In this document: positions 1 through 64,000 of the stretch, in pieces
Layout of the letters: every line of letters starts with the position of its first letter
Numbering within the stretch: the first letter of the stretch is position 1
NCBI GenBank assembly: GCA_051294905.1
Contig: CM119372.1
Span: forward strand, 186,001 to 250,000
Source of the DNA: Botryllus schlosseri
Lineage: Eukaryota
Direction of reading: 5' to 3'
DNA: 64,000 nucleotides
Position numbers and translations under genes: made by a program
Notes under the pieces: model-generated
What the model was told of the DNA's origin: nothing
Databases searched by the model: none
The model's input: only the letters and a program-made list of their open reading frames with translations

Positions 1-705
1 TCAAATAGATGTCGACTAGGGTAGGCGAGTCACCGTCCCAATTTGAGATATGAACATAGACCTTCAGTGAACGATTATCTGAGGTGTGCAATCGATTGAA
101 AATCGAATGTAGGATCATTGTCATGGTTCTGGCAGTTTGCCAAAGTATGGAAAATAATTTTCTTACTAGACCATACTTACACATTTCCATATTCCATACC
201 GAAATTTCGTTCTATGCCCTGCCGAAAAGACTATTTTGTTTTTTCAAATCAAAAATTTTGAACCCCCAATAACTCCACTCTACCGGTCGGAATCGAGTCA
301 AATTTTCTATGCCTCATTTTTTAGGCAGCGTAACAATGTCATCGTGTTTAGAGTAAAATTGAAAAAATGTTGTTGTTTTTTAATCTATTTAAGATTTTCC
401 AACCTGAATAACTTCGCTTCTACACGCTGTAACTGAGCCAATCTCTATGTGCATCGATTTCTAGCCAACCTTACAATAATTTTGAATAGCTAGTATAATT
501 TGAAAAGAAAAGTTATTTTTGATCGTAACTTCTTTCCAATTTTTACAGGATAGTTGATAATATCATTGAATTGGCTGAAAAATACAGTACGTTGAAGTCG
601 ATATGTCTGATACTGAAATTTTAAAAGCTTACTTTGATCTCAACATTAGACGGGTCTTTCCCTGGACTGTGTGTGCATTGACCCATATTACTGTGAATAA
701 ACAAT

Positions 706-3700
706 ATGATGATATGCCCAGGTCCCAACTGGTTCCCGATGGGCGACCCCACCTATTCCATGGACCCGCATCACAACCCGTACCAAGCGTGGAACGAGCC
801 GGCCCCTCCTTACACGGAGCAGTCGTCGAACAGATCGAGGCAAAGTAGCCGCGAAACCAAGTCGAGAACAACGAGCCGCGCCAAATCTGGGGATTCCGGC
901 CGATCGAGCGAGCGTGCCAGCCGGAGAGACAGTTTCCGAAGCCGTAGCTTGCCGAGTCTGCTCAACGAAGATCTGTACTCTGAGGCTTCTACTTTTCAGC
1001 GCAAGTCAGTTCTAATTCGAGGACAGACTAGAACTTCGACTAGAACTATTCACTTTTCAAAATGCACTACAACTACTCACTATACAAAACGGCAACTATA
1101 ATTGGAACCGCTCACTTTCATGACTTGCAACTAGCATTAGAACTACTCACTTTTCAATATTCAGAACTAGAAGAACTAGAACTGCTCACTTTCAAAACTT
1201 CCAACTAGCATTAGAACCATAGGCGCCGACTTACGAGGTGGCGGCCACCTCGTACAAAATGCTCAGACGTCCAAGTGATTTGTGACCAATAATTAGTAAT
1301 CACGCGAATCGATGCGACCTCGTTAGACACGTTTTCGATTTCGATAAGCGTGTGTGCCAGGCGCGTAGCCACGGTGGTTTCGGGGGTCGAACTTCCCTAT
1401 TTGAAACGCGAAACCCCGTCATTTTGAAATGATCATTCTAACTCTAATATTCAGTTGCAATTCAATAATTGTGTTATCAGTGTTCCGCGCGGCTGATTTG
1501 CGAGAAACGTATTATCAACTAGCGAGAAGAGTCTGTGAAACTAGGTCATTCATTCCCGTGCGCGTGGCAATTGTCGCTAGCCTGGTTTTTCGCGTCTCGA
1601 ACAAGCCTAGTTCCGCAGGCTTGAGCAATCACATCTGCAATAGGCCCAGTTCACACTATATCATCGCTTGCCTGCGCAATCGCATCTGCATTGGCGGCTT
1701 CGGCCTGGTGTGCACGATATCATCGCTGGCCTACACAATGGCATCTGCAATAGGCCTGGTGTGAACGATCTCATTGCTGGCCTAACTATCACGTTTCGGG
1801 CATAGCATGCTTTGACTGCTATCTCTCGCTGGTTTCAAGACAATGCGGTCGAGTTTACGCTAATTAGTGATTGTTTTATGTCATATTGATTAAAAAGCGA
1901 CATCGCGAAACTGAACAACATCAAATCGCTGCAAACAGACTTTAACGTGCGTAATTGATTCCCGCTAATACTTGAACGTAATGATCAGAAGAGGTGTATC
2001 ATCACTATCATGGCTTGAGTTCTGAAAGACAACAAAGGTTTGAAATCGGTGCCATCAAGTTGGGACATTTTGATTTGCAAAAACTGTCGCCGAGACTGCG
2101 TAATACACGCGCGTATTTAATTGTTCACCAGAGATCAGGGACTCGCTAATTGACAGCACTCCCCAACTCTTTGGCAAGCTTATCATACGCCTAAAATCGT
2201 CAATACAAAGAGATTATATGATAGCCATTCACACATGTACTTGACCCGAATTGAATTGATGCTATATTGGTAATTTGAAAAAAATCCAAATCACCCTAAT
2301 TCTTCGACTGGCTACGCGCCTAGCATGTGCTGAGAAGCACCATCCTAGATCTCCTCTCCCGATCAGGCGCCCAAATAAACGTTCTGCTTTTCTGAAATCT
2401 AAATTATGTGCGCCCATATTCGTTTACAAAACCATTCGTGAGGTAGCTAGCTTCGTGATAGTCTTGGTAATCGTAGCGCGAAATTGGAGGGTGTGTTGGT
2501 GTGTGCCTGCAAATTGGAATTCATTTCTGCGCAGATTCGCTTATCTAACCAGGCTTTGCCAGTGACATTATTCGGGAAATACAGCAATACAGCTTAAATA
2601 CCGATATAATGAGAAAACAATTGTCGCGACGAAAGCTACTCAATACGGTATCAGACTCAAAACCCATTCGTGGTGATACCGATTAGAATACACGCTTTCT
2701 CATTTGCCAACATCCATATTTCTTGCTATCTACTTGATACATTTGTACTCCGAAATTGTCGCACAAAGTCATTTTCCAGTGTTCCTTTCATTATTAACGT
2801 GCAGTAGGTCATGCTATGCCATTGTCAAATATTGATGCATCACAAGATTCTGGGTGGCACAACTTCTGATTTTATTCGATTCGATTCCGGTAAACTTGAT
2901 TGCTGGATGTACTCGTATCGAGAACAACAACATCGAATAATAAACTATTAGGCATTAGGTAGACAGTAAACTTCTATTGATAAGATCGCGGCATTCGCCC
3001 GGAAGTCGAATTAATTCTAACCCAGGGGTGGTCAACCTGCGATCATAGAAGGAAATTTGTGCGGTCGTCAACACGTAACTCAATTAGTATGTGCTGGTGG
3101 CCGTCGACACGCAAATTGAATTTACGAATCGACCGATCTACTCCCGAAATGCTTCGCGAACGTAAATCGGGTAATGCACCAATGCCGCCCTAATCGCCGC
3201 GATGCGAATTGGTCAACGCGAAGCAAGAAATCGTATTTGTAATCATCATTGTTGTCTGCTTGAAATATTCGAGAGTTGTCGTATGTTACTTGGCAGGCCA
3301 GTGCGTAGTGTATTTCGTTACTCACGCGGCGCTTTGCGCGTGATGCAATTGATGCAATTCCAGATTCTCAGTGACCTAAATTCTGATTTTTGTTCGCAGC
3401 GCAGGCCGCAGTTACACTTTCGAATGATCGTACCGTTTTAAGATTCTATTTAATAACTCGATTGCATGGTTTGATATTAATGAGTGCAGGCTGCAGGGCC
3501 GATATTAAAACGACGCGCGAATGTTTTGATGCTGCGTGTACACCAGCGGCATGTAGTAAAGTGCGTTTAGTATGACGATGACGTCATCGACATGGGACAA
3601 CTATGATGTCACAACACTTCGCCACCTCGTAAAAATATAAAAGTCTGCGCCTATGATTAGAACTACTCACTTTTCAATATTCAGAACTAGAAGAACTAGA

Positions 3701-6700
3701 ACTGCTCACTTTCAAAACTTGCAACTAGAAGTAGAACTACAACTACTTTGGCAAGCAGCTAGTCTGTGTCAAATGCCTTCAGGTCGAGCCGGTCCTCCAC
3801 TACCACGTCAGTGTGGGACGACGACAAACAGAGATCCAGGTCAAGACCTACGTCCCGTGAGTCCAGCACAACTGACATCACCACCAAAGAAGCTTTTATG
3901 AAGGTGACAAATCCAGGCTGTCATCACTCGACCCGAGTCAGGCTTGAGTCGGCATTTTTTGTTGACTTGGCTTCACTCCTGTCAATTTGTGCAGTGCGCG
4001 TGGATGGACTCGAGCCAACCAAGTCATCTGTCTCGAGACAAATCCGGCCGCAAACTTTGATCTGTTTGCCTGTTAGGGGCAGAGCTGTTCAAAGTAGTCA
4101 TCGTCGGTGGTTACGTGCAAGTACAAGTAATGACATAAATTGGTACTTGAGTACAAGTGGAGACTTCAAAGTCATTGAAAAAGTGACTGTTCTAGGTCTA
4201 GCTGTGAGTAGAAAGCTGAAAAATGTCAAGGAGATTCTCAGCCTGTTTCACTCAAGCAGAGTGGTAAAGAACGGTGTGAGCTTGTGACTGGACAGGGAAC
4301 AGTAATATTTAGTATGAATCGGCCATATGCACCCTGACTTGGACTCTGTGGTGACTCGAAAAGGACTCGAGTCAAACTGTATAAGTAATATTGACTTGTG
4401 ACTCGGTTACAAAACTCGAATGTGCCTATTCGATGCAATTCATTCTGATTCGATTTGCTCAGGGTTATAAGACGGCGTTGAAAGAAGCGCTGCGGACAAT
4501 CTCAGCTACAAGACGGGAACCACCAACAAGCGACGATGATATTCTCGAGAAACTCGTTTCTGAAGTCGGGTAAGATTGAAAATTTCAATTCCAAGCGACT
4601 TTCCTTGCCATTTTTTGAATAAACTATTGGAGGTTGGAGGCAGAACTTGATTATGCGATTGTGTTGTTTGTCATATTGAAATGCCCGAATATTTTCGGCA
4701 CACACCGTTACTTCTGACTTATTCTTACTTGACAAACCCATTTGAAGAGAGTCTTATAGGTGCAGAACTTCAATATAGTTTTTTTTTTCAATCAATCAGG
4801 TTTATTATTATTTTCATCATTTCAAAACATCACAAGACTGCGATACAATGAAAAGAGAGGAAGGTGTCGAAACAACTTGGAGTAGCCATTAAGATCAGAC
4901 ACCCACCTTAGCCTAGGCGAAGTAAATAATAGGCATGCACACTGAATGAAAAGTAATGCAGAGAATATAAGACGCAAGCGACAAAATGAGGTGGCATGTG
5001 GCGAAGGGCGAGGTCGATGTTAGGTTGTGGTCCGGTAATCCTGAAGACTTGCTAGTATTGAGTTTTGAGTCTTATATTCAATTTTCATGTTTTAATGTCA
5101 GAAGCAACCGGATCCCCTCGGAAATGCCCCGTACCGTGAGCAGTGATTCTCGTTTGAGCAATCCAAAGCCGCACAAGGAAGACTGGAGTATCGGCACACG
5201 ACCAGGTTCATAGAAATACTTTTTTAACGTTTTACTGGTTCGTTGATAGTAGGATTTATTTTGGAATTGAGCCAAATTTGTTACGCAGATTTGGGTCAAT
5301 TGTAATTTGTAATTGAGCTGATATAATAATTACATTTTTTCATGTAATTTTTTCATGTAATTGTAATTCTGATTGTAATTGAAGCATTTCTATTTTGTGT
5401 AATTGTAGTTGTAATTTGATCAAAATTTTGCTCAATTACAATCTCAATTACATTTTTATGGAAACCTGACAATCACAACATAAAATAATCAATTATTCAA
5501 TCATTTATTTGTCGCACCAGTGAAAATCCGGTACGAACCAGGATGACGACGAGGGGCCTTAAGGCCTTAGTAAACCAGTGTTGGGATCAAGTCACTACCT
5601 TTGAGTCACGAGTCAATGCACATTTTGACTCGAGTCAAGTCAAGTCAATCGATTTTCGACGGTGACTCGAGTCAAGTCAAGTCAGTCGATTTTCGGAGGT
5701 GACTCAAGTCAAGTTGAGTCAAGTCAAGTCACGAGTTAAGTCACAATTCAAGTCAAATTGCCTTTTCGAGGTGTGAGACGTGATTACGTCATTGTATTTT
5801 GCTAGTTGTCTGAAATACAGATTGAGTGGTCATTGATTTTGAACCGATGAACGAATATAGAGTTAAATATACAACTAAGGCGATGTATCGCTCATGTATA
5901 AGTAGAACTTATAAACTACGTAGTAATTACGTAGTAAGTAATTGTACAGCCTCAGTTTTTAGTTACCAGCCAAAATAGAGAATAGAGAAACGAATTGATA
6001 AGATGCAATACACTACCGTTTTGCAAATTGATATGATACAATTCGAGCCTGCGCCAATGGTTGAGGACTATATAATCTATTGGCGAATTCAATTTCAATA
6101 AAACAAGAGATTTGGTCAAGTTGAGAACACAGAACAGACATATACATTTTGCTATTAAATTACTTTACTATACTATAGTTTATGACAACGTATGCTGTCA
6201 GCTTCGATCACTTCGTTTGCGATCAATATATTCGTGAGAGAACAATGGAGGCTCAGTAAAACACACGATCATTGAATAATTGGTCGCTCTCACGGGTTAC
6301 ACCAGCGTTGCGCGAACAATCCGAACATATGTAAGATACAGTGATTTTTATCGAGACCAATTACTTGATGACTTGAAATTGACTCGTGAATTTTGCTCCG
6401 AGTCACGAGTCAATCCACATTTCTGATACGGCGAGTCAAGTCAAGTCATTTTAGCAAAGTGACTCGAGTCAAGTCAAGTCATACGAAAAAGTGGCTCGAG
6501 TGTGACTCGATTCAAGTCATGACTCGAGTCATCCCAACACTGTAGTAAACAGTCACCACATGCAATAATCAGCCTATACATCGGTGTTCTATGCGTGCTG
6601 CGTTATAACTAGATAATTCAGTCACGCTAAACTGTTTCCAATACTTTGTGAATTACAATATAGGCTAAACCAGTTGTTCTCAAACTGGGGGCGTGCCCCC

Positions 6701-9700
6701 TTGGGCGGCGTGAAAACATCTGAACGGGGCGCGACGCTCCAGTGAACTGAAATCTTTTCCGCGCCTTGCCCGATTCCCCTCCGTTTTATGGTTATTGCTC
6801 GGTGTGTAGTCTGAATTTCGTATTGGAGAATTCTCTCATCAACAGTCATTCATAACCTTCCATACCATCAAACTATATGTAAGGATTGCTAACTTTCTGG
6901 TTTCATTGTGTGCTATAACGATAAGGGGGGTACGAAATATTCACTGTCATAAAGGGGGGCGTGTCTAAAAAAGTTAGAGAACCGGTGGGCTAAACTAAAT
7001 CTTAATATTTCAAAAATGGTTGAACAGCAAATAAACTCTTCTGAAACCTGTGCTGAACCATTTCCTACACCACGGTCAAAGTTTTTTTTTAAATCTCTCG
7101 ACCAGTGCCGAGGCTTGTTGCAACAATAGTAAAAGAAAATTCAAGTTTCCAACCAAGGCTTCATCAAACTTGATCACGCATTTGTAGAGATGTTATCCCA
7201 ATCTTACCTCCATTCTAGGCCAAATTTACTGAGGCCAGAAACTTTTCGCACCCTAATGTTCATCAAATGACATGAAACAGTTTCCGAGCAAGTGAAAATG
7301 TAAATGCGAGCCAAAATATTGTAATTCTTAGTTTTAATTATCAGGAGGTTCTTTCCTTTTGCATTTATTTTAATTTTACGCACCTTATCGGTATCATCCT
7401 TGTCGCTGACGCCTTACCAACTACATTTCATTATCCTGACTCAGACCTGAGTAGCCTAATCATTTGATTACATTTCATTGACTGTCCTGTAACCTATTCG
7501 CTGTTAGTCGCTCAAACCTTTGGTTCTTAACAGTCGCTTGAAACATTTTTCTGTGCTCGTAGTTTTTAGTACTCATGATTAGGAATAGTTCGTATACGTT
7601 CGAGTTTTTTTTTAATTAAAGGGTATTCTACATATCAGGAATGAAATATGAATAGCTTGAGATTGTTGCTAATTATGTCGCTACGGTTGTCAAAGGACAC
7701 CTCTTCACTGAATCAATTACGTGTTTAAAAGTAATTGTAATTATAATTGTAATTAATTACATGTTTAACAGTAATTGTAATTGTAATTGTAATTTGATAT
7801 TTTTAGCATTGAGTAATTGTAATTGTAATGTAATTGAAACATGCAAGGAAGTAATTGTAATTGTGATTGAATTAAAATTTTGTAATTGATCCAACTCTAC
7901 TAGCCAGTAGAATTTGAACATTTGTTTTTTTAATAATAAACGGTATCAAATATTTTCTACTTTTATAGCTATTTGAACAGCTTCTTTGAGGTACAGAACT
8001 TCAATATACAATTGAATAGTATATTCATATTAAAATGAACCCGAATATTTTCGGCTGACACTCGTCAGGGGTAATCGTCAGCAACTAGTAGAGAATTCGA
8101 AAGAACAGCTTATATCAACAATCGTAATACAAAATATGTCGTCACCAGCACAAAATGTCGAATACGAGAGCGTTCAATGTACTATTTTTAGATGATACAC
8201 GAACTCTTTTTGTTGACACAGCCTTGGCTGGTGTATTTTGATAAAAGTCGACTCCAAGGCGCACAAATGAAAGTGTGAGCGACCCTTTCCGAGTATGCGA
8301 AATCTGTCGTCTCGATAATTTTTCGCACAGGCGGGATTATCCAACAAGTGTTTGCCAATTGCAGAATTTATGGCCTTTGATTGGACCAATCAAAATACAC
8401 CAGCCAAGGCTGTGTCAACAAAAAGAGTTCGTGTATCATCTAAAAATAGTGCATTGAACGCTCTCGTATTCGACATTTCGTGCTGGTGACGTCATATTTT
8501 GTATTACGATTGTTGATATACGCTGTTCTTTCGAATTCTCCTCTAGTTGCTGACGATTACCCCTGACGAGTGTCAGCCGAAAATATTCGGGTTCATTTTA
8601 ATATGAATATACTATTCAATTTTATAGCTATTTGAAGAGCTTCTTGGAGGTGCAGAACTTCATATTGAAATGAACCGGGATATTTTTAACTGACACTCGT
8701 CAGGGGTAATCGTCGGCATTGAACGCTCTCTTGTTCGAAATTTCATGCTGGTGACGTCATATTTTGTGATACGATTGTTGATATACGATGTTCTTTCCGA
8801 TTCTCTACTAGTTGCTGACGATTACCCCTGACGAGTGTCAGTTCTACATATTTTGGCTTCATTTCAATATGAATATACTATTCAATTGTTATACGGTAGC
8901 TATGCTTTTATAGGTTGGAATTATCCAAATTTGATGTGGAGCATTTTTTTTTAACCAACCCAACAATTTTATCATGTAGCGTCAAACTTGTACATGTACA
9001 CTAGGGTTGTTCAGAATTGACCGACTTTCAAAAAGTCGTGGTTTTCAGTCCGATTCCCATGCCTTATACCATAAAAACATATTCTAGCTACTTTTTTTCG
9101 TAATTCATCCCTTGCATCCGTGTGCATTTTGAGCTGGAAAAAAATCGGCTAAAAATAGGGGATTCCCCTAAAATTTGTGTGTCGAAATTCGGACTAGGCT
9201 AGTAAACGTCATATATAAGCTGGGTTTATGCAGCTATTGCAGTTTGGAGTGCTACATAACCTTACTATAGAAAGTATTGCCGGTTCAGAACACCATTTCA
9301 TGTCCCACACTCCCTTAGAACTCCTCAAAACTGCCTGAGACTGATAGTCATTTTGTTGTATCACATATCCTACACTCCTCAACCCTACCCGAGATTGTCC
9401 AATCAATTTCCGGGATCACCATGTGCAAGAATACAGCTGTGAATGTATCATTCACTCACAGCCACATTTAAACATCACATTGTTAACAGGAAACGAAACA
9501 ATAAGGAAAAGAAACAGATCAACTTGGCAAATACTACTTAAATCAGGTGGATGAAATGGTTGCTTTAGAGAAATCAGCATATCTGTTCCCGTGATCTCCC
9601 ACTGCTTGTAAGAGGCTCGCCCGCTGTTCTTTGTCATCTGTTTTTAAAGCATCAAAGTCGGTATTCAATTTTATCAAACGCTGTGCTGCGTCTTTAACTA

Positions 9701-12700
9701 CTTCAACACTACGGTACTCACAAATTCTTAAGGAGTCACAAAATGCGGATCAGTATGCCATTCCGAAACTGGAAGACCCAACTAATCATGTTCAGTATGT
9801 ATAGCATCGAATAGAAACCACGATTCCGGTCCAATTAAATCAACCATACTCATTGACTCAGAGACAGAGTCAGAGATTAGACTCAGAGGTACACATCTGC
9901 GTAATTGTTCAAGAATTGGCATTTGCAGCAATTTAGCAGCCATCGCTTCCTTCACTTTGTCAGGAATCTTTGGTTTAGCCGAGAACATTGTAGATACCAC
10001 CGTTTCCTCGGTGAGATGCCAATGATGTTTTCATATCTTTTTATATGCCACATCAGCAACTGCGAAATCGCATGATGTAAAGTCCGTCATGTCATGAAGG
10101 AATTTGAGATCATTACTCTGTGCGTCACATGCAATACCAGTTTTCAAGCTGAGACATAAAACTGGGCAATATTTGTTCATACCAACTTTCTAATGAACTC
10201 TTCAGAATAGCCCATTTGCTCACTCCACATGAACACTTTTTGACTCGTCCATCCAGTGATATTAGTAGCACCAGGCTTGCGAAAACGATTATCAACATAT
10301 TGGCCTTCTAAAATCACCAAGGCGCCTGTTGCACAGTCTCTGTATTCATCTCTTATCAAGAATTCTTTCTGCTTTCCATTATATGGCTTAATCAGTGGAA
10401 TTGTTTCTTGCTTTGCTTCATCAGCTTTCATCGCCAATCCGCTGCCTTCATCAAACTGAAGTGTTTTAGAGCTTCTTAATTGATCAATATCTTTCCACTT
10501 CTTGGAAGGTATTAAAATCTGTGTTTTCAGGGCCTTCACTTCACTTCCAGATCTCCCGGATGACTAGTTCATGAATATGATGGCGACAAGCACTGTAGAA
10601 AACTTTCCGGTTTATCAATTCTTCAAGTACCAGAACAGCACCTTTATTTTTTCCATTGTTTGAGGATGTTGTGTCAAACACAAGAGCTCTGACATTTTTG
10701 TTAGATAATAAAGTTCCAGCAGTTCAAATGACGGATCAGCCCGTAATTTCCTGTAGCACTCTCAAGAGTTAGAATGCCAAGAAGTTTGCCCTTCTCAAAT
10801 GCGTTGGAACACGCAGACGATGCCAGCACTGCCAAGGCCTCAAATTGCTCTCCTAAACGACTCCTAGTGAGCTTTCCATTCCAGTGCAATGAGATGTGCT
10901 TTGGTGGATCGTTTGCTATTTTTTCAACAATCAACTCGGAAATTTTAAAACGATTTGCAATGCGCCGTTGATAGGTTCCAGATCTTGAAAGATGAAAGTC
11001 ATTAGGGTCACCATCGCAAGCTTTAATCAGTGCTGTAGTTATCATGGTAGCAGCATTATCGCTGACTTTCAAGCGATCAGAAACCTGGCATATGTCTTTG
11101 TCGTTGAACAGGTTTACAGGCTCTTTTAGAGTCACAAATTTAAAGGAATGACCCGATGTCGACTGCGCCACTTCAAAATCACTGCTGTGGGAAGTGTCAG
11201 CTACTTGCGAAGATATAGAGAGCTCTCTGTAAATTCACCTTCGCTACTTGAAGCTGGTGCACTCTCTCGCACTCATGGTCCGTCTCTTTTGTTGCATGGT
11301 TTTCACTTTCAACACTGTATCTTTGCCACCAATAGTTGCTAATTACGGACCCCTTTGATCCTAATAAAATGTTTTGTATTCATGTTTCTTATCGTCGGAG
11401 AGAAGTGTACTTGCTTCAATTGTCGTCATCGCGTCAGGAGCTCCTCTATGCCCATAGCTTACTCAACTTGGCTTCAAAGTGACTTTGTTTTCTTGATACA
11501 TATTGCTGGCCTGCAGTTTCCTTTAGTGACAGCCATTTGGTTTCTGTTTTCACACTGTCGCTAATCTTTCAATGGCATTGACTTGTGTGATGGTCTTTGT
11601 GGCAGCCAGGAACCAAAAACCTATTACCGTACTTCATCTCCTACGTCCTGGATGTGTAACTTGACTGGTTCATTTTTCGCATATGAATGCTCTCTTGGGT
11701 GTAACACATACTGCATAACTTTCCTAAGAGTAAGCAGCTTTGATCTCTTAATGTTTCCTCAGATGGCGCAGCTAGGAAATGCTGTGTCTGCGACCGTGAT
11801 CTTCTTGTTTTCTTTGATACTATATCACTAGATGGCAATTTTCTTTTTTTTTAGACATTTCGCACTAGAGCTAATCCTAGAAAAATGAATATACATCAAC
11901 TCAGTCAAGCAACAAAGAATAGTTGGAAACATTTCAGTTCTCTAAGGTCAAACACATACTGCACAACTTGAGCAAGAATAGTCGGATTCGATCCAGTTAT
12001 TGATTCTGGAAGATAATGATTCCTAAATTGGAAATGCTCCGACCAGTATATTGCTATCTTAGGAAATTACATAAAATTCAGAGCAACCGATTGGCTGTTT
12101 TCCACGGTCACTGGAAAAGACATTTACAAGCTTTGTTTTCTATCCCAGTAGACAAGAAAGAGTATCAGGTCCATTAGATCGAATAATTCAATACTGCTAC
12201 AATACTATAATCACTAATCCTGCGCTAGACTCGCTAACAGCATGAGCCAAAAAGCTACCTGGTAAGTCCTGCACCTCAATCGTAAACACAGTTCTTCAAC
12301 AACAAAGCAGCAAAACACCCGAGTAATTAATGATCCCCATTTCACTGCCTAGCGCCTAGCGTTTCATTAACGCTAGAACATCCGCTTCACGTCAATGAGA
12401 ACACATGCGATTGCTCTCGAGTCACTCACAATGGGGGAATCCCCAAATTCCGAAGAATTTTTTTGGTGCATGAAAAAACGGCAAAATGCACACGGATGCA
12501 GGGGATGAATTACAAAAAAAAGTAGCCAGAATTTGTTTTTAAGGTATAAGGCAGGGGTTCTCAACCCGCGGGCCGCATGCGGCCCGCAGACGCTTTTTCT
12601 GTGGCCCGCGAGATCTTTCAATATGATCGCAATTACTACCGTCACAGTATTATTGTTGGATACGGTATCAATTTAGCTACTAAAGCTCTCTTATGGCTCC

Positions 12701-15700
12701 GTCTCTGTTTCGTTTGATTTATCCTCATTCTTCAATGTTTTCTGGTTTCTTGATATATGATCGAGTTTAGATTCTTATTGTTCTGAATAGGTCTTCGGAC
12801 AGTTCCATCTCGAGTTACACATATCACCTGATCTTAGAAAAAAGCGTTGCTAGCTAGGTCTTAGGCTAAGCAATCCGTATTTGAGGCATTGTTGAGATTG
12901 CCGGCGACGTTAAAAACGCATGGTTCAAAATTGCTTGGTATATCGCTAAACCCATGAAATCTTAGAAAAGGTGTTTCTCCAACCAAACGTTACTATACTG
13001 TGCGAATCTCCGCTGTTTCTGGAATTTAGCAGCAAGGACAACTTCACCTAACAAATTTCGAAGCTGCGGTTGTCTGATTCAACCGTGACAAGAAGAGTAA
13101 CAGCAATGTCAGTTAATCTTTTGTCGCGTGTTTTCAAACACGTTGCCCCGTAGACTACTTTAACCTAGCATTGGACAAAATCTACGGACATTGCAACGCT
13201 AATTGTATTGGGGTATTCTATCAGAGTGGATATATTTTTAGACGTAATGCTGACTGGGCAAACGTGGCGAGAGGGGACTAGCAAACACTATCAACTTAAC
13301 AAAGCTGACTTCTGTAACTATTGGTGCCGGGCATCAGCCATGGAAGGAAATGAGAATGGTTGATTGATTTGCTCAGAAATTACCTTGGACATGAGACTTC
13401 TTCTCATATCAATGAGAGCCCAAAGTGACAATGGCGTCTGTAAAGAAAAAGTTACCGTAGTTTTATACTTGCTCGCTCACGCATTGAAACAGAGAGTTCA
13501 GTTCTCTGGTGCAAGGGTTTGAAGGTGCACATGCCGACTTGGTAACGAATGCAATACACGCTTCATGAAGGGATTTACTTGTTCTGTCGGAAGATGACAC
13601 AATCTCACTAGAAACAGCAACTGAAAGCTTACGAACGCTGTCCATTATGCTGTAGAATGCATACAAACTAAATGCCCATACACGACTGGTAAATAGGCTA
13701 TTAGCCTAAATATAATAGTATAGTCCACAAATATACGGTAATAATGTTCTGCGGCCCGCAGCGCTTTTTGCTGTTAAAATGCGGCCCGCAACGCAAGGAA
13801 AGTTGAGAACCCCTGGTATAAGGCATGGGAAACGGACTGAAAACCTAGACTTTTTGAAAGTCGGTCAATTCTGAACAACCCTAATGTACACACACTACTG
13901 TATTTCAAAATGTGCAATTACAACGAGAACTAGAACTAGTGACTTTCCAAAAGTCGCAACTAAAACAACTCAAAACAACCAGTAGTTACTTGACTGTCGA
14001 CGAAGTAGATTGGTTAGTTGTGCAAGCCTGACCAGCCAGTAAAATTTGATTCAAACATCCCTACGGAACAATCATCGCATCACCAGGTCGCGGTACGAGC
14101 CGTTCGAGCGATCGAACTCTGAGAAGAAGTCAGAGCGCAGAGCCTTCAGGAAGAACGTCGCGAAAAACCAGCAAGCTTTCGTTCAGACCTTCCTCCAGAC
14201 CTGGGCAGATGATTTTTGACGATTTCTATGACGATTACAGGTTAGAAGCGTCGTTATAATAGGATTGGCCAAAGCCCAGTACTGGAATGTCGCTCGTTAT
14301 AACGTCGTAACATGGCAATGAAGTTTGGAAAAGTTTGAATATGTCGCCGACCTCGCAGGCTTTGGCTACTATCTACTCTTGTTTAGAGACAATGCCGTTG
14401 ATTGTATTATGATTAGCGATGGTTATGTCATGATTGTTCGACAGTGACATCACAAAACAGAACAAAATCGTGTACTAAAACGCAACTATTCATGTACTGC
14501 GAATGCAGGGTGCGTACTATACATGGGTACAGGCATTTTCCCAGCATTTATACGTCATTTTAAGGGTGCGTATTATACATGGGGGCGCACTATATTCGGA
14601 AAATGACGGTACATTGCCAGTTCTACATCACAATGAAGATATTCACTATCGTGTCGACCGTACCTATTTCGTTGCACTATGATCACGTCTTCACAGACCT
14701 GTCCTGTCCAGTAACGTGTGTAGCTTTGCACTACATGTTTCGTATGCTGCGACACGGCCAATCGAGGTTTCAAGGATTCCGCAGTGGAGAATAGTATCGA
14801 AACTATCATTTTTGTCGATGAATTAACCTCTTAGTGCAGGGGTTCTCAACCCACGGCCCGCGACATATTTCATTACGCAATTACTATTACTGGCACAGTA
14901 TCTGATTAATTTAGCTACTTAGCTCTCTTATCGCACCGTCTCTGTTTCGTTTGATTACTCATTCTTGCTTGGTATATGCTCATGCCCATATGCTCGAGTT
15001 TAGATTGTTACTTGAATCGGCATTCGGCTGGACCAGTGGTTCCCAACGTGGGCGATATTGCCCCTCAGTGGTCGATTTTGAGAAACAAGGGGCGAAAATA
15101 TTGAAGGTGGCGACTGGGCGACTAGACGCGGAAACCGACTTTCCGAGCACCTACCACCGCTTAAGAATGGCCTTAGTAATCTCCCGATTATATGTCCTAT
15201 TTTCCGTATACGTAAATATGGGGACGAAAATTTATGTCGAGATTGATGAGGGGGCGATGAGTCGAAAAAGGTTCGGAGCCACTAGGCTAGACTCTAGTTC
15301 AAGAGAATCCCGCTTCGTAGTACACTTTTAAAGAGTATGTTTCACTCACCGCGAATGGTTTGAATAGAAACAAGAACAAGTAACGGGAAATAATACTGAG
15401 GAAACTGGGTTTGTAATTGTAACTCTGCGTGGAACAATGTATTTGCTTTCTCAGATATATAAATCTAAAACCGATGTGTCATATTTGTCGAAGAATAGTT
15501 GTCGTAACGAGTCGCAGTAGCTTAAAATTATATCACGACAGTTATTTCAGAAGTTATACATATCACCTGATCTTAGAAAAAAAACATTGCTAGCTTGGTG
15601 TCAAGCCCAGCAATCCATATTTTGAAGCATTGTTACAATTGCCGACGACGTTACAGACGCGCATCGTTCGAATTGCTTGGAATATCGCTGAAACAAAGAA

Positions 15701-18700
15701 ATCTTCTTCTCATATGGCTGAGAGTTCAAAGTTCGTTTGTTTGTTTGATACTCATGACGGTGTTTCGACTGCATTGGTCATTTTACACCACACCGATATT
15801 CTTCATCTTGATTCCGTATTTACCGACTTGTATCTCGGCCCAAAGTGCTCAAAATGATAATGGCCTCTGTAACGAAAAAGTTTCCGTAATTTCATACTTG
15901 CTCGCTCACGCATAAACAGATAGTTCGGTTCTCTGGTTGAAGGGTTTGAAGGTGCATATACCGATTTCGCAACGAATGCAATGCACGCTCCATGAAGGGA
16001 TTTACTTGCGTCGCTGTAGGATACATCTTCTCCCAAAAAAAGCAATTGCAAACTTACGAACGCTGTCCATTAATGATTTTGAATGCATAAAAATGTACTA
16101 AATGCCTGTATACGGCTGGTAAATAAGCTACAGCAGCCTAAATTTAATTTTTGGCCTCAAATACAAGGAGATATTGTTCTGCGGCCCACTGCGTCTTTTG
16201 CTGTTGAAATGCGGCCCGTTATACAAGAGAAGTTGAGAACCCCTGTCTTAGTGGCTAGGAGCGTATCATTTCAGTACTCAAGAGAATCATCTCTCACTGC
16301 TCGGTTTCACTCATTGACGAAAATGTGATTTCCCCAACGCGAGTGGCATAGTACTTGACGTTTTGTGATGTTTCAATCTTTCCCCAGTAGGAAGTATAAT
16401 TTTTGTTGAAACATTAAGTTAGCTAAAATCATTCGAATTAAAACTTGATTCCGGCGCAAGTACTGGTATCGTTGTACTCGTTTCAGATTTCATTTTCATG
16501 AGAACAAGAATAGCAAGTGTCTGTACTAGAGGTCGACCGATTATCGAAATGGCCGATTATGGAGGCCGATATTTAGAGCTTTCCCGATTATCGATATGGG
16601 CCTATTAAGGCCGACATTGCGGCCGATATTTTATATTTAAAAAAATATTCAAAAATATTGGAAATTCAATGCTCCGTGTTCTCAATCTCAAGAAATCGAC
16701 GACGCAAAGGGTGATATATGACAGATTTACCCTTGCAGAACGAGTTTAATTGGGTGAGCATGCAGAGAAACTATGCTTCCTGCATTACAATCTACCTTTT
16801 CTGGACTATTCTGCAATTCTGTATCATGTTTTGCTTTTTGGGTAATCCCAATTTTCAACAAATGTGCACAATTAAGCAATAATTCTTTTCAATTTCAGTT
16901 TTCTCGTTTGTTGTTCAGCTTTCTGTGGCATAAACAAGTGCCATCTTGCCTAATATATATTATTTTTGGTGAAATTGTTCTCTGCTCCTTCCATCTTAAT
17001 ATCGGCCTATGATATCGGTTATCGGCCTTGTGAGTGTGCCGATATATTGGTATCGGTATCGGCCTGTAAAAATCAATATCGGTCGACCTCTAGTCTGGAC
17101 AGCAAGCTTGACTCGCTTCGCACGATACAGTTCTGTAGAAGTTTCAGGAAAACCAGAACTTGGAATTAATATGGGAGCATAGAAACATTTCACTAATTAG
17201 ATTATGATTAGGTGACAGGCATTTTGCTGTAATGTGTCTAATCAGACAAGCCGAAGTATGCAGCTGTCCAAATCTGCTACAGAGGACGTACGGTTTTCAG
17301 ATCAACTTCTTCAATGCAACTCGAGTCGGATCAAGTGGACGAATTTGGCTTTTTCCGCAAAGATTCCTCTCGCAGTTCCGCTGGATTCAAACGACAACCA
17401 TCAAATGACCCTGCAGCACTGGAATCAGTGCCGGACGCGGCAACGTCGCTCGCCGGAAGGCCGTCGACTCGATCCCGATTGTCTCGTAGACATTCTCAAC
17501 CGGAAAAGGTGATTTTGCGGGTATTTTCAGGAAGACTTGTACAATTCGATTTTGAAAATGTGCAACTAGAACTACTGAATTTCCAAAAACTGGAACCAGA
17601 ACTAACAAGCTTTAAAATCCGCAACTAATCAACCAAATCAAAACAGCGAGAATCAATGTGTCAGCAACTCATTCATTTTCATTTTATCAGAAACGAGTAT
17701 TTAGTTGGCCGTCAATGATTGGTACGCTCAAACAAGTCTGCACAGAATTGTCTCACTCCGGATCTTTTCCAGGGAGAGAGAATGGAAGAGAGCGACGCAA
17801 GTTATCCGTTCTCGGAGAGCGAGCGACACGTTTACAACAAGCTCAACTTGGACAGACCCAGGACAGCTTCACCCTTCCGAGGTGAGACGTTTTTCAGGAA
17901 AACCGCCTCTGGACATATCACACTGTTTGCTGGATACGGAGGATATAAAATAAAATGATATATTGGTATCGAAATGAACCCGAATATTTTTAGCTGACAC
18001 TTGTCTGGGATTATAATTGTCAGCGACTAGTAGCTAATTCAAAATTGGAATTGGAATAGTTGCTAACGATTCGGCTTTATGTCCATATGAGTATATTATT
18101 CCATTGCATACCGAAGTACTGTACCCGGGAGGTAAAATTGAAAGCCACATAACTGTTACTTGTCGTTCAGAACGAGGCCGCGAGCGGATCCGGAGTCGTA
18201 ATTCGACTGCGTCGCGAGACTCGTCAATCCCGCGAAATGGCAGCAAGAACGTGCTCTGGTACACGGGAGACAGCTTTGATGATGATCGCTTCGATTATGA
18301 GGTGAGTGCCATTTGCATTGCAGGCTTTTGCAAACTGCTGGATTTATGCGTAACTACAACTAAAACTTTTCGTAACTCACAACTAGCACTAGAACTACTC
18401 ATTTCCAAAACTCACCGACTTGAAGTATTCAGCGACACTTCAAAATCGGCTTTCCACGTGATCACCTGTACAAATTTGAAACGGGAGGTGTTTTGACTGA
18501 AAAATAAACGCCCCTTACTATTCCACTGTCAGTAGTGATGAATATGAGCGAGCATTGGCTGCAAGAACATCACACAATGGAGCAAACGACCTCGTGTGTT
18601 TTCTAGGTGTTCGGCAACTCATTTTTTACGCACTAGTGACTAGAACTAGAACAAAATTTACAACTAGAACTACTCACTGGTCTATTTTCTGAATCGAAAC

Positions 18701-21152
18701 TTGAACTACTGACTTTCCCAAATGTGCAAGTAGAACTAGAGCCACTGGAACCCACTGCCTCCATTTGTACTGGTGTTCTCCCAGAAATCTTGGAACGACG
18801 ATTCTTCTTCATATCCTCCACATACAAGTTCTTCGCTTCCGCATCAACCCAGACTCGATTCGACAACCAGCTCCAAGAGGAAGTCGGTAAGAAATGTAGC
18901 TGGACTCAAACCAGATTTTGACAACTAAATCAGGGATTCTCAACCGGCGGTCCGATTTCAGGGGGTCCACGACACCCTGGTTGGTATCCTAATTTTTATT
19001 TTATTTTTCACGAGTCACAGTCACGAGTCCGTTTCGCTTCATGACTGCCGAAACTTCCGGACTCACTGAAACAGAATGGCTGCCTGAGATACTGTGCCAC
19101 TCGTTTTAATTGCCAAATTGTCAATAACCTGCTGAGTACTAATACAAGCAGTGCTGTTTCGAGTTGTTTTGTCTGGGTTTTGGAAAATTGTCTCCAAAAA
19201 TTCATTTTCGCCTGTGATATACATAACCTCTATTCAAGTACGACTTGAAGATGAGCTGCAAGATAGAAATGGCTGGACGTGATATGTTCATTAAAATTTG
19301 TTTCTCAATCTCCGTGCCATAATGTTGCCGATCATACCGAAAGGTTTTGTCGGAAGCGTTACGTGTTATTATTACATTCGCCACCGCCAATCTTTGTGGA
19401 AATAGGCTCTTGTCCGTACCAAATCGACGGCTCGGATTTTCAAGACGCAACCGCGCACTTCAAGACATGCAGCTGCAGAGTTGGCTTTGAAATGATAGAA
19501 ATCTTCCCAATTGATGCATAAACAGTATGATGTGATTTTCATGAAAAGTCATTTTGTTGCTGTGTACCACCTGCCGTGTGCCACCGTTTTACGTCCCTGT
19601 TTGCACGCATCATTTGGATTACCGCGGTATAAGTAGAAGGTTGGTTCAGGTTTGGTGTGCCGTCAGCAATGTTCCCTCTAAGCTGCGCACGTACGCAATT
19701 GCGCAGTGCTGAAGCGGTCTCTGCGCACAGAAAATCTAAGTTGTGCACAAAAAATCCGAAGTGATGTTTTTTTTTAAGTCGTTGCGCACTGTTGTCCAAG
19801 GGACCATGCAGGCGCGCAAACTCGTGAAAAATTAGAGGGAACATTGCCAGGGGCAAATAGTGTTATCGCTAAAGTCTTACACCGAAGTAGAAGTGCGGCC
19901 CACAAAGGTAAATATTGCGCTCCATGAAGAAATGAGACTTTGCAATCACAAGCGCCTAACGAAAAATGTTTTCTTTTAGTATGGTCTCGTACGCGTGAGC
20001 GATACTGATATCATTTCAAAATCGCATTATTTTCTGAGAATGGCGAAATAACATGGTTTAACAAAGTTATAAATAACAATGGGCTAGCTCGAAGTTAATC
20101 TGCGAGAAACTAGCGCATAGTCTTCTTCGCTTGTCATGAACATTGCGTAAGATTTCCTCAGGACCGTAACTGCCGCACCCCAAACCCTCAATTAGGGGGC
20201 CGAGATCGAAGGGAGCCCAAAATTATTTTGTGAATTAATCATGGTGTATTTTTTGGAAATTTTTCGAAATATTTTTTGAGCCGCGTGCGAATTAATTTTG
20301 TCAAATATCTTAATTATTGGGTACCCTTCCCACAACAAAAAATACGCGTGATGAGAAATGGGCACTTGGGCGTCGGCCATTACCTTGCCACGACGCACCA
20401 AGACATATGAAGTTATAGGCTATGTGACATGCGACTCCGGGAAATGCGCCAAAACGATCAGCAGCGAGAAAACCTTGGCCGAAAAGGACTGCCCTATATG
20501 CTGACCCAAAACTTCGATTCATACATACAAGTTTAATTGTCCAAGTGCGTAAATGGCTGGCGCTGAATGTTCATGTGCTGGCGATCCGTCTCATGACGTC
20601 GCTCCAAGACGACTTGGCTTCAAGACGACTTGACCATGTAAATGGGCTTAATTTCACACGACTGATGACAGTTGCACGGTTGTTAAGCTACATTTGAACT
20701 GAAACTTTGAGGTCCGCGAAGACAAAAAGGTTGAGAACCACTGAACTAGATAATCATATTTGTCTATTAATTAGAGCAAAATCAAGTCTCCGATCTAATT
20801 TGTAAAATTAGAATTTCTATTCTCTCATTTTCATTCCAATCTCATTTCCGGTTTTCCTCGGGAGGACGGCCCAAGCTCGACGTAGAGACCTTGTTATTTT
20901 GATGCTTATGAATCAGCTCTGCTATATTTTGTACTGAACTTTATTTTTGTTGCATTACTTTCTGATTGGGCATTGAATTCAATCTCGAAGTCATTGCAAA
21001 TTCGGCCATTGTAATTGTGAAATCTAAAATATTTGTAGCTCTCGTTCTAATTGTAAACTAATTCGGTGAAAATTTTCACGCCGCCCAACTCGTGTTTCAA
21101 GGTGACCTTCGGCAGGAGAGCGATTCTGAATCAGGTTGGGGGTCGTCGATGA
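706..21152 (+). CDS. 10-exon gene for a ~461-aa Ser/Arg-rich, probably intrinsically disordered protein ending in a KRKSVTF (RVxF-type) motif
   Basis: Manually spliced GT-AG exons with consistent phases: 706-1004, 3783-3903, 4463-4569, 5102-5205, 14087-14240, 17301-17508, 17773-17881, 18171-18301, 18785-18886, 21102-21152 (1386 nt, open throughout). In-frame TGA at 694 precedes the ATG. The last exon uses a weaker AAG acceptor. No recognisable domain. Confidence 0.8.
1218..3655. mobile_element. Non-autonomous hAT element in the first coding intron of the + gene, with nested MITE-like pieces (~1358-2322, ~3023)
   Basis: TIRs CATAGGCGCCGACTT / AAGTCTGCGCCTATG; TSD ATTAGAAC on both sides. Confidence 0.85.
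4788..5060 (-). mobile_element. 5'-truncated 3' end of the LINE family at 56350-59761
   Basis: Near-identical to 56365-56635 (3' UTR), with a short (TTGA)n-like tail. Confidence 0.85.
5576..6542. mobile_element. hAT MITE with GACTCGAGTCAAGTCA subterminal arrays
   Basis: TIRs CAGTGTTGGGAT / ATCCCAACACTG; TSD TAGTAAAC; second copy at 51832-53860. Confidence 0.9.
6671..6987. mobile_element. hAT MITE
   Basis: TSD GGCTAAAC on both sides; degenerate CAGTxGTTCTC TIRs; related copy at ~25615-25919. Confidence 0.8.
8040..8082 (-). ncRNA. Minimal type I hammerhead ribozyme motif (mirror copy)
   Basis: Reverse complement of 8549-8591. Confidence 0.75.
8549..8591 (+). ncRNA. Minimal type I hammerhead ribozyme motif in the Penelope-like pLTR
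   Basis: CCC-CTGACGA-G(TGTCAGC)C-GAAA-ATAT-TC-GGG; palindromic helix III (AATATT); upstream GCTGAC is complementary to loop II GTCAGC. Confidence 0.75.
9600..11820 (-). pseudogene. Fragmented hATm transposase
   Basis: Motifs SLHWNGKL, KLLGI..LESATG, ALVFDTTSSN, ACRHHI, RDEYRD, FRKPGA and PESWFLF spread over several frames with stops. Confidence 0.8.
12552..13815 (+). mobile_element. Buster-type hAT deletion derivative nested in the hATm element
   Basis: TIR CAGGGGTTCTCAAC; TSD GTATAAGG; transposase remnant LSDSTVTRR...FNLALD-STDI at ~13070-13195. Confidence 0.9.
14837..16245 (+). mobile_element. hAT element of the same family as 12552-13815, with a nested MITE at 15034-15284
   Basis: TSD TCTTAGTG; the nested element has TSD GGCTGGAC/GGCTAGAC. 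Confidence 0.88.
16527..17092. mobile_element. hAT MITE with CCGAT-rich ends
   Basis: TIRs TAGAGGTCGACCGAT / ATCGGTCGACCTCTA; TSD GTCTGTAC/GTCTGGAC. Confidence 0.85.
18931..20743. mobile_element. Composite non-autonomous hAT with nested MITEs (e.g. ~19664-19848)
   Basis: CAGGGATTCTCAACC / GGTTGAGAACCACTG; TSD AACTAAAT/AACTAGAT. Confidence 0.75.
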
Positions 21153-21809
21153 ATTGTGTCACCAGTAACGAATGGCAAATCGGGAACGTCGTAACAAGAA
21201 AGTTCCAGCAGATTTGCCGATCTATTCGTTTTCATTGTGCTTCTTCATGTTTAAATGATAATAATAGCGAAATGTATATGTAAGTGAGATATGGTGCGTT
21301 CTGACGATGTTGCAAGGATAGGACGAAGGTAGTAAGGTTAGAGATTCGTTCGTCATCAAAGCGTATGATTTGAGATCTGACAGGTTTTGGCAGGGTTGTA
21401 ATGACATGAGTCATCGTCGTTAGTGAAGTAGAAGTAACGCCGCCAATTTTTACTCAGAGGAGCATCAATCAAAAAATTCTTTGGCCATACCGATTACATG
21501 ATACTTTATTCCAACTGAAGCCAATAATAGAACTTTTTTTGAAATGTTCAAAACCAAATTGGTCCGGAGGAAGGAACTCAGTTTGGGTGAAGGGCGACAC
21601 GCCGACGGGTGCGTGAAGGAGCTTCTTTAAATGAAACTTGCTGCGTTCTGTCACGATAACTTTTCAAAGCCAACGACGCGCGCCGGATGCACTGTTGCGT
21701 CACACACCTTGTCACATATCGTCAAATGTAGTTGAGGTCGAAAATGCATCAAAATGAAAAGGTTTATTCCAACATTCTCAAAATCACAGATCAATCATAG
21801 CCGCGCAAT

Positions 21810-24800
21810 TCACGAGTCTATCGCCCACGGAGCGACCACGCGATACGGGAAAGGCTGAAAGGGAATAAGGACCGTTCGAAATAGAACCGAAAACGAATCT
21901 CATGTTCGAACCTTCGCTTCGAGTTGCGCGGTTCGTTCCTTTTCCTTCGCTCGCATTTTTCTTCTCTCGTTCGCTTGCTCTTTCAACTCCCTGACAGAGA
22001 AAATGTCTTACATTTGAAAACCGGATTTCGTAGTTTTGCTCACATTCCATCCCATATGGATTATGCCTCGGAAATTTATTTTCGGTGAACTCGGCATTTT
22101 AAGGCGACTATTTCATGAAATTCCTCTCCATACCGGATTTGGACTTCGACACAAAATTATTGTTTATTATTATTTCATGTGAAACAAAACGAATTCTGGA
22201 ATTGCACATTTCCATAACAGTTTTTTTTTTTGTTTCAAAATATGCAATCTCACTTGTAGTACGACTCCACGTTCCTTGGTCTGTCCGCGGCCAGCTTCTG
22301 CGCTGTCACGTCCGACATGATGCGCTTCTGGGGCTGAATGAGGCCCGTTTCGGGGTCGCGCTGGGGCCGACCCACTTTGCCTTTGCTGAACCAGGACGGG
22401 ACGTCGCCGGGCTGTTGGAACAAAGCGGGGTTTGGGGAGGATATCTCGCGTTTTCGGGGATGCTCGTCGCTCACGGCTTGTAGAAACCTACAACTACTCG
22501 AGTCACCTTCAAAAATCGATTGGCTTGACTTTACTTGACTCGAGTCAAAATGTGCAATGACTCGAGATGATTTGTGACTCGAAGGTAGTGACTTGGTACC
22601 AACACTGCAATTTAATGAGTGACATCGTCAGAGGAACCTCGTAAAACCTCTAAAAATTGTCATTCGAATTTCAAATAGTTATCAGTCATTTTGAATTAGT
22701 CGCTAAGACGTAGGCCTATATTGTTCTTCACAAAGTAATAGTCGCATAAAATCAACTGCTAAGTAGGCCTATGCTACCCTTCGATCAAATCTACTTTTCG
22801 AAACTATCCTTAAATCAGTACTATGAACTGACTTTTCTATACCTATTTCGGGGTAGTTTTGACACGTCTTTAAAATTGTATTTCGACTTGTAATTCAGTA
22901 GAAACATACAATACTAATTCTTCTACGCAAGCCGCAAGGACAGTTTTCACAAACCGGTTGCATGATGAATTCCTTTTCTCTCTCTCTCAGACTTTGTTGC
23001 ATCACCATGCCGTCTTGCAGTTGGGACCTGAAACAAATAAAAATACCATCGAAACTACATAAACGTCGATAAATTCGCTACTCGAGTCGAATCATAAGAA
23101 TGATTACTCGATTCGTATTCGAGAACTAGAATCATTGTGCCCAGTCCTACCGATAAATCTCTTTCGCTCTGGCGCGCATCGTGGCCTCTGTCTGAGTGAT
23201 GTTTTTCCTTTCTTTGTCAATCGTGCCTTTGGTGTTCTTCACGACGTTGCCCTGGTCGTCTTTCAATGGCGCCCCGGCCCCGGGTCTCCCCCAGGGCGCT
23301 GAATTGTCGCCCCCTCGTCGAACGTCGTCGGGAGTCGCCACCCTCGGGATGTTTTCTGAAACGAGTAACCATTCGATCGACAATCTTGAATTTGGGCCAG
23401 TGCTGACTTGTACAACCCTACTAGGTTATCAAAATGCGCAACTACAACTAGAACGGGAAGTTGTTAACTAGTTGCGGATTAATAATGATCGTCTGCTCCA
23501 GTTCTGGTTGAAAGATTTCAAAATCCGGTAGTTTTTACAAGTCTTCCGGCCAAATTTTCCAACCTGTTCTGCGGGCGCCGTGTATCGTGGTCAAGTTGCC
23601 CATTCTTTTCGTCACGACTCCGCCATGGTCGTCGAACAGCGGCTCGCCGCCGCCCCCGATGTGTTTTCGCGGAAAAACCTCCCCAGGGAGTCCCGGGTCC
23701 ACGAACTCGCGAATCCCGTTTTGCCCAGCGCGAGGATATCGGCGAGCATTTCCTTGTGAATCGATTCGAGGCAAGTCTGCAATTACATAGATAGATAGAC
23801 AGACAGACAGACAAACAGATAGATAGATACCTTTCTCCCACGGATCAAACGAGTTTCCTTCGACCGGCGGTTCGGGAACGAGCTGTTGTTTCTGCCTCCG
23901 GCCTACTTTCACTTTACCTGAAATACACAGAGTAAAAGTAGTCAGCGAGGATACTCAAGTTCAAAGTAACTCAGTCAATTTCTACTCAATTACATATAGA
24001 AGTGATGATTTCAAACACGAGTCAAAACTCGAAGCCAAGAACTACACCAAGTAATGCAAGGTCTGTAAAGTACTCAGGCAAGTAGTTTCGAAAAGTAGCA
24101 TTTTAAGTTCACGTGGAAATAGAAAAGGAAAAGTCTGAAAAGTACTGGAAAAGTTTCAAAAAGTAGATTCATTTGAGGGGGCGCGTACTAATAGAAGTAC
24201 TACTAAACAAAATATGGGTATTTCCGATTTTTTTGCAGTTATCACCATTCAAGGCTATTTCAAACGGTTTTATGACACTCAAACTTATAAATGCCATGCA
24301 AACATATCTCAAAAATAATTTTAATTCTACAAAATCCAGAGTGTAATTCCAAGATAGCCTATATCTTCACGACTAGTGTAAGATGCCCAATGCCGCGAAA
24401 AATAGATAGCAGTAATATTTTCGTAAACGGTGCTACAGTTGCTTTCGATCAAAATCAGATTCAGTCAATTCTGCGCTCATAACTGGACAGAAATCCTACA
24501 GTCGCTGCCGTAAAACAATCCCGCGTCGCGCCTCAGCAAAGGGGAGCGAAGCAGAAAAATCGATCGTTGCCATTCCGTGTTTACATTTGATAATTTCACC
24601 CAATTTTCACGAGAACTTTCCTCGCAAAACTGACGCAAACTTACCCAAAACTACATCGAAAATGAAAAAATCAAGCAGTTTGGCAGAAAAACTGGTGAAA
24701 TCGAATTGGAAGGTAATAGTGTAACTGTAATCGAATAGGCAGTGCGAGTAGTCAAAACTTCAATACTCGATAAATAAACTACTACTCCTTTACCTCTGAT

Positions 24801-27800
24801 TACAAGTAAGAGAAAATTTCACCCGTAAAAGTTACCCCAAATTACATAATACTTTTCAAAATCCAGAGTTTGAAATGTAAGAGATGTTGGTGAAAAAAGC
24901 CGTGAAATGAAGTGCAAGTGATGCGTAACGTAATCACTCGAGTGCGCAGTGCGAGTGGGCAAAATTTACTTTAGTGCTCGCAAATTAAGAACTTGCTGTT
25001 AAAAAATCAAGTTTTTGCTAAAATGGTTTGACTGGGTAAAATAACATTGTTTACGAAATCTGGCTCAATCCTAACGAGTAGAAGTGAAGCTACCAAAGAT
25101 TGAAAATTTTGAGTTTATTATATAAAAAAATTCAAATAATTTTGAAACCCCATGAAATTATTGAGTTGTCTAGTAAAACGACGCACAAACAAATTTAGCA
25201 CAATTTTCTTCAACCGGTAGAAACGAAGCTATTGGAGTTGAAAATCTTGAATTTGAAAAATAGTATTTACAGTAATCAAAGTATTATGAATGAAAAACTC
25301 GATCACTTCACTTCTGCAGGTTGGAATTTCGTCAAATTTCTGTAGCATCGTTTTGGTAGACAGCTCAATGATTTTATGGGTTAGCCCGTAAACTTTGAAA
25401 AAAAACTAAATAAAAAATCTTCCAACTCGAATAGCTTCACTTTTACTCATTGGAATTGAGCTGAATTTGGTGCACAATGTTTTTAGGCAACCTAACAATT
25501 TTACACTGTTAGAGAGATTGGTAAATTTTACATCTATTTAAGCTATAGTTAATAGCCGCAAAAATTGGAAATATTTTATTTTTGAACAATCCTACTGTCC
25601 GCCTCTGCTTGGAGCAGTGGTTCTCAAACTGGGGTGCGCCCCCCCCCCCTCCCTGGAGGGCGTGGAAGCATCTGAAGGGGGGCCGAAGCTGCGGTAAACT
25701 TTTTTTCGCGCTTTGCGCGATTTACCTTTAAGTCATAGTTATTGCTCTGTGCATACTCTTAATTTCATATTGGAGAATTCTCTCATCAAAAGTCATAGCC
25801 TTCCATGCCATCAAAATATCTGTTGGGATTGCTTGCCTTCTGGTTGTATTTTTTTGATATGACGATTAGGGGGCGCGAAATTTTCCACTATCATGAAGGA
25901 AAAAGTTTGAGAACCACTGGGTCAGAGTCAAATAATATGGAAACGTAGGACTGCGTTTCGAATGCGAATCATGGAGGGTTGATGATGAATCACTTCTTGA
26001 ATGTGAGAGATCATGAGATTTCTAAAAAGAGGTCGAGATTTTTTATCACTCCTTACCCTCTCCCGCGCTGTCGCTACAATATGAAGTCACGATTGGACTC
26101 AGATTGAATAAATGGGAGTGTTGATGGTTTTGCTGTAGGATTTGCGCGCGTTTTGCGTCCCTCGGATTGTTCATGATCGACTGGCTGATGCTTCTTCTCG
26201 TGTGTGAATGACCTGACATCGTCGCACGTTATCGTAACAAAGAAGAGTGTCCGTCTAGTTTTCTACCAAGACCGGAATGCGTTAGTGTAATTGGTGAAAC
26301 GTTTCCATGCTTTCATTTTCATTCTAATGTCATTTTTGGTTTTCCTGACAATGTTACAGGAGAACTGTATCGCGCAAAACAAGTCAAGCTTGCTGTACAG
26401 ACATTTATCATTCTCGTGCGTATGAAAATCAACTCTGCTGATTTAATATGAACCGAACTTGATTTTTGTTGTATTTATTTCTAGTTGGAAATTTAATTCA
26501 ATGTCCTAATTGTTGTGAATTCAATGATTCAGCCGCAACAGCCGCAACTGCAATATAATTTTCAAGAGTTCTCGTACAAAATAGACAGCTTCAAATTAAT
26601 TCCTACCTTTTTCGTCACGGTTCGGCGCGCCGGCCCCCGGTTTTCCAAACGGGTCGTATGTCCACATTTCGTTCTCTCGCGCTTTATCGATCCGCTTCAT
26701 TTTTTCTTCGTTTTCTCGCTTAATTTCTCGCAATCCGTCTGCAAGGAATGTTTGTCTGAAAATCGCTTGAACCGGATTGGAAATCGGATTTCATGATTTT
26801 GACCGGATTTCGATCTTCAATAAATTATTCTTAAAGCTGGATTTTCCTTCGGATGAAAAATTTCTGATACTTTTCCATTCTCCTGACACTTTTGAACAAA
26901 ACTGAACCATGATCGGAGTTGGATTTACAAAAGAAATTGTGGGTTTGGATTAGAAATATGACATATCAGTACTCGGTCACTTGAACACGGGACCAACCCA
27001 GTTCTTCCTTGTATGCGCGCGCAGTCTCCCTGCTGACCGCGTACCTCCTCATCTGGTCGTCCTCGTATCGTCGGATTTTGGGACGTTCTCTCGCTGCGGG
27101 TTTTCGCAAAGGTAGAGAGTCAGACACGGAAGGTTCCATTACCAGACCCACCCCATCTTTCGATTGGATAGACCGAGATATCGCCACCTTGCCGCTCTGA
27201 AAAACATGTTCGTGACACTGCGGTACTAGTTGGTTGACGGTCAGTCAAGTTATAATCGTGGATTGTGAAAAGTGGAAAGTTCTATTTCAGGTTGCGAGTT
27301 TTGAAAATTGAGTATATCTAGTTCTAGTTGCGTATATTTTGATATCGAACAATTGCCGCTCTGACGCTCTGAAAACATGGTCGTCACACTCGTATAAAAA
27401 CAATCTAGTTATTTGACGCTTAACTAACCACTGGTCTTTTGAGTGGTTCTAATTCTAGTTGAGAGTTTTGAAAAGTTAGTAGTTCTAGTCCAGGGGCGGC
27501 CAACCCGTGCCCCGCAGGCTAAATGCGCCCTACGAGAAGGTTTTGAGTGGCCCGCGAGGTAATTCTCGAAATTTGATACAATATTAAAAAATAAATTACC
27601 CTGGTAATTCATTGTGAAGTTGCAAGATCAACGGAAAATTTGATTAGCCTGACCGCGAACTTTGGGATTTGGATGGCTAAAATGTCACTTCCGACGCATT
27701 GGCCTAGCCAGGGATCATCCATATTTTTCGTTGATCTTCGTACATGACCATAAAGTAGAATTTGTGGCTGATTTATTCGACCCGATATTTTTCTTAGCAC

Positions 27801-30800
27801 TTCGCGCAGTGTTTCGTAAATCTCATGTGGACCTAGCTGCAAATTTGGAAAAATGACTGTAGTTGTAGTTCTCTAGTTTTACCCGCCAGTTTTGAGAAGT
27901 AAGTAGTTCTAGTTGCGAGCTCATAAACATGAGTAGTTATACTTCTAATTACCTGAGATCGTCAAAGTAGTCACTGTCGGTACTTAAGTAGAAATAGAAG
28001 TGACGCCGTAAATTTCTACCCAAGTAGATGCAGTGGTTTACAAGAAAGTAGAAAGGCAAGTATTCTAGGCCCAGTTTTGAGGAAGTAGTGCAAGTAGGTA
28101 GTATCTGCTTGAAGTGCTTTGAAAAGTATAGATACTTCGGTGCTGTTGGACACCTTCCTACCTTTTCATCGTATCGTAGACTTTGTGATGTTGTGAAATG
28201 ATAAAATTATTAATAATAAACTGATATTGACACTGGCGCTATAGTGGACACTTCTATGACGCCTACCCTCGGGGCTCCGTATCCAGGTTTTCCGAACGGG
28301 AAATAGTCTTTCAGCTGTTGCAAATCCTCTTCCCTTTCCTGCCTCTTGCGAACTTCCTGCATCTTGCGCGACTCCTTATGCAACCTGATGAAGTCCGCCT
28401 GTTCGTCGGCCTGCCTTTTCTGGCGTCGAATCTCGGCGGAACTGTAAAAACGTACCAAATTCCTACAAGTCCGCGACTCGACACCAAAAATAACATCACG
28501 TTTTGTTTAACATTCTCAGGTTGATTCGATTCTCGCGTCTCTCGGCGTCTGACAGCTCGCGAACATTTTCGGATCCGAAGGTGAAACCTCTAGCCGGAGT
28601 CGGAGGAAAAACCGGATTCCCTGGAATATTATTGCTGCAGTACAATTCTCAGTTTAGGTCAAAATTGAGTATCTTAGTGATTCGATTCTGAATCGAATAA
28701 GGCTTCTGGCCGAATATTCACCAGAGGTGGTCTGTAACGAAGTAATTCTACTTTTCGAAGTATTTCAGGAAGATTTTGCTTACTTGCACGACATAAATTC
28801 ATCGTTTTCACTTTTTGAGGCAGAACTAGACAAAGTACTTGCTTTTTCAATGGCTTGGAAATATCTACTTCTACAGCAATCGAAAGAATCATCTCTAACT
28901 CGATTCAGATTCGATTACCAAAATCATCGTGCCTAGGTAGGATGAACAGAGATTTCTATAGGACTCCAGATAATGATGATATTGCACTAATAAAGACACA
29001 TTTCGTTTCTAAGTGTCACATTCCTCATTGTTTAGCTTTAGCTAATCGCTTGTAAGGGGCTGTGGGTTTGCAAAATCAATTCGATGTCACAGTTGTATCT
29101 TGACAACCAGCGTATCACCCGCTGAGAAATGCGGTTGTGTAAACACAGCGTACTGATGGCAGCGATGGTTTTGTTTACATAGTTGACTCAAAACCAAGTG
29201 GTGTGCTCTTAACAGAAGTAGAATGTATCTCATCCCAAATGGCGATGCGATTCAATTAAATTTTTGTGAAGAGACCGCGTAAAATGGACAGAAGTAACTA
29301 AATTCTATTGGCAATTTTATAAAATTGTTACGGTATCTGAAAAAACGATGAACTACAAATTTGACTCCTAACACATTTGAATGAAATATTCATATTTATT
29401 CCCGAAGCTTTACGGCTGACCCTCGTCAGGGGATCTCGTCAGCAATATTGCGAGAATTCGAATAACTATGCTCAACAACAATATATGTCGCTAATTATGA
29501 CGTCGCACATGAAATATATTAAGTTAGAAAAACGAGAGAACTGTATAGCGTTGGCATGGAGATAGCGTAGCAAAACAAGTTAATGCGCGATTTTGAAATG
29601 ATACACAAATTCCTTCAGTTGGCATAGACTAGGTTTACTCATAGTGATGATGGTGGACTCAAGAACAGACAAATGAAATAAATTGCGACCCTTAGCCAAT
29701 AAAGAGAACATGTCCTCCTGATAGTTAGCAGCACATGTATGATTTTCTAGTAAATGTTTGCCGATAGAAGACTTTTCACCCGTAGCCTGATTATGTTCGA
29801 GAACAGCGGATTGTTAGGTTGCGATTTCGAGAAATAAGATTTGACAGACGGTGGAATGTGTTCTTTGATACGGTCCTGCAACCGTTTGGAAGTTCTCCCT
29901 GCGTATCGACAATCGCAGTGGCACTTGAATTCATAAATTACGTTACTTTGTTGTAAAGCCGGGAAAACGTCCTTTCGAAATTTATGAAAATACATCAGCC
30001 CAAGCTTTGTCAACAAAAGGAGTTCCTGTACAATCTTAAAATAGTACACTGATCGACCTCTTATTTGAGATCTCATTTTATGCTGGTGACGTCATATTTC
30101 GAGATACGATTGTTGATAGACAATGTTCTTTCCAATTCTCTACTAGTTGCTGACGATTACCCCTGATGAGTGTCAGCCGAAAATATTTTGGTTTATTTCA
30201 ATATGAATATACTGTTCAATTGTATACTGAACTTCTACTTGAGTACGCATATTGACTACTTTGGTAACCTCCCACCGTAAATACTACTTTTTGGAACCCA
30301 AAATGTTATGCTCTAATAACTTTGCTGTTTCGGGTCGGAATTCGTGCCAAAACACGTCGTTTTTTTAGACAGCCTATCAATTCCATGGGGTAGCCCGTAA
30401 AACTTGAAAACGAATTTTTCTTGTACTTTTCAAAGTACTCCAAGTAGATATGGACCTGCGTTACTTCTAATTCTACTTGAACACCGATGGTACATTGACC
30501 ACCTTACTTGTCACGCTCTTAGTTTTGTAAAGTAGAAAGTAGTTTTGAGATATGTTTTCATCACCTTTATCAGTACTTGAGTAAGTTTTGGCAACTTGCA
30601 CTAGCTACACGAGTGGTCAAGTTTTTAAACTACTTCGACTTTGACAGGTTAAAATTACTTACTTATTGCACTTTTGATTTTGTAAAATGTAGTTTTTGAA
30701 CACACCTCTGACTAGAGAATTAGGAAGCGGGAATTTTTTCTCTCCTTCTCGATTCCCAATCGCCCCCGTAATGGGAATTCTCGGCTGCCGGAGATCGTAA

Positions 30801-30815
30801 AGATATCCGCGATAT
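21810..30815 (-). CDS. 13+ exon gene for a charged coiled-coil protein with repeated (F/W)G(K/R)PGxGAP motifs, CSPP1-like; 5' exon(s) not located
   Basis: Phase-consistent exons (plus coordinates, transcription order): 30706-30815, 28500-28620, 28267-28441, 26998-27196, 26607-26738, 26057-26212, 23831-23917, 23564-23776, 23151-23355, 22955-23027, 22254-22411, 21912-21990, 21810-21854. About 583 codons, ending APWAIDS*. Motifs YFPFGKPGYGAP, YDPFGKPGAGAP and APWGRPGAGAPLKDDQGNV resemble the PWGKGGGGAPLRD motif I recall from CSPP1. Confidence 0.75.
29377..30225 (-). mobile_element. Penelope-like element relic (GIY-YIG endonuclease and pLTRs)
   Basis: NVIYEFKCHCDCRYAGRTSKRLQDRIKEH, then in another frame SSIGKHLL...LESTII...PSLC; pLTR-like ends related to 8010-8890. 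Confidence 0.85.
30149..30191 (+). ncRNA. Minimal hammerhead motif, slightly degenerate
   Basis: CCC-CTGATGA-GTGTCAGCC-GAAA-ATAT-TT-TGG. Confidence 0.55.
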
Positions 30816-31115
30816 CTGCAATGAAGGACAATTGCCAGCAGGATTGTGTAATGACTCGAAAATACAGAAACATATGAAAAATTACCCGACTTGAGTCAAT
30901 TTCTGTATTTAATTCTAGTCTCTTTTATCAGTACCGATACTGGAAAAATAGGACCTAAAAGTGCATTTTATCCGATTGAATAATCATGTTGAGAGTGAGA
31001 AAAATGAGTATATTATAAATGCGAGGCCCTCGATATCGCCAAAGTAGACTTGAACAACCAGAGAATTTTCAGTTTTTCCAAATTGTTTCCAAAGATTAGA
31101 ATTACAATTATAGCT

Positions 31116-31155
31116 CAGGGATATCTAGAACTTCTAGAAGTTCCAGATATCCCTG
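31116..31155. mobile_element. 40-bp hairpin MITE
   Basis: CAGGGATATCTAGAACTTCT|AGAAGTTCCAGATATCCCTG (1 mismatch), flanked by 8-bp TSD TTATAGCT. Confidence 0.8.
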
Positions 31156-31503
31156 TTATAGCTAAACTGTTTTTTCGAACTTAAACTCGAATTCGAATGA
31201 TAACTAGACAGTTTCTTTCAAATTTACCTATAATGAGCAGGATAGTTACACAGATTTCTTTCAAATAAAATTAGAATTAGAGTTACATTTTCGCTAAAAT
31301 TTGGATATTGAATCCAGTAAAGTTCATATCGAATCAGAGTTGATTCTCATAAGCATGATAATAGCAAATGTCTGTAGAGCTATAGGGTTGCATTTGGAAC
31401 AAACAATGTTTTAAAACACGTTGTTTAAAACATGTATTAAACAGCGTTATAAACAAATGCCGTTTTTTACAAAAACAATTTTTTTTTTTCAAACGTCTAG
31501 TAA

Positions 31504-32215
31504 CACTGGTCAACACATATTTTTAGGCAGACAAAGTAAGAGTGGTTTTGGGGGGTTCTTAGGGGCACTGATTCCAAATATGACCTTAGTTTTTCCAAAT
31601 TGGCTCTTGTTGTAGAGATAACCCATGGGGATATTTTGACCAACATCCCCCATTTTCGCGGTAGTGACTAGAGATATAAAATCGGCTCAGTCGTACTATA
31701 AAGTTTAGAAAATCAATCTACTTGATATTTTTACACGCAGAAGACCCTTTTAAATCAAAATACAGCAACAGCACTATATTTAGGGGTAATAGATTTATCA
31801 TAGTTACAGATTTTCGCGGATTCATGTACATAAATAGACTCCACTCATGTACATAAGTATTTACCTAGATACTCAAATAACGTGGCATTAATTCAATCAG
31901 TATTACGTCAACCACCTATTGTAAATTTGAAATAATCAGTTGGAATATAATATTATTGATATATTTTAAATCAAAATTGTTTTTTTGTAAGATTTTCGCC
32001 TGTAAGCTATTTAGTGCAGTTTCTTGAAAGGTTCCGGCAATGGTCCGACATAATATGTTCAATAGTTCATCTCATCTGCCCTGATATCTTTCTTTTGTTG
32101 TTCTGATGTCTTGGTAGAACCTCTCCCTTTGCTAATCAACAAGATGATCAGGAAATATATCAAGATTTCTGAACAGGAAGTGAACTTTTATGCTCATGTT
32201 TGTGCTCAAGTTGCC
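31504..32215 (-). mobile_element. Chapaev3-like DNA transposon 3' relic
   Basis: TAA followed by a CACTGGTCAAC end; minus-strand remnant KVHFLFRNLDIFPDHL...ERFYQDI...ERYQGR resembles the KIHFL..HLD.FP.NL...ERFHQDI...RYQG signature. Confidence 0.65.
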
Positions 32216-34128
32216 GATTTTCAAACTTTGAGGTGTATTTCAAGGAGGTTCCATTGCCCTGGTTAGATTTTAATGTATATTTTCGGAATCAGTGCGACAG
32301 TAGCTTTCAAATAAGATCAACTTTATTGAATTTAAGCACGCGGGTCGTCCGCTATGGGATTAGCAATTATGTTGCGTTCAGATTGCTGAGCAGTAATTCC
32401 CTCCGGGCAAGCAAGCGTGACGACGGGTGTTGCGTATCCATCCGTAGGTTAGTTATCTATAGTTGCACAATGCACACCCAGATGAGCGACTAGCTTTCGA
32501 ATTATATATCTTGATGATGTCATCTAAAAATGTAGCAAGTTTCAAGATTGCCACTAACTGATTAGGGTAGGGTAGTAGTTTCCTTATCAAAGTCGAGTAT
32601 CTATAAATGTGATATGCCATCTAACCTCCGGTAAATATTGTTGCGATTGTTTCGCTGCGATTGACCAAATGGACTATACATTCAGTCGAGCGTGACCTAA
32701 AAATGGGAAAACGGGAGTTTCCGTTTCACAGTCACATTCGATAATAACATTATTTACATATAATTTTATATCAAATCAATGCACCACAAGATTGCAATAT
32801 AATGAAAAGATAGAAGGGCGCCGAAAAGTCTTGGGGTGGTCTTCAATCAGAAACTCACCTTGGCCTACAGCAGAGGTCTCAAACTCAAATGTGCTCGCGG
32901 GCCAATTTCCTAGTTTTTGATGACGCCGCGGACCGCAGCATCAATAATAGGGATAGGCTATTCAATGTATAATTTCCAAGTAGGCCTTATTTGTCGGGAC
33001 GTTGCAGACAAGCATTCCACAAACATCGTGGATATGTAATTTACTATTGTATTATTCACGCTTGACACGGAAAAAAATCACATGTATTATATTTGAATAA
33101 AATTGTTTTTGTGCCGGGCATAATTTTTTTTTAATTAATGAGTTATAGACATCATACGAGAGGATGCATCATGACATCGTAAAACTGTCGGATTATAATA
33201 TTGCAGCTATGCTAGTGGACCTTTGATGTGCCACAATTTTATGTAGAATATTTTAAAATATACTGAAGATTGATCTCATATCAGAGCATTTGAGCGGTTT
33301 AGCTTAGTACTGGTTTTGATATAGTCGTGAGGCTATTGTTACTGTCATTGCCAAAGTCAAACTGAATCAGCGTTAGATTTTGGCTTCGATTATTATTGGA
33401 ACATATCAATAGCAACTTAAATATAATTGCTTTTTAACCTTTTTAGCGATCTAACCCCTCGTGCTTCCAATGAGATGTCTCCTGTCTATTTTCAACACAA
33501 TTTCTGATGCCCATTCACATAAAATCGCGCGTAGCGCGACGACTATTTTCTAGTTGAATAGATTGGTCCAGAAAATATATTCCGCAGCATATAGGGCTAA
33601 TTCCACAATGCATCTCGTACACCCTGATGTGGTGCTTCGTACCCCGATGGGGTCTACGGACCCTGGTTAGGAACCCCTGGAATAGACATGTCCAATCGGC
33701 GAAGAATTCATTGGTGTTACAGCTGTAGAGCTTACAAATATCTTATTCGCCACCGATAATAACATGGATAAAGAGAAAAAACAACACCCAGCATGTAACC
33801 AACTATACGTCACGGGGGTCACAGAATGCAACTGGTTGCAATACTGGCCTGATTAGATAGCTATATACCCTACGCAACGAAAGTTACCACCTTTTGATAT
33901 CTTACTATTTCCCATGACAGTTTCATAGATTGTTGCGTCCGTAGGATTACCAAGTCACCGTTCCGAGTCGCAAGTCCTTCTCTGATTTGAACATTTGACC
34001 CGACTCAACTCGAGTCATTTTTATTTAATCACCTAGTCAATCCGAAATCGAGTAACTTTACGAGAAGGTCGCACCAAACCAAATCACAATTTTCAGTCAC
34101 GAAAGTAGTAGGTATGATCGGTCGCGAA

Positions 34129-34430
34129 CTAACATGGGCTCTTATGGGCCCGCTCGCATGTCGCCGCGAAACTCGTGTTGGCATATCGCGCTTTTAGACC
34201 CCCCCCCCTTCCGCTGGCACATCGCCATTGGTTCTTATGGGTGCGTTCGCATGTCGCACTTTCAGGTATAGTCATCTCTCGCACATCGCATGGAAAACTC
34301 GTGTTGGCACATCGCACTTTTAGGTATAGGCATCTCTCGCACATCGCATGGAAACTCGTGGTCGCATTCGCCATGTGTTCTTATGGATGCGTCGACATAT
34401 CGCCCTTTCGGGTATAGGCAACTGTCGCAC
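34129..34430. repeat. Subterminal degenerate repeats of the Polinton-like end (mirror at ~49595-49895)
   Basis: Recurring GCACATCGC, AAACTCGTGTTGGCA, TCTTATGGG and AGGTATAG modules. Confidence 0.75.
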
Positions 34431-35764
34431 GGTGTTGAATATGTATCAAGTAAATAGTCATGTGAATGAAACTTTGTTAATGTGTATATCGTAAATTATT
34501 AAATATGATATAGTTTAGTCGTGACAAATGACCGATCGTGTTCTAAGTCTTTCCTCGCTATTGATTCCTACGTAACCTGAATAGTACTTTCCGATCGGAT
34601 TATTCGCACCTTGTATACCGCTGTTTCGCACCTACAGAATAGTCTGCTGTTCACAGTCGTGACTTCACCGCGATAGCGCAATTTTCGAATCAGTCGCATG
34701 GTAATGTTTTGCTATTTAGTTTACCACAGAGCCGGTGTAGACGACGACGATTCGAATACCAACAATAGCCGCGTTCACATACTAACACTCCAAAAAGGTG
34801 TGAAATATTTCCTACGACCACTCACAAGATAGCACATCAGAATAGTCATCTCTCGTGGTTTGATGTTACAAAGATAGGGATCACGCACAAGTAATATTTT
34901 GGTAATAAGTTTGTCACATAACCGGCGCTTCCAATACCAACAATAGCCGCGTTCACATATTAACACTCCAAATAGGTGTGAAATAGTTTGCAAACCAGGC
35001 GATCGCTGACAAGATAATGTCTCAGACATACGCGACTTGATGTTACAGGCATATCGATCGCTCACGCGGTGAAATTTTCGTAAGCAGTTTGTCACAGAAC
35101 TCGTAAAGATTTAATAAGTAACGAATAACAGACCGCCAGTGTCGGTAACTTGAATAGCGACAAATTGTCACTTATTTCTACTCTAACCCTAATCCTTTGT
35201 GAAGTGTACGCTTATTCAAAAAGGTGCGAAATAATTCTAAAATCCTACGATCGCTCACAAGATAACACCTATAAGACATAACCATCTCTCGTGACTTGTG
35301 GTTACATACATTGCAATCGCTACAATGTAATATGTTGGTAGTTTGGTGCAGAACTGGATTTCACGAGTCTGATATAATATGAATATTACCTATTAAGTAA
35401 TAAGCACCGAATAACAGAACCGTCGCAGACGGTGACTTGAATATCCAAGATTTGATACTTTCCGCGATCGCTATATGTTTCACGTTCACTTTAGTTGTAT
35501 GACAAGAATCATGCGAATATTCAAGCAATGTATCAATTTGACAACTTGAAATGAAACTTACTACACAGCTCAAGTTGATTCGTATCTGAATGTGTTAATC
35601 CGGTACAATTCTAATTAATTTGAGAAATCTTTTTAACGTGATCTTTTGATTCGATCGTAACCTGAATATTACTGACGCCGACTTTCAGTCACATTGAATT
35701 ATTCACACATTCGCGCCGCTGTTTTCACGCCTATAGAATCAATACCAACTATAACTCTACAAGA

Positions 35765-37515
35765 ATCAAGAATCACAAGTATGTGCATTATACAGTTATT
35801 GTCGTTGTCAACTTCAAATCAAACTCTTAATACAAACACGCATCTTATCACTTGTCAACTCTATCATGAAAATCCTCGAACCTGTATTATTAAGAATGTT
35901 ATAGTACGGCGTCGGAATCCACTCGCGAGATGTACTAAAGGTAAATTGAGATCACCCAAAATGAAATATTTGGACTTTGACATAGTCTGAATTGCAATAG
36001 ATTGACAAACATGACTACCAACTTTCAACCCATACATATTTAGAGATTATGCGCATGTTGATTTGAAACAAGTAATGACCATACAACTCTATTCACGACT
36101 GAGTTTTCCGTTTGTCAAATAGAGTTTCAGTAAATAATTTCACTATACTATCATGATATTCAAATGTGTTACTACACACAATAGAATCAATCAATGAAAT
36201 AGCACCTGTTGTAAATATTTCTTACTTGACAACCACTTGTACATACCGCGATCGAGTTGCGACACGATGAGTTAAATCGGAATATTTCCATCTATTTGTC
36301 GAAACCTTGTACAAGCTATCTGGTTATTTTTTCGTTGCAATTGAGTTAACGGAAATAGTATTACGTCTCGACATCTTACCATCTTACCATACTCCAAAAA
36401 GCCAACAAGGAAAAACCTAGTCAAGTAAATCGTTTGTAACTCACCCAATCAACTCAAACAGTATCAGTATGAAAACAGTCAAGCATACACGAGTCCATAC
36501 AATCGCCACAATCTAAAATCCATAGCAAGTTCGGTTTTAGACATATACCGTCAACTCGTCTTTTTTGTTCAACTGTAAAAGTCGTTACTATTCTGCGAGA
36601 CAAAGAAATTACTATGCGGTATATTTTGTAAGATAAAAGTAATTACTTCTCGGCGCCGGCGACTTGAGATTAACATAATATGTTTGAGTATGCGAGATTT
36701 GAAAGTCTGCCCAACATGTTGAGAATTCATTTCTTACAATCGAACGCAGGTGTTATATTGAAAATTATCATGATGTAAACATAAGGATTGACACATTGAT
36801 TTGACGTATGTAATAGTTGATCACGACTTGATTATTAAATTATTCGCGTTAATTAGACCCGCGTTGTGTTGAAAGTTATGACAGCAACAAACTTTTCGGA
36901 AACATTGTTATTAACATATTGATTTGTAAAACTATACTTGTCTGAAATGTTCTTGATTTGGAAGATATTCCGTGTTGGTACAAATCACTCTGCGTATTGC
37001 GGATATCAGCAAATATTTTACAAATGTAATTGTTTCCAGTACCCAAGACTAAAGATGAAACAACAATTTAGTTTGCTGATAAACAACCGGTACAATACTT
37101 TATCATCATAATCCGCGGTGAGAATTGAAACACTTTCGCGCATTACACGATGTCAAGATATCACACTAGGTGAATTGGCATACCGCCGCTTGAATAATAC
37201 CTAATCCGTTCGCACCATTTCACATACTTTGATCATTACCAAAGTAAATTGTGATATGTTTGTTAGATGCATCCAATTCAGTTAGAAATGTCTGGTGCAC
37301 AACAATCGTAATATCAAAAAAGTACTTGCTACACTGTTATTTGCTAAACGTGTTTTGCATTGTTGTTCATTTGTAGTATTGATTGAAATTGTTCTTGAAC
37401 CCTCAAATAATAATTCCTGACATGAAACCAAGCCGCTCAAAGTCGTTACCATCACGAAGATACAATGTGTACGATGTTTGTCAAATGAGTCCTACCTGGC
37501 CAACAGAAAACAATT
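35765..37515 (-). pseudogene. Mirror copy of the probable decayed pPolB, left arm
   Basis: Reverse complement of 46510-48260 within the palindrome. Confidence 0.45.
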
Positions 37516-39044
37516 TTCACTCACTCGAAATGAAACCAATGTGATGGTCTCCAAACGATATTTTGTTTGTGTCAAATACTTTGCAATGAACACATTTGCG
37601 TGGTTGAGCTTTACATCATCAAGCTGTTATTTGTAAATCAAGATTTCGGTAAACTTGTAAATGTATCGTTTAACTAACCGACATTTAGTGATTGGGGAAC
37701 ATACCAGACGATACACACCCATCTCCGAAATACTGCATTGATCTTAATTTCCATCATCGTGATAATCGAAGTACATTTCTTTCGAATTCGTAACAACCGA
37801 CTATGACATGATAAATTTTTGACAAGTTATGCTTGGAAGATTGGTTGCATATCGCGAAAAAAATAATATACCACTCATATTGATACTGTTACTCCATTGA
37901 TCGATATTTTCAAACGAGTAAAATTTATTACTTGAGTGTCCCCGCTTAATGTAAATGAAAACTCAGCCGTCTTTTAACATCACAAAGACATTGATAAAAA
38001 GTAGGCAATCAAACACAACACTTTGTACGACACTAATTATTGTTCCACACATCTCATTTCATACTAAATGTATACGAAAGATATTCATGACACATGAAAA
38101 TATTCCCATGCTACAAACCTGTACAATGATCGGTGGTGCTTTCAAACTGTTTCGATATCACAAGAACTTTATTGTCTGAATGGGTGTTCATGTATCTTAA
38201 TAATCAAATAGTTCAACACAGAACTAGTACGAACAGAAACATCAGAGTTGTTTACACAAAAGTTTGTATGTGCACAGTATGCGAATACCATGTGTAAGTC
38301 CAGCACAATTGCGGTATCCATCCGAGTTTAGTTAACGCAAATTTATTACAACGAGCCACGTAAACTTTCGTGAAAGAAAAGCATAGTCACTTCCAGAGGG
38401 TTATGTCAACGCCATAGCAGTAAATCAGCTACTCCAACAAGAAAGTACATATGTTTTCTAGTCACGGTCCTTACATCTTTCACATAGATCAATCTACTTT
38501 GCTAACGAAAAGTGCTGAGTCATCACATGATTGCCCTCACAACAAAACAGCTAGAAGATATTATCATACAAAAATATTCCTAACCCTTTGCGCACCAGTG
38601 ACAAATCATACAACAAACATTTTTTGTGAGTCGAATTGTTGTTCAGTGTCAAGTCTACCTGCTGAAACGTACATTAAAACAACACAGTCACAATTCAATT
38701 AAAACCACGAATCTATTTTCATTTCGTCACATACAGAAAAATAAATTTTCTTTCCCCAACACATACTTGTAACCAATCGCTTTCATTAAACACACAACTC
38801 CATAAAAGTATGTACTTTCTACAACATAGACATTCCGACGTAGTCAAGAAATATTTTTATTAATCAAAATCATCGACTTCTGTTTACGGTGTTAGTGTGT
38901 GCATGTCATACACGTGGGGCCCGTATTAAAATGGACACGACACAACTGAATGTAAGGAGATAGAAGTCTATCGCATAGATTTACATGTGGTCTTCGCTAC
39001 GGTTTCAAAAAAAAACGAATCATCTCTTTTGCATTGATCTAGAC

Positions 39045-40301
39045 CAGGGGTTCTCAGCCCTTGATTGGCCGTGGCCCATTTTCCGGTTTGAAAATGTGCT
39101 GTGGCCCACCTCTTATTTTGGAGTCATAATCCTGTTCAATGCGTGGTAATCGACTGCACCGATATGCCTATTTCTCTAAAATATGCGCATTTTTCTATTA
39201 ATTTACTGATAATATTTAAATGTAGTGTAGACCTCTCGGCCTAGTCAATCGCGCGAAGCGCGACAAAAATTCTCAAGTCGAATAAATATCCTCCAACAAA
39301 CGACCAACGAAATAATCTTGGGCCCTTCGAGGTCCCGCAATCGGGGTATGGGTGTAGCAGTTACGGCCTTGCTAGATCATTGGCTGAAACCCCTGTGTAT
39401 ATTATAATCGTCCGCTGCTCCATTTGCATCGCGAAACACAGTGATCAAATCCATGCACCCACTGTGTGATTGGGATTTTAGTTCCACTATTGTGGGGAAT
39501 AACATAATCATTATGGGCCAGCTTCAAACAATTCATTTGTGAATGGGGTATACTACAGAGAAGTGGAGAAAGATTTTTTAATATGCATGCAATAACACAT
39601 CTTGTACCAAACCAACTGAAGTTGCGATGTCAGAATATTCAATCCAATGATACAATCAATTCATGTGGCTCTTATATTATGTACGATGATATCAGGGCGG
39701 ACATTTTAAAACAACTCCAAATATTAATGCGCTCCGCTAAATCCTCAATCCATTACGATCCGTTACGGTGGTGCAGTATACCTCCACCAGAAGTTGCTAA
39801 TAATTTGCAATTACGGCTATTTTTATCTTACAATATTACGACTTGCCTTAGTAGCATACAGTAAATCAATACATCAATTACACTTCATTCCGAGTTTATT
39901 GGACACCCCTTTCAACGGCATACGACATATGCCCCAGCCCCTGCCGGAATACTTGGTTACTTCAGCATACCAGCCTTTCAGTTATTATATACTCGAAATT
40001 ATTTTAGTGGCTGTTAGCCGTAGGTTGCCATAGCCAGTTGAAAAAGCCACCGTTTCTCCCTCCCGTTTTGGACTTGTACATGCTGACGCCATACGTACCA
40101 CTACGTGTCATCAGAGTCGGGTGAAAAGCTTTACGTATAGCCTACGTATAATTCAATAATATGAATAAATTTTTAGCGATTAACGTGACAAATATAACTA
40201 AACTTACGTTAACTCTAAAATTTTCTAAATAGCTTTGTGGCCCACCTCAAATGCTCCTGTGGCCCACCAGTGGGCCATGGCCCACCCTTTGAGAACCCCT
40301 G
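39045..40301. mobile_element. Non-autonomous hAT element in the left arm of the palindrome
   Basis: TIRs CAGGGGTTCTCA...TGAGAACCCCTG; 8-bp TSD ATCTAGAC. Confidence 0.9.
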
Positions 40302-40519
40302 ATCTAGACCGAGCAAGTTAGTTAATGACCATGATTGTGTTTGTCATATGCGAATGATAGGGTTACTGTCAAATCTACATACAACAACCTTCTGGCACTC
40401 ATAATAGCGATTTCATTCTCTCCCTTCGTAGTCATATACCCCCAACTCGGCTTTTTTGTTCATCGACAGCTGCGTTTAACAAGACCAACGACACTGAACC
40501 CACGACGTTTACCTATGTA

Positions 40520-41000
40520 AAATTACCACTTTCACTTGGCAGTCCGTCGTTTACCTGGATAAACATATCATTTTCACTTGGAAATCTATTTTTTCCCTGG
40601 GTAACAAACCTTTTTCACTTGGAAGCATATGTTTTCCCTGAGCAACAAACCATTTTCACTTGGAAATATATTTTTCCCTGAGCAACAAACCATTTTCACT
40701 TGGCGGGCCGTCGTTTACCTGAGTAAAAATATCATTTTCGTTTGGACATCTGACGTTTACCCAGTGTAACAATACATTCTCACTTGGCCATCTAACTTTT
40801 CCCAGAGTAATAATACATTTTCACTATGAAATCTGACATTTCCCTGAGTAACAATACCGTTTTTACTTGGAAACCTATTTTTTCCCTGGGTAACAAACCA
40901 TTTTCACTTGGAAATATATTTTTCCCTGAGTAATAATCCATTTTCGCTTGGAGATGTGGTGTTTACCTAAGTAAAAATACCGTTTTCGTTTTGAAATCTG
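40520..41000. repeat. ~40-bp minisatellite, ~12 degenerate units (mirror at ~43022-43502)
   Basis: Example unit CATTTTCACTTGGAAATATATTTTTCCCTGAGCAACAAAC (40651-40690), repeated head-to-tail. Confidence 0.85.
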
Positions 41001-43720
41001 ACAACCACACACATCAATTTGGTATTTGCTGTATTGGCGAAAGTTTGAAATAGATTACAACGAACAGTGACGAAAATATACACGACAACCGGTTTCAGAG
41101 TATACTCGCGTCGGTAGCAACACATCTATATCATCGGTTAACCACACGAAATAACAATATACTCTTGTATATCGAAATGTATGCTTTGGAAAATGACGAA
41201 TATTGTATGTCCTGATGTGTGTGTGTGTGTGTCCGGGTTCGTACTTTAGTTTTTGCACAGAGTCCATACGTCCGAATAAAACACCACCTCGACTTTGGTA
41301 CCTGGTTGGTACATGGATAACGGCGGTCGGAAATCGACGAATTTAGGTTCTCGTCGTGCTAATAGCTCCGGGCTACTTGTGATTTTCCTCACACATGTTT
41401 ACTATATTGTGTCACTCTTTATTGGTCAATACATATCCCACCGCTCAGTCTAAAATCGGAAACCCGAGAAAGTATTAACCGGATCCGGATATCAACTCTG
41501 AATCAAAAAAACCAATGAAACATGGTACACCCCGTGTTTCCATGAAAATAACAAGACATTACACATCAAGTATACTTCACGATTGTTCATAGATACCAAG
41601 TATTCGCGTAAACGAGGTGTACATACATCATGGATAACATCATGGCCGGCATTACAAGCATCATGGACGACAAATTCATGTTCTCAAGTCTCATACATGA
41701 ACCGACTCTGTACATTCAATGTGGGGGGTAGATGACTTGGAGACAGACAAACACACATATTTGACCGTAACATGATCTTAGTATGAACCGACATGTATTC
41801 AACTTGGAGAAAAATGAGTAGCACCGTATTTCACCGAGATTGCATCTCCTTTCGTGGTTCACATCTTGATCTACCCCTTCACAAGGTAGTTCGGATTCTC
41901 AGACGGATTTACATCGTGTATCAGGAACTCCGAGTATAGTAAAGGCGGGATATGTAGTTTAATTACTTACTCACTACCCTGTATGTTTGTGATGGTCATA
42001 CCCTGCAAACTTTTTTGCTGATAACGTAGTGTTTCACCTTACATCAGTTGGTTCAATGTATGTACCGGGTTGTGAAAGGTGTAGCAGAATATCATGTCCA
42101 TCCGTTTTACCACCCGCATCTTGTCTGTGTCTTAGCACTAAAGGGTGAGGATGGAGAAATCTGCGGGTGGTAAAACGGATGGACATGATATTCTGCTACA
42201 CCTTTCACTTTTCTCCAAGTTGAATACATGTCGGTTCATACTAAGATCATGTTACGGTCAAATATGTGTGTTTGTCTGTCTCCAAGTCATCTACTCCCCA
42301 CATTGAATGTACAGAGTCGGTTCATGTATGAGACTTGAGAACATGAATTTGTCGTCCATGATGCTTGTAATGCCGGCTATGATGTTATCCATGATGTATG
42401 TACACCTCGTTTACGCGAATACTTGGTATCTATGAACAATCGTGAAGTATACTTGATGTGTAATGTCTTGTTATTTTCATGGAAACACGGGGTGTACCAT
42501 GTTTCATTGGTTTTTTTGATTCAGAGTTGATATCCGGATCCGGTTAATACTTTCTCGGGTTTCCGATTTTAGACTGAGCGGTGGGATATGTATTGACCAA
42601 TAAAGAGTGACACAATATAGTAAACATGTGTGAGGAAAATCACAAGTAGCCCGGAGCTATTAGCACGACGAGAACCTAAATTCGTCGATTTCCGACCGCC
42701 GTTATCCATGTACCAACCAGGTACCAAAGTCGAGGTGGTGTTTTATTCGGACGTATGGACTCTGTGCAAAAACTAAAGTACGAACCCGGACACACACACA
42801 CACACATCAGGACATACAATATTCGTCATTTTCCAAAGCATACATTTCGATATACAAGAGTATATTGTTATTTCGTGTGGTTAACCGATGATATAGATGT
42901 GTTGCTACCGACGCGAGTATACTCTGAAACCGGTTGTCGTGTATATTTTCGTCACTGTTCGTTGTAATCTATTTCAAACTTTCGCCAATACAGCAAATAC
43001 CAAATTGATGTGTGTGGTTGTCAGATTTCAAAACGAAAACGGTATTTTTACTTAGGTAAACACCACATCTCCAAGCGAAAATGGATTATTACTCAGGGAA
43101 AAATATATTTCCAAGTGAAAATGGTTTGTTACCCAGGGAAAAAATAGGTTTCCAAGTAAAAACGGTATTGTTACTCAGGGAAATGTCAGATTTCATAGTG
43201 AAAATGTATTATTACTCTGGGAAAAGTTAGATGGCCAAGTGAGAATGTATTGTTACACTGGGTAAACGTCAGATGTCCAAACGAAAATGATATTTTTACT
43301 CAGGTAAACGACGGCCCGCCAAGTGAAAATGGTTTGTTGCTCAGGGAAAAATATATTTCCAAGTGAAAATGGTTTGTTGCTCAGGGAAAACATATGCTTC
43401 CAAGTGAAAAAGGTTTGTTACCCAGGGAAAAAATAGATTTCCAAGTGAAAATGATATGTTTATCCAGGTAAACGACGGACTGCCAAGTGAAAGTGGTAAT
43501 TTTACATAGGTAAACGTCGTGGGTTCAGTGTCGTTGGTCTTGTTAAACGCAGCTGTCGATGAACAAAAAAGCCGAGTTGGGGGTATATGACTACGAAGGG
43601 AGAGAATGAAATCGCTATTATGAGTGCCAGAAGGTTGTTGTATGTAGATTTGACAGTAACCCTATCATTCGCATATGACAAACACAATCATGGTCATTAA
43701 CTAACTTGCTCGGTCTAGAT

Positions 43721-44977
43721 CAGGGGTTCTCAAAGGGTGGGCCATGGCCCACTGGTGGGCCACAGGAGCATTTGAGGTGGGCCACAAAGCTATTTAGAAA
43801 ATTTTAGAGTTAACGTAAGTTTAGTTATATTTGTCACGTTAATCGCTAAAAATTTATTCATATTATTGAATTATACGTAGGCTATACGTAAAGCTTTTCA
43901 CCCGACTCTGATGACACGTAGTGGTACGTATGGCGTCAGCATGTACAAGTCCAAAACGGGAGGGAGAAACGGTGGCTTTTTCAACTGGCTATGGCAACCT
44001 ACGGCTAACAGCCACTAAAATAATTTCGAGTATATAATAACTGAAAGGCTGGTATGCTGAAGTAACCAAGTATTCCGGCAGGGGCTGGGGCATATGTCGT
44101 ATGCCGTTGAAAGGGGTGTCCAATAAACTCGGAATGAAGTGTAATTGATGTATTGATTTACTGTATGCTACTAAGGCAAGTCGTAATATTGTAAGATAAA
44201 AATAGCCGTAATTGCAAATTATTAGCAACTTCTGGTGGAGGTATACTGCACCACCGTAACGGATCGTAATGGATTGAGGATTTAGCGGAGCGCATTAATA
44301 TTTGGAGTTGTTTTAAAATGTCCGCCCTGATATCATCGTACATAATATAAGAGCCACATGAATTGATTGTATCATTGGATTGAATATTCTGACATCGCAA
44401 CTTCAGTTGGTTTGGTACAAGATGTGTTATTGCATGCATATTAAAAAATCTTTCTCCACTTCTCTGTAGTATACCCCATTCACAAATGAATTGTTTGAAG
44501 CTGGCCCATAATGATTATGTTATTCCCCACAATAGTGGAACTAAAATCCCAATCACACAGTGGGTGCATGGATTTGATCACTGTGTTTCGCGATGCAAAT
44601 GGAGCAGCGGACGATTATAATATACACAGGGGTTTCAGCCAATGATCTAGCAAGGCCGTAACTGCTACACCCATACCCCGATTGCGGGACCTCGAAGGGC
44701 CCAAGATTATTTCGTTGGTCGTTTGTTGGAGGATATTTATTCGACTTGAGAATTTTTGTCGCGCTTCGCGCGATTGACTAGGCCGAGAGGTCTACACTAC
44801 ATTTAAATATTATCAGTAAATTAATAGAAAAATGCGCATATTTTAGAGAAATAGGCATATCGGTGCAGTCGATTACCACGCATTGAACAGGATTATGACT
44901 CCAAAATAAGAGGTGGGCCACAGCACATTTTCAAACCGGAAAATGGGCCACGGCCAATCAAGGGCTGAGAACCCCTG
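43721..44977. mobile_element. Mirror copy of the same hAT insertion in the right arm
   Basis: Reverse complement of 39045-40301; TSD GTCTAGAT. Confidence 0.9.
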
Positions 44978-46509
44978 GTCTAGATCAATGCAAAAGAGAT
45001 GATTCGTTTTTTTTTTTTTGAAACCGTAGCGAAGACCACATGTAAATCTATGCGATAGACTTCTATCTCCTTACATTCAGTTGTGTCGTGTCCATTTTAA
45101 TACGGGCCCCACGTGTATGACATGCACACACTAACACCGTAAACAGAAGTCGATGATTTTGATTAATAAAAATATTTCTTGACTACGTCGGAATGTCTAT
45201 GTTGTAGAAAGTACATACTTTTATGGAGTTGTGTGTTTAATGAAAGCGATTGGTTACAAGTATGTGTTGGGGAAAGAAAATTTATTTTTCTGTATGTGAC
45301 GAAATGAAAATAGATTCGTGGTTTTAATTGAATTGTGACTGTGTTGTTTTAATGTACGTTTCAGCAGGTAGACTTGACACTGAACAACAATTCGACTCAC
45401 AAAAAATGTTTGTTGTATGATTTGTCACTGGTGCGCAAAGGGTTAGGAATATTTTTGTATGATAATATCTTCTAGCTGTTTTGTTGTGAGGGCAATCATG
45501 TGATGACTCAGCACTTTTCGTTAGCAAAGTAGATTGATCTATGTGAAAGATGTAAGGACCGTGACTAGAAAACATATGTACTTTCTTGTTGGAGTAGCTG
45601 ATTTACTGCTATGGCGTTGACATAACCCTCTGGAAGTGACTATGCTTTTCTTTCACGAAAGTTTACGTGGCTCGTTGTAATAAATTTGCGTTAACTAAAC
45701 TCGGATGGATACCGCAATTGTGCTGGACTTACACATGGTATTCGCATACTGTGCACATACAAACTTTTGTGTAAACAACTCTGATGTTTCTGTTCGTACT
45801 AGTTCTGTGTTGAACTATTTGATTATTAAGATACATGAACACCCATTCAGACAATAAAGTTCTTGTGATATCGAAACAGTTTGAAAGCACCACCGATCAT
45901 TGTACAGGTTTGTAGCATGGGAATATTTTCATGTGTCATGAATATCTTTCGTATACATTTAGTATGAAATGAGATGTGTGGAACAATAATTAGTGTCGTA
46001 CAAAGTGTTGTGTTTGATTGCCTACTTTTTATCAATGTCTTTGTGATGTTAAAAGACGGCTGAGTTTTCATTTACATTAAGCGGGGACACTCAAGTAATG
46101 AATTTTACTCGTTTGAAAATATCGATCAATGGAGTAACAGTATCAATATGAGTGGTATATTATTTTTTCGCGATATGCAACCAATCTTCCAAGCATAACT
46201 TGTCAAAAATTTATCATGTCATAGTCGGTTGTTACGAATTCGAAAGAAATGTACTTCGATTATCACGATGATGGAAATTAAGATCAATGCAGTATTTCGG
46301 AGATGGGTGTGTATCGTCTGGTATGTTCCCCAATCACTAAATGTCGGTTAGTTAAACGATACATTTACAAGTTTACCGAAATCTTGATTTACAAATAACA
46401 GCTTGATGATGTAAAGCTCAACCACGCAAATGTGTTCATTGCAAAGTATTTGACACAAACAAAATATCGTTTGGAGACCATCACATTGGTTTCATTTCGA
46501 GTGAGTGAA

Positions 46510-48260
46510 AATTGTTTTCTGTTGGCCAGGTAGGACTCATTTGACAAACATCGTACACATTGTATCTTCGTGATGGTAACGACTTTGAGCGGCTTGGTTT
46601 CATGTCAGGAATTATTATTTGAGGGTTCAAGAACAATTTCAATCAATACTACAAATGAACAACAATGCAAAACACGTTTAGCAAATAACAGTGTAGCAAG
46701 TACTTTTTTGATATTACGATTGTTGTGCACCAGACATTTCTAACTGAATTGGATGCATCTAACAAACATATCACAATTTACTTTGGTAATGATCAAAGTA
46801 TGTGAAATGGTGCGAACGGATTAGGTATTATTCAAGCGGCGGTATGCCAATTCACCTAGTGTGATATCTTGACATCGTGTAATGCGCGAAAGTGTTTCAA
46901 TTCTCACCGCGGATTATGATGATAAAGTATTGTACCGGTTGTTTATCAGCAAACTAAATTGTTGTTTCATCTTTAGTCTTGGGTACTGGAAACAATTACA
47001 TTTGTAAAATATTTGCTGATATCCGCAATACGCAGAGTGATTTGTACCAACACGGAATATCTTCCAAATCAAGAACATTTCAGACAAGTATAGTTTTACA
47101 AATCAATATGTTAATAACAATGTTTCCGAAAAGTTTGTTGCTGTCATAACTTTCAACACAACGCGGGTCTAATTAACGCGAATAATTTAATAATCAAGTC
47201 GTGATCAACTATTACATACGTCAAATCAATGTGTCAATCCTTATGTTTACATCATGATAATTTTCAATATAACACCTGCGTTCGATTGTAAGAAATGAAT
47301 TCTCAACATGTTGGGCAGACTTTCAAATCTCGCATACTCAAACATATTATGTTAATCTCAAGTCGCCGGCGCCGAGAAGTAATTACTTTTATCTTACAAA
47401 ATATACCGCATAGTAATTTCTTTGTCTCGCAGAATAGTAACGACTTTTACAGTTGAACAAAAAAGACGAGTTGACGGTATATGTCTAAAACCGAACTTGC
47501 TATGGATTTTAGATTGTGGCGATTGTATGGACTCGTGTATGCTTGACTGTTTTCATACTGATACTGTTTGAGTTGATTGGGTGAGTTACAAACGATTTAC
47601 TTGACTAGGTTTTTCCTTGTTGGCTTTTTGGAGTATGGTAAGATGGTAAGATGTCGAGACGTAATACTATTTCCGTTAACTCAATTGCAACGAAAAAATA
47701 ACCAGATAGCTTGTACAAGGTTTCGACAAATAGATGGAAATATTCCGATTTAACTCATCGTGTCGCAACTCGATCGCGGTATGTACAAGTGGTTGTCAAG
47801 TAAGAAATATTTACAACAGGTGCTATTTCATTGATTGATTCTATTGTGTGTAGTAACACATTTGAATATCATGATAGTATAGTGAAATTATTTACTGAAA
47901 CTCTATTTGACAAACGGAAAACTCAGTCGTGAATAGAGTTGTATGGTCATTACTTGTTTCAAATCAACATGCGCATAATCTCTAAATATGTATGGGTTGA
48001 AAGTTGGTAGTCATGTTTGTCAATCTATTGCAATTCAGACTATGTCAAAGTCCAAATATTTCATTTTGGGTGATCTCAATTTACCTTTAGTACATCTCGC
48101 GAGTGGATTCCGACGCCGTACTATAACATTCTTAATAATACAGGTTCGAGGATTTTCATGATAGAGTTGACAAGTGATAAGATGCGTGTTTGTATTAAGA
48201 GTTTGATTTGAAGTTGACAACGACAATAACTGTATAATGCACATACTTGTGATTCTTGAT
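46510..48260 (+). pseudogene. Probable heavily decayed protein-primed family B DNA polymerase (pPolB), right arm
   Basis: By-eye motif remnants in the expected order: NCFLLA (46510), FEGSRTISIN (46618) and ILTADYD (46900), these three in one frame; then DFYS (47442), WILDCGDCMDSCMLD (47503), LNMYG (47982), TCDS (~48245). Compare Polinton pPolB motifs CFLWA, FExxNxISIN, VIYADFE, FYS, W...GEYxDLY..D, NSxYG and TDTDS. Many stops, frameshifts and deletions. Confidence 0.45.
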
Positions 48261-51200
48261 TCTTGTAGAGTTATAGTTGGTATTGATTCTATAGGCGTGA
48301 AAACAGCGGCGCGAATGTGTGAATAATTCAATGTGACTGAAAGTCGGCGTCAGTAATATTCAGGTTACGATCGAATCAAAAGATCACGTTAAAAAGATTT
48401 CTCAAATTAATTAGAATTGTACCGGATTAACACATTCAGATACGAATCAACTTGAGCTGTGTAGTAAGTTTCATTTCAAGTTGTCAAATTGATACATTGC
48501 TTGAATATTCGCATGATTCTTGTCATACAACTAAAGTGAACGTGAAACATATAGCGATCGCGGAAAGTATCAAATCTTGGATATTCAAGTCACCGTCTGC
48601 GACGGTTCTGTTATTCGGTGCTTATTACTTAATAGGTAATATTCATATTATATCAGACTCGTGAAATCCAGTTCTGCACCAAACTACCAACATATTACAT
48701 TGTAGCGATTGCAATGTATGTAACCACAAGTCACGAGAGATGGTTATGTCTTATAGGTGTTATCTTGTGAGCGATCGTAGGATTTTAGAATTATTTCGCA
48801 CCTTTTTGAATAAGCGTACACTTCACAAAGGATTAGGGTTAGAGTAGAAATAAGTGACAATTTGTCGCTATTCAAGTTACCGACACTGGCGGTCTGTTAT
48901 TCGTTACTTATTAAATCTTTACGAGTTCTGTGACAAACTGCTTACGAAAATTTCACCGCGTGAGCGATCGATATGCCTGTAACATCAAGTCGCGTATGTC
49001 TGAGACATTATCTTGTCAGCGATCGCCTGGTTTGCAAACTATTTCACACCTATTTGGAGTGTTAATATGTGAACGCGGCTATTGTTGGTATTGGAAGCGC
49101 CGGTTATGTGACAAACTTATTACCAAAATATTACTTGTGCGTGATCCCTATCTTTGTAACATCAAACCACGAGAGATGACTATTCTGATGTGCTATCTTG
49201 TGAGTGGTCGTAGGAAATATTTCACACCTTTTTGGAGTGTTAGTATGTGAACGCGGCTATTGTTGGTATTCGAATCGTCGTCGTCTACACCGGCTCTGTG
49301 GTAAACTAAATAGCAAAACATTACCATGCGACTGATTCGAAAATTGCGCTATCGCGGTGAAGTCACGACTGTGAACAGCAGACTATTCTGTAGGTGCGAA
49401 ACAGCGGTATACAAGGTGCGAATAATCCGATCGGAAAGTACTATTCAGGTTACGTAGGAATCAATAGCGAGGAAAGACTTAGAACACGATCGGTCATTTG
49501 TCACGACTAAACTATATCATATATAATAATTTACGATATACACATTAACAAAGGTTCATTCACATGACTATTTACTTGATACATATTCAACACCGTGCGA
49601 CAGTTGCCTATACCCGAAAGGGCGATATGTCGACGCATCCATAAGAACACATGGCGAATGCGACCACGAGTTTCCATGCGATGTGCGAGAGATGCCTATA
49701 CCTAAAAGTGCGATGTGCCAACACGAGTTTTCCATGCGATGTGCGAGAGATGACTATACCTGAAAGTGCGACATGCGAACGCACCCATAAGAACCAATGG
49801 CGATGTGCCAGCGGAAGGGGGGGGTCTAAAAGCGCGATATGCCAACACGAGTTTCGCGGCGACATGCGAGCGGGCCCATAAGAGCCCATGTTAGTTCGCG
49901 ACCGATCATACCTACTACTCACGAATCATCAACGGGTCATGTTTTATCATCATGATCTAGAAATGTGTCGTAATAGTTGATCATTTACCGCAAGGTAGCT
50001 TTTAAAAGTGAAAGTGAAGTCTGTTGAGATTTCAGTAATTTTTATAATAGTTTGAGGGTGAACTTTCAGTTCTTATATCTAAAAAAGATATATGGCACTT
50101 CAATATATTGTTGAATACTTAAAATTCCAAAATGCCGCCGCGGGCCGCACAAAATGCTCTCGCGGGCCGCGTGTTTGAGACCTCTGGCCTACAGCATGTA
50201 AATAGGGTTACCATATTTTGGAATCGGGAAAGGAGGACAAATTTAAAGACATTTTAAAAAACCCAAAAAAGGAGGACAAATCCTCCTAAAGGAGGACGTA
50301 CCTTACACGTAAATAAGAGGCATGCACACTGAATAAAATAAAGGATAATATAAAAGTAAGCTACACAAAGGAATGCTGCATGCATGACTTGTGCGTTGGA
50401 ACCTTGTAATTGGCGAAACCGTGGATTAGGAGTAGCGTAAAATTAGATTTACTGGAGTAAGTACGGTAAATAAGGAAATACTTTTGAGTACTTCAAAAAA
50501 GTAGAAATACTCGAGTAGGTGTTGCCTACTTGGACTGTCTCCTCAAGTGATTTTGAGTTTAGACAACTTCTACTTCACAGTTTTTGTTTTTTAGCTAAAA
50601 CTAGGCCTAGCGTTGGGACCCCGGGAAATCCCGATCCCGGGATCCCGGGATTTGAAGCAATCCCGATCCCGGGATTTGTGAACAGCATCTACCAAGGCCA
50701 TATCTCTTAATTTGGTAATAAAGCAGTGTCCCAAACTCGGCTGATTGTCTAGAACAGTGGCCTCAAACACGCGGCCCGCAAGAACTGTTTTTGCGACCCA
50801 CGTCGGCGTTTTGACTTTTCAAGCATTCGACAATATTAAACTCGAAAATTTCAGATTTCGAATTTGAGAACTTGAAATTTCATTCTGAAACCACTCCAAA
50901 AACCTGAATCGCTGTCACACATCAAACGTCCACTAGCTTCTAAATTATAATGCGACAGCTTTTACGATGACACGATGCATTTGTCGTCTCGCATGGTTTC
51001 TAACTGTCTATATAACTCCTTATGTCGCCAAATTATGCCAAGCACAACAATATGTTTAAAAAAATATTGAAAAATATGACTTTTTCGTGGCAACCGTGAA
51101 TATTACAATAGTGTATTACATTTTCACAATGTGTGTGGAATGCCAATCTGCAAGGTCCGACAAAAAAGGCGTACTGGGAAACACATATTATACCAATATT

Positions 51201-51831
51201 TGATGCTGCTGCCCGCCGCGTCATCAAAAACTACGAAATTGGCCCGCGATAAAATTGAAGTTTGGGACCCCTGATCTAAATGATGATACTATTGATGCTC
51301 TTATGTTTTGCGTCAATTCAATATCACAAGGACTAAATGTTATTTGTGTAACTTGTATGTCTATTTTACTACTTTTCTAATCCCGGGAAATCCCGGGATT
51401 GTGGAGCGAAAATCCCTGGAAATCCCGATCCCGGGATTTCAAATTTGTTCCCGAAGTCCCAACCCTCAGCGAGTGAAAGAAATTTGTTTTGGTTATTTTT
51501 TATCGATACTCACGAATGACTAAATGTTAAACATTTGCACACCCAAAATTACGGAATTTGCAAATTTATAGTTCAAAAGCCTCGCACCTGTGGTAGCGTA
51601 ATTCATCATGAACAGCTCATAATTTAAAATAGCATTCGACTACTACGAGCTATTGTCGCGCTTATTCCCAAAATCTAAATATTATTAATGCCAGATCACC
51701 AGGATACCCTCAACATCGCCAAGCAATGTTAAATTCTCATTTGTTACGTACAATGACATCGCAGTGAAACAATAGACTGCGAGATGGGGGTCGAAACATC
51801 CGATTTCACATTTGAAACCCCGTTTTTTTTA

Positions 51832-53860
51832 CAGTGTTGGGATGACTCGAGTCACCTTTTTCGTATGACTTTGACTCATGACTCGAAGCAAAATTCACGA
51901 GTCAATTTCAAGTCATCAAGTAGGGCCTAATCGGTGTCGATGAAATTCGCTGTATCTTGCATATGTTCGGATTGTTCGCAAAACGCTGGTTCTCTCACAA
52001 ATAAATTGACCACAAACGAAGCGATCAAAGCTTACAGCTTACGTTGTCGTAAACTAGTAGTTAAGTAATTTAAAAGCATAATATCTATTTCTGTTCTCTG
52101 TTCTTATACCTTGACCAAATCTCTTGCTTTATTGAAATTGTATTCGAATATAGTTTGTATAGTCATTAACCAGTGGCGCAGGCTCGACTTGTATCATATC
52201 AATATGTAAGTGGGTAGGGTATAATGTATTGCATCGCATCAATTCGTTTCTCTAGTCTCTATTCACTATTTTGGCTGGTAAACTGAGGCTATACAATTAC
52301 TTGCGTAGTTTACAGAGGTGGTCAGTAACGAAGTACTTCTACTTTTTCGAAGTACTCAAGTAGTTTTCCTCTACTTCTGGTACTTACTCAAGTAGATCTG
52401 ATTTTCGCTACTTGTACTTCTATTTCGTAATATTTTGTGATATACTTACTTACTTTTCGCTATTTTCATTTTGTCAAGTAGAAGTAGTTCAATCTGCCAA
52501 TCAGGAAGATAGCCTGAGGAATTTCGGGGCCGTTTTCACGGAGTATTAACATATAATTTTCATAAAAGTTTATAAAGCCCAGAATTTTCGTCGCGCCTCG
52601 CGCGCATTGCTGGATACGGAGTAGCCAGTATGATTTCACGAAAGTATCGGTGAATATAATTTAGGTAGAGGGTTGGCGTTGTTCCGTTCACACCACATTG
52701 TCGCCCTTCGTCCATATCAAATGATTCATCACAGCAGTATATATGGCTCATCATAACGTTTGAAACTGATGTTTCGCAATCTAGCATTTACTTGTCATAT
52801 CGTAATCTAGCATGTCCAATGGCGTGTCAAAATCTGGAAAAGTGGATTCTGATATTTTTTTAGTTTCAGAGTTATTTAGCATACTACCTTTGAAACTTTC
52901 TGGACTAAAAACATGAAATACATGTTCTGCTTTCAGAAGTAGTATTTATATTTTACTTTCAATTCCCAGTATCATACACTTTGAGTTATAATTATTATCA
53001 GTTCTTTTGTGCGGATAACATACATGTTGAAGTAAAAAAGCAAGTGTAATAATGCCTTTAATTTCTGGAAAGAAAGCAGGACAATATGGCATTTTTACGG
53101 TCCACCATATTTTTTATTTACGTTTACTAATCGCGCAAAGTGTTTACAGCGTATTCTATACAACTTCTCCGTATTGCTCTTCGACTAAACTACGGGCCTT
53201 GTAATATGGGGAATGGCGTCATAACCATGCTATTTTCTAAAACGTGCTGTTCGAGAAAACAGAGGATAGGCATCACATTTCCATATCAATACTATCACTT
53301 TCATCCCATGATGTGGACAAAACTTATGCTATCGAAAATTGGATACCTGTTGGTATGCATCAATATTAATCAAGCTCGTCACCTATCGCATAGCTCAAGT
53401 TGCACCTTTTTGCAATCCATGTGAACGAATTAGGATCGTTTTCATAACTACTTACTTACTTGAGTACTTTTTAAGTCAGTAAATTCTACTTCTACTTCAA
53501 GTGGTTTTAGGTTGCTTATGGAAGAAGTACTTCTACTCGTACTTGAGTAGATTTTTTCGTCACCACTTCTACTTCTACTTAAGTAGATTTCTTGACTACT
53601 TTGACCACCTCTGGTAGTTTAACAGTTCTAAGTATATGTGAGCGATACAGCGCCTTTTAGCGTGCATATTTAACTTTATATTCGTTCATCGGCTCAAAAT
53701 CAATCACCACTCAATCTGTATTTCAAACGGCTAGCAAAATGCAATGCCGTAATCATGGCTCATACTTCGAAAAGGTAACTTATTGACTTGACTCGTGACT
53801 TGACTTGACTTGACTCGAAATGACTCGTGACTCGAAGGTAGTGACTTGATTCCAACACTG
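51832..53860. mobile_element. Inverted copy of the 5576-6542 MITE family with a nested hAT at 52313-53613
   Basis: CAGTGTTGG ends; nested element CAGAGGTGGTCA / TGACCACCTCTG with TSD GTAGTTTA. Confidence 0.85.
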
Positions 53861-54076
53861 CCTTTTGAAATGCCAATTCTAACTCAAATATCTCACAGCT
53901 CATTTGCAATTCAGTAATTCATATTCACAGTTATTAGTTAGTTGTGTTTTAGTTAGTTAGATTCGGATATTTGAAGTCTCTAGTTTTGAAAATACAGCAG
54001 CTTATTCAAGTCTGGTAAGAACGTTTCGCGAATACTCTCTCAGTTTTATCACAATAATGCCGGATCGCTTGTAGCT

Positions 54077-54149
54077 GCCGCCATAGCTCAGTGGTTAGAG
54101 CACTGGTCTTGTAAACCAGGGGTCGTGAGTTCGATCCTCACTGGTGGCT
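54077..54149 (+). tRNA. tRNA-Thr(TGT)
   Basis: GCCGCCA/TGGTGGC acceptor stem, TAGCTCAGTGG A-box, anticodon arm CTGGT-CT-TGT-AA-ACCAG, GTTCGATCC B-box; 73 nt. Confidence 0.95.
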
Positions 54150-54151
54150 TA

Positions 54152-54233
54152 GTTGTCGTGGCCGAGTGGTTAAGGCGACAGACTAGAAATCTGTTGGGCT
54201 CTGCCCGCGCAGGTTCGAATCCTGCCGACAACG
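54152..54233 (+). tRNA. tRNA-Ser(AGA)
   Basis: GTTGTCG/CGACAAC acceptor stem, ACAGA-CT-AGA-AA-TCTGT anticodon arm, long variable arm GGGCTCTGCCC, GTTCGAATCC; 82 nt; T-run terminator at 54236-54240. Confidence 0.95.
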
Positions 54234-54658
54234 GGTTTTTATTCGAATTCAATTAGATTATATTTGCATGCATAATTGCATATTGGAAATTTTCATCTCC
54301 TAAATCTTGGTAAAATTTGATTCATATCTTTCAAATAGGTATCAATTTGTTGTTACAGAAGCAGAAAACAAATGTCGTCGTTTGGCGTAGATTGTGCTAA
54401 CTGTGTTCTGTTGCTTAGAGCAGTGGTTCTCAACCGCTGGTCCGCGGACCGGTGCCGGTCCGCCAGGGCCAGGTGAATGACAATTATATACCTTAAATTC
54501 AAGATTCAATGCAAAAGGCTTGTCCATTGATCAAATAAATAAAACATCAAATTTTAAACTGATTCAGAACTTCTTGAGGTAACACTAGGGCTGGAAACAT
54601 GTTCGATTTGACTTAAAGCTCAAGACGTGTCATTTGACGACATGCAGATAAGACCGAG

Positions 54659-55222
54659 ATGCTCGTTTTAAATAATGCCATTCATAATTTCACTGTGAAC
54701 GTCAATCATAAACAAATCTCAATATGTGACTCAGCAAAATATCTCGGCGTCACCATTGATTCCAAATTGTCTTGGAAGCAGCATATTGAATGCACAATAT
54801 CAAAACTAGCTCGGTGTGTGGGAATAATGACCCGTCTCCAATCTTTGGTTTCCAGATCAGTGCTACGAACCATCTACTTCTCTCTTTTCCACTCTCATCT
54901 GCAATATGGAATCGTAGTATGGGGAAATGCATGCACAACATTTTTGTGCAGAATTCGAACCCTGCAAAACCGTGCGATACGGCTGATCTCATCTGTACCT
55001 TTACGTACCAATTTATCGCCTTACTACCGTAAGCATCAAATTTTGCGAGTTGATGAACTATATCGCTTCGAAGTATCAAAAGTTGTTCACAAATATTTTT
55101 CCAATAGTCTGCCTACTGTGTTTGATGACTTTTTCATACCTGCTAAACATGTCCATTCCCATTACACGAGATCCTCGTCTAAAGGAAACATCTACTTACC
55201 CCCACACAACTCTACTCGGTGA
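54659..55222 (+). pseudogene. LINE ORF2 fragment (RT thumb and C-terminus), CR1/L2 group
   Basis: AKYLGVTIDSKLSWKQHI...YFSLFHSHLQYGIVVWG...LQNRAIRLI...HSHYTRS. Confidence 0.9.
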
Positions 55223-55569
55223 TATCGAATGCTTCTCATTCATAATATTCTTATTTGCGTCACTTTTAACAGTTTCAGGTAGCATTTTCAAGTATGCCCT
55301 ACTAGTATTGATAGACGAAATAATATCAGCGTGATAACTTTACTATTCTTTGAAATTGCAATGAAATGCCTGTCCTGGTAGACCCAGTCTCGAGTCATAT
55401 TACTTGGTCCGAGTCATGTACAATGACTCGAGTACAAGTCAAGTCAATACACAAATTGACTCGAGTCATTACAACCATGATGAACATAAATCATAGCGTA
55501 TTTATTTGAAACTTTTTCCAACATTTTTCAATTTCTTTTCGCTCTTTCCACGATTTAGTGTCACTAAAT

Positions 55570-56016
55570 TAGGCTTACCATATTTTGGAAATCTAAAAAG
55601 AGGACACTTTTTCAACAATTTGAGACTTGCAAAACCGGAGAAGAATTCTCAAAAACCGGTGAATTTTTCCCACTTTGTGATCGGTTGACTAAAAAAAAAA
55701 AAAAAGGTCTTCTTTCCGCTCAGAGCTCAAAATACCGTTTTTCTCTCCGCATTGCTAGGTGGATGACTAAAAAAAAGGTCTTCTTTTCGCTCAGAGCTAA
55801 AATCACCGTTTTTCGCTCCGAAATACCCGCCGGAGAGCGTCACTTCTGTGCTAATTTACGGTATATCACTCGCAATTTGCTCTAAATCTGACCTAAATTT
55901 TCAAAAAAGAGGACAAAATCTCAAAAAAGAGGACAAAATGGCGTCCTCCTAGGACACTTTCAAAAAAGTCAAAAAAGAGGACAAATCCTCTTAAAAGAGG
56001 ACGTATGGTAACCCTA
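55570..56016. mobile_element. hAT MITE with AGGAC repeats (partial copy at ~50202-50300)
   Basis: TAGGCTTACCATA / TATGGTAACCCTA; TSD CACTAAAT. Confidence 0.85.
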
Positions 56017-56349
56017 CACTAAATGTCTTGCATATTAGGTGCCCGTCTCCGAGAAATACGCATGATTTATAGAAATAGGCATTTGGGCGTCAGCCATTAC
56101 CACGCCATGACGTACCAACACATAGTAATGAAGATTAGGCTAACATGGGACTCCGAAAGGCGTGCCAAAAATACGACAGCGAGAAAACCGATTCAGTCAT
56201 GAATAGTGGAAAATTTTCGCTATTGACGCGATTAAGCTACTTATACTCTTTGCTTACACTGAGTAGAATGAATGTGCTCACAAGTACCGGTGAAAATCCT
56301 CCCAATTGTGGCTTTATCGTCATGTGGGGAAAAAGATCAACGCTTTTGG

Positions 56350-59054
56350 AGTCAGTCAGTCAGTCAGTCAGGTTTAATAATATTTTCATCTTTTCAAAAC
56401 ATCACAAGACTGCGATACAATGAAAAGATAGGAGGGTGTCGAAACAACTTGGAGTAGCCATTAAGATCAGACACCCACCTTAGCCTAGGCGAAGTAAATA
56501 AGAGGCATGCACACTGAATGAAAAGTAATGCAGAGAAATATAAGACGCAAGCGACAAAATGGGGTGGCATGTGGCGGAGGGCGAGGTCGATGTTAGGTCG
56601 TGGTGCGGTAATCCTGAAGACTGGCTAGTGTTGATTTAGAAGAAATTGCTTGTATTTCGACTTGAATGCGGACATGCTCGACGACTGACGGATAGCCGGC
56701 GAGATGCTGTTCCACAATTGGGGTCCGGCATACTTGATAGAGCAATGCGTTTTCTTGTATTCAGTCCTGATCATATGGTATAGTTGTTCTTCGTTGACGC
56801 GCGTGTGCTGTACTTGTGCGCTTTTGTCTCCGAGGTGAAGTATTCCTTGAAATTTGAGGGACATTGACCGCAATGGAACTGATACATAAACTTGGCAATT
56901 TCTAGCTTCCTCATATCTTCTAAGTTTAGAACACCAAATCTTTTGAGAAGCGATTTATCAGTTGCACATCCAGGCCCCCGTGGGGCTTTGGCAATGATAC
57001 GGATGATCCGATGTTGAAGTTTTTGCAGTGGGTCAATTGTATTCTTGCAGGCAGCACCCCAACAAAGAATTCCGTATTGTAACTTTGATAGGAATAGAGA
57101 GTTGAAGAGTATCAACAGCACGCTGACTGGCAGAATGTAGCTAAGGCAGCGAAATAGACCACATACCTTCGATAGTCGTGGTTTGAGTGATTGTATGTGA
57201 CTCTTCCAGGACATGTCCGAATCCAGTAAAACACCAAGGTATTTGGCGTTTTTAGTGTTGGAAATTGGTTGGCCAGCGATGTCAACGGTTAGGTTATCGC
57301 AGGAGTTCACGACCAATAATTGGGATTTCGCAGCATTAACCCGAAGGCTATTATGGGACGTCCACTCATGCACTTTGGGCATTTGATCACTGGTGACGGC
57401 ATTCAAGCTTGCGGTAGTAGGTGCGTGAGATAGGAGGTGAGTATCGTCAGCGAAGAGTGTGGTATTCAATGATGAGGTTTCAAAGATATCATTGACATAT
57501 AAAGTAAAAAGGACAGGTCCAAGAACAGAGCCTTGCGGAACACCACAGGTAACAAGGTGGGGGGAGGACAAAGTGTTGGATATCGAAACCATTTGATATC
57601 TCCCAGTAAGGTAGCTTTTCATGAGCTCTAGTTGTGGACCCCGGAACCCGTAGCGCGCCAATTTTGAGAGAAGAATACTGTGATCGACGCAGTCAAATGC
57701 TTTTTTTAAATCAAGAAAAATGTTACATCCCACACTTCGTTTCTCCAAGATGTCATAGTACTGTTCAGCCACTGTTAGCAGGGCATGCGAGGTTTGATGT
57801 TTTCTGCGGAAGCCGAATTGTTGTGGAGAAATGATAGACATCTTGGCGAGGAACGAAGACAGGCGGGAGAGGAGCAATTTTTCGAAAACAATTCCAATAC
57901 ACGGTAGGACAGATATAGGTCGGTAGTTGGTGACATTAGTTCTATCTCCGGCTTTGTAAACCGGGACAACTCTGGCAGTTTTCAGATAATTCGGGTAGAC
58001 ACCATTTTCTATCATGAAATTGAAAAAATGGGCGATGAGATGACCGATGTGTAGGCTAATCAGTTTTAAAAACCAGGCTGGAATTAGATCATATCCAACT
58101 GCCTTGTTAGATTTAAGTTCATGTATGGCAAGTACCACTTCCGTGGAAGTTGCTGGCTCGAGCAAGATGGATTGGGATACTGATTTAACCTCAGGCCTGG
58201 CCGACGCAGGTTTAGAAATAGATGAGGCGATATTAGGCCCTACATTGCAAAAATATTCATTGAAGTAATTTGAGATTGCCGCAGGATCTGTCAGATTGTC
58301 CCCGGTAGTCGAGTTCGTGATTTGCGAGACAGGCATGGGGCGTTTTTTCTGGTGCAAGAGCAATTTAATTCTTGACCAGGTTTTTCGAGTGTCCTTCTTA
58401 TGTTTGTTGAAGAATTTCGCGTTAGCTTTCGCTTTTGCCTTGGAGATATGATGGGAGATGAGATTTCTGAAGCGTCGAAATCTTTCTCGTTCGTCTTGTG
58501 AGGTGTCCTTGGTATCGAGTCTGTGATGCCACCGGTTACGTTTTCGGATCAGCTGCACCAACTTTGAAGACATCCACGGTACCCTGTTCAATTTTCGACG
58601 ACTTCTTGAGATGCGTTGAAGAGGTGCAAATTTATCTATCAGCCCTTTGATGGTGAACATGAACTCCCCAAATTGATCGTCAAAGTTGCTTTTGGTGATG
58701 TGTGGGAGAGTAGACGGATGAAAGAGATTGAACGAGGCCTCGTTGAGGGCATCTTCGTCAACGGATTCAGGGTGTCTGCTGAAGTGATGAGATTCAGCAG
58801 GTATGCGTTGTTGAGATAATATGCAGCCGATATAATAGTGGTCTTTTATTTTAGCAGATATAACAAAAGGGAACATTTCTTTGTCAAGCACGTTCGAATA
58901 CAAGTGGTCAATTAAAGTGCTTGATTTCTCGGTGATTCTCGTGGGCTGCGTGATCATTTGGCAGAGACCAACGGCTTTAACGGTGTTGGCGTATGAGTTC
59001 GATCTCCTATTGAGAAGATCTATATTAATATCGCCCATAATGAAACAGATCTTT

Positions 59055-59096
<42 letters not shown>

Positions 59097-59761
59097 TTTA
59101 TTTTCATCGAACCAAAATACATAACAAACGGCAGTGATGGTGGTACAGAAAATATGCGTGCACAGTATTCGGTATTAGATAGGAATGATCGATAAGACCG
59201 TGAAGGTCATCTAGTCTGATCACACCAGCATCTTGCACTGTTGATTTTATCCATGCTGTTTTCCATTGCCTCGGTGAATTCAGCGATTTTGTTCTTACTA
59301 TTAGGATGGTGGTATAATACTGCAACGAGAAATGATTTGTGTTTGCCGATTGGGTGGTCGATTTCTAGCCACAATTCTTCGCATTGCTCAATATTCAGGT
59401 TGTATTCCGAACAGATTTTGTAAGATATGTCATCGTCTACGTATATACCAACTCCGCCGTAAGTTTCGGGCGCTGGGATATATTCGAAGTTATAGCCCGA
59501 TATATTTACGTTCTCTGAGGGTTAATTCGGAAAATTTACTTCCGAGATTGCTACAAAGGAGGGAGTACTTTCCAAGTCACAGACCAATTTATGAAGATCG
59601 GCAAAATGTGCGCCTTTATTCCATTCAAGCCCTCCCAAATTGGTATGTATGAAGGAGATTTGTTTATCAATAGGGAGTTTTGACAGGAATGATGATGTCT
59701 CTTCAATCGATATGGTGGTGCATTGTTCGACGAGTGGAAAAGTACAGATATTGTTATCCAT
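56350..59761 (-). mobile_element. Near-full-length non-LTR retrotransposon (APE endonuclease plus RT; CR1/L2 group), inactivated
   Basis: EN motifs HTNLGGL, AISEV, GGVGIYV, MGDINID, TLIDHLY; RT motifs YRPISVL, QFGFR, FLDLKKAFD, GVPQGSVLGP, FADDT, KYLG. Lesions: premature TAA at 59522-59524, an insertion at 59059-59230, a frameshift near 56770. Stop at 56625, then 3' UTR and (CTGA)n tail at 56350-56370. Confidence 0.92.
59059..59230 (-). mobile_element. Short retroposed insertion (CR1-like 3' end with (CT)n tail) inside the LINE endonuclease
   Basis: 5-bp TSD TCTTG; removing it restores KINSARKICFIMGD; second copy at ~62549-62707 (+); GACTAGATGACC...GGTC motif. Confidence 0.85.
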
Positions 59762-60575
59762 GTTGTTATTGAGTGCGGGGATGGTAACTGTTCAACTATT
59801 GAAGGCACAACACAGAAATCGATCCCATGGGAGCTAATTATGCATTCGTTTTTGTGTTCCAAAACTACGCACCATTGGAGATAATCCTGTTAACTTTCAG
59901 TTCGAGGGAATTACCATGCGGCAATGGAGACAGTAACAGTCGAATTTGTCAATATGTGACTTACACAAATCTTATGATGCGAACTTCAGATAGACGTAAG
60001 ATCCAAGTTACTAATAATTGTCCAATGATAGCTCCCGATATAACAGCGGCAATATATAAAACCGTTAAGACCTGCAACAGCGACCTTTTGATTCCGTTTT
60101 CCGTGACTCTAAATCCAATTCGCTAATTGTCCGTAAAATATTAGCGGTTTCTGGCTCCCAGTGTTGGTGATCAGATCAATTGGTGAAAGCTATCTATCTT
60201 TATTGACAATATCCACTTCTTGTCTTCAAAATCCTGACTTTTGGAACTGACATAACTGCATATCTTGAGAGCGAAGAAAACACGTCCGCTCGCCTCGACG
60301 TCCTGCGGGTCCACAGCATGTGATAAAAATGATAGTATTGATATGGAAATGCGATGCTAATCCTCTGTTTTCTCGAACAGCACGTTTTGGAGGTGGGCTG
60401 ACGACGTGCTTTTTCGGCACGGATTGCCGGTATAGTTACTGTAAGGTGTTTTCTTGCGTCACGCATTGTATTCGCATCCCATGACATGCCGCCCTAATTC
60501 TTGTCGCTTCCTTTTTCTATACTATCTTCTTTACTTTCATTCAGTGTGCATGCCTCCTCTTTACATCGCCTAGGC

Positions 60576-61943
60576 CAGGGGTTCTCAACCTGGGGGGCGC
60601 GCCCCCCTTGGGGGGCGCGGGAGGCTCTCAGGGGGGGCGCGAAAAATTGACGAAGTCAGTATAGGGGGGGCGCGAGAAATTGACAAAGTCAGTATAAATT
60701 GTACGTGTCTGAACATGTGTTTCACATCCATTATGAGAAGACGATTAATGAATATGAAATTTATTCCATATTCAAGAAAGCTTGCAAAATACAAACTCTA
60801 GCAACAGCGCTCAACTGAGTATAGTCTGATTTCAACTTCATTTAAGCAAATTTTTGAAATTCTTTGGAGATATAGAGAGCAATTCCCACGTGTAGGCTAA
60901 GTCATTCATGGCTTCATAGCTTTGACAGTAGCCTAAAGCTTGTCGCGCTGGGCAGCTCTTGTTAGTATAGCTTACGAACTGCACTGCCTAAGACAGACTT
61001 AGATGCAACATAGGTTACCCGGTTTCGCCCTCAATTAGGCTATAAATCAACACAATTAATTCATTTCGAAAACTGATCAAATTTAGCCTGGCAGGACAGA
61101 ACGACGCCTTGCTCTCTGTACTCACTAACAGCATCAGGATTAGTCTCAGGGTGACCTACATTGAAATTAATTGCATGTCTTGTTCAATGTTTTTTGTTAT
61201 TTTCAAACAAATTTGAAGAAATTTGTCAGCAATGTAAAATACTCAACAACTGGAATGCAGATTCAAAATTTGCGTTAGATATACCTTATGTATACTATTA
61301 GATCAGGGGTGGGCAGCCTGCAGCCGTAGAAGGGAATTTGAGCGGCCGTCGACGCCTAATTCAATTAGTATGTGTTGGCGGCCGTAGACATGCAAATTGC
61401 AATTACGAATTCACTCCCGCATTTTCGAGAGATTTTAATTAATCTTGAAATTTTCTTCGCCCTCCGCGCAATTCAACAAGACTTCATTTTTCTATTTTAA
61501 TGCAGTAGCGCCCTTCTTAATCTGAGCCGGAATGGGAATTGGCAAGAAATAGCAATTCGTTCGCGGCCCTGAAAAATTTTCGCGCTCCGCGCGACAATAT
61601 GCACCTCCCGGCAACTATTCATAACATTGCCACTCGCGATTTCGGTGTGTACAATAGGCCATTGTGAAAAGTAAAATAGTCCGGAGTTCACCGGGAATGG
61701 ATATGGACGGTTTACCGTAGGAATTTTGCGTCCAGATCGTTCATTGCGGCTATGCCCTGGAATGCGGCCTTACGCTACATAAGCAATCGAAATGCGGTCA
61801 TGATTATCAAAAACGTTGCCCACCTCTGTATTAGATGATGTGCTCTTTTTGACATGACGACAAATGCAAGGGGGGTCAGGGGGGCGCGAGTTTTTTGACC
61901 ATCTCCAAGGGGGGCGCGTGTCAAAAAAGGTTGAGAACCACTG
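60576..61943. mobile_element. hAT MITE inserted into a LINE-3'-type repeat
   Basis: CAGGGGTTCTCAACC / GGTTGAGAACCACTG; TSD GCCTAGGC; the host repeat resumes and ends in (GAT)n at ~62066-62083. Confidence 0.88.
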
Positions 61944-62548
61944 GCCTAGGCCAAGGTGGGTGTCCGATTCCATAGACAACTCCTAGTCGCTTCGACATCT
62001 TCCTTTCTTTTCATTGCATCGCATTTTTTGTGGTGTATTGAACTGATAAAATTGCTAATAAACCAATGATGATGATGATGATGAGTTGCCAGAGTAGCCT
62101 ATGCGTCCGGTGGCAGTGGGCAATGAGCAAGGTAGCACAAGTTGCTTGGCTCGACTACGAAACGCTTCTTGTATCGATATTGTCAAAGAGAAGAATGTTA
62201 TTCGAGTTGGCGTGGTCGGTTAAACCCACGGCCTTCGGCACGAAAGACTGTAAACGACTCTCGGCGGTAGCACGTTTATCTGGATAAGGCAATTTTACAT
62301 CGACTCAGCAGACTGACTACCATAAAATCACATGGATGCCATCGTGAAGATAATTAATCACGATGAAAACCCTCCAAATGTCACTCTCTAGCATCATATA
62401 ACTGCAAAAAACGGCTGCATGCTTTACATTTTGGCTTAATTCAATTTTGAAAGTTCACCGGTCCGCCAGTCATTTTTTTGAAATTTTACCGGTCCGCGAG
62501 GTGAAAAAGGTTGAGAACCACTGGTTTAGAGTCAAGTATACCTGTTTG

Positions 62549-62707
62549 ATGCTGGTGTGGTGTGATCAGACTAGATGACCTTCCCGGTCTTATCGATCAT
62601 TCCTATCTAATACCGAATACTGTGCATGCATATTTTCTATACCACCATCAGTGCTGTGTGTTATGTATTTTGGTTGGATGAAAATAAGACTATCTCTCTC
62701 TCTCTCT
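62549..62707 (+). mobile_element. Second copy of the CR1-like short retroposon
   Basis: Matches the reverse complement of 59059-59230; (CT)n tail. Confidence 0.8.
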
Positions 62708-63234
62708 TGTGTGATGTGCTTGCAGCCATTGCTAGCTCAGAGTCGTCGCTACTAACAGTGGCGTAATTTTGGGAGTGAGTTTTGGGGTCGAAACAATCCC
62801 ATTTCAAACTCGAAACCCCCTCCTTTAAAATACCCGCATTCTATCTATAATACTTCTATACTCATTTGCAATTCAGGATTCGTTTTACCAGTTACTATAG
62901 CTAGTTCTAGTACTATTTTTATAGCACCAGCAAACCTATTTTGAACCTTTTGGTGCTTCGGCGCTATGCTAGCAGTGTTTGAAAGCCAGGAATTAAGCTA
63001 CTATTGTTATTCAGAGTGCATGCCTCCTCTTTACATCGCCTAGGCCAAGGTGAAGGGCTGATTTTAAAGATTACTCAAAGTCCTTGCTTCACCTTCCTAT
63101 CTTTTCATTACATCGCAATTTTTGATAAAAATTGCTAATAAGCCGAACTAACGAATCAGCAAACGAACTACAGAATACGATGCCAAAGAAATCAGCGCTT
63201 TCACATATCGGTTAATGAGTGATCGGTCGACGGT

Positions 63235-63307
63235 GCCGTCGTAGCTCAGTGGTTAGAGCACTGGTCTCGTAAACCAGGGGTCGCGAGTTCGAATCTCGCC
63301 GATGGCT
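63235..63307 (+). tRNA. tRNA-Thr(CGT)
   Basis: GCCGTCG/CGATGGC acceptor stem, CTGGT-CT-CGT-AA-ACCAG anticodon arm, GTTCGAATC, immediately followed by a T-run. Confidence 0.95.
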
Positions 63308-63707
63308 TTTTATATATTTTGATCTAGCGCTGTAGTAGGGCTTATCTATCATCATCATTGGCAATCGCGATAATGAATTTAGTTAGTTACATCATTAGTA
63401 GTTGTAGTTTGATGAATTCAGAACACTGGAAGACATCACAATAGCCAGAAATTAGGAATTTATTCAATCCGACAAGTACAGAACTTATAGTTAAATGGAA
63501 TAAAATATATGGAATAATATATTTAATAATATTCTGTACTAGTCAAAGCACCGATAGTCGTCAAAATTGCCACGCAATTACGAATTTATTCAACCCTGAA
63601 CAATTTTATCAAAGAAACACTGTTGTAGACAGAACTTTAATATACAACTGAATAATTCTTCTTTCCAATTCTCTACTATGAGTCGCTGACCATTACCCAT
63701 GACGACT

Positions 63708-63890
63708 GTCATCATCATCATCATTGGTTTATCAGCAATTTTATCAGTTCAATACACCACAAAAATGCGATACAATGAAAAGATGGGAAGGTGTCGAAGC
63801 GACTTGGAGTAGTCTATGGAATCAGACACCCACTTTGGCCTACGCGATGTAAAGAGGCCAGGCATGCACATGCACACTGAATGAAAAGTG
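63708..63890 (-). mobile_element. LINE-3'-type short repeat with (GAT)n tail
   Basis: Shares the TCAGACACCCAC-TTGGCCTA-GCGATGTAAAGAGG...CATGCACACTGAATGAAAAG core with 4788-5060, 56375-56530 and 63015-63140. Confidence 0.75.
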
Positions 63891-64000
63891 AACCGAAAAT
63901 ATTCAGGTTCATTTCAATAACAATATTGAACTTCAGTACAGTCCGGGGAAGTATGGAGAAAATCTGCAGACAGATGGATTTTGATCTCACGTTTTCATAG

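What the first reader, a model, noticed from the sequence alone, without database searches (positions are those of the whole stretch)
34104..49919. 15.8-kb palindromic 'snap-back' Polinton/Maverick derivative with intact ends and a perfect TSD
Seen: ends AGTAGT...ACTACT, a perfect 6-bp TSD (CACGAA), and ~7.7-8 kb arms that are reverse complements with only a handful of substitutions and homopolymer differences. There is no intact ORF. Known: Polintons have 6-bp TSDs, AG-starting simple-repeat termini and TIRs of usually up to about 1 kb, and they replicate through a single-stranded panhandle using protein-primed PolB. Inference: one end of a Polinton was copied back to make a whole-genome hairpin, analogous to copy-back defective viral genomes. 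It was then integrated in trans by a helper's integrase while keeping a Polinton-like length, possibly because of a packaging constraint.
Basis: partly seen in the sequence, partly recalled or inferred. Interest (0 to 1): 0.92.

Follow-up and report, generated by a model that had tools for sequence, protein, structure and literature searches.

The report
Palindromic non-coding transposon with Maverick-type ends
The 15.8-kb perfect palindrome is a genuine, recent insertion belonging to a very large family of gene-less, hairpin-shaped mobile elements that carry the end signature of Maverick/Polinton virus-like transposons, and whose two halves stay almost identical while the family itself has diverged widely.

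Summary
Window 34104-49919 starts AGTAGT and ends ACTACT, has a perfect CACGAA duplication on both sides, and has two 7.7-kb arms that differ by about 6 substitutions and 3 homopolymer indels around a 387-nt loop. It has no gene.

It is not a one-off snap-back. The 17-nt end signature AGTAGT-N6-GATCG occurs 2,603 times in the 495-Mb genome, against 195 for the control. All 11 long copies examined are whole-length palindromes. All 16 elements with both ends found have perfect 6-bp TSDs. The median length of 42 pairs is 13.7 kb.

Left and right ends of one copy differ by 0-0.67%. Different copies differ by 3.6-27.6%. A nested hAT-like element, with its own 8-bp TSD, sits identically in both arms of the window copy only. 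The asymmetric apex is shared by relatives, so the palindrome is inherited and its arms evolve in concert.

(AGT)2//(ACT)2 ends, 6-bp TSDs and this size are the published hallmarks of Mavericks. The genome holds at least 35 long pPolB frames in three Polinton lineages. However, no Polinton sequence was found in the arms, and no Polinton sharing the ends was found; their termini could not be read.

Verdict: a new palindromic variant of a non-autonomous Maverick-type element. The helper link and the homogenising mechanism are inferred, not shown.

The parts
34098..34103 (.). left copy of the 6-bp target-site duplication, CACGAA
   Evidence: Single 6-mer in paralogous empty sites.
49920..49925 (.). 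right copy of the 6-bp target-site duplication, CACGAA
34104..34120 (+). terminal signature: (AGT)2, a variable hexamer (AGGTAT here), then the invariant GATCG. The mirror image lies at 49903-49919.
   Evidence: AGTAGT and GATCG are invariant in 16 of 16 aligned copies. The signature gives 1304+1299 genome hits against 77+118 for the control. The (AGT)2//(ACT)2 motif is described for vertebrate Mavericks in PMC8097293.
34104..34440 (+). subterminal region with a conserved block (TCTTATGGG...AAACTCGTG...) and about 32-nt repeats at 34247-34348. The mirror lies at 49583-49919. It is the likely cis site for whatever moves the element (inferred).
34104..41817 (+). left arm (7,714 nt), non-coding
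42205..49919 (-). right arm, the reverse complement of the left arm (about 6 substitutions and 3 homopolymer indels)
39045..40301 (+). nested 1,257-bp element with TIR CAGGGGTTCTCA... and an 8-bp TSD ATCTAGAC (39037-39044 and 40302-40309). It is hAT-like by TSD length only.
   Evidence: An empty site at this position is seen in L049 and L039. Other family copies that are 98-100% identical on the arm side lack it.
43721..44977 (-). mirror copy of the nested element in the right arm, with the same TSD (43713-43720 and 44978-44985). The 1,254 nt compared are identical.
40504..41002 (+). array of about 12 copies of a 41-nt tandem repeat in the inner arm. The mirror lies at 43020-43518.
41818..42204 (+). 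asymmetric apex loop (387 nt). The first ~254 nt continue the homology of the left arm only.
   Evidence: The same apex occurs in 5 relatives at 91-97% identity. The loop extension is shared with copies C9 and C12b at about 70%.
42072..42208 (+). small perfect hairpin (47-nt stems at 42072-42118 and 42162-42208, 43-nt spacer) that abuts and overlaps the start of the right arm
   Evidence: 47 of 47 positions complementary. The piece recurs next to the apex in relatives (query positions 710-809).

Best explanation
Window 34104-49919 is one young insertion of an abundant family of non-coding, whole-length palindromic mobile elements. Typical members are 13-14 kb: two arms of 6-7.7 kb around a 0.26-2.8 kb asymmetric loop. 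Their ends are of the Maverick/Polinton type: 5'-(AGT)2...(ACT)2-3' with a 6-bp target duplication.

Shown here:
- The element was inserted, as the TSD and empty sites demonstrate.
- The palindrome with its apex is the family's inherited architecture.
- The two arms of each copy are each other's closest relatives, although copies differ by up to ~28%.
- An event that can only have struck one arm, a nested transposon with its own TSD, is present identically in both arms.

Inferred:
- The elements carry no genes and are moved in trans by the integrase of resident Mavericks, and probably copied by their protein-primed polymerase. At least three such lineages with long open pPolB frames exist in this genome.
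- During that cycle the self-complementary single strand folds into a full-length hairpin, or the polymerase copies back at the apex. Either way both arms of each new copy come from one template, or are mismatch-corrected against each other.
- After integration the arms drift apart and gain one-sided indels.
- The narrow length distribution would then reflect a constraint of the helper, such as packaging.
For: Family and ends:
- The terminal 337 nt recur in +/- pairs 12-24 kb apart.
- The 26-mer end with up to 3 mismatches gives 78+86 hits against 0+0 for the control.
- AGTAGT-N6-GATCG gives 1304+1299 hits against 77+118.
- Perfect 6-bp TSDs of differing sequence occur in 16 of 16 independent elements whose two ends were located.
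- Of 42 pairs, the median length is 13.7 kb and 33 lie within 12-16 kb.

Palindromy:
- 11 of 11 long copies, window included, are palindromes with arm identity 97.5-99.98%.
- At a mid-arm marker, 12 of 20 further loci show +/- pairs 1.4-5.4 kb apart.

Concerted arms:
- The first 450 nt of left and right ends differ by 0-0.67% in 13 copies, against 3.6-27.6% (median 18.5%) in 77 between-copy pairs. Left and right ends are sisters or identical in 13 of 13 copies.
- Both ends of a copy share private end variants.
- The nested element with its 8-bp TSD is identical in both arms. It is absent from all other copies scored, except one 89% hit.

Inherited apex: 5 relatives share it at 91-97% identity, and C9 and C12b share the loop extension at about 70%.

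Decay after insertion: copies with one-sided indels of 0.4-2.7 kb (C13, C14, C1, C12b, C2b) or lower arm identity (C11, 98.05%) contrast with clean copies at 99.6-99.99%.

Maverick link:
- PMC8097293 (passages) reports (AGT)2//(ACT)2 end motifs, perfect 6-bp TSDs, sizes of 12.7-24.6 kb, and end repeats serving 'jumping back' in protein-primed replication.
- The other 6-bp-TSD superfamilies have TA..TA, TG..CA or TGTNR ends (PMC10045372; PMC2836005).

Resident helpers:
- L057 encodes a 1314-aa pPolB-like frame (Atlas score 0.97 to PF03175 clusters).
- It also encodes an A32-type ATPase (PF04665, 1.4e-9) and an rve+chromo integrase (2e-13 and 3.4e-10).
- 35 of 35 scored loci carry frames of 1288-1314 aa in three identity classes.
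Against: - No autonomous element with these ends was found. None of 17 family copies read has coding capacity: no frame of 120 aa or more in L040, only 100-182 aa frames without Pfam hits in L043 and L051-L053, and a single C2H2 zinc-finger fragment in L055.
- There is no DNA or protein similarity between the 10 kb of Polinton read and the window or any family locus.
- The Polinton A-like copy (C1:6.09 Mb) and the lineage-B copy (C1:7.94 Mb) have no AGTAGT-N6-GATCG hit where an end is expected.
- None of the 35 pPolB loci lies inside the AGTAGTGT-variant pairs listed, of which 100 of 171 hits were shown.
- PF03175 itself found nothing in the genome, but it also missed the 1314-aa frame, so that search is uninformative.
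- Arm identity could instead be kept by gene conversion in place, as in large genomic palindromes. The correlation of asymmetry with divergence rests on 11 copies and is rough.
- A source copy carrying the nested element was not found in the assembly.
- The Polinton termini were never seen, so even (AGT)2 on the resident Polintons is unverified.
Confidence: 0.6

Rival explanations
1. A giant foldback-type cut-and-paste DNA transposon of an unidentified, non-Maverick superfamily that happens to make 6-bp duplications. Arm identity is maintained in place by intra-element gene conversion or hairpin repair, not by a replication cycle.
For: No Polinton with the 17-nt end signature was found. The arms hold no Polinton-derived sequence. 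Long inverted arms without genes are the hallmark of foldback elements (recalled). Arm-to-arm conversion is known for large genomic palindromes (recalled).
Against: The (AGT)2//(ACT)2 end motif together with a perfect 6-bp TSD and a 12-24 kb size is the published Maverick signature (PMC8097293). The other superfamilies with 6-bp TSDs have different termini. One-sided insertions of 0.4-2.7 kb and 0.4-1.4% arm divergence persist in several copies, so conversion in place is at best inefficient. No candidate transposase was seen in any of the 17 copies read.
Confidence: 0.22
2. One reading: a unique local event in which one end of a Polinton was copied back to give this single hairpin element.
For: The architecture is that of a snap-back genome. 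The ends and TSD are Polinton-like.
Against: 10 of 10 other long copies are palindromes with the same kind of apex. The end signature gives about 2,600 hits. Subfamilies are up to ~28% apart. There is no Polinton sequence in the arms.
Confidence: 0.03
3. An assembly or long-read foldback artefact: the second arm is not present in the organism's DNA.
For: Foldback chimeras are a known long-read artefact (PMC12870357, title and abstract seen in the listing).
Against: The whole structure is bracketed by a TSD. 16 of 16 elements at different sites have their own TSDs. The loop is asymmetric and conserved among copies. An independent short-read contig bridges the arm/loop joint.
Confidence: 0.01

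Closest known systems
Maverick/Polinton self-synthesising, virus-like transposons
   Same: Ends of 5'-(AGT)2...(ACT)2-3', a perfect 6-bp TSD, terminal inverted repeats, and a length in the 12-25 kb range (PMC8097293 passages; 10.1101/2023.08.22.554363 passages). They co-reside with at least 35 long pPolB frames in this genome.
   Different: No pPolB, integrase, ATPase, protease or capsid gene or remnant. The 'TIR' is the whole element (7.7 kb arms against the published 46-1,447 bp; ~2-kb gene-bearing TIRs are reported in 10.1101/2025.02.07.637071). Copy number is in the order of a thousand.
Snap-back / copy-back defective viral genomes (AAV snapback genomes; snap-back DVGs of RNA viruses; adenovirus defective DNA, recalled)
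   Same: A near-complete self-complementary genome that keeps only the replication and packaging ends, has no coding capacity and depends on a helper (PMC8235507, abstract start in the listing; PMC13506859 passages).
   Different: These elements are integrated in chromosomes with TSDs. They form a diversified lineage that passes on its apex, and they show no sequence of a parental virus apart from the end motif. No particle or extrachromosomal form has been observed.
Foldback elements and Galileo of Drosophila
   Same: Very long inverted arms, mostly non-coding copies, internal tandem repeats, structural dynamism (PMC3573991 and PMC4168063, abstracts in listings).
   Different: Their TSDs are 9 bp and 7 bp (recalled), not 6 bp. 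Their arms are largely built of tandem repeats. The ends are not (AGT)2. Galileo belongs to the P superfamily.
Large genomic palindromes with arm-to-arm gene conversion (for example on sex chromosomes; recalled)
   Same: Arms more than 99.9% identical around a short spacer.
   Different: Those are not mobile and have no TSD or end motif. They are single loci rather than a dispersed family.
Virophages and polinton-like viruses with terminal palindromes (hairpin-primed replication model)
   Same: Relatives of Polintons in which palindromes at the genome ends are proposed to fold and prime replication (10.64898/2026.07.28.741278 passages).
   Different: There the palindromes are about 52 nt at the tips of gene-bearing genomes. 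Here the whole gene-less element is the palindrome.

Membership tests
Maverick/Polinton (element type) | 6-bp target-site duplication | tested here: met
   Window CACGAA. 16 of 16 independent family elements with both ends found. Empty paralogous sites carry a single 6-mer.
Maverick/Polinton (element type) | 5'-AG...CT-3' ends with short terminal repeats, commonly (AGT)2//(ACT)2 | tested here: met
   AGTAGT is invariant in 16 of 16 aligned ends. The motif is as described in PMC8097293.
Maverick/Polinton (element type) | length about 12-25 kb with terminal inverted repeats | tested here: met
   15,816 bp here. Median 13.7 kb in 42 pairs. The inverted repeat is extreme, covering the whole arm.
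Maverick/Polinton (element type) | encodes protein-primed PolB and retroviral-type integrase (plus ATPase, protease, capsid proteins) | tested here: not met
   No frame over 118 aa. 0 of 37 window frames reach a Pfam cut-off. tblastn with 8 proteins of the resident Polinton gave nothing below E=0.29. It is therefore not an autonomous Maverick.
Non-autonomous derivative of a resident Maverick | shares its terminal sequence with an autonomous Maverick of the same genome | tested here: inconclusive
   The Polinton termini could not be read. No 17-nt signature hit lies where the ends of two Polinton copies on C1 are expected. No pPolB locus lies inside the listed AGTAGTGT-variant pairs. Sharing of the bare (AGT)2 was not testable.
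Snap-back defective genome of a virus | near full-length self-complementarity, no coding capacity | tested here: met
Snap-back defective genome of a virus | sequence derived from one end of the parental genome | tested here: not met
   No similarity to 10 kb of Polinton lineage A, including its pPolB-side region. Lineages B and C were not available as sequence.
IS3EU/GingerRoot, IS481EU, Ginger2 (other superfamilies with 6-bp TSDs) | termini TA..TA, TG..CA or TGTNR | tested here: not met
   The ends are AGTAGT...ACTACT. Termini of those superfamilies are taken from PMC10045372 and PMC2836005.
Foldback (Drosophila FB type) | 9-bp TSD and arms built mainly of tandem repeats (recalled) | tested here: not met
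   The TSD is 6 bp. Tandem repeats occupy only about 0.5 kb plus 0.1 kb of each 7.7-kb arm.
hAT (for the nested element only) | 8-bp TSD and short TIRs | tested here: met
   TSD ATCTAGAC and a 12-nt TIR CAGGGGTTCTCA. The transposase relationship was not tested, so this is only 'hAT-like'.

The most novel reading that the evidence does not exclude
These elements are germline-integrated 'hairpin satellites' of Mavericks. They are gene-less genomes reduced to the protein-priming and integration ends, whose self-complementary strand serves as its own template. That would explain why both arms are renewed from one in every cycle. They would be replicated by the helper's polymerase, packaged at about 13-14 kb into helper capsids, and integrated by its integrase. 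This makes them a DNA-transposon counterpart of snap-back defective interfering genomes, one that has become a self-sustaining lineage filling about 3% of the genome and that may compete with, or dampen, its helper.
Probability: 0.3. Interest if true: 0.9.

Novelty: new variant of a known kind. Interest (0 to 1): 0.78.

Why it matters
How Mavericks/Polintons replicate has never been observed. The protein-primed, panhandle model is inferred from gene content and end repeats.

A thousand-copy family that keeps only the Maverick-type ends, is a whole-length hairpin, and renews both arms from one template would be a natural experiment on that cycle. It points to the cis requirements (the first ~100-400 nt), to a single-stranded fold-back stage, and possibly to a size constraint.

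It also shows that near-perfect palindromes of 13-16 kb, usually thought unstable, can persist and spread in an animal-type genome at about 3% of its DNA. That has consequences for assembly, for structural variation, and possibly for double-stranded-RNA or small-RNA production.

If the Maverick link fails, the family is instead a large foldback transposon group of unknown machinery, which is also worth knowing.

Tried and rejected
- PF03175 (pPolB) search of the genome found 0 matches. It is uninformative, because Pfam also misses the 1314-aa pPolB-like frame, and a PDB sequence search gave only zinc-finger noise.
- The rve search was swamped by LTR-retrotransposon integrases: 150 of 1,389 candidates were scored, and none lay inside family pairs on C1.
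The helper's termini and X therefore remain unread.
- The AGTAGTGT-variant ends, which on C1 go with 18-21 kb pairs, were tested as candidate autonomous elements. No pPolB locus lies inside the listed pairs.
- RNA: no RNA holder was listed by the look-up of sequencing runs. Of about 22 million raw single-cell RNA reads laid (X23, about 3% of the run), 197 matched, and 171 of those at only 95-99% identity, so they are mostly from paralogues. No statement on expression is made.
- Logan contigs are too short and too repeat-collapsed to show a single molecule spanning both arms. Depth there is no copy number.
- Rfam: no match in 33800-50200.
- Earlier findings of this scan: nothing for this genome, sequence or words.
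- Literature searches listed no paper that describes whole-length palindromic, gene-less elements with Maverick ends. This covers only the held open-access library; Repbase and subscription journals were not searched.
- PMC354034 (adenovirus defective DNA) is not held, so the adenovirus parallel is recalled, not read.
- Supplements of bioRxiv preprints and of PMC8097293 were not consulted. They might list non-autonomous Mavericks.
Full report
1. THE OBSERVATION

The sequence is as described. The element runs from 34104 (AGTAGTAGGTATGATCGG...) to 49919 (...CCGATCATACCTACTACT), and CACGAA lies directly on both sides.

Four blocks of 100% complementarity tile 34104-41817 against 42205-49919. They are broken only by homopolymer length differences, and 387 nt lie between the arms. 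One alignment covers 7,718 nt with 6 mismatches and 3 gaps; one search lists each difference.

No stop-free frame exceeds 118 aa. None of 37 frames of at least 55 aa from arm plus loop reaches a Pfam cut-off. Rfam finds nothing.

The flanks belong to another repeat. Two paralogues of it (in L011 and L029) show left and right flank joined over a single 6-mer, so the 6-bp duplication was made by the insertion.

In run X1, contigs continue from 34103 directly into the right flank, with 29 of 30 letters matching. This is an empty site that is either allelic or from a near-identical paralogue. A 398-nt contig from a run with another organism label bridges the arm/loop joint with one difference.

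2. IT IS A FAMILY, AND THE FAMILY IS PALINDROMIC

The window is G000:C2:186001-250000 of a 495.5-Mb, 219-contig eukaryotic assembly.

How common the ends are:
- The terminal 337 nt recur as +/- pairs 12-24 kb apart (40 of 1,814 candidates scored).
- The first 26 nt, with up to 3 mismatches, occur 78+86 times against 0+0 for the reversed control. The two ends of each pair carry the same private variant.
- The signature AGTAGT-N6-GATCG occurs 1304+1299 times against 77+118 for the control. This suggests in the order of a thousand elements. At ~14 kb each that is about 3% of the genome, which is my estimate and not a measurement.

I fetched ten other long copies, and all ten are whole-length palindromes. 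Arm identity runs from 97.5% to 99.985%, and loops run from 259 to 2,838 nt in simple copies.

Three short copies (6.6-7.9 kb) have only one arm's worth of sequence. Their inverted ends measure 173, 878 and about 1,300-1,500 nt. In L052 the missing part runs from arm position ~880 to the apex. That is what a centre-including deletion of a palindrome would leave (inference).

At a mid-arm marker, 12 of 20 further loci show +/- pairs 1.4-5.4 kb apart. The other 8 are single, two of them on small contigs, and only 40 of 1,968 candidates were scored.

Perfect 6-bp TSDs of differing sequence flank 16 of 16 independent elements whose two ends I could locate. The ends of the pair on C4 were not located. 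C2c and C2d are one insertion within a duplicated segment.

Forty-two pairs have a median length of 13.7 kb (interquartile range 13.3-14.7 kb), and 33 lie within 12-16 kb. On the first 19.6 Mb of C1, 21 of 29 pairs lie in that range (from the tables).

3. THE ARMS EVOLVE TOGETHER

Over the first 450 nt, left and right ends of one copy differ by 0-0.67% (13 copies). Different copies differ by 3.6-27.6%, with a median of 18.5% over 77 pairs. In a maximum-likelihood tree, the two ends of each copy are sisters or identical in 13 of 13 cases. Along the arms, copies are collinear but only 65-97% identical by segment.

The window copy gives the clearest case. A 1,257-bp element with TIR CAGGGGTTCTCA and an 8-bp TSD ATCTAGAC is nested at 39045-40301, and it appears again, with the same TSD, at 43721-44977. 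The 1,254 nt compared are identical.

Copies L049 and L039 show the empty target. In the junction search, only the window's two arms span the junction, apart from one 89% hit on C11. At least 12 palindromic relatives that are 98-100% identical on the arm side lack the insertion. A transposon insertion hits one arm, so the other arm was afterwards made from it or corrected to it.

The apex is not remade at random. Five relatives share the same arm-end, loop and small hairpin at 91-97% identity. Copies C9 and C12b, about 30% diverged, still have the same loop extension attached to one arm. The palindrome is therefore old and is passed on by transposition.

Copies with lower arm identity tend to carry one-sided indels of 0.4-2.7 kb (C13, C14, C1, C12b, C2b; C11 at 98.05%). 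The cleanest copies (C6, C12a, C9, the window) have none. This is a rough trend over 11 copies. It fits arms that are identical at integration and then decay, better than it fits efficient conversion in place.

4. WHAT MOVES IT

The published description of vertebrate Mavericks (PMC8097293, passages read) matches the ends point by point:
- the commonest end motif is 5'-(AGT)2//(ACT)2-3';
- TSDs are perfect and 6 bp long;
- intact elements measure 12.7-24.6 kb;
- the end repeats are read as the 'jumping-back' device of protein-primed replication.

Other superfamilies with 6-bp duplications end in TA..TA, TG..CA or TGTNR (PMC10045372; PMC2836005).

The genome does hold Mavericks:
- A Pox_A32 (PF04665) search led to a multi-copy 274-aa frame.
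- The 10-kb locus L057 around it carries eight frames on one strand. These include a 1314-aa pPolB-like protein (no Pfam hit, but Atlas feature score 0.97 to clusters that are 95-100% PF03175), the A32-type ATPase, and an rve+chromodomain integrase.
- A search with the polymerase scored 35 of 360 candidates. All 35 have frames of 1288-1314 aa, in three identity classes: 91-100% (12 loci), 65-67% (10 loci) and 60-61% (13 loci).

What I could not show is the link:
- The 10 kb of lineage A has no DNA or protein similarity to the window or to any family locus.
- On C1, neither the A-like copy nor the lineage-B copy has a signature hit where an end is expected.
- No polymerase locus lies inside the listed AGTAGTGT-variant pairs.

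The helper may therefore share only the extreme tip, or it may be a lineage not scored, or it may not be a Maverick at all.

5. MECHANISM, WITH ITS STATUS

Shown: insertion with a 6-bp duplication; inheritance of the palindrome and its apex; sister arms; and transfer of a one-arm event to the other arm.

Inferred:
- Integration is by a Maverick integrase.
- Copying is by the protein-primed polymerase starting at the (AGT)2 ends.
- The displaced strand of a whole-length palindrome would fold on itself into a hairpin rather than a panhandle. Arm differences would then become mismatches open to repair.
- Alternatively, the polymerase turns back at the apex, where a perfect 47-nt hairpin abuts the short arm, so that a new copy descends from one arm only.

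Either route gives identical arms at birth. I cannot tell them apart, nor exclude conversion in place.

If so, it happened at the root of the family and not at this locus.

6. COMPARISON AND NOVELTY

The element works like a snap-back defective genome: self-complementary, gene-less and helper-dependent (PMC8235507, listing abstract; PMC13506859, passages). It has the ends of a Maverick.

It fails two membership tests. It is not an autonomous Maverick, because it has no genes. It is not a defective copy of the Polinton I could read, because it shares no sequence with it.

Four literature searches listed no description of such a family. The nearest items were polintons with ~2-kb gene-bearing TIRs and 52-nt terminal palindromes in virophages and polinton-like viruses, with a hairpin-priming model.

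I rate it a new variant of a known kind, with interest 0.78.

Noticed in passing
L057 = G000:C2:2215500-2225499, and the loci: A Maverick/Polinton with eight frames on one strand, including a 1314-aa pPolB-like frame, a 274-aa A32-type ATPase and a 350-aa rve+chromo integrase. The genome has at least 35 long pPolB frames in three identity classes. Eleven lineage-A copies are 98-100% identical at protein level, so they look recent.
   Followed up: partly
window 41400-42085 against, for example, G000:C8:8073477-8081574, C15:1296542-1304787 and C10:34-7807: The inner arm end plus loop of the window element is 88% identical to a different, abundant repeat ('X'). There it occurs as outward-facing (-)/(+) pairs 5-6 kb apart, each with a short partial foldback outside it. 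It is collinear with the family's apex and may be its precursor. The sequences could not be fetched.
   Followed up: partly
L057:9821-9997 against C2:1138841/1154545, C10:1308865/1322731, C6:21315551/21330662 and C1:39554730/39570855: A 177-nt piece just upstream of the Polinton's pPolB occurs once per Polinton copy. It also occurs as inverted pairs 14-16 kb apart at four other places, which may be another long-armed element family that picked it up.
   Followed up: no
G000:C6:19119724-19141597 (L039-L041) and G000:C1:17634448-17658137 (L042-L044): The 21.9-kb copy is 'one and a half' palindromes: full arm, loop, 1.3 kb of return arm, a 100-nt joint, 5 kb of arm again, loop, then full return arm. 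All parts are at least 99.9% identical, inside one TSD (CCCGAA). The 23.7-kb copy has a second internal palindrome. They look like products of template switching or of recombination between units.
   Followed up: partly
G000:C1:16768420-16810257: Three pairs of end signatures are nested within one another, at 41.8, 28.7 and 14.6 kb. Family members evidently insert into each other.
   Followed up: no
G000:C3:30391995-30431441: One + end is followed by three - ends, with the last two intervals both exactly 12,914 nt. This is a tandem duplication that involves an element end.
   Followed up: no
G000:C2:20634793-20650377 and C2:20718146-20733730: Two copies with identical ends and the same TSD (GCAGGC) lie 83 kb apart. 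This is a segmental duplication that contains an element, not two insertions.
   Followed up: partly
TSDs of 16 elements: Eight of the 16 duplications have CG at positions 3-4 (for example CACGAA, CACGAT, CACGTT, CCCGAA, TGCGTC twice). This may reflect a weak target preference.
   Followed up: no
L055:774-1076 (centre of the 20.5-kb copy G000:C2:33045315-33065808): A C2H2 zinc-finger fragment (PF00096, 62 bits) sits inside a family copy. It is either captured host sequence or a nested insertion.
   Followed up: no
window 33704-34103 and 49920-50319; L011:1999-2661; L029:3013-3155: The element sits inside another dispersed repeat. Copies of that repeat also lie within about 1 kb of two other family members.
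   Followed up: partly
window 56771-59206 (-) and 54638-55222 (+): An 811-aa and a 194-aa open frame look by eye like non-LTR retrotransposon endonuclease/reverse-transcriptase sequence. They were not tested against Pfam.
   Followed up: no
runs X3, X4, X7 and X10: Runs labelled as four other organisms hold 25-46% of the sampled words of the apex stretch. X3 has a contig with 1 difference in 361 nt. The family, or this subfamily, is therefore shared with close relatives.
   Followed up: partly

Follow-up and report, generated by a model that had tools for sequence, protein, structure and literature searches.

A large palindrome in the genome of Botryllus schlosseri raises the question of how its two halves came to be joined at an asymmetric centre. 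The window analysed here is a stretch of 64,000 nucleotides (assembly GCA_051294905.1, contig CM119372.1, positions 186,001 to 250,000 of the forward strand), and all coordinates refer to positions within it. The original prediction regarded the centre as the record of a fold-back combined with the asymmetric loss of 258 bp.

Ends, arms and gene content of the element

The palindrome occupied 15,816 bp at 34104-49919, starting with AGTAGT and ending with ACTACT, and was flanked by perfectly matching 6-bp target-site duplications, CACGAA, at 34098-34103 and 49920-49925 on the plus strand. The left arm (34104-41813, plus strand, 7,710 bp) and the right arm (42209-49919, minus strand, 7,711 bp) formed terminal inverted repeats of 7.7 kb with an identity of about 99.8-99.9%, and the inverted repeats filled 97.5% of the element. 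The alignment of the left arm together with 42072-42118 against the reverse complement of 42162-49919 contained five substitutions and seven gap columns in 7,761 columns, the latter corresponding to three homopolymer length changes. The right half was thus the reverse complement of 34104-42118 lacking 41814-42071, as had been predicted. The end motif (AGT)2//(ACT)2, the 6-bp duplication and the terminal inverted repeats were all those of Polinton/Maverick elements, for which PMC8097293 gives (AGT)2//(ACT)2 or (AG)3//(CT)3 as end motif along with a 6-bp duplication.

No Polinton core gene (protein-primed polymerase B, integrase, capsid proteins, ATPase or protease) was found in the element. None of the six frames of 34104-42208, read with stops as X, matched a Pfam family, and none of the five ATG-initiated ORFs of 120 aa or more in the window lay inside the element. 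The search of PHROGs with the six frames of 41000-42208 gave just two matches with E values of 0.2-0.3, and Rfam gave no match over 34000-42300. In viral contigs, the two patterns searched, one of them the exact element terminus, gave no match, and no autonomous partner was found in this search. The eight metagenome loci matched were all chance matches of 22-24 nt. The element is a gene-poor and apparently abundant repeat with Polinton ends; its abundance would follow from the presence of its contigs in a run (X9) holding contigs of just 1.5 million letters in total, a figure that gives no copy number. Outside the palindrome, a 783-aa ORF (56771-59122, minus strand) contained a reverse transcriptase domain (PF00078, E = 1e-33).

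Both arms carried a 1,257-bp insert with 12-bp terminal inverted repeats and an 8-bp duplication (ATCTAGAC), located at 39045-40301 and, as its mirror image, at 43721-44977, which we take to be hAT-like from these terminal features. The insert occupied the same site in both arms; one arm was therefore copied from the other, or corrected to match it, once the insertion had taken place. The left arm measured 6,445 bp without the insert, and the element 13,286 bp without both copies. Size selection acting on the element was considered and rejected, the unit with both inserts amounting to 15.8 kb. A degenerate tandem array of about 12 units of 41 bp was located near the inner end of the arm (40504-41002; mirror 43020-43518), and the outer part of the left arm contained 32-bp subterminal repeats (34247-34348) and, near the terminus, diverged direct repeats of approximately 180 bp with 73-74% identity (34745-35340). 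Elsewhere in the window, a second and smaller inverted repeat of MITE-like appearance, with 238-bp arms that were 97% identical, was detected at 8005-8626, along with related copies at 8716-8894 and 29975-30236.

The apex and its relatives in public contigs

The centre of the palindrome (41814-42208) consisted of 395 bp, divided into pieces of 258, 47, 43 and 47 bp. The first was a plus-strand piece (41814-42071, hereafter U) that occurred once in the window, where its next-best matches were 11-14 nt long, and had no counterpart in the right arm. It was followed by the 5' stem of a small hairpin (42072-42118, plus strand), a loop of 43 nt (42119-42161) and the 3' stem (42162-42208, plus strand). 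The two stems were reverse complements at 47 of 47 positions, in agreement with every coordinate predicted for the perfect inverted repeat and its loop, and the right arm began at 42209, so that it adjoined the 3' stem directly as had also been proposed. The junction 42208|42209, equivalent to 41813|42072, contained 0 nt of exact microhomology. The loop had no second copy in the window, and the inverted copies were therefore separated by a single-copy 43-nt spacer, the arrangement of a fold-back. The small stem had a folding energy of -60.6 kcal/mol, and the apex region as a whole reached -145 kcal/mol, a value equalled by none of 100 shuffled sequences. The motif GTAGCA, present in the stem stretch 42078-42085, recurred at 41818-41823, at the start of U.

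Of the 24 public sequencing runs listed, 20 contained part of the left half, representing five organism labels and 12 studies. No RNA run was listed among them, which carries no information on expression. The best run contained 0.79 of the sampled words, and the four other organism labels contained 0.38-0.45. The contigs of four runs were aligned to 41003-42208 only, at 85% likeness, giving 5,108 contigs for X1, 291 for X3, 55 for X9 and 73 for X8; the former three runs bear one organism label and X8 another. These relatives differ from the window by as much as 15%, and its direct parent may not be among them.

The contigs crossed the boundary between the left arm and U. X8 record 22 (41701-41841, depth 67) and X9 record 31 (41724-41841, depth 15) both spanned 41813|41814, each with only 28 aligned letters on the side of U against a threshold of 31. 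Arm and U were also bridged by the joints 41792>41993, 41807>41886 and 41814>41934, and the continuity was further supported by X3 records 15-16, the former of which reached 41819. These contigs indicated that U is the native continuation of the arm and that the 258 bp are missing from the right arm, as had been predicted. Insertion of U into the left arm was ruled out by the contigs spanning 41813|41814. An exact 223-bp contig of X8, from the second organism label, covered 41810-42032, which is mostly U.

Beyond U, the relatives matched the window over 42072-42077 and then departed from it; in X8 record 24, 238 unlike letters followed. One X9 contig (depth 11.5) contained the joint 42077>42194 on opposite strands, that is, the stem followed by the reversed loop. 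The second aligned piece of the relatives was 42114-42194, in which the match ended 5 nt past the loop and 42162-42194 was in native contact with the loop. The bin depths implied that 42078-42113 was uncovered in X8 and X9: a model consisting of a piece ending at 42077 and the piece 42114-42194, with nothing else, predicted depths of 2.52, 10.38, 11.5 and 2.03 for the last four bins in X9 (observed: 2.53, 10.4, 11.5 and 2.03) and of 13.41, 50.09, 55.5 and 9.79 in X8 (observed: 13.4, 50.1, 55.5 and 9.8). An X3 contig with a change at 42155 showed the same distance to its end. The stretch 42078-42085 matched neither piece of the relatives in X8 and X9, which resumed from the mirror position of 42086.

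At 42164, the window has C, while the relatives have T, which breaks the stem; the depth of T was 4522/4522 in X1, 8552/8560 in X3, 11.5/11.5 in X9 and 55.5/55.5 in X8. The window letters at 42144 and 42164 were almost absent from the four runs. The order in the relatives was arm, U, an extra segment, a partial stem, the reversed loop, approximately five matching bases and unlike sequence. The extra segment, comprising at least 200 bases between 42077 and the returning stem, was observed in X8 only, where the best window match of a 30-letter loose end was 20/30. The view of 41814-42161 as contiguous parental sequence was not supported by these data, as the relatives break at 42077 and carry the loop inverted relative to U. 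The uncovered stretch 42078-42113 in X8 and X9 together with the T at 42164 indicated that the abundant relatives are not palindromic here, consistent with the alignment of the relatives at the apex over 42114-42194 alone in the same two runs, as expected for a non-palindromic parent. The predicted position of the turn-around point of the present copy, the loop at 42119-42161, was in turn supported by the contigs of the relatives.

The deletion joint 42208|42209 was absent among the 10 joints listed for the four runs, so it is rare or private and lacks confirmation by reads. The missing joint and the rare letters would fit a private event in an individual outside the four runs.

The loop also contained an ATG, preceded by a purine at position -3 and followed by G at +4, that begins a short frame (42151-42194, plus strand) and may represent the truncated 5' end of a small spacer gene. 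This ATG and an opposite-strand stop at 42039-42041 bracket the segment absent here. In the relatives, the distance between the two would leave room for a frame of about 95-105 codons, with a one-in-three chance that they are in phase by luck. Protein searches gave no match for one minus-strand frame of U (stops as X) and no homologue for the loop frame.

Proposed fold-back and deletion, and competing explanations

We consider it moderately probable that the hairpin, in one copy or a small lineage of the element, is the scar of a U-turn in DNA copying followed by a one-sided deletion, and that it records an accident and carries no working signal. The fold-back mechanism here is of a known kind. 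After 42077 the relatives carry a segment of about 200 bp or more, which the present lineage would have lost or replaced; as both stems lack this segment, its loss presumably came first. A strand running through the arm, U, the stem and the loop would then have ended just past the loop, its last five or so bases would have paired with an inverted match 43 nt behind, and synthesis would have returned along the stem and U into the arm, covering at least its inner part and yielding a near-perfect palindrome with a 43-nt loop; the sequence beyond the priming point would have been discarded. In this step the order of the parts is observed and the priming is presumed. A separate break near the apex, at a distance of 47 bp from the loop, would later have deleted 258 bp of the original arm and been closed by end-joining without microhomology. 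The 47-bp stem would accordingly be the remainder between loop and deletion, with no function attached. Before these events the parent probably had a palindromic structure with a longer single-copy spacer, which would make the present apex a secondary fold-back.

The proposed priming site is CCGCA at 42114-42118 (plus strand), where the aligned piece of the relatives ends. As judged from the alignment ends, the five bases past the loop in this piece would be the inverted match of the five bases before the loop; mismatches near piece ends are not listed, and the length of 5 nt is itself an estimate. At least five inverted matches at this spacing occurred at about 0.2% of 20,000 random arm positions. 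The folding energy of the priming hairpin was -2.9 kcal/mol, and 42% of 1,000 random 53-mers from the arm folded equally well. The repeat and the loop together span 53 bp. For fold-back junctions, inverted microhomology of 2-8 bp is reported in humans (PMC3907307), and of 2-14 bp in yeast with a preferred spacing of 40-80 bp (PMC10766183).

In the relatives, stem and loop meet in the orientation of the right arm; the evidence is a single contig joint in X9, with which the piece ends of the three remaining runs agree. A self-primed fold-back leaves the native contact on the template arm, so that the left arm, which is intact, would be the copy. As this native junction is found on the arm that lacks U, a later deletion is favoured over a jump during copy-back. 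The original prediction had left the choice between these two open, and the jump is disfavoured by the stem-loop orientation in the relatives. This assignment of the copied arm would fail if the loop had later flipped between the two 47-bp stems, or if copying had switched to the opposite strand. It had also been proposed that a later deletion stabilised the palindrome. This part is doubtful, since a 43-nt loop may already be tolerated: repeat-induced recombination in HeLa cells was abolished when the spacer measured 42 bp (PMC3300023), and replication forks in eukaryotic cells no longer stalled frequently at a spacer of 52 bp (PMC7999016).

Among the five substitutions between the arms, those at 42295 and 42378 in the right arm (mirror 41727 and 41644) were located 87 and 170 bp from the deletion junction (post-hoc P of 0.005-0.04). 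An exact and deep contig of X3 (record 15) has the left-arm letter at 41727, a position 4 letters from the contig end, which suggests that the change occurred in the right arm. On the plus strand, both right-arm changes read C to T and follow another C. They could reflect deamination of single-stranded DNA, with two cases at hand.

The strongest competitor, which we nevertheless regard as unlikely, is a single templated event. After copying arm, U and stem, the strand would have moved forward onto the opposite strand at the inverted match, copied the loop and the stem in reverse and then jumped 258 bp to continue down the arm. This would require one event instead of two, and a switch to the opposite strand would yield the loop orientation of the window without a later flip. 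The 53-bp span also lies within the preference of 40-80 bp for fork switching in yeast (PMC10766183), and a 6-nt direct repeat is found near both ends of U. However, the copies of this repeat are displaced from the two ends by 4 and 9 nt, a difference in register of 5 nt, and the microhomology at the junction is 0 nt. The event would moreover need a single-stranded template ahead of the 3' end, and the two substitutions beside the junction suggest, though weakly, later local damage.

A version without any deletion, in which the arms ended near 41813, U was part of the spacer and an inverted template switch of approximately 90 nt replaced the far spacer, would have the merit of needing only a local event, but appears rather improbable. 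Unbranched contigs cross 41813 (X8 record 22, and X3 record 15 up to 41819), and the single-contig depths of the dominant variant showed no clear twofold step from inner arm to U to loop (67, 61 and 55 in X8; 15, 11.6 and 11.5 in X9), with the caveat that contig depth is no copy number.

An artefact of assembly or long reads, such as a fold-back read of chimeric origin or a wrong join between similar palindromes, is very improbable. Long palindromes are hard to sequence, and the absence of the deletion joint from all four runs and the near absence of the window letters at 42144 and 42164 would agree with such an origin. On the other side stand the distinct flanks with the perfect 6-bp duplication, the differences between the arms (five substitutions and three indels) and the exact X8 contig across 41810-42032, while the best run, with 0.79 of the sampled words, may come from another individual, and a hole in the coverage proves nothing.

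The hairpin was also compared with resolution sites of the AAV ITR, poxvirus and protelomerase types. That it functions in resolution or turnaround, or is an independent MITE with its own target-site duplication, is hardly credible despite the perfect and very stable stem: perfection is expected from arms that are 99.9% identical, the abundant relatives run from U into 42072-42077, have one side only (the second stem is absent in X8 and X9) and carry the mismatching T at 42164 in 4/4 runs, the flanks share only TT with the right-hand Ts mirroring the end of the arm, and neither Rfam nor Pfam gave a match. The resolution site was rejected because the hairpin is not common to the relatives, and for the MITE no empty site was found, the relatives holding the loop and one stem as internal sequence.

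Related systems and meaning for Polintons

The element shares its (AGT)2...(ACT)2 ends, 6-bp duplication and 15.8-kb size with Polinton/Maverick elements and their non-autonomous derivatives (PMC8097293). It differs in lacking a polymerase, integrase or capsid gene, in the share of the inverted repeats (97.5% of the element) and in the hairpin nested at its centre. With human fold-backs (PMC3907307) and yeast ODIRA (PMC10766183), it has in common a single-copy loop, which here would be bounded by an inverted microhomology of a few bases. Its repeat and loop fit the size preference of the latter, whereas the loop is far shorter than the human spacers of 766-70,466 bp. Unlike those inverted duplications, the present apex is located inside a mobile, virus-like element and probably underwent a subsequent off-centre, one-sided deletion. 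In AAV snap-back genomes, for which PMC10924063 describes symmetric and asymmetric forms, one genome end is duplicated by self-primed copy-back, sometimes asymmetrically, as proposed here; AAV, however, is single-stranded with hairpin-primed, Rep-nicked ends, while the present element has Polinton ends and is integrated with a target duplication. The short terminal palindromes treated in 10.64898/2026.07.28.741278 are a different phenomenon.

The titles and abstract openings returned by literature searches for palindromic or non-autonomous Polintons mentioned no such apex. Non-autonomous and possibly palindromic Polintons have reportedly been described by Kapitonov and Jurka in 2006 or in Repbase, and the type of element is therefore not claimed here as unpublished. 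In the centre-break revision of palindromes, reportedly described by Cunningham et al. in 2003, deletions are said usually to remove the palindrome centre itself. The same asymmetry is gained there by end-joining near the centre, whereas the present copy has kept its loop together with 47 bp of stem.

If its priming site can be read as proposed, the junction would mean that Polinton elements are able to rebuild an arm from a few bases of inverted match, in parallel with chromosomal fold-back inversions and with the snap-back genomes of viruses. The scar is single and probably private and provides one data point. Its value lies in a joint count with other rearranged centres of this family, where jumps during replication could be told from later chromosomal repair by comparing the loop orientation with the arm that carries the deletion.

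The replication of Polintons in animals has been inferred and not observed. As a tentative possibility, the apex may have been made during extrachromosomal, protein-primed copying, in which a satellite re-folded at a new internal 5-nt match and rebuilt its entire second arm and terminus including the insert. It would have lost a small spacer gene, yet would still have integrated cleanly with a 6-bp duplication. If this is true, only the ends would be needed in cis, every apex of this type would preserve a dated trace of Polinton DNA copying, and a genome-wide comparison of apexes would make the self-synthesis model testable from sequence.
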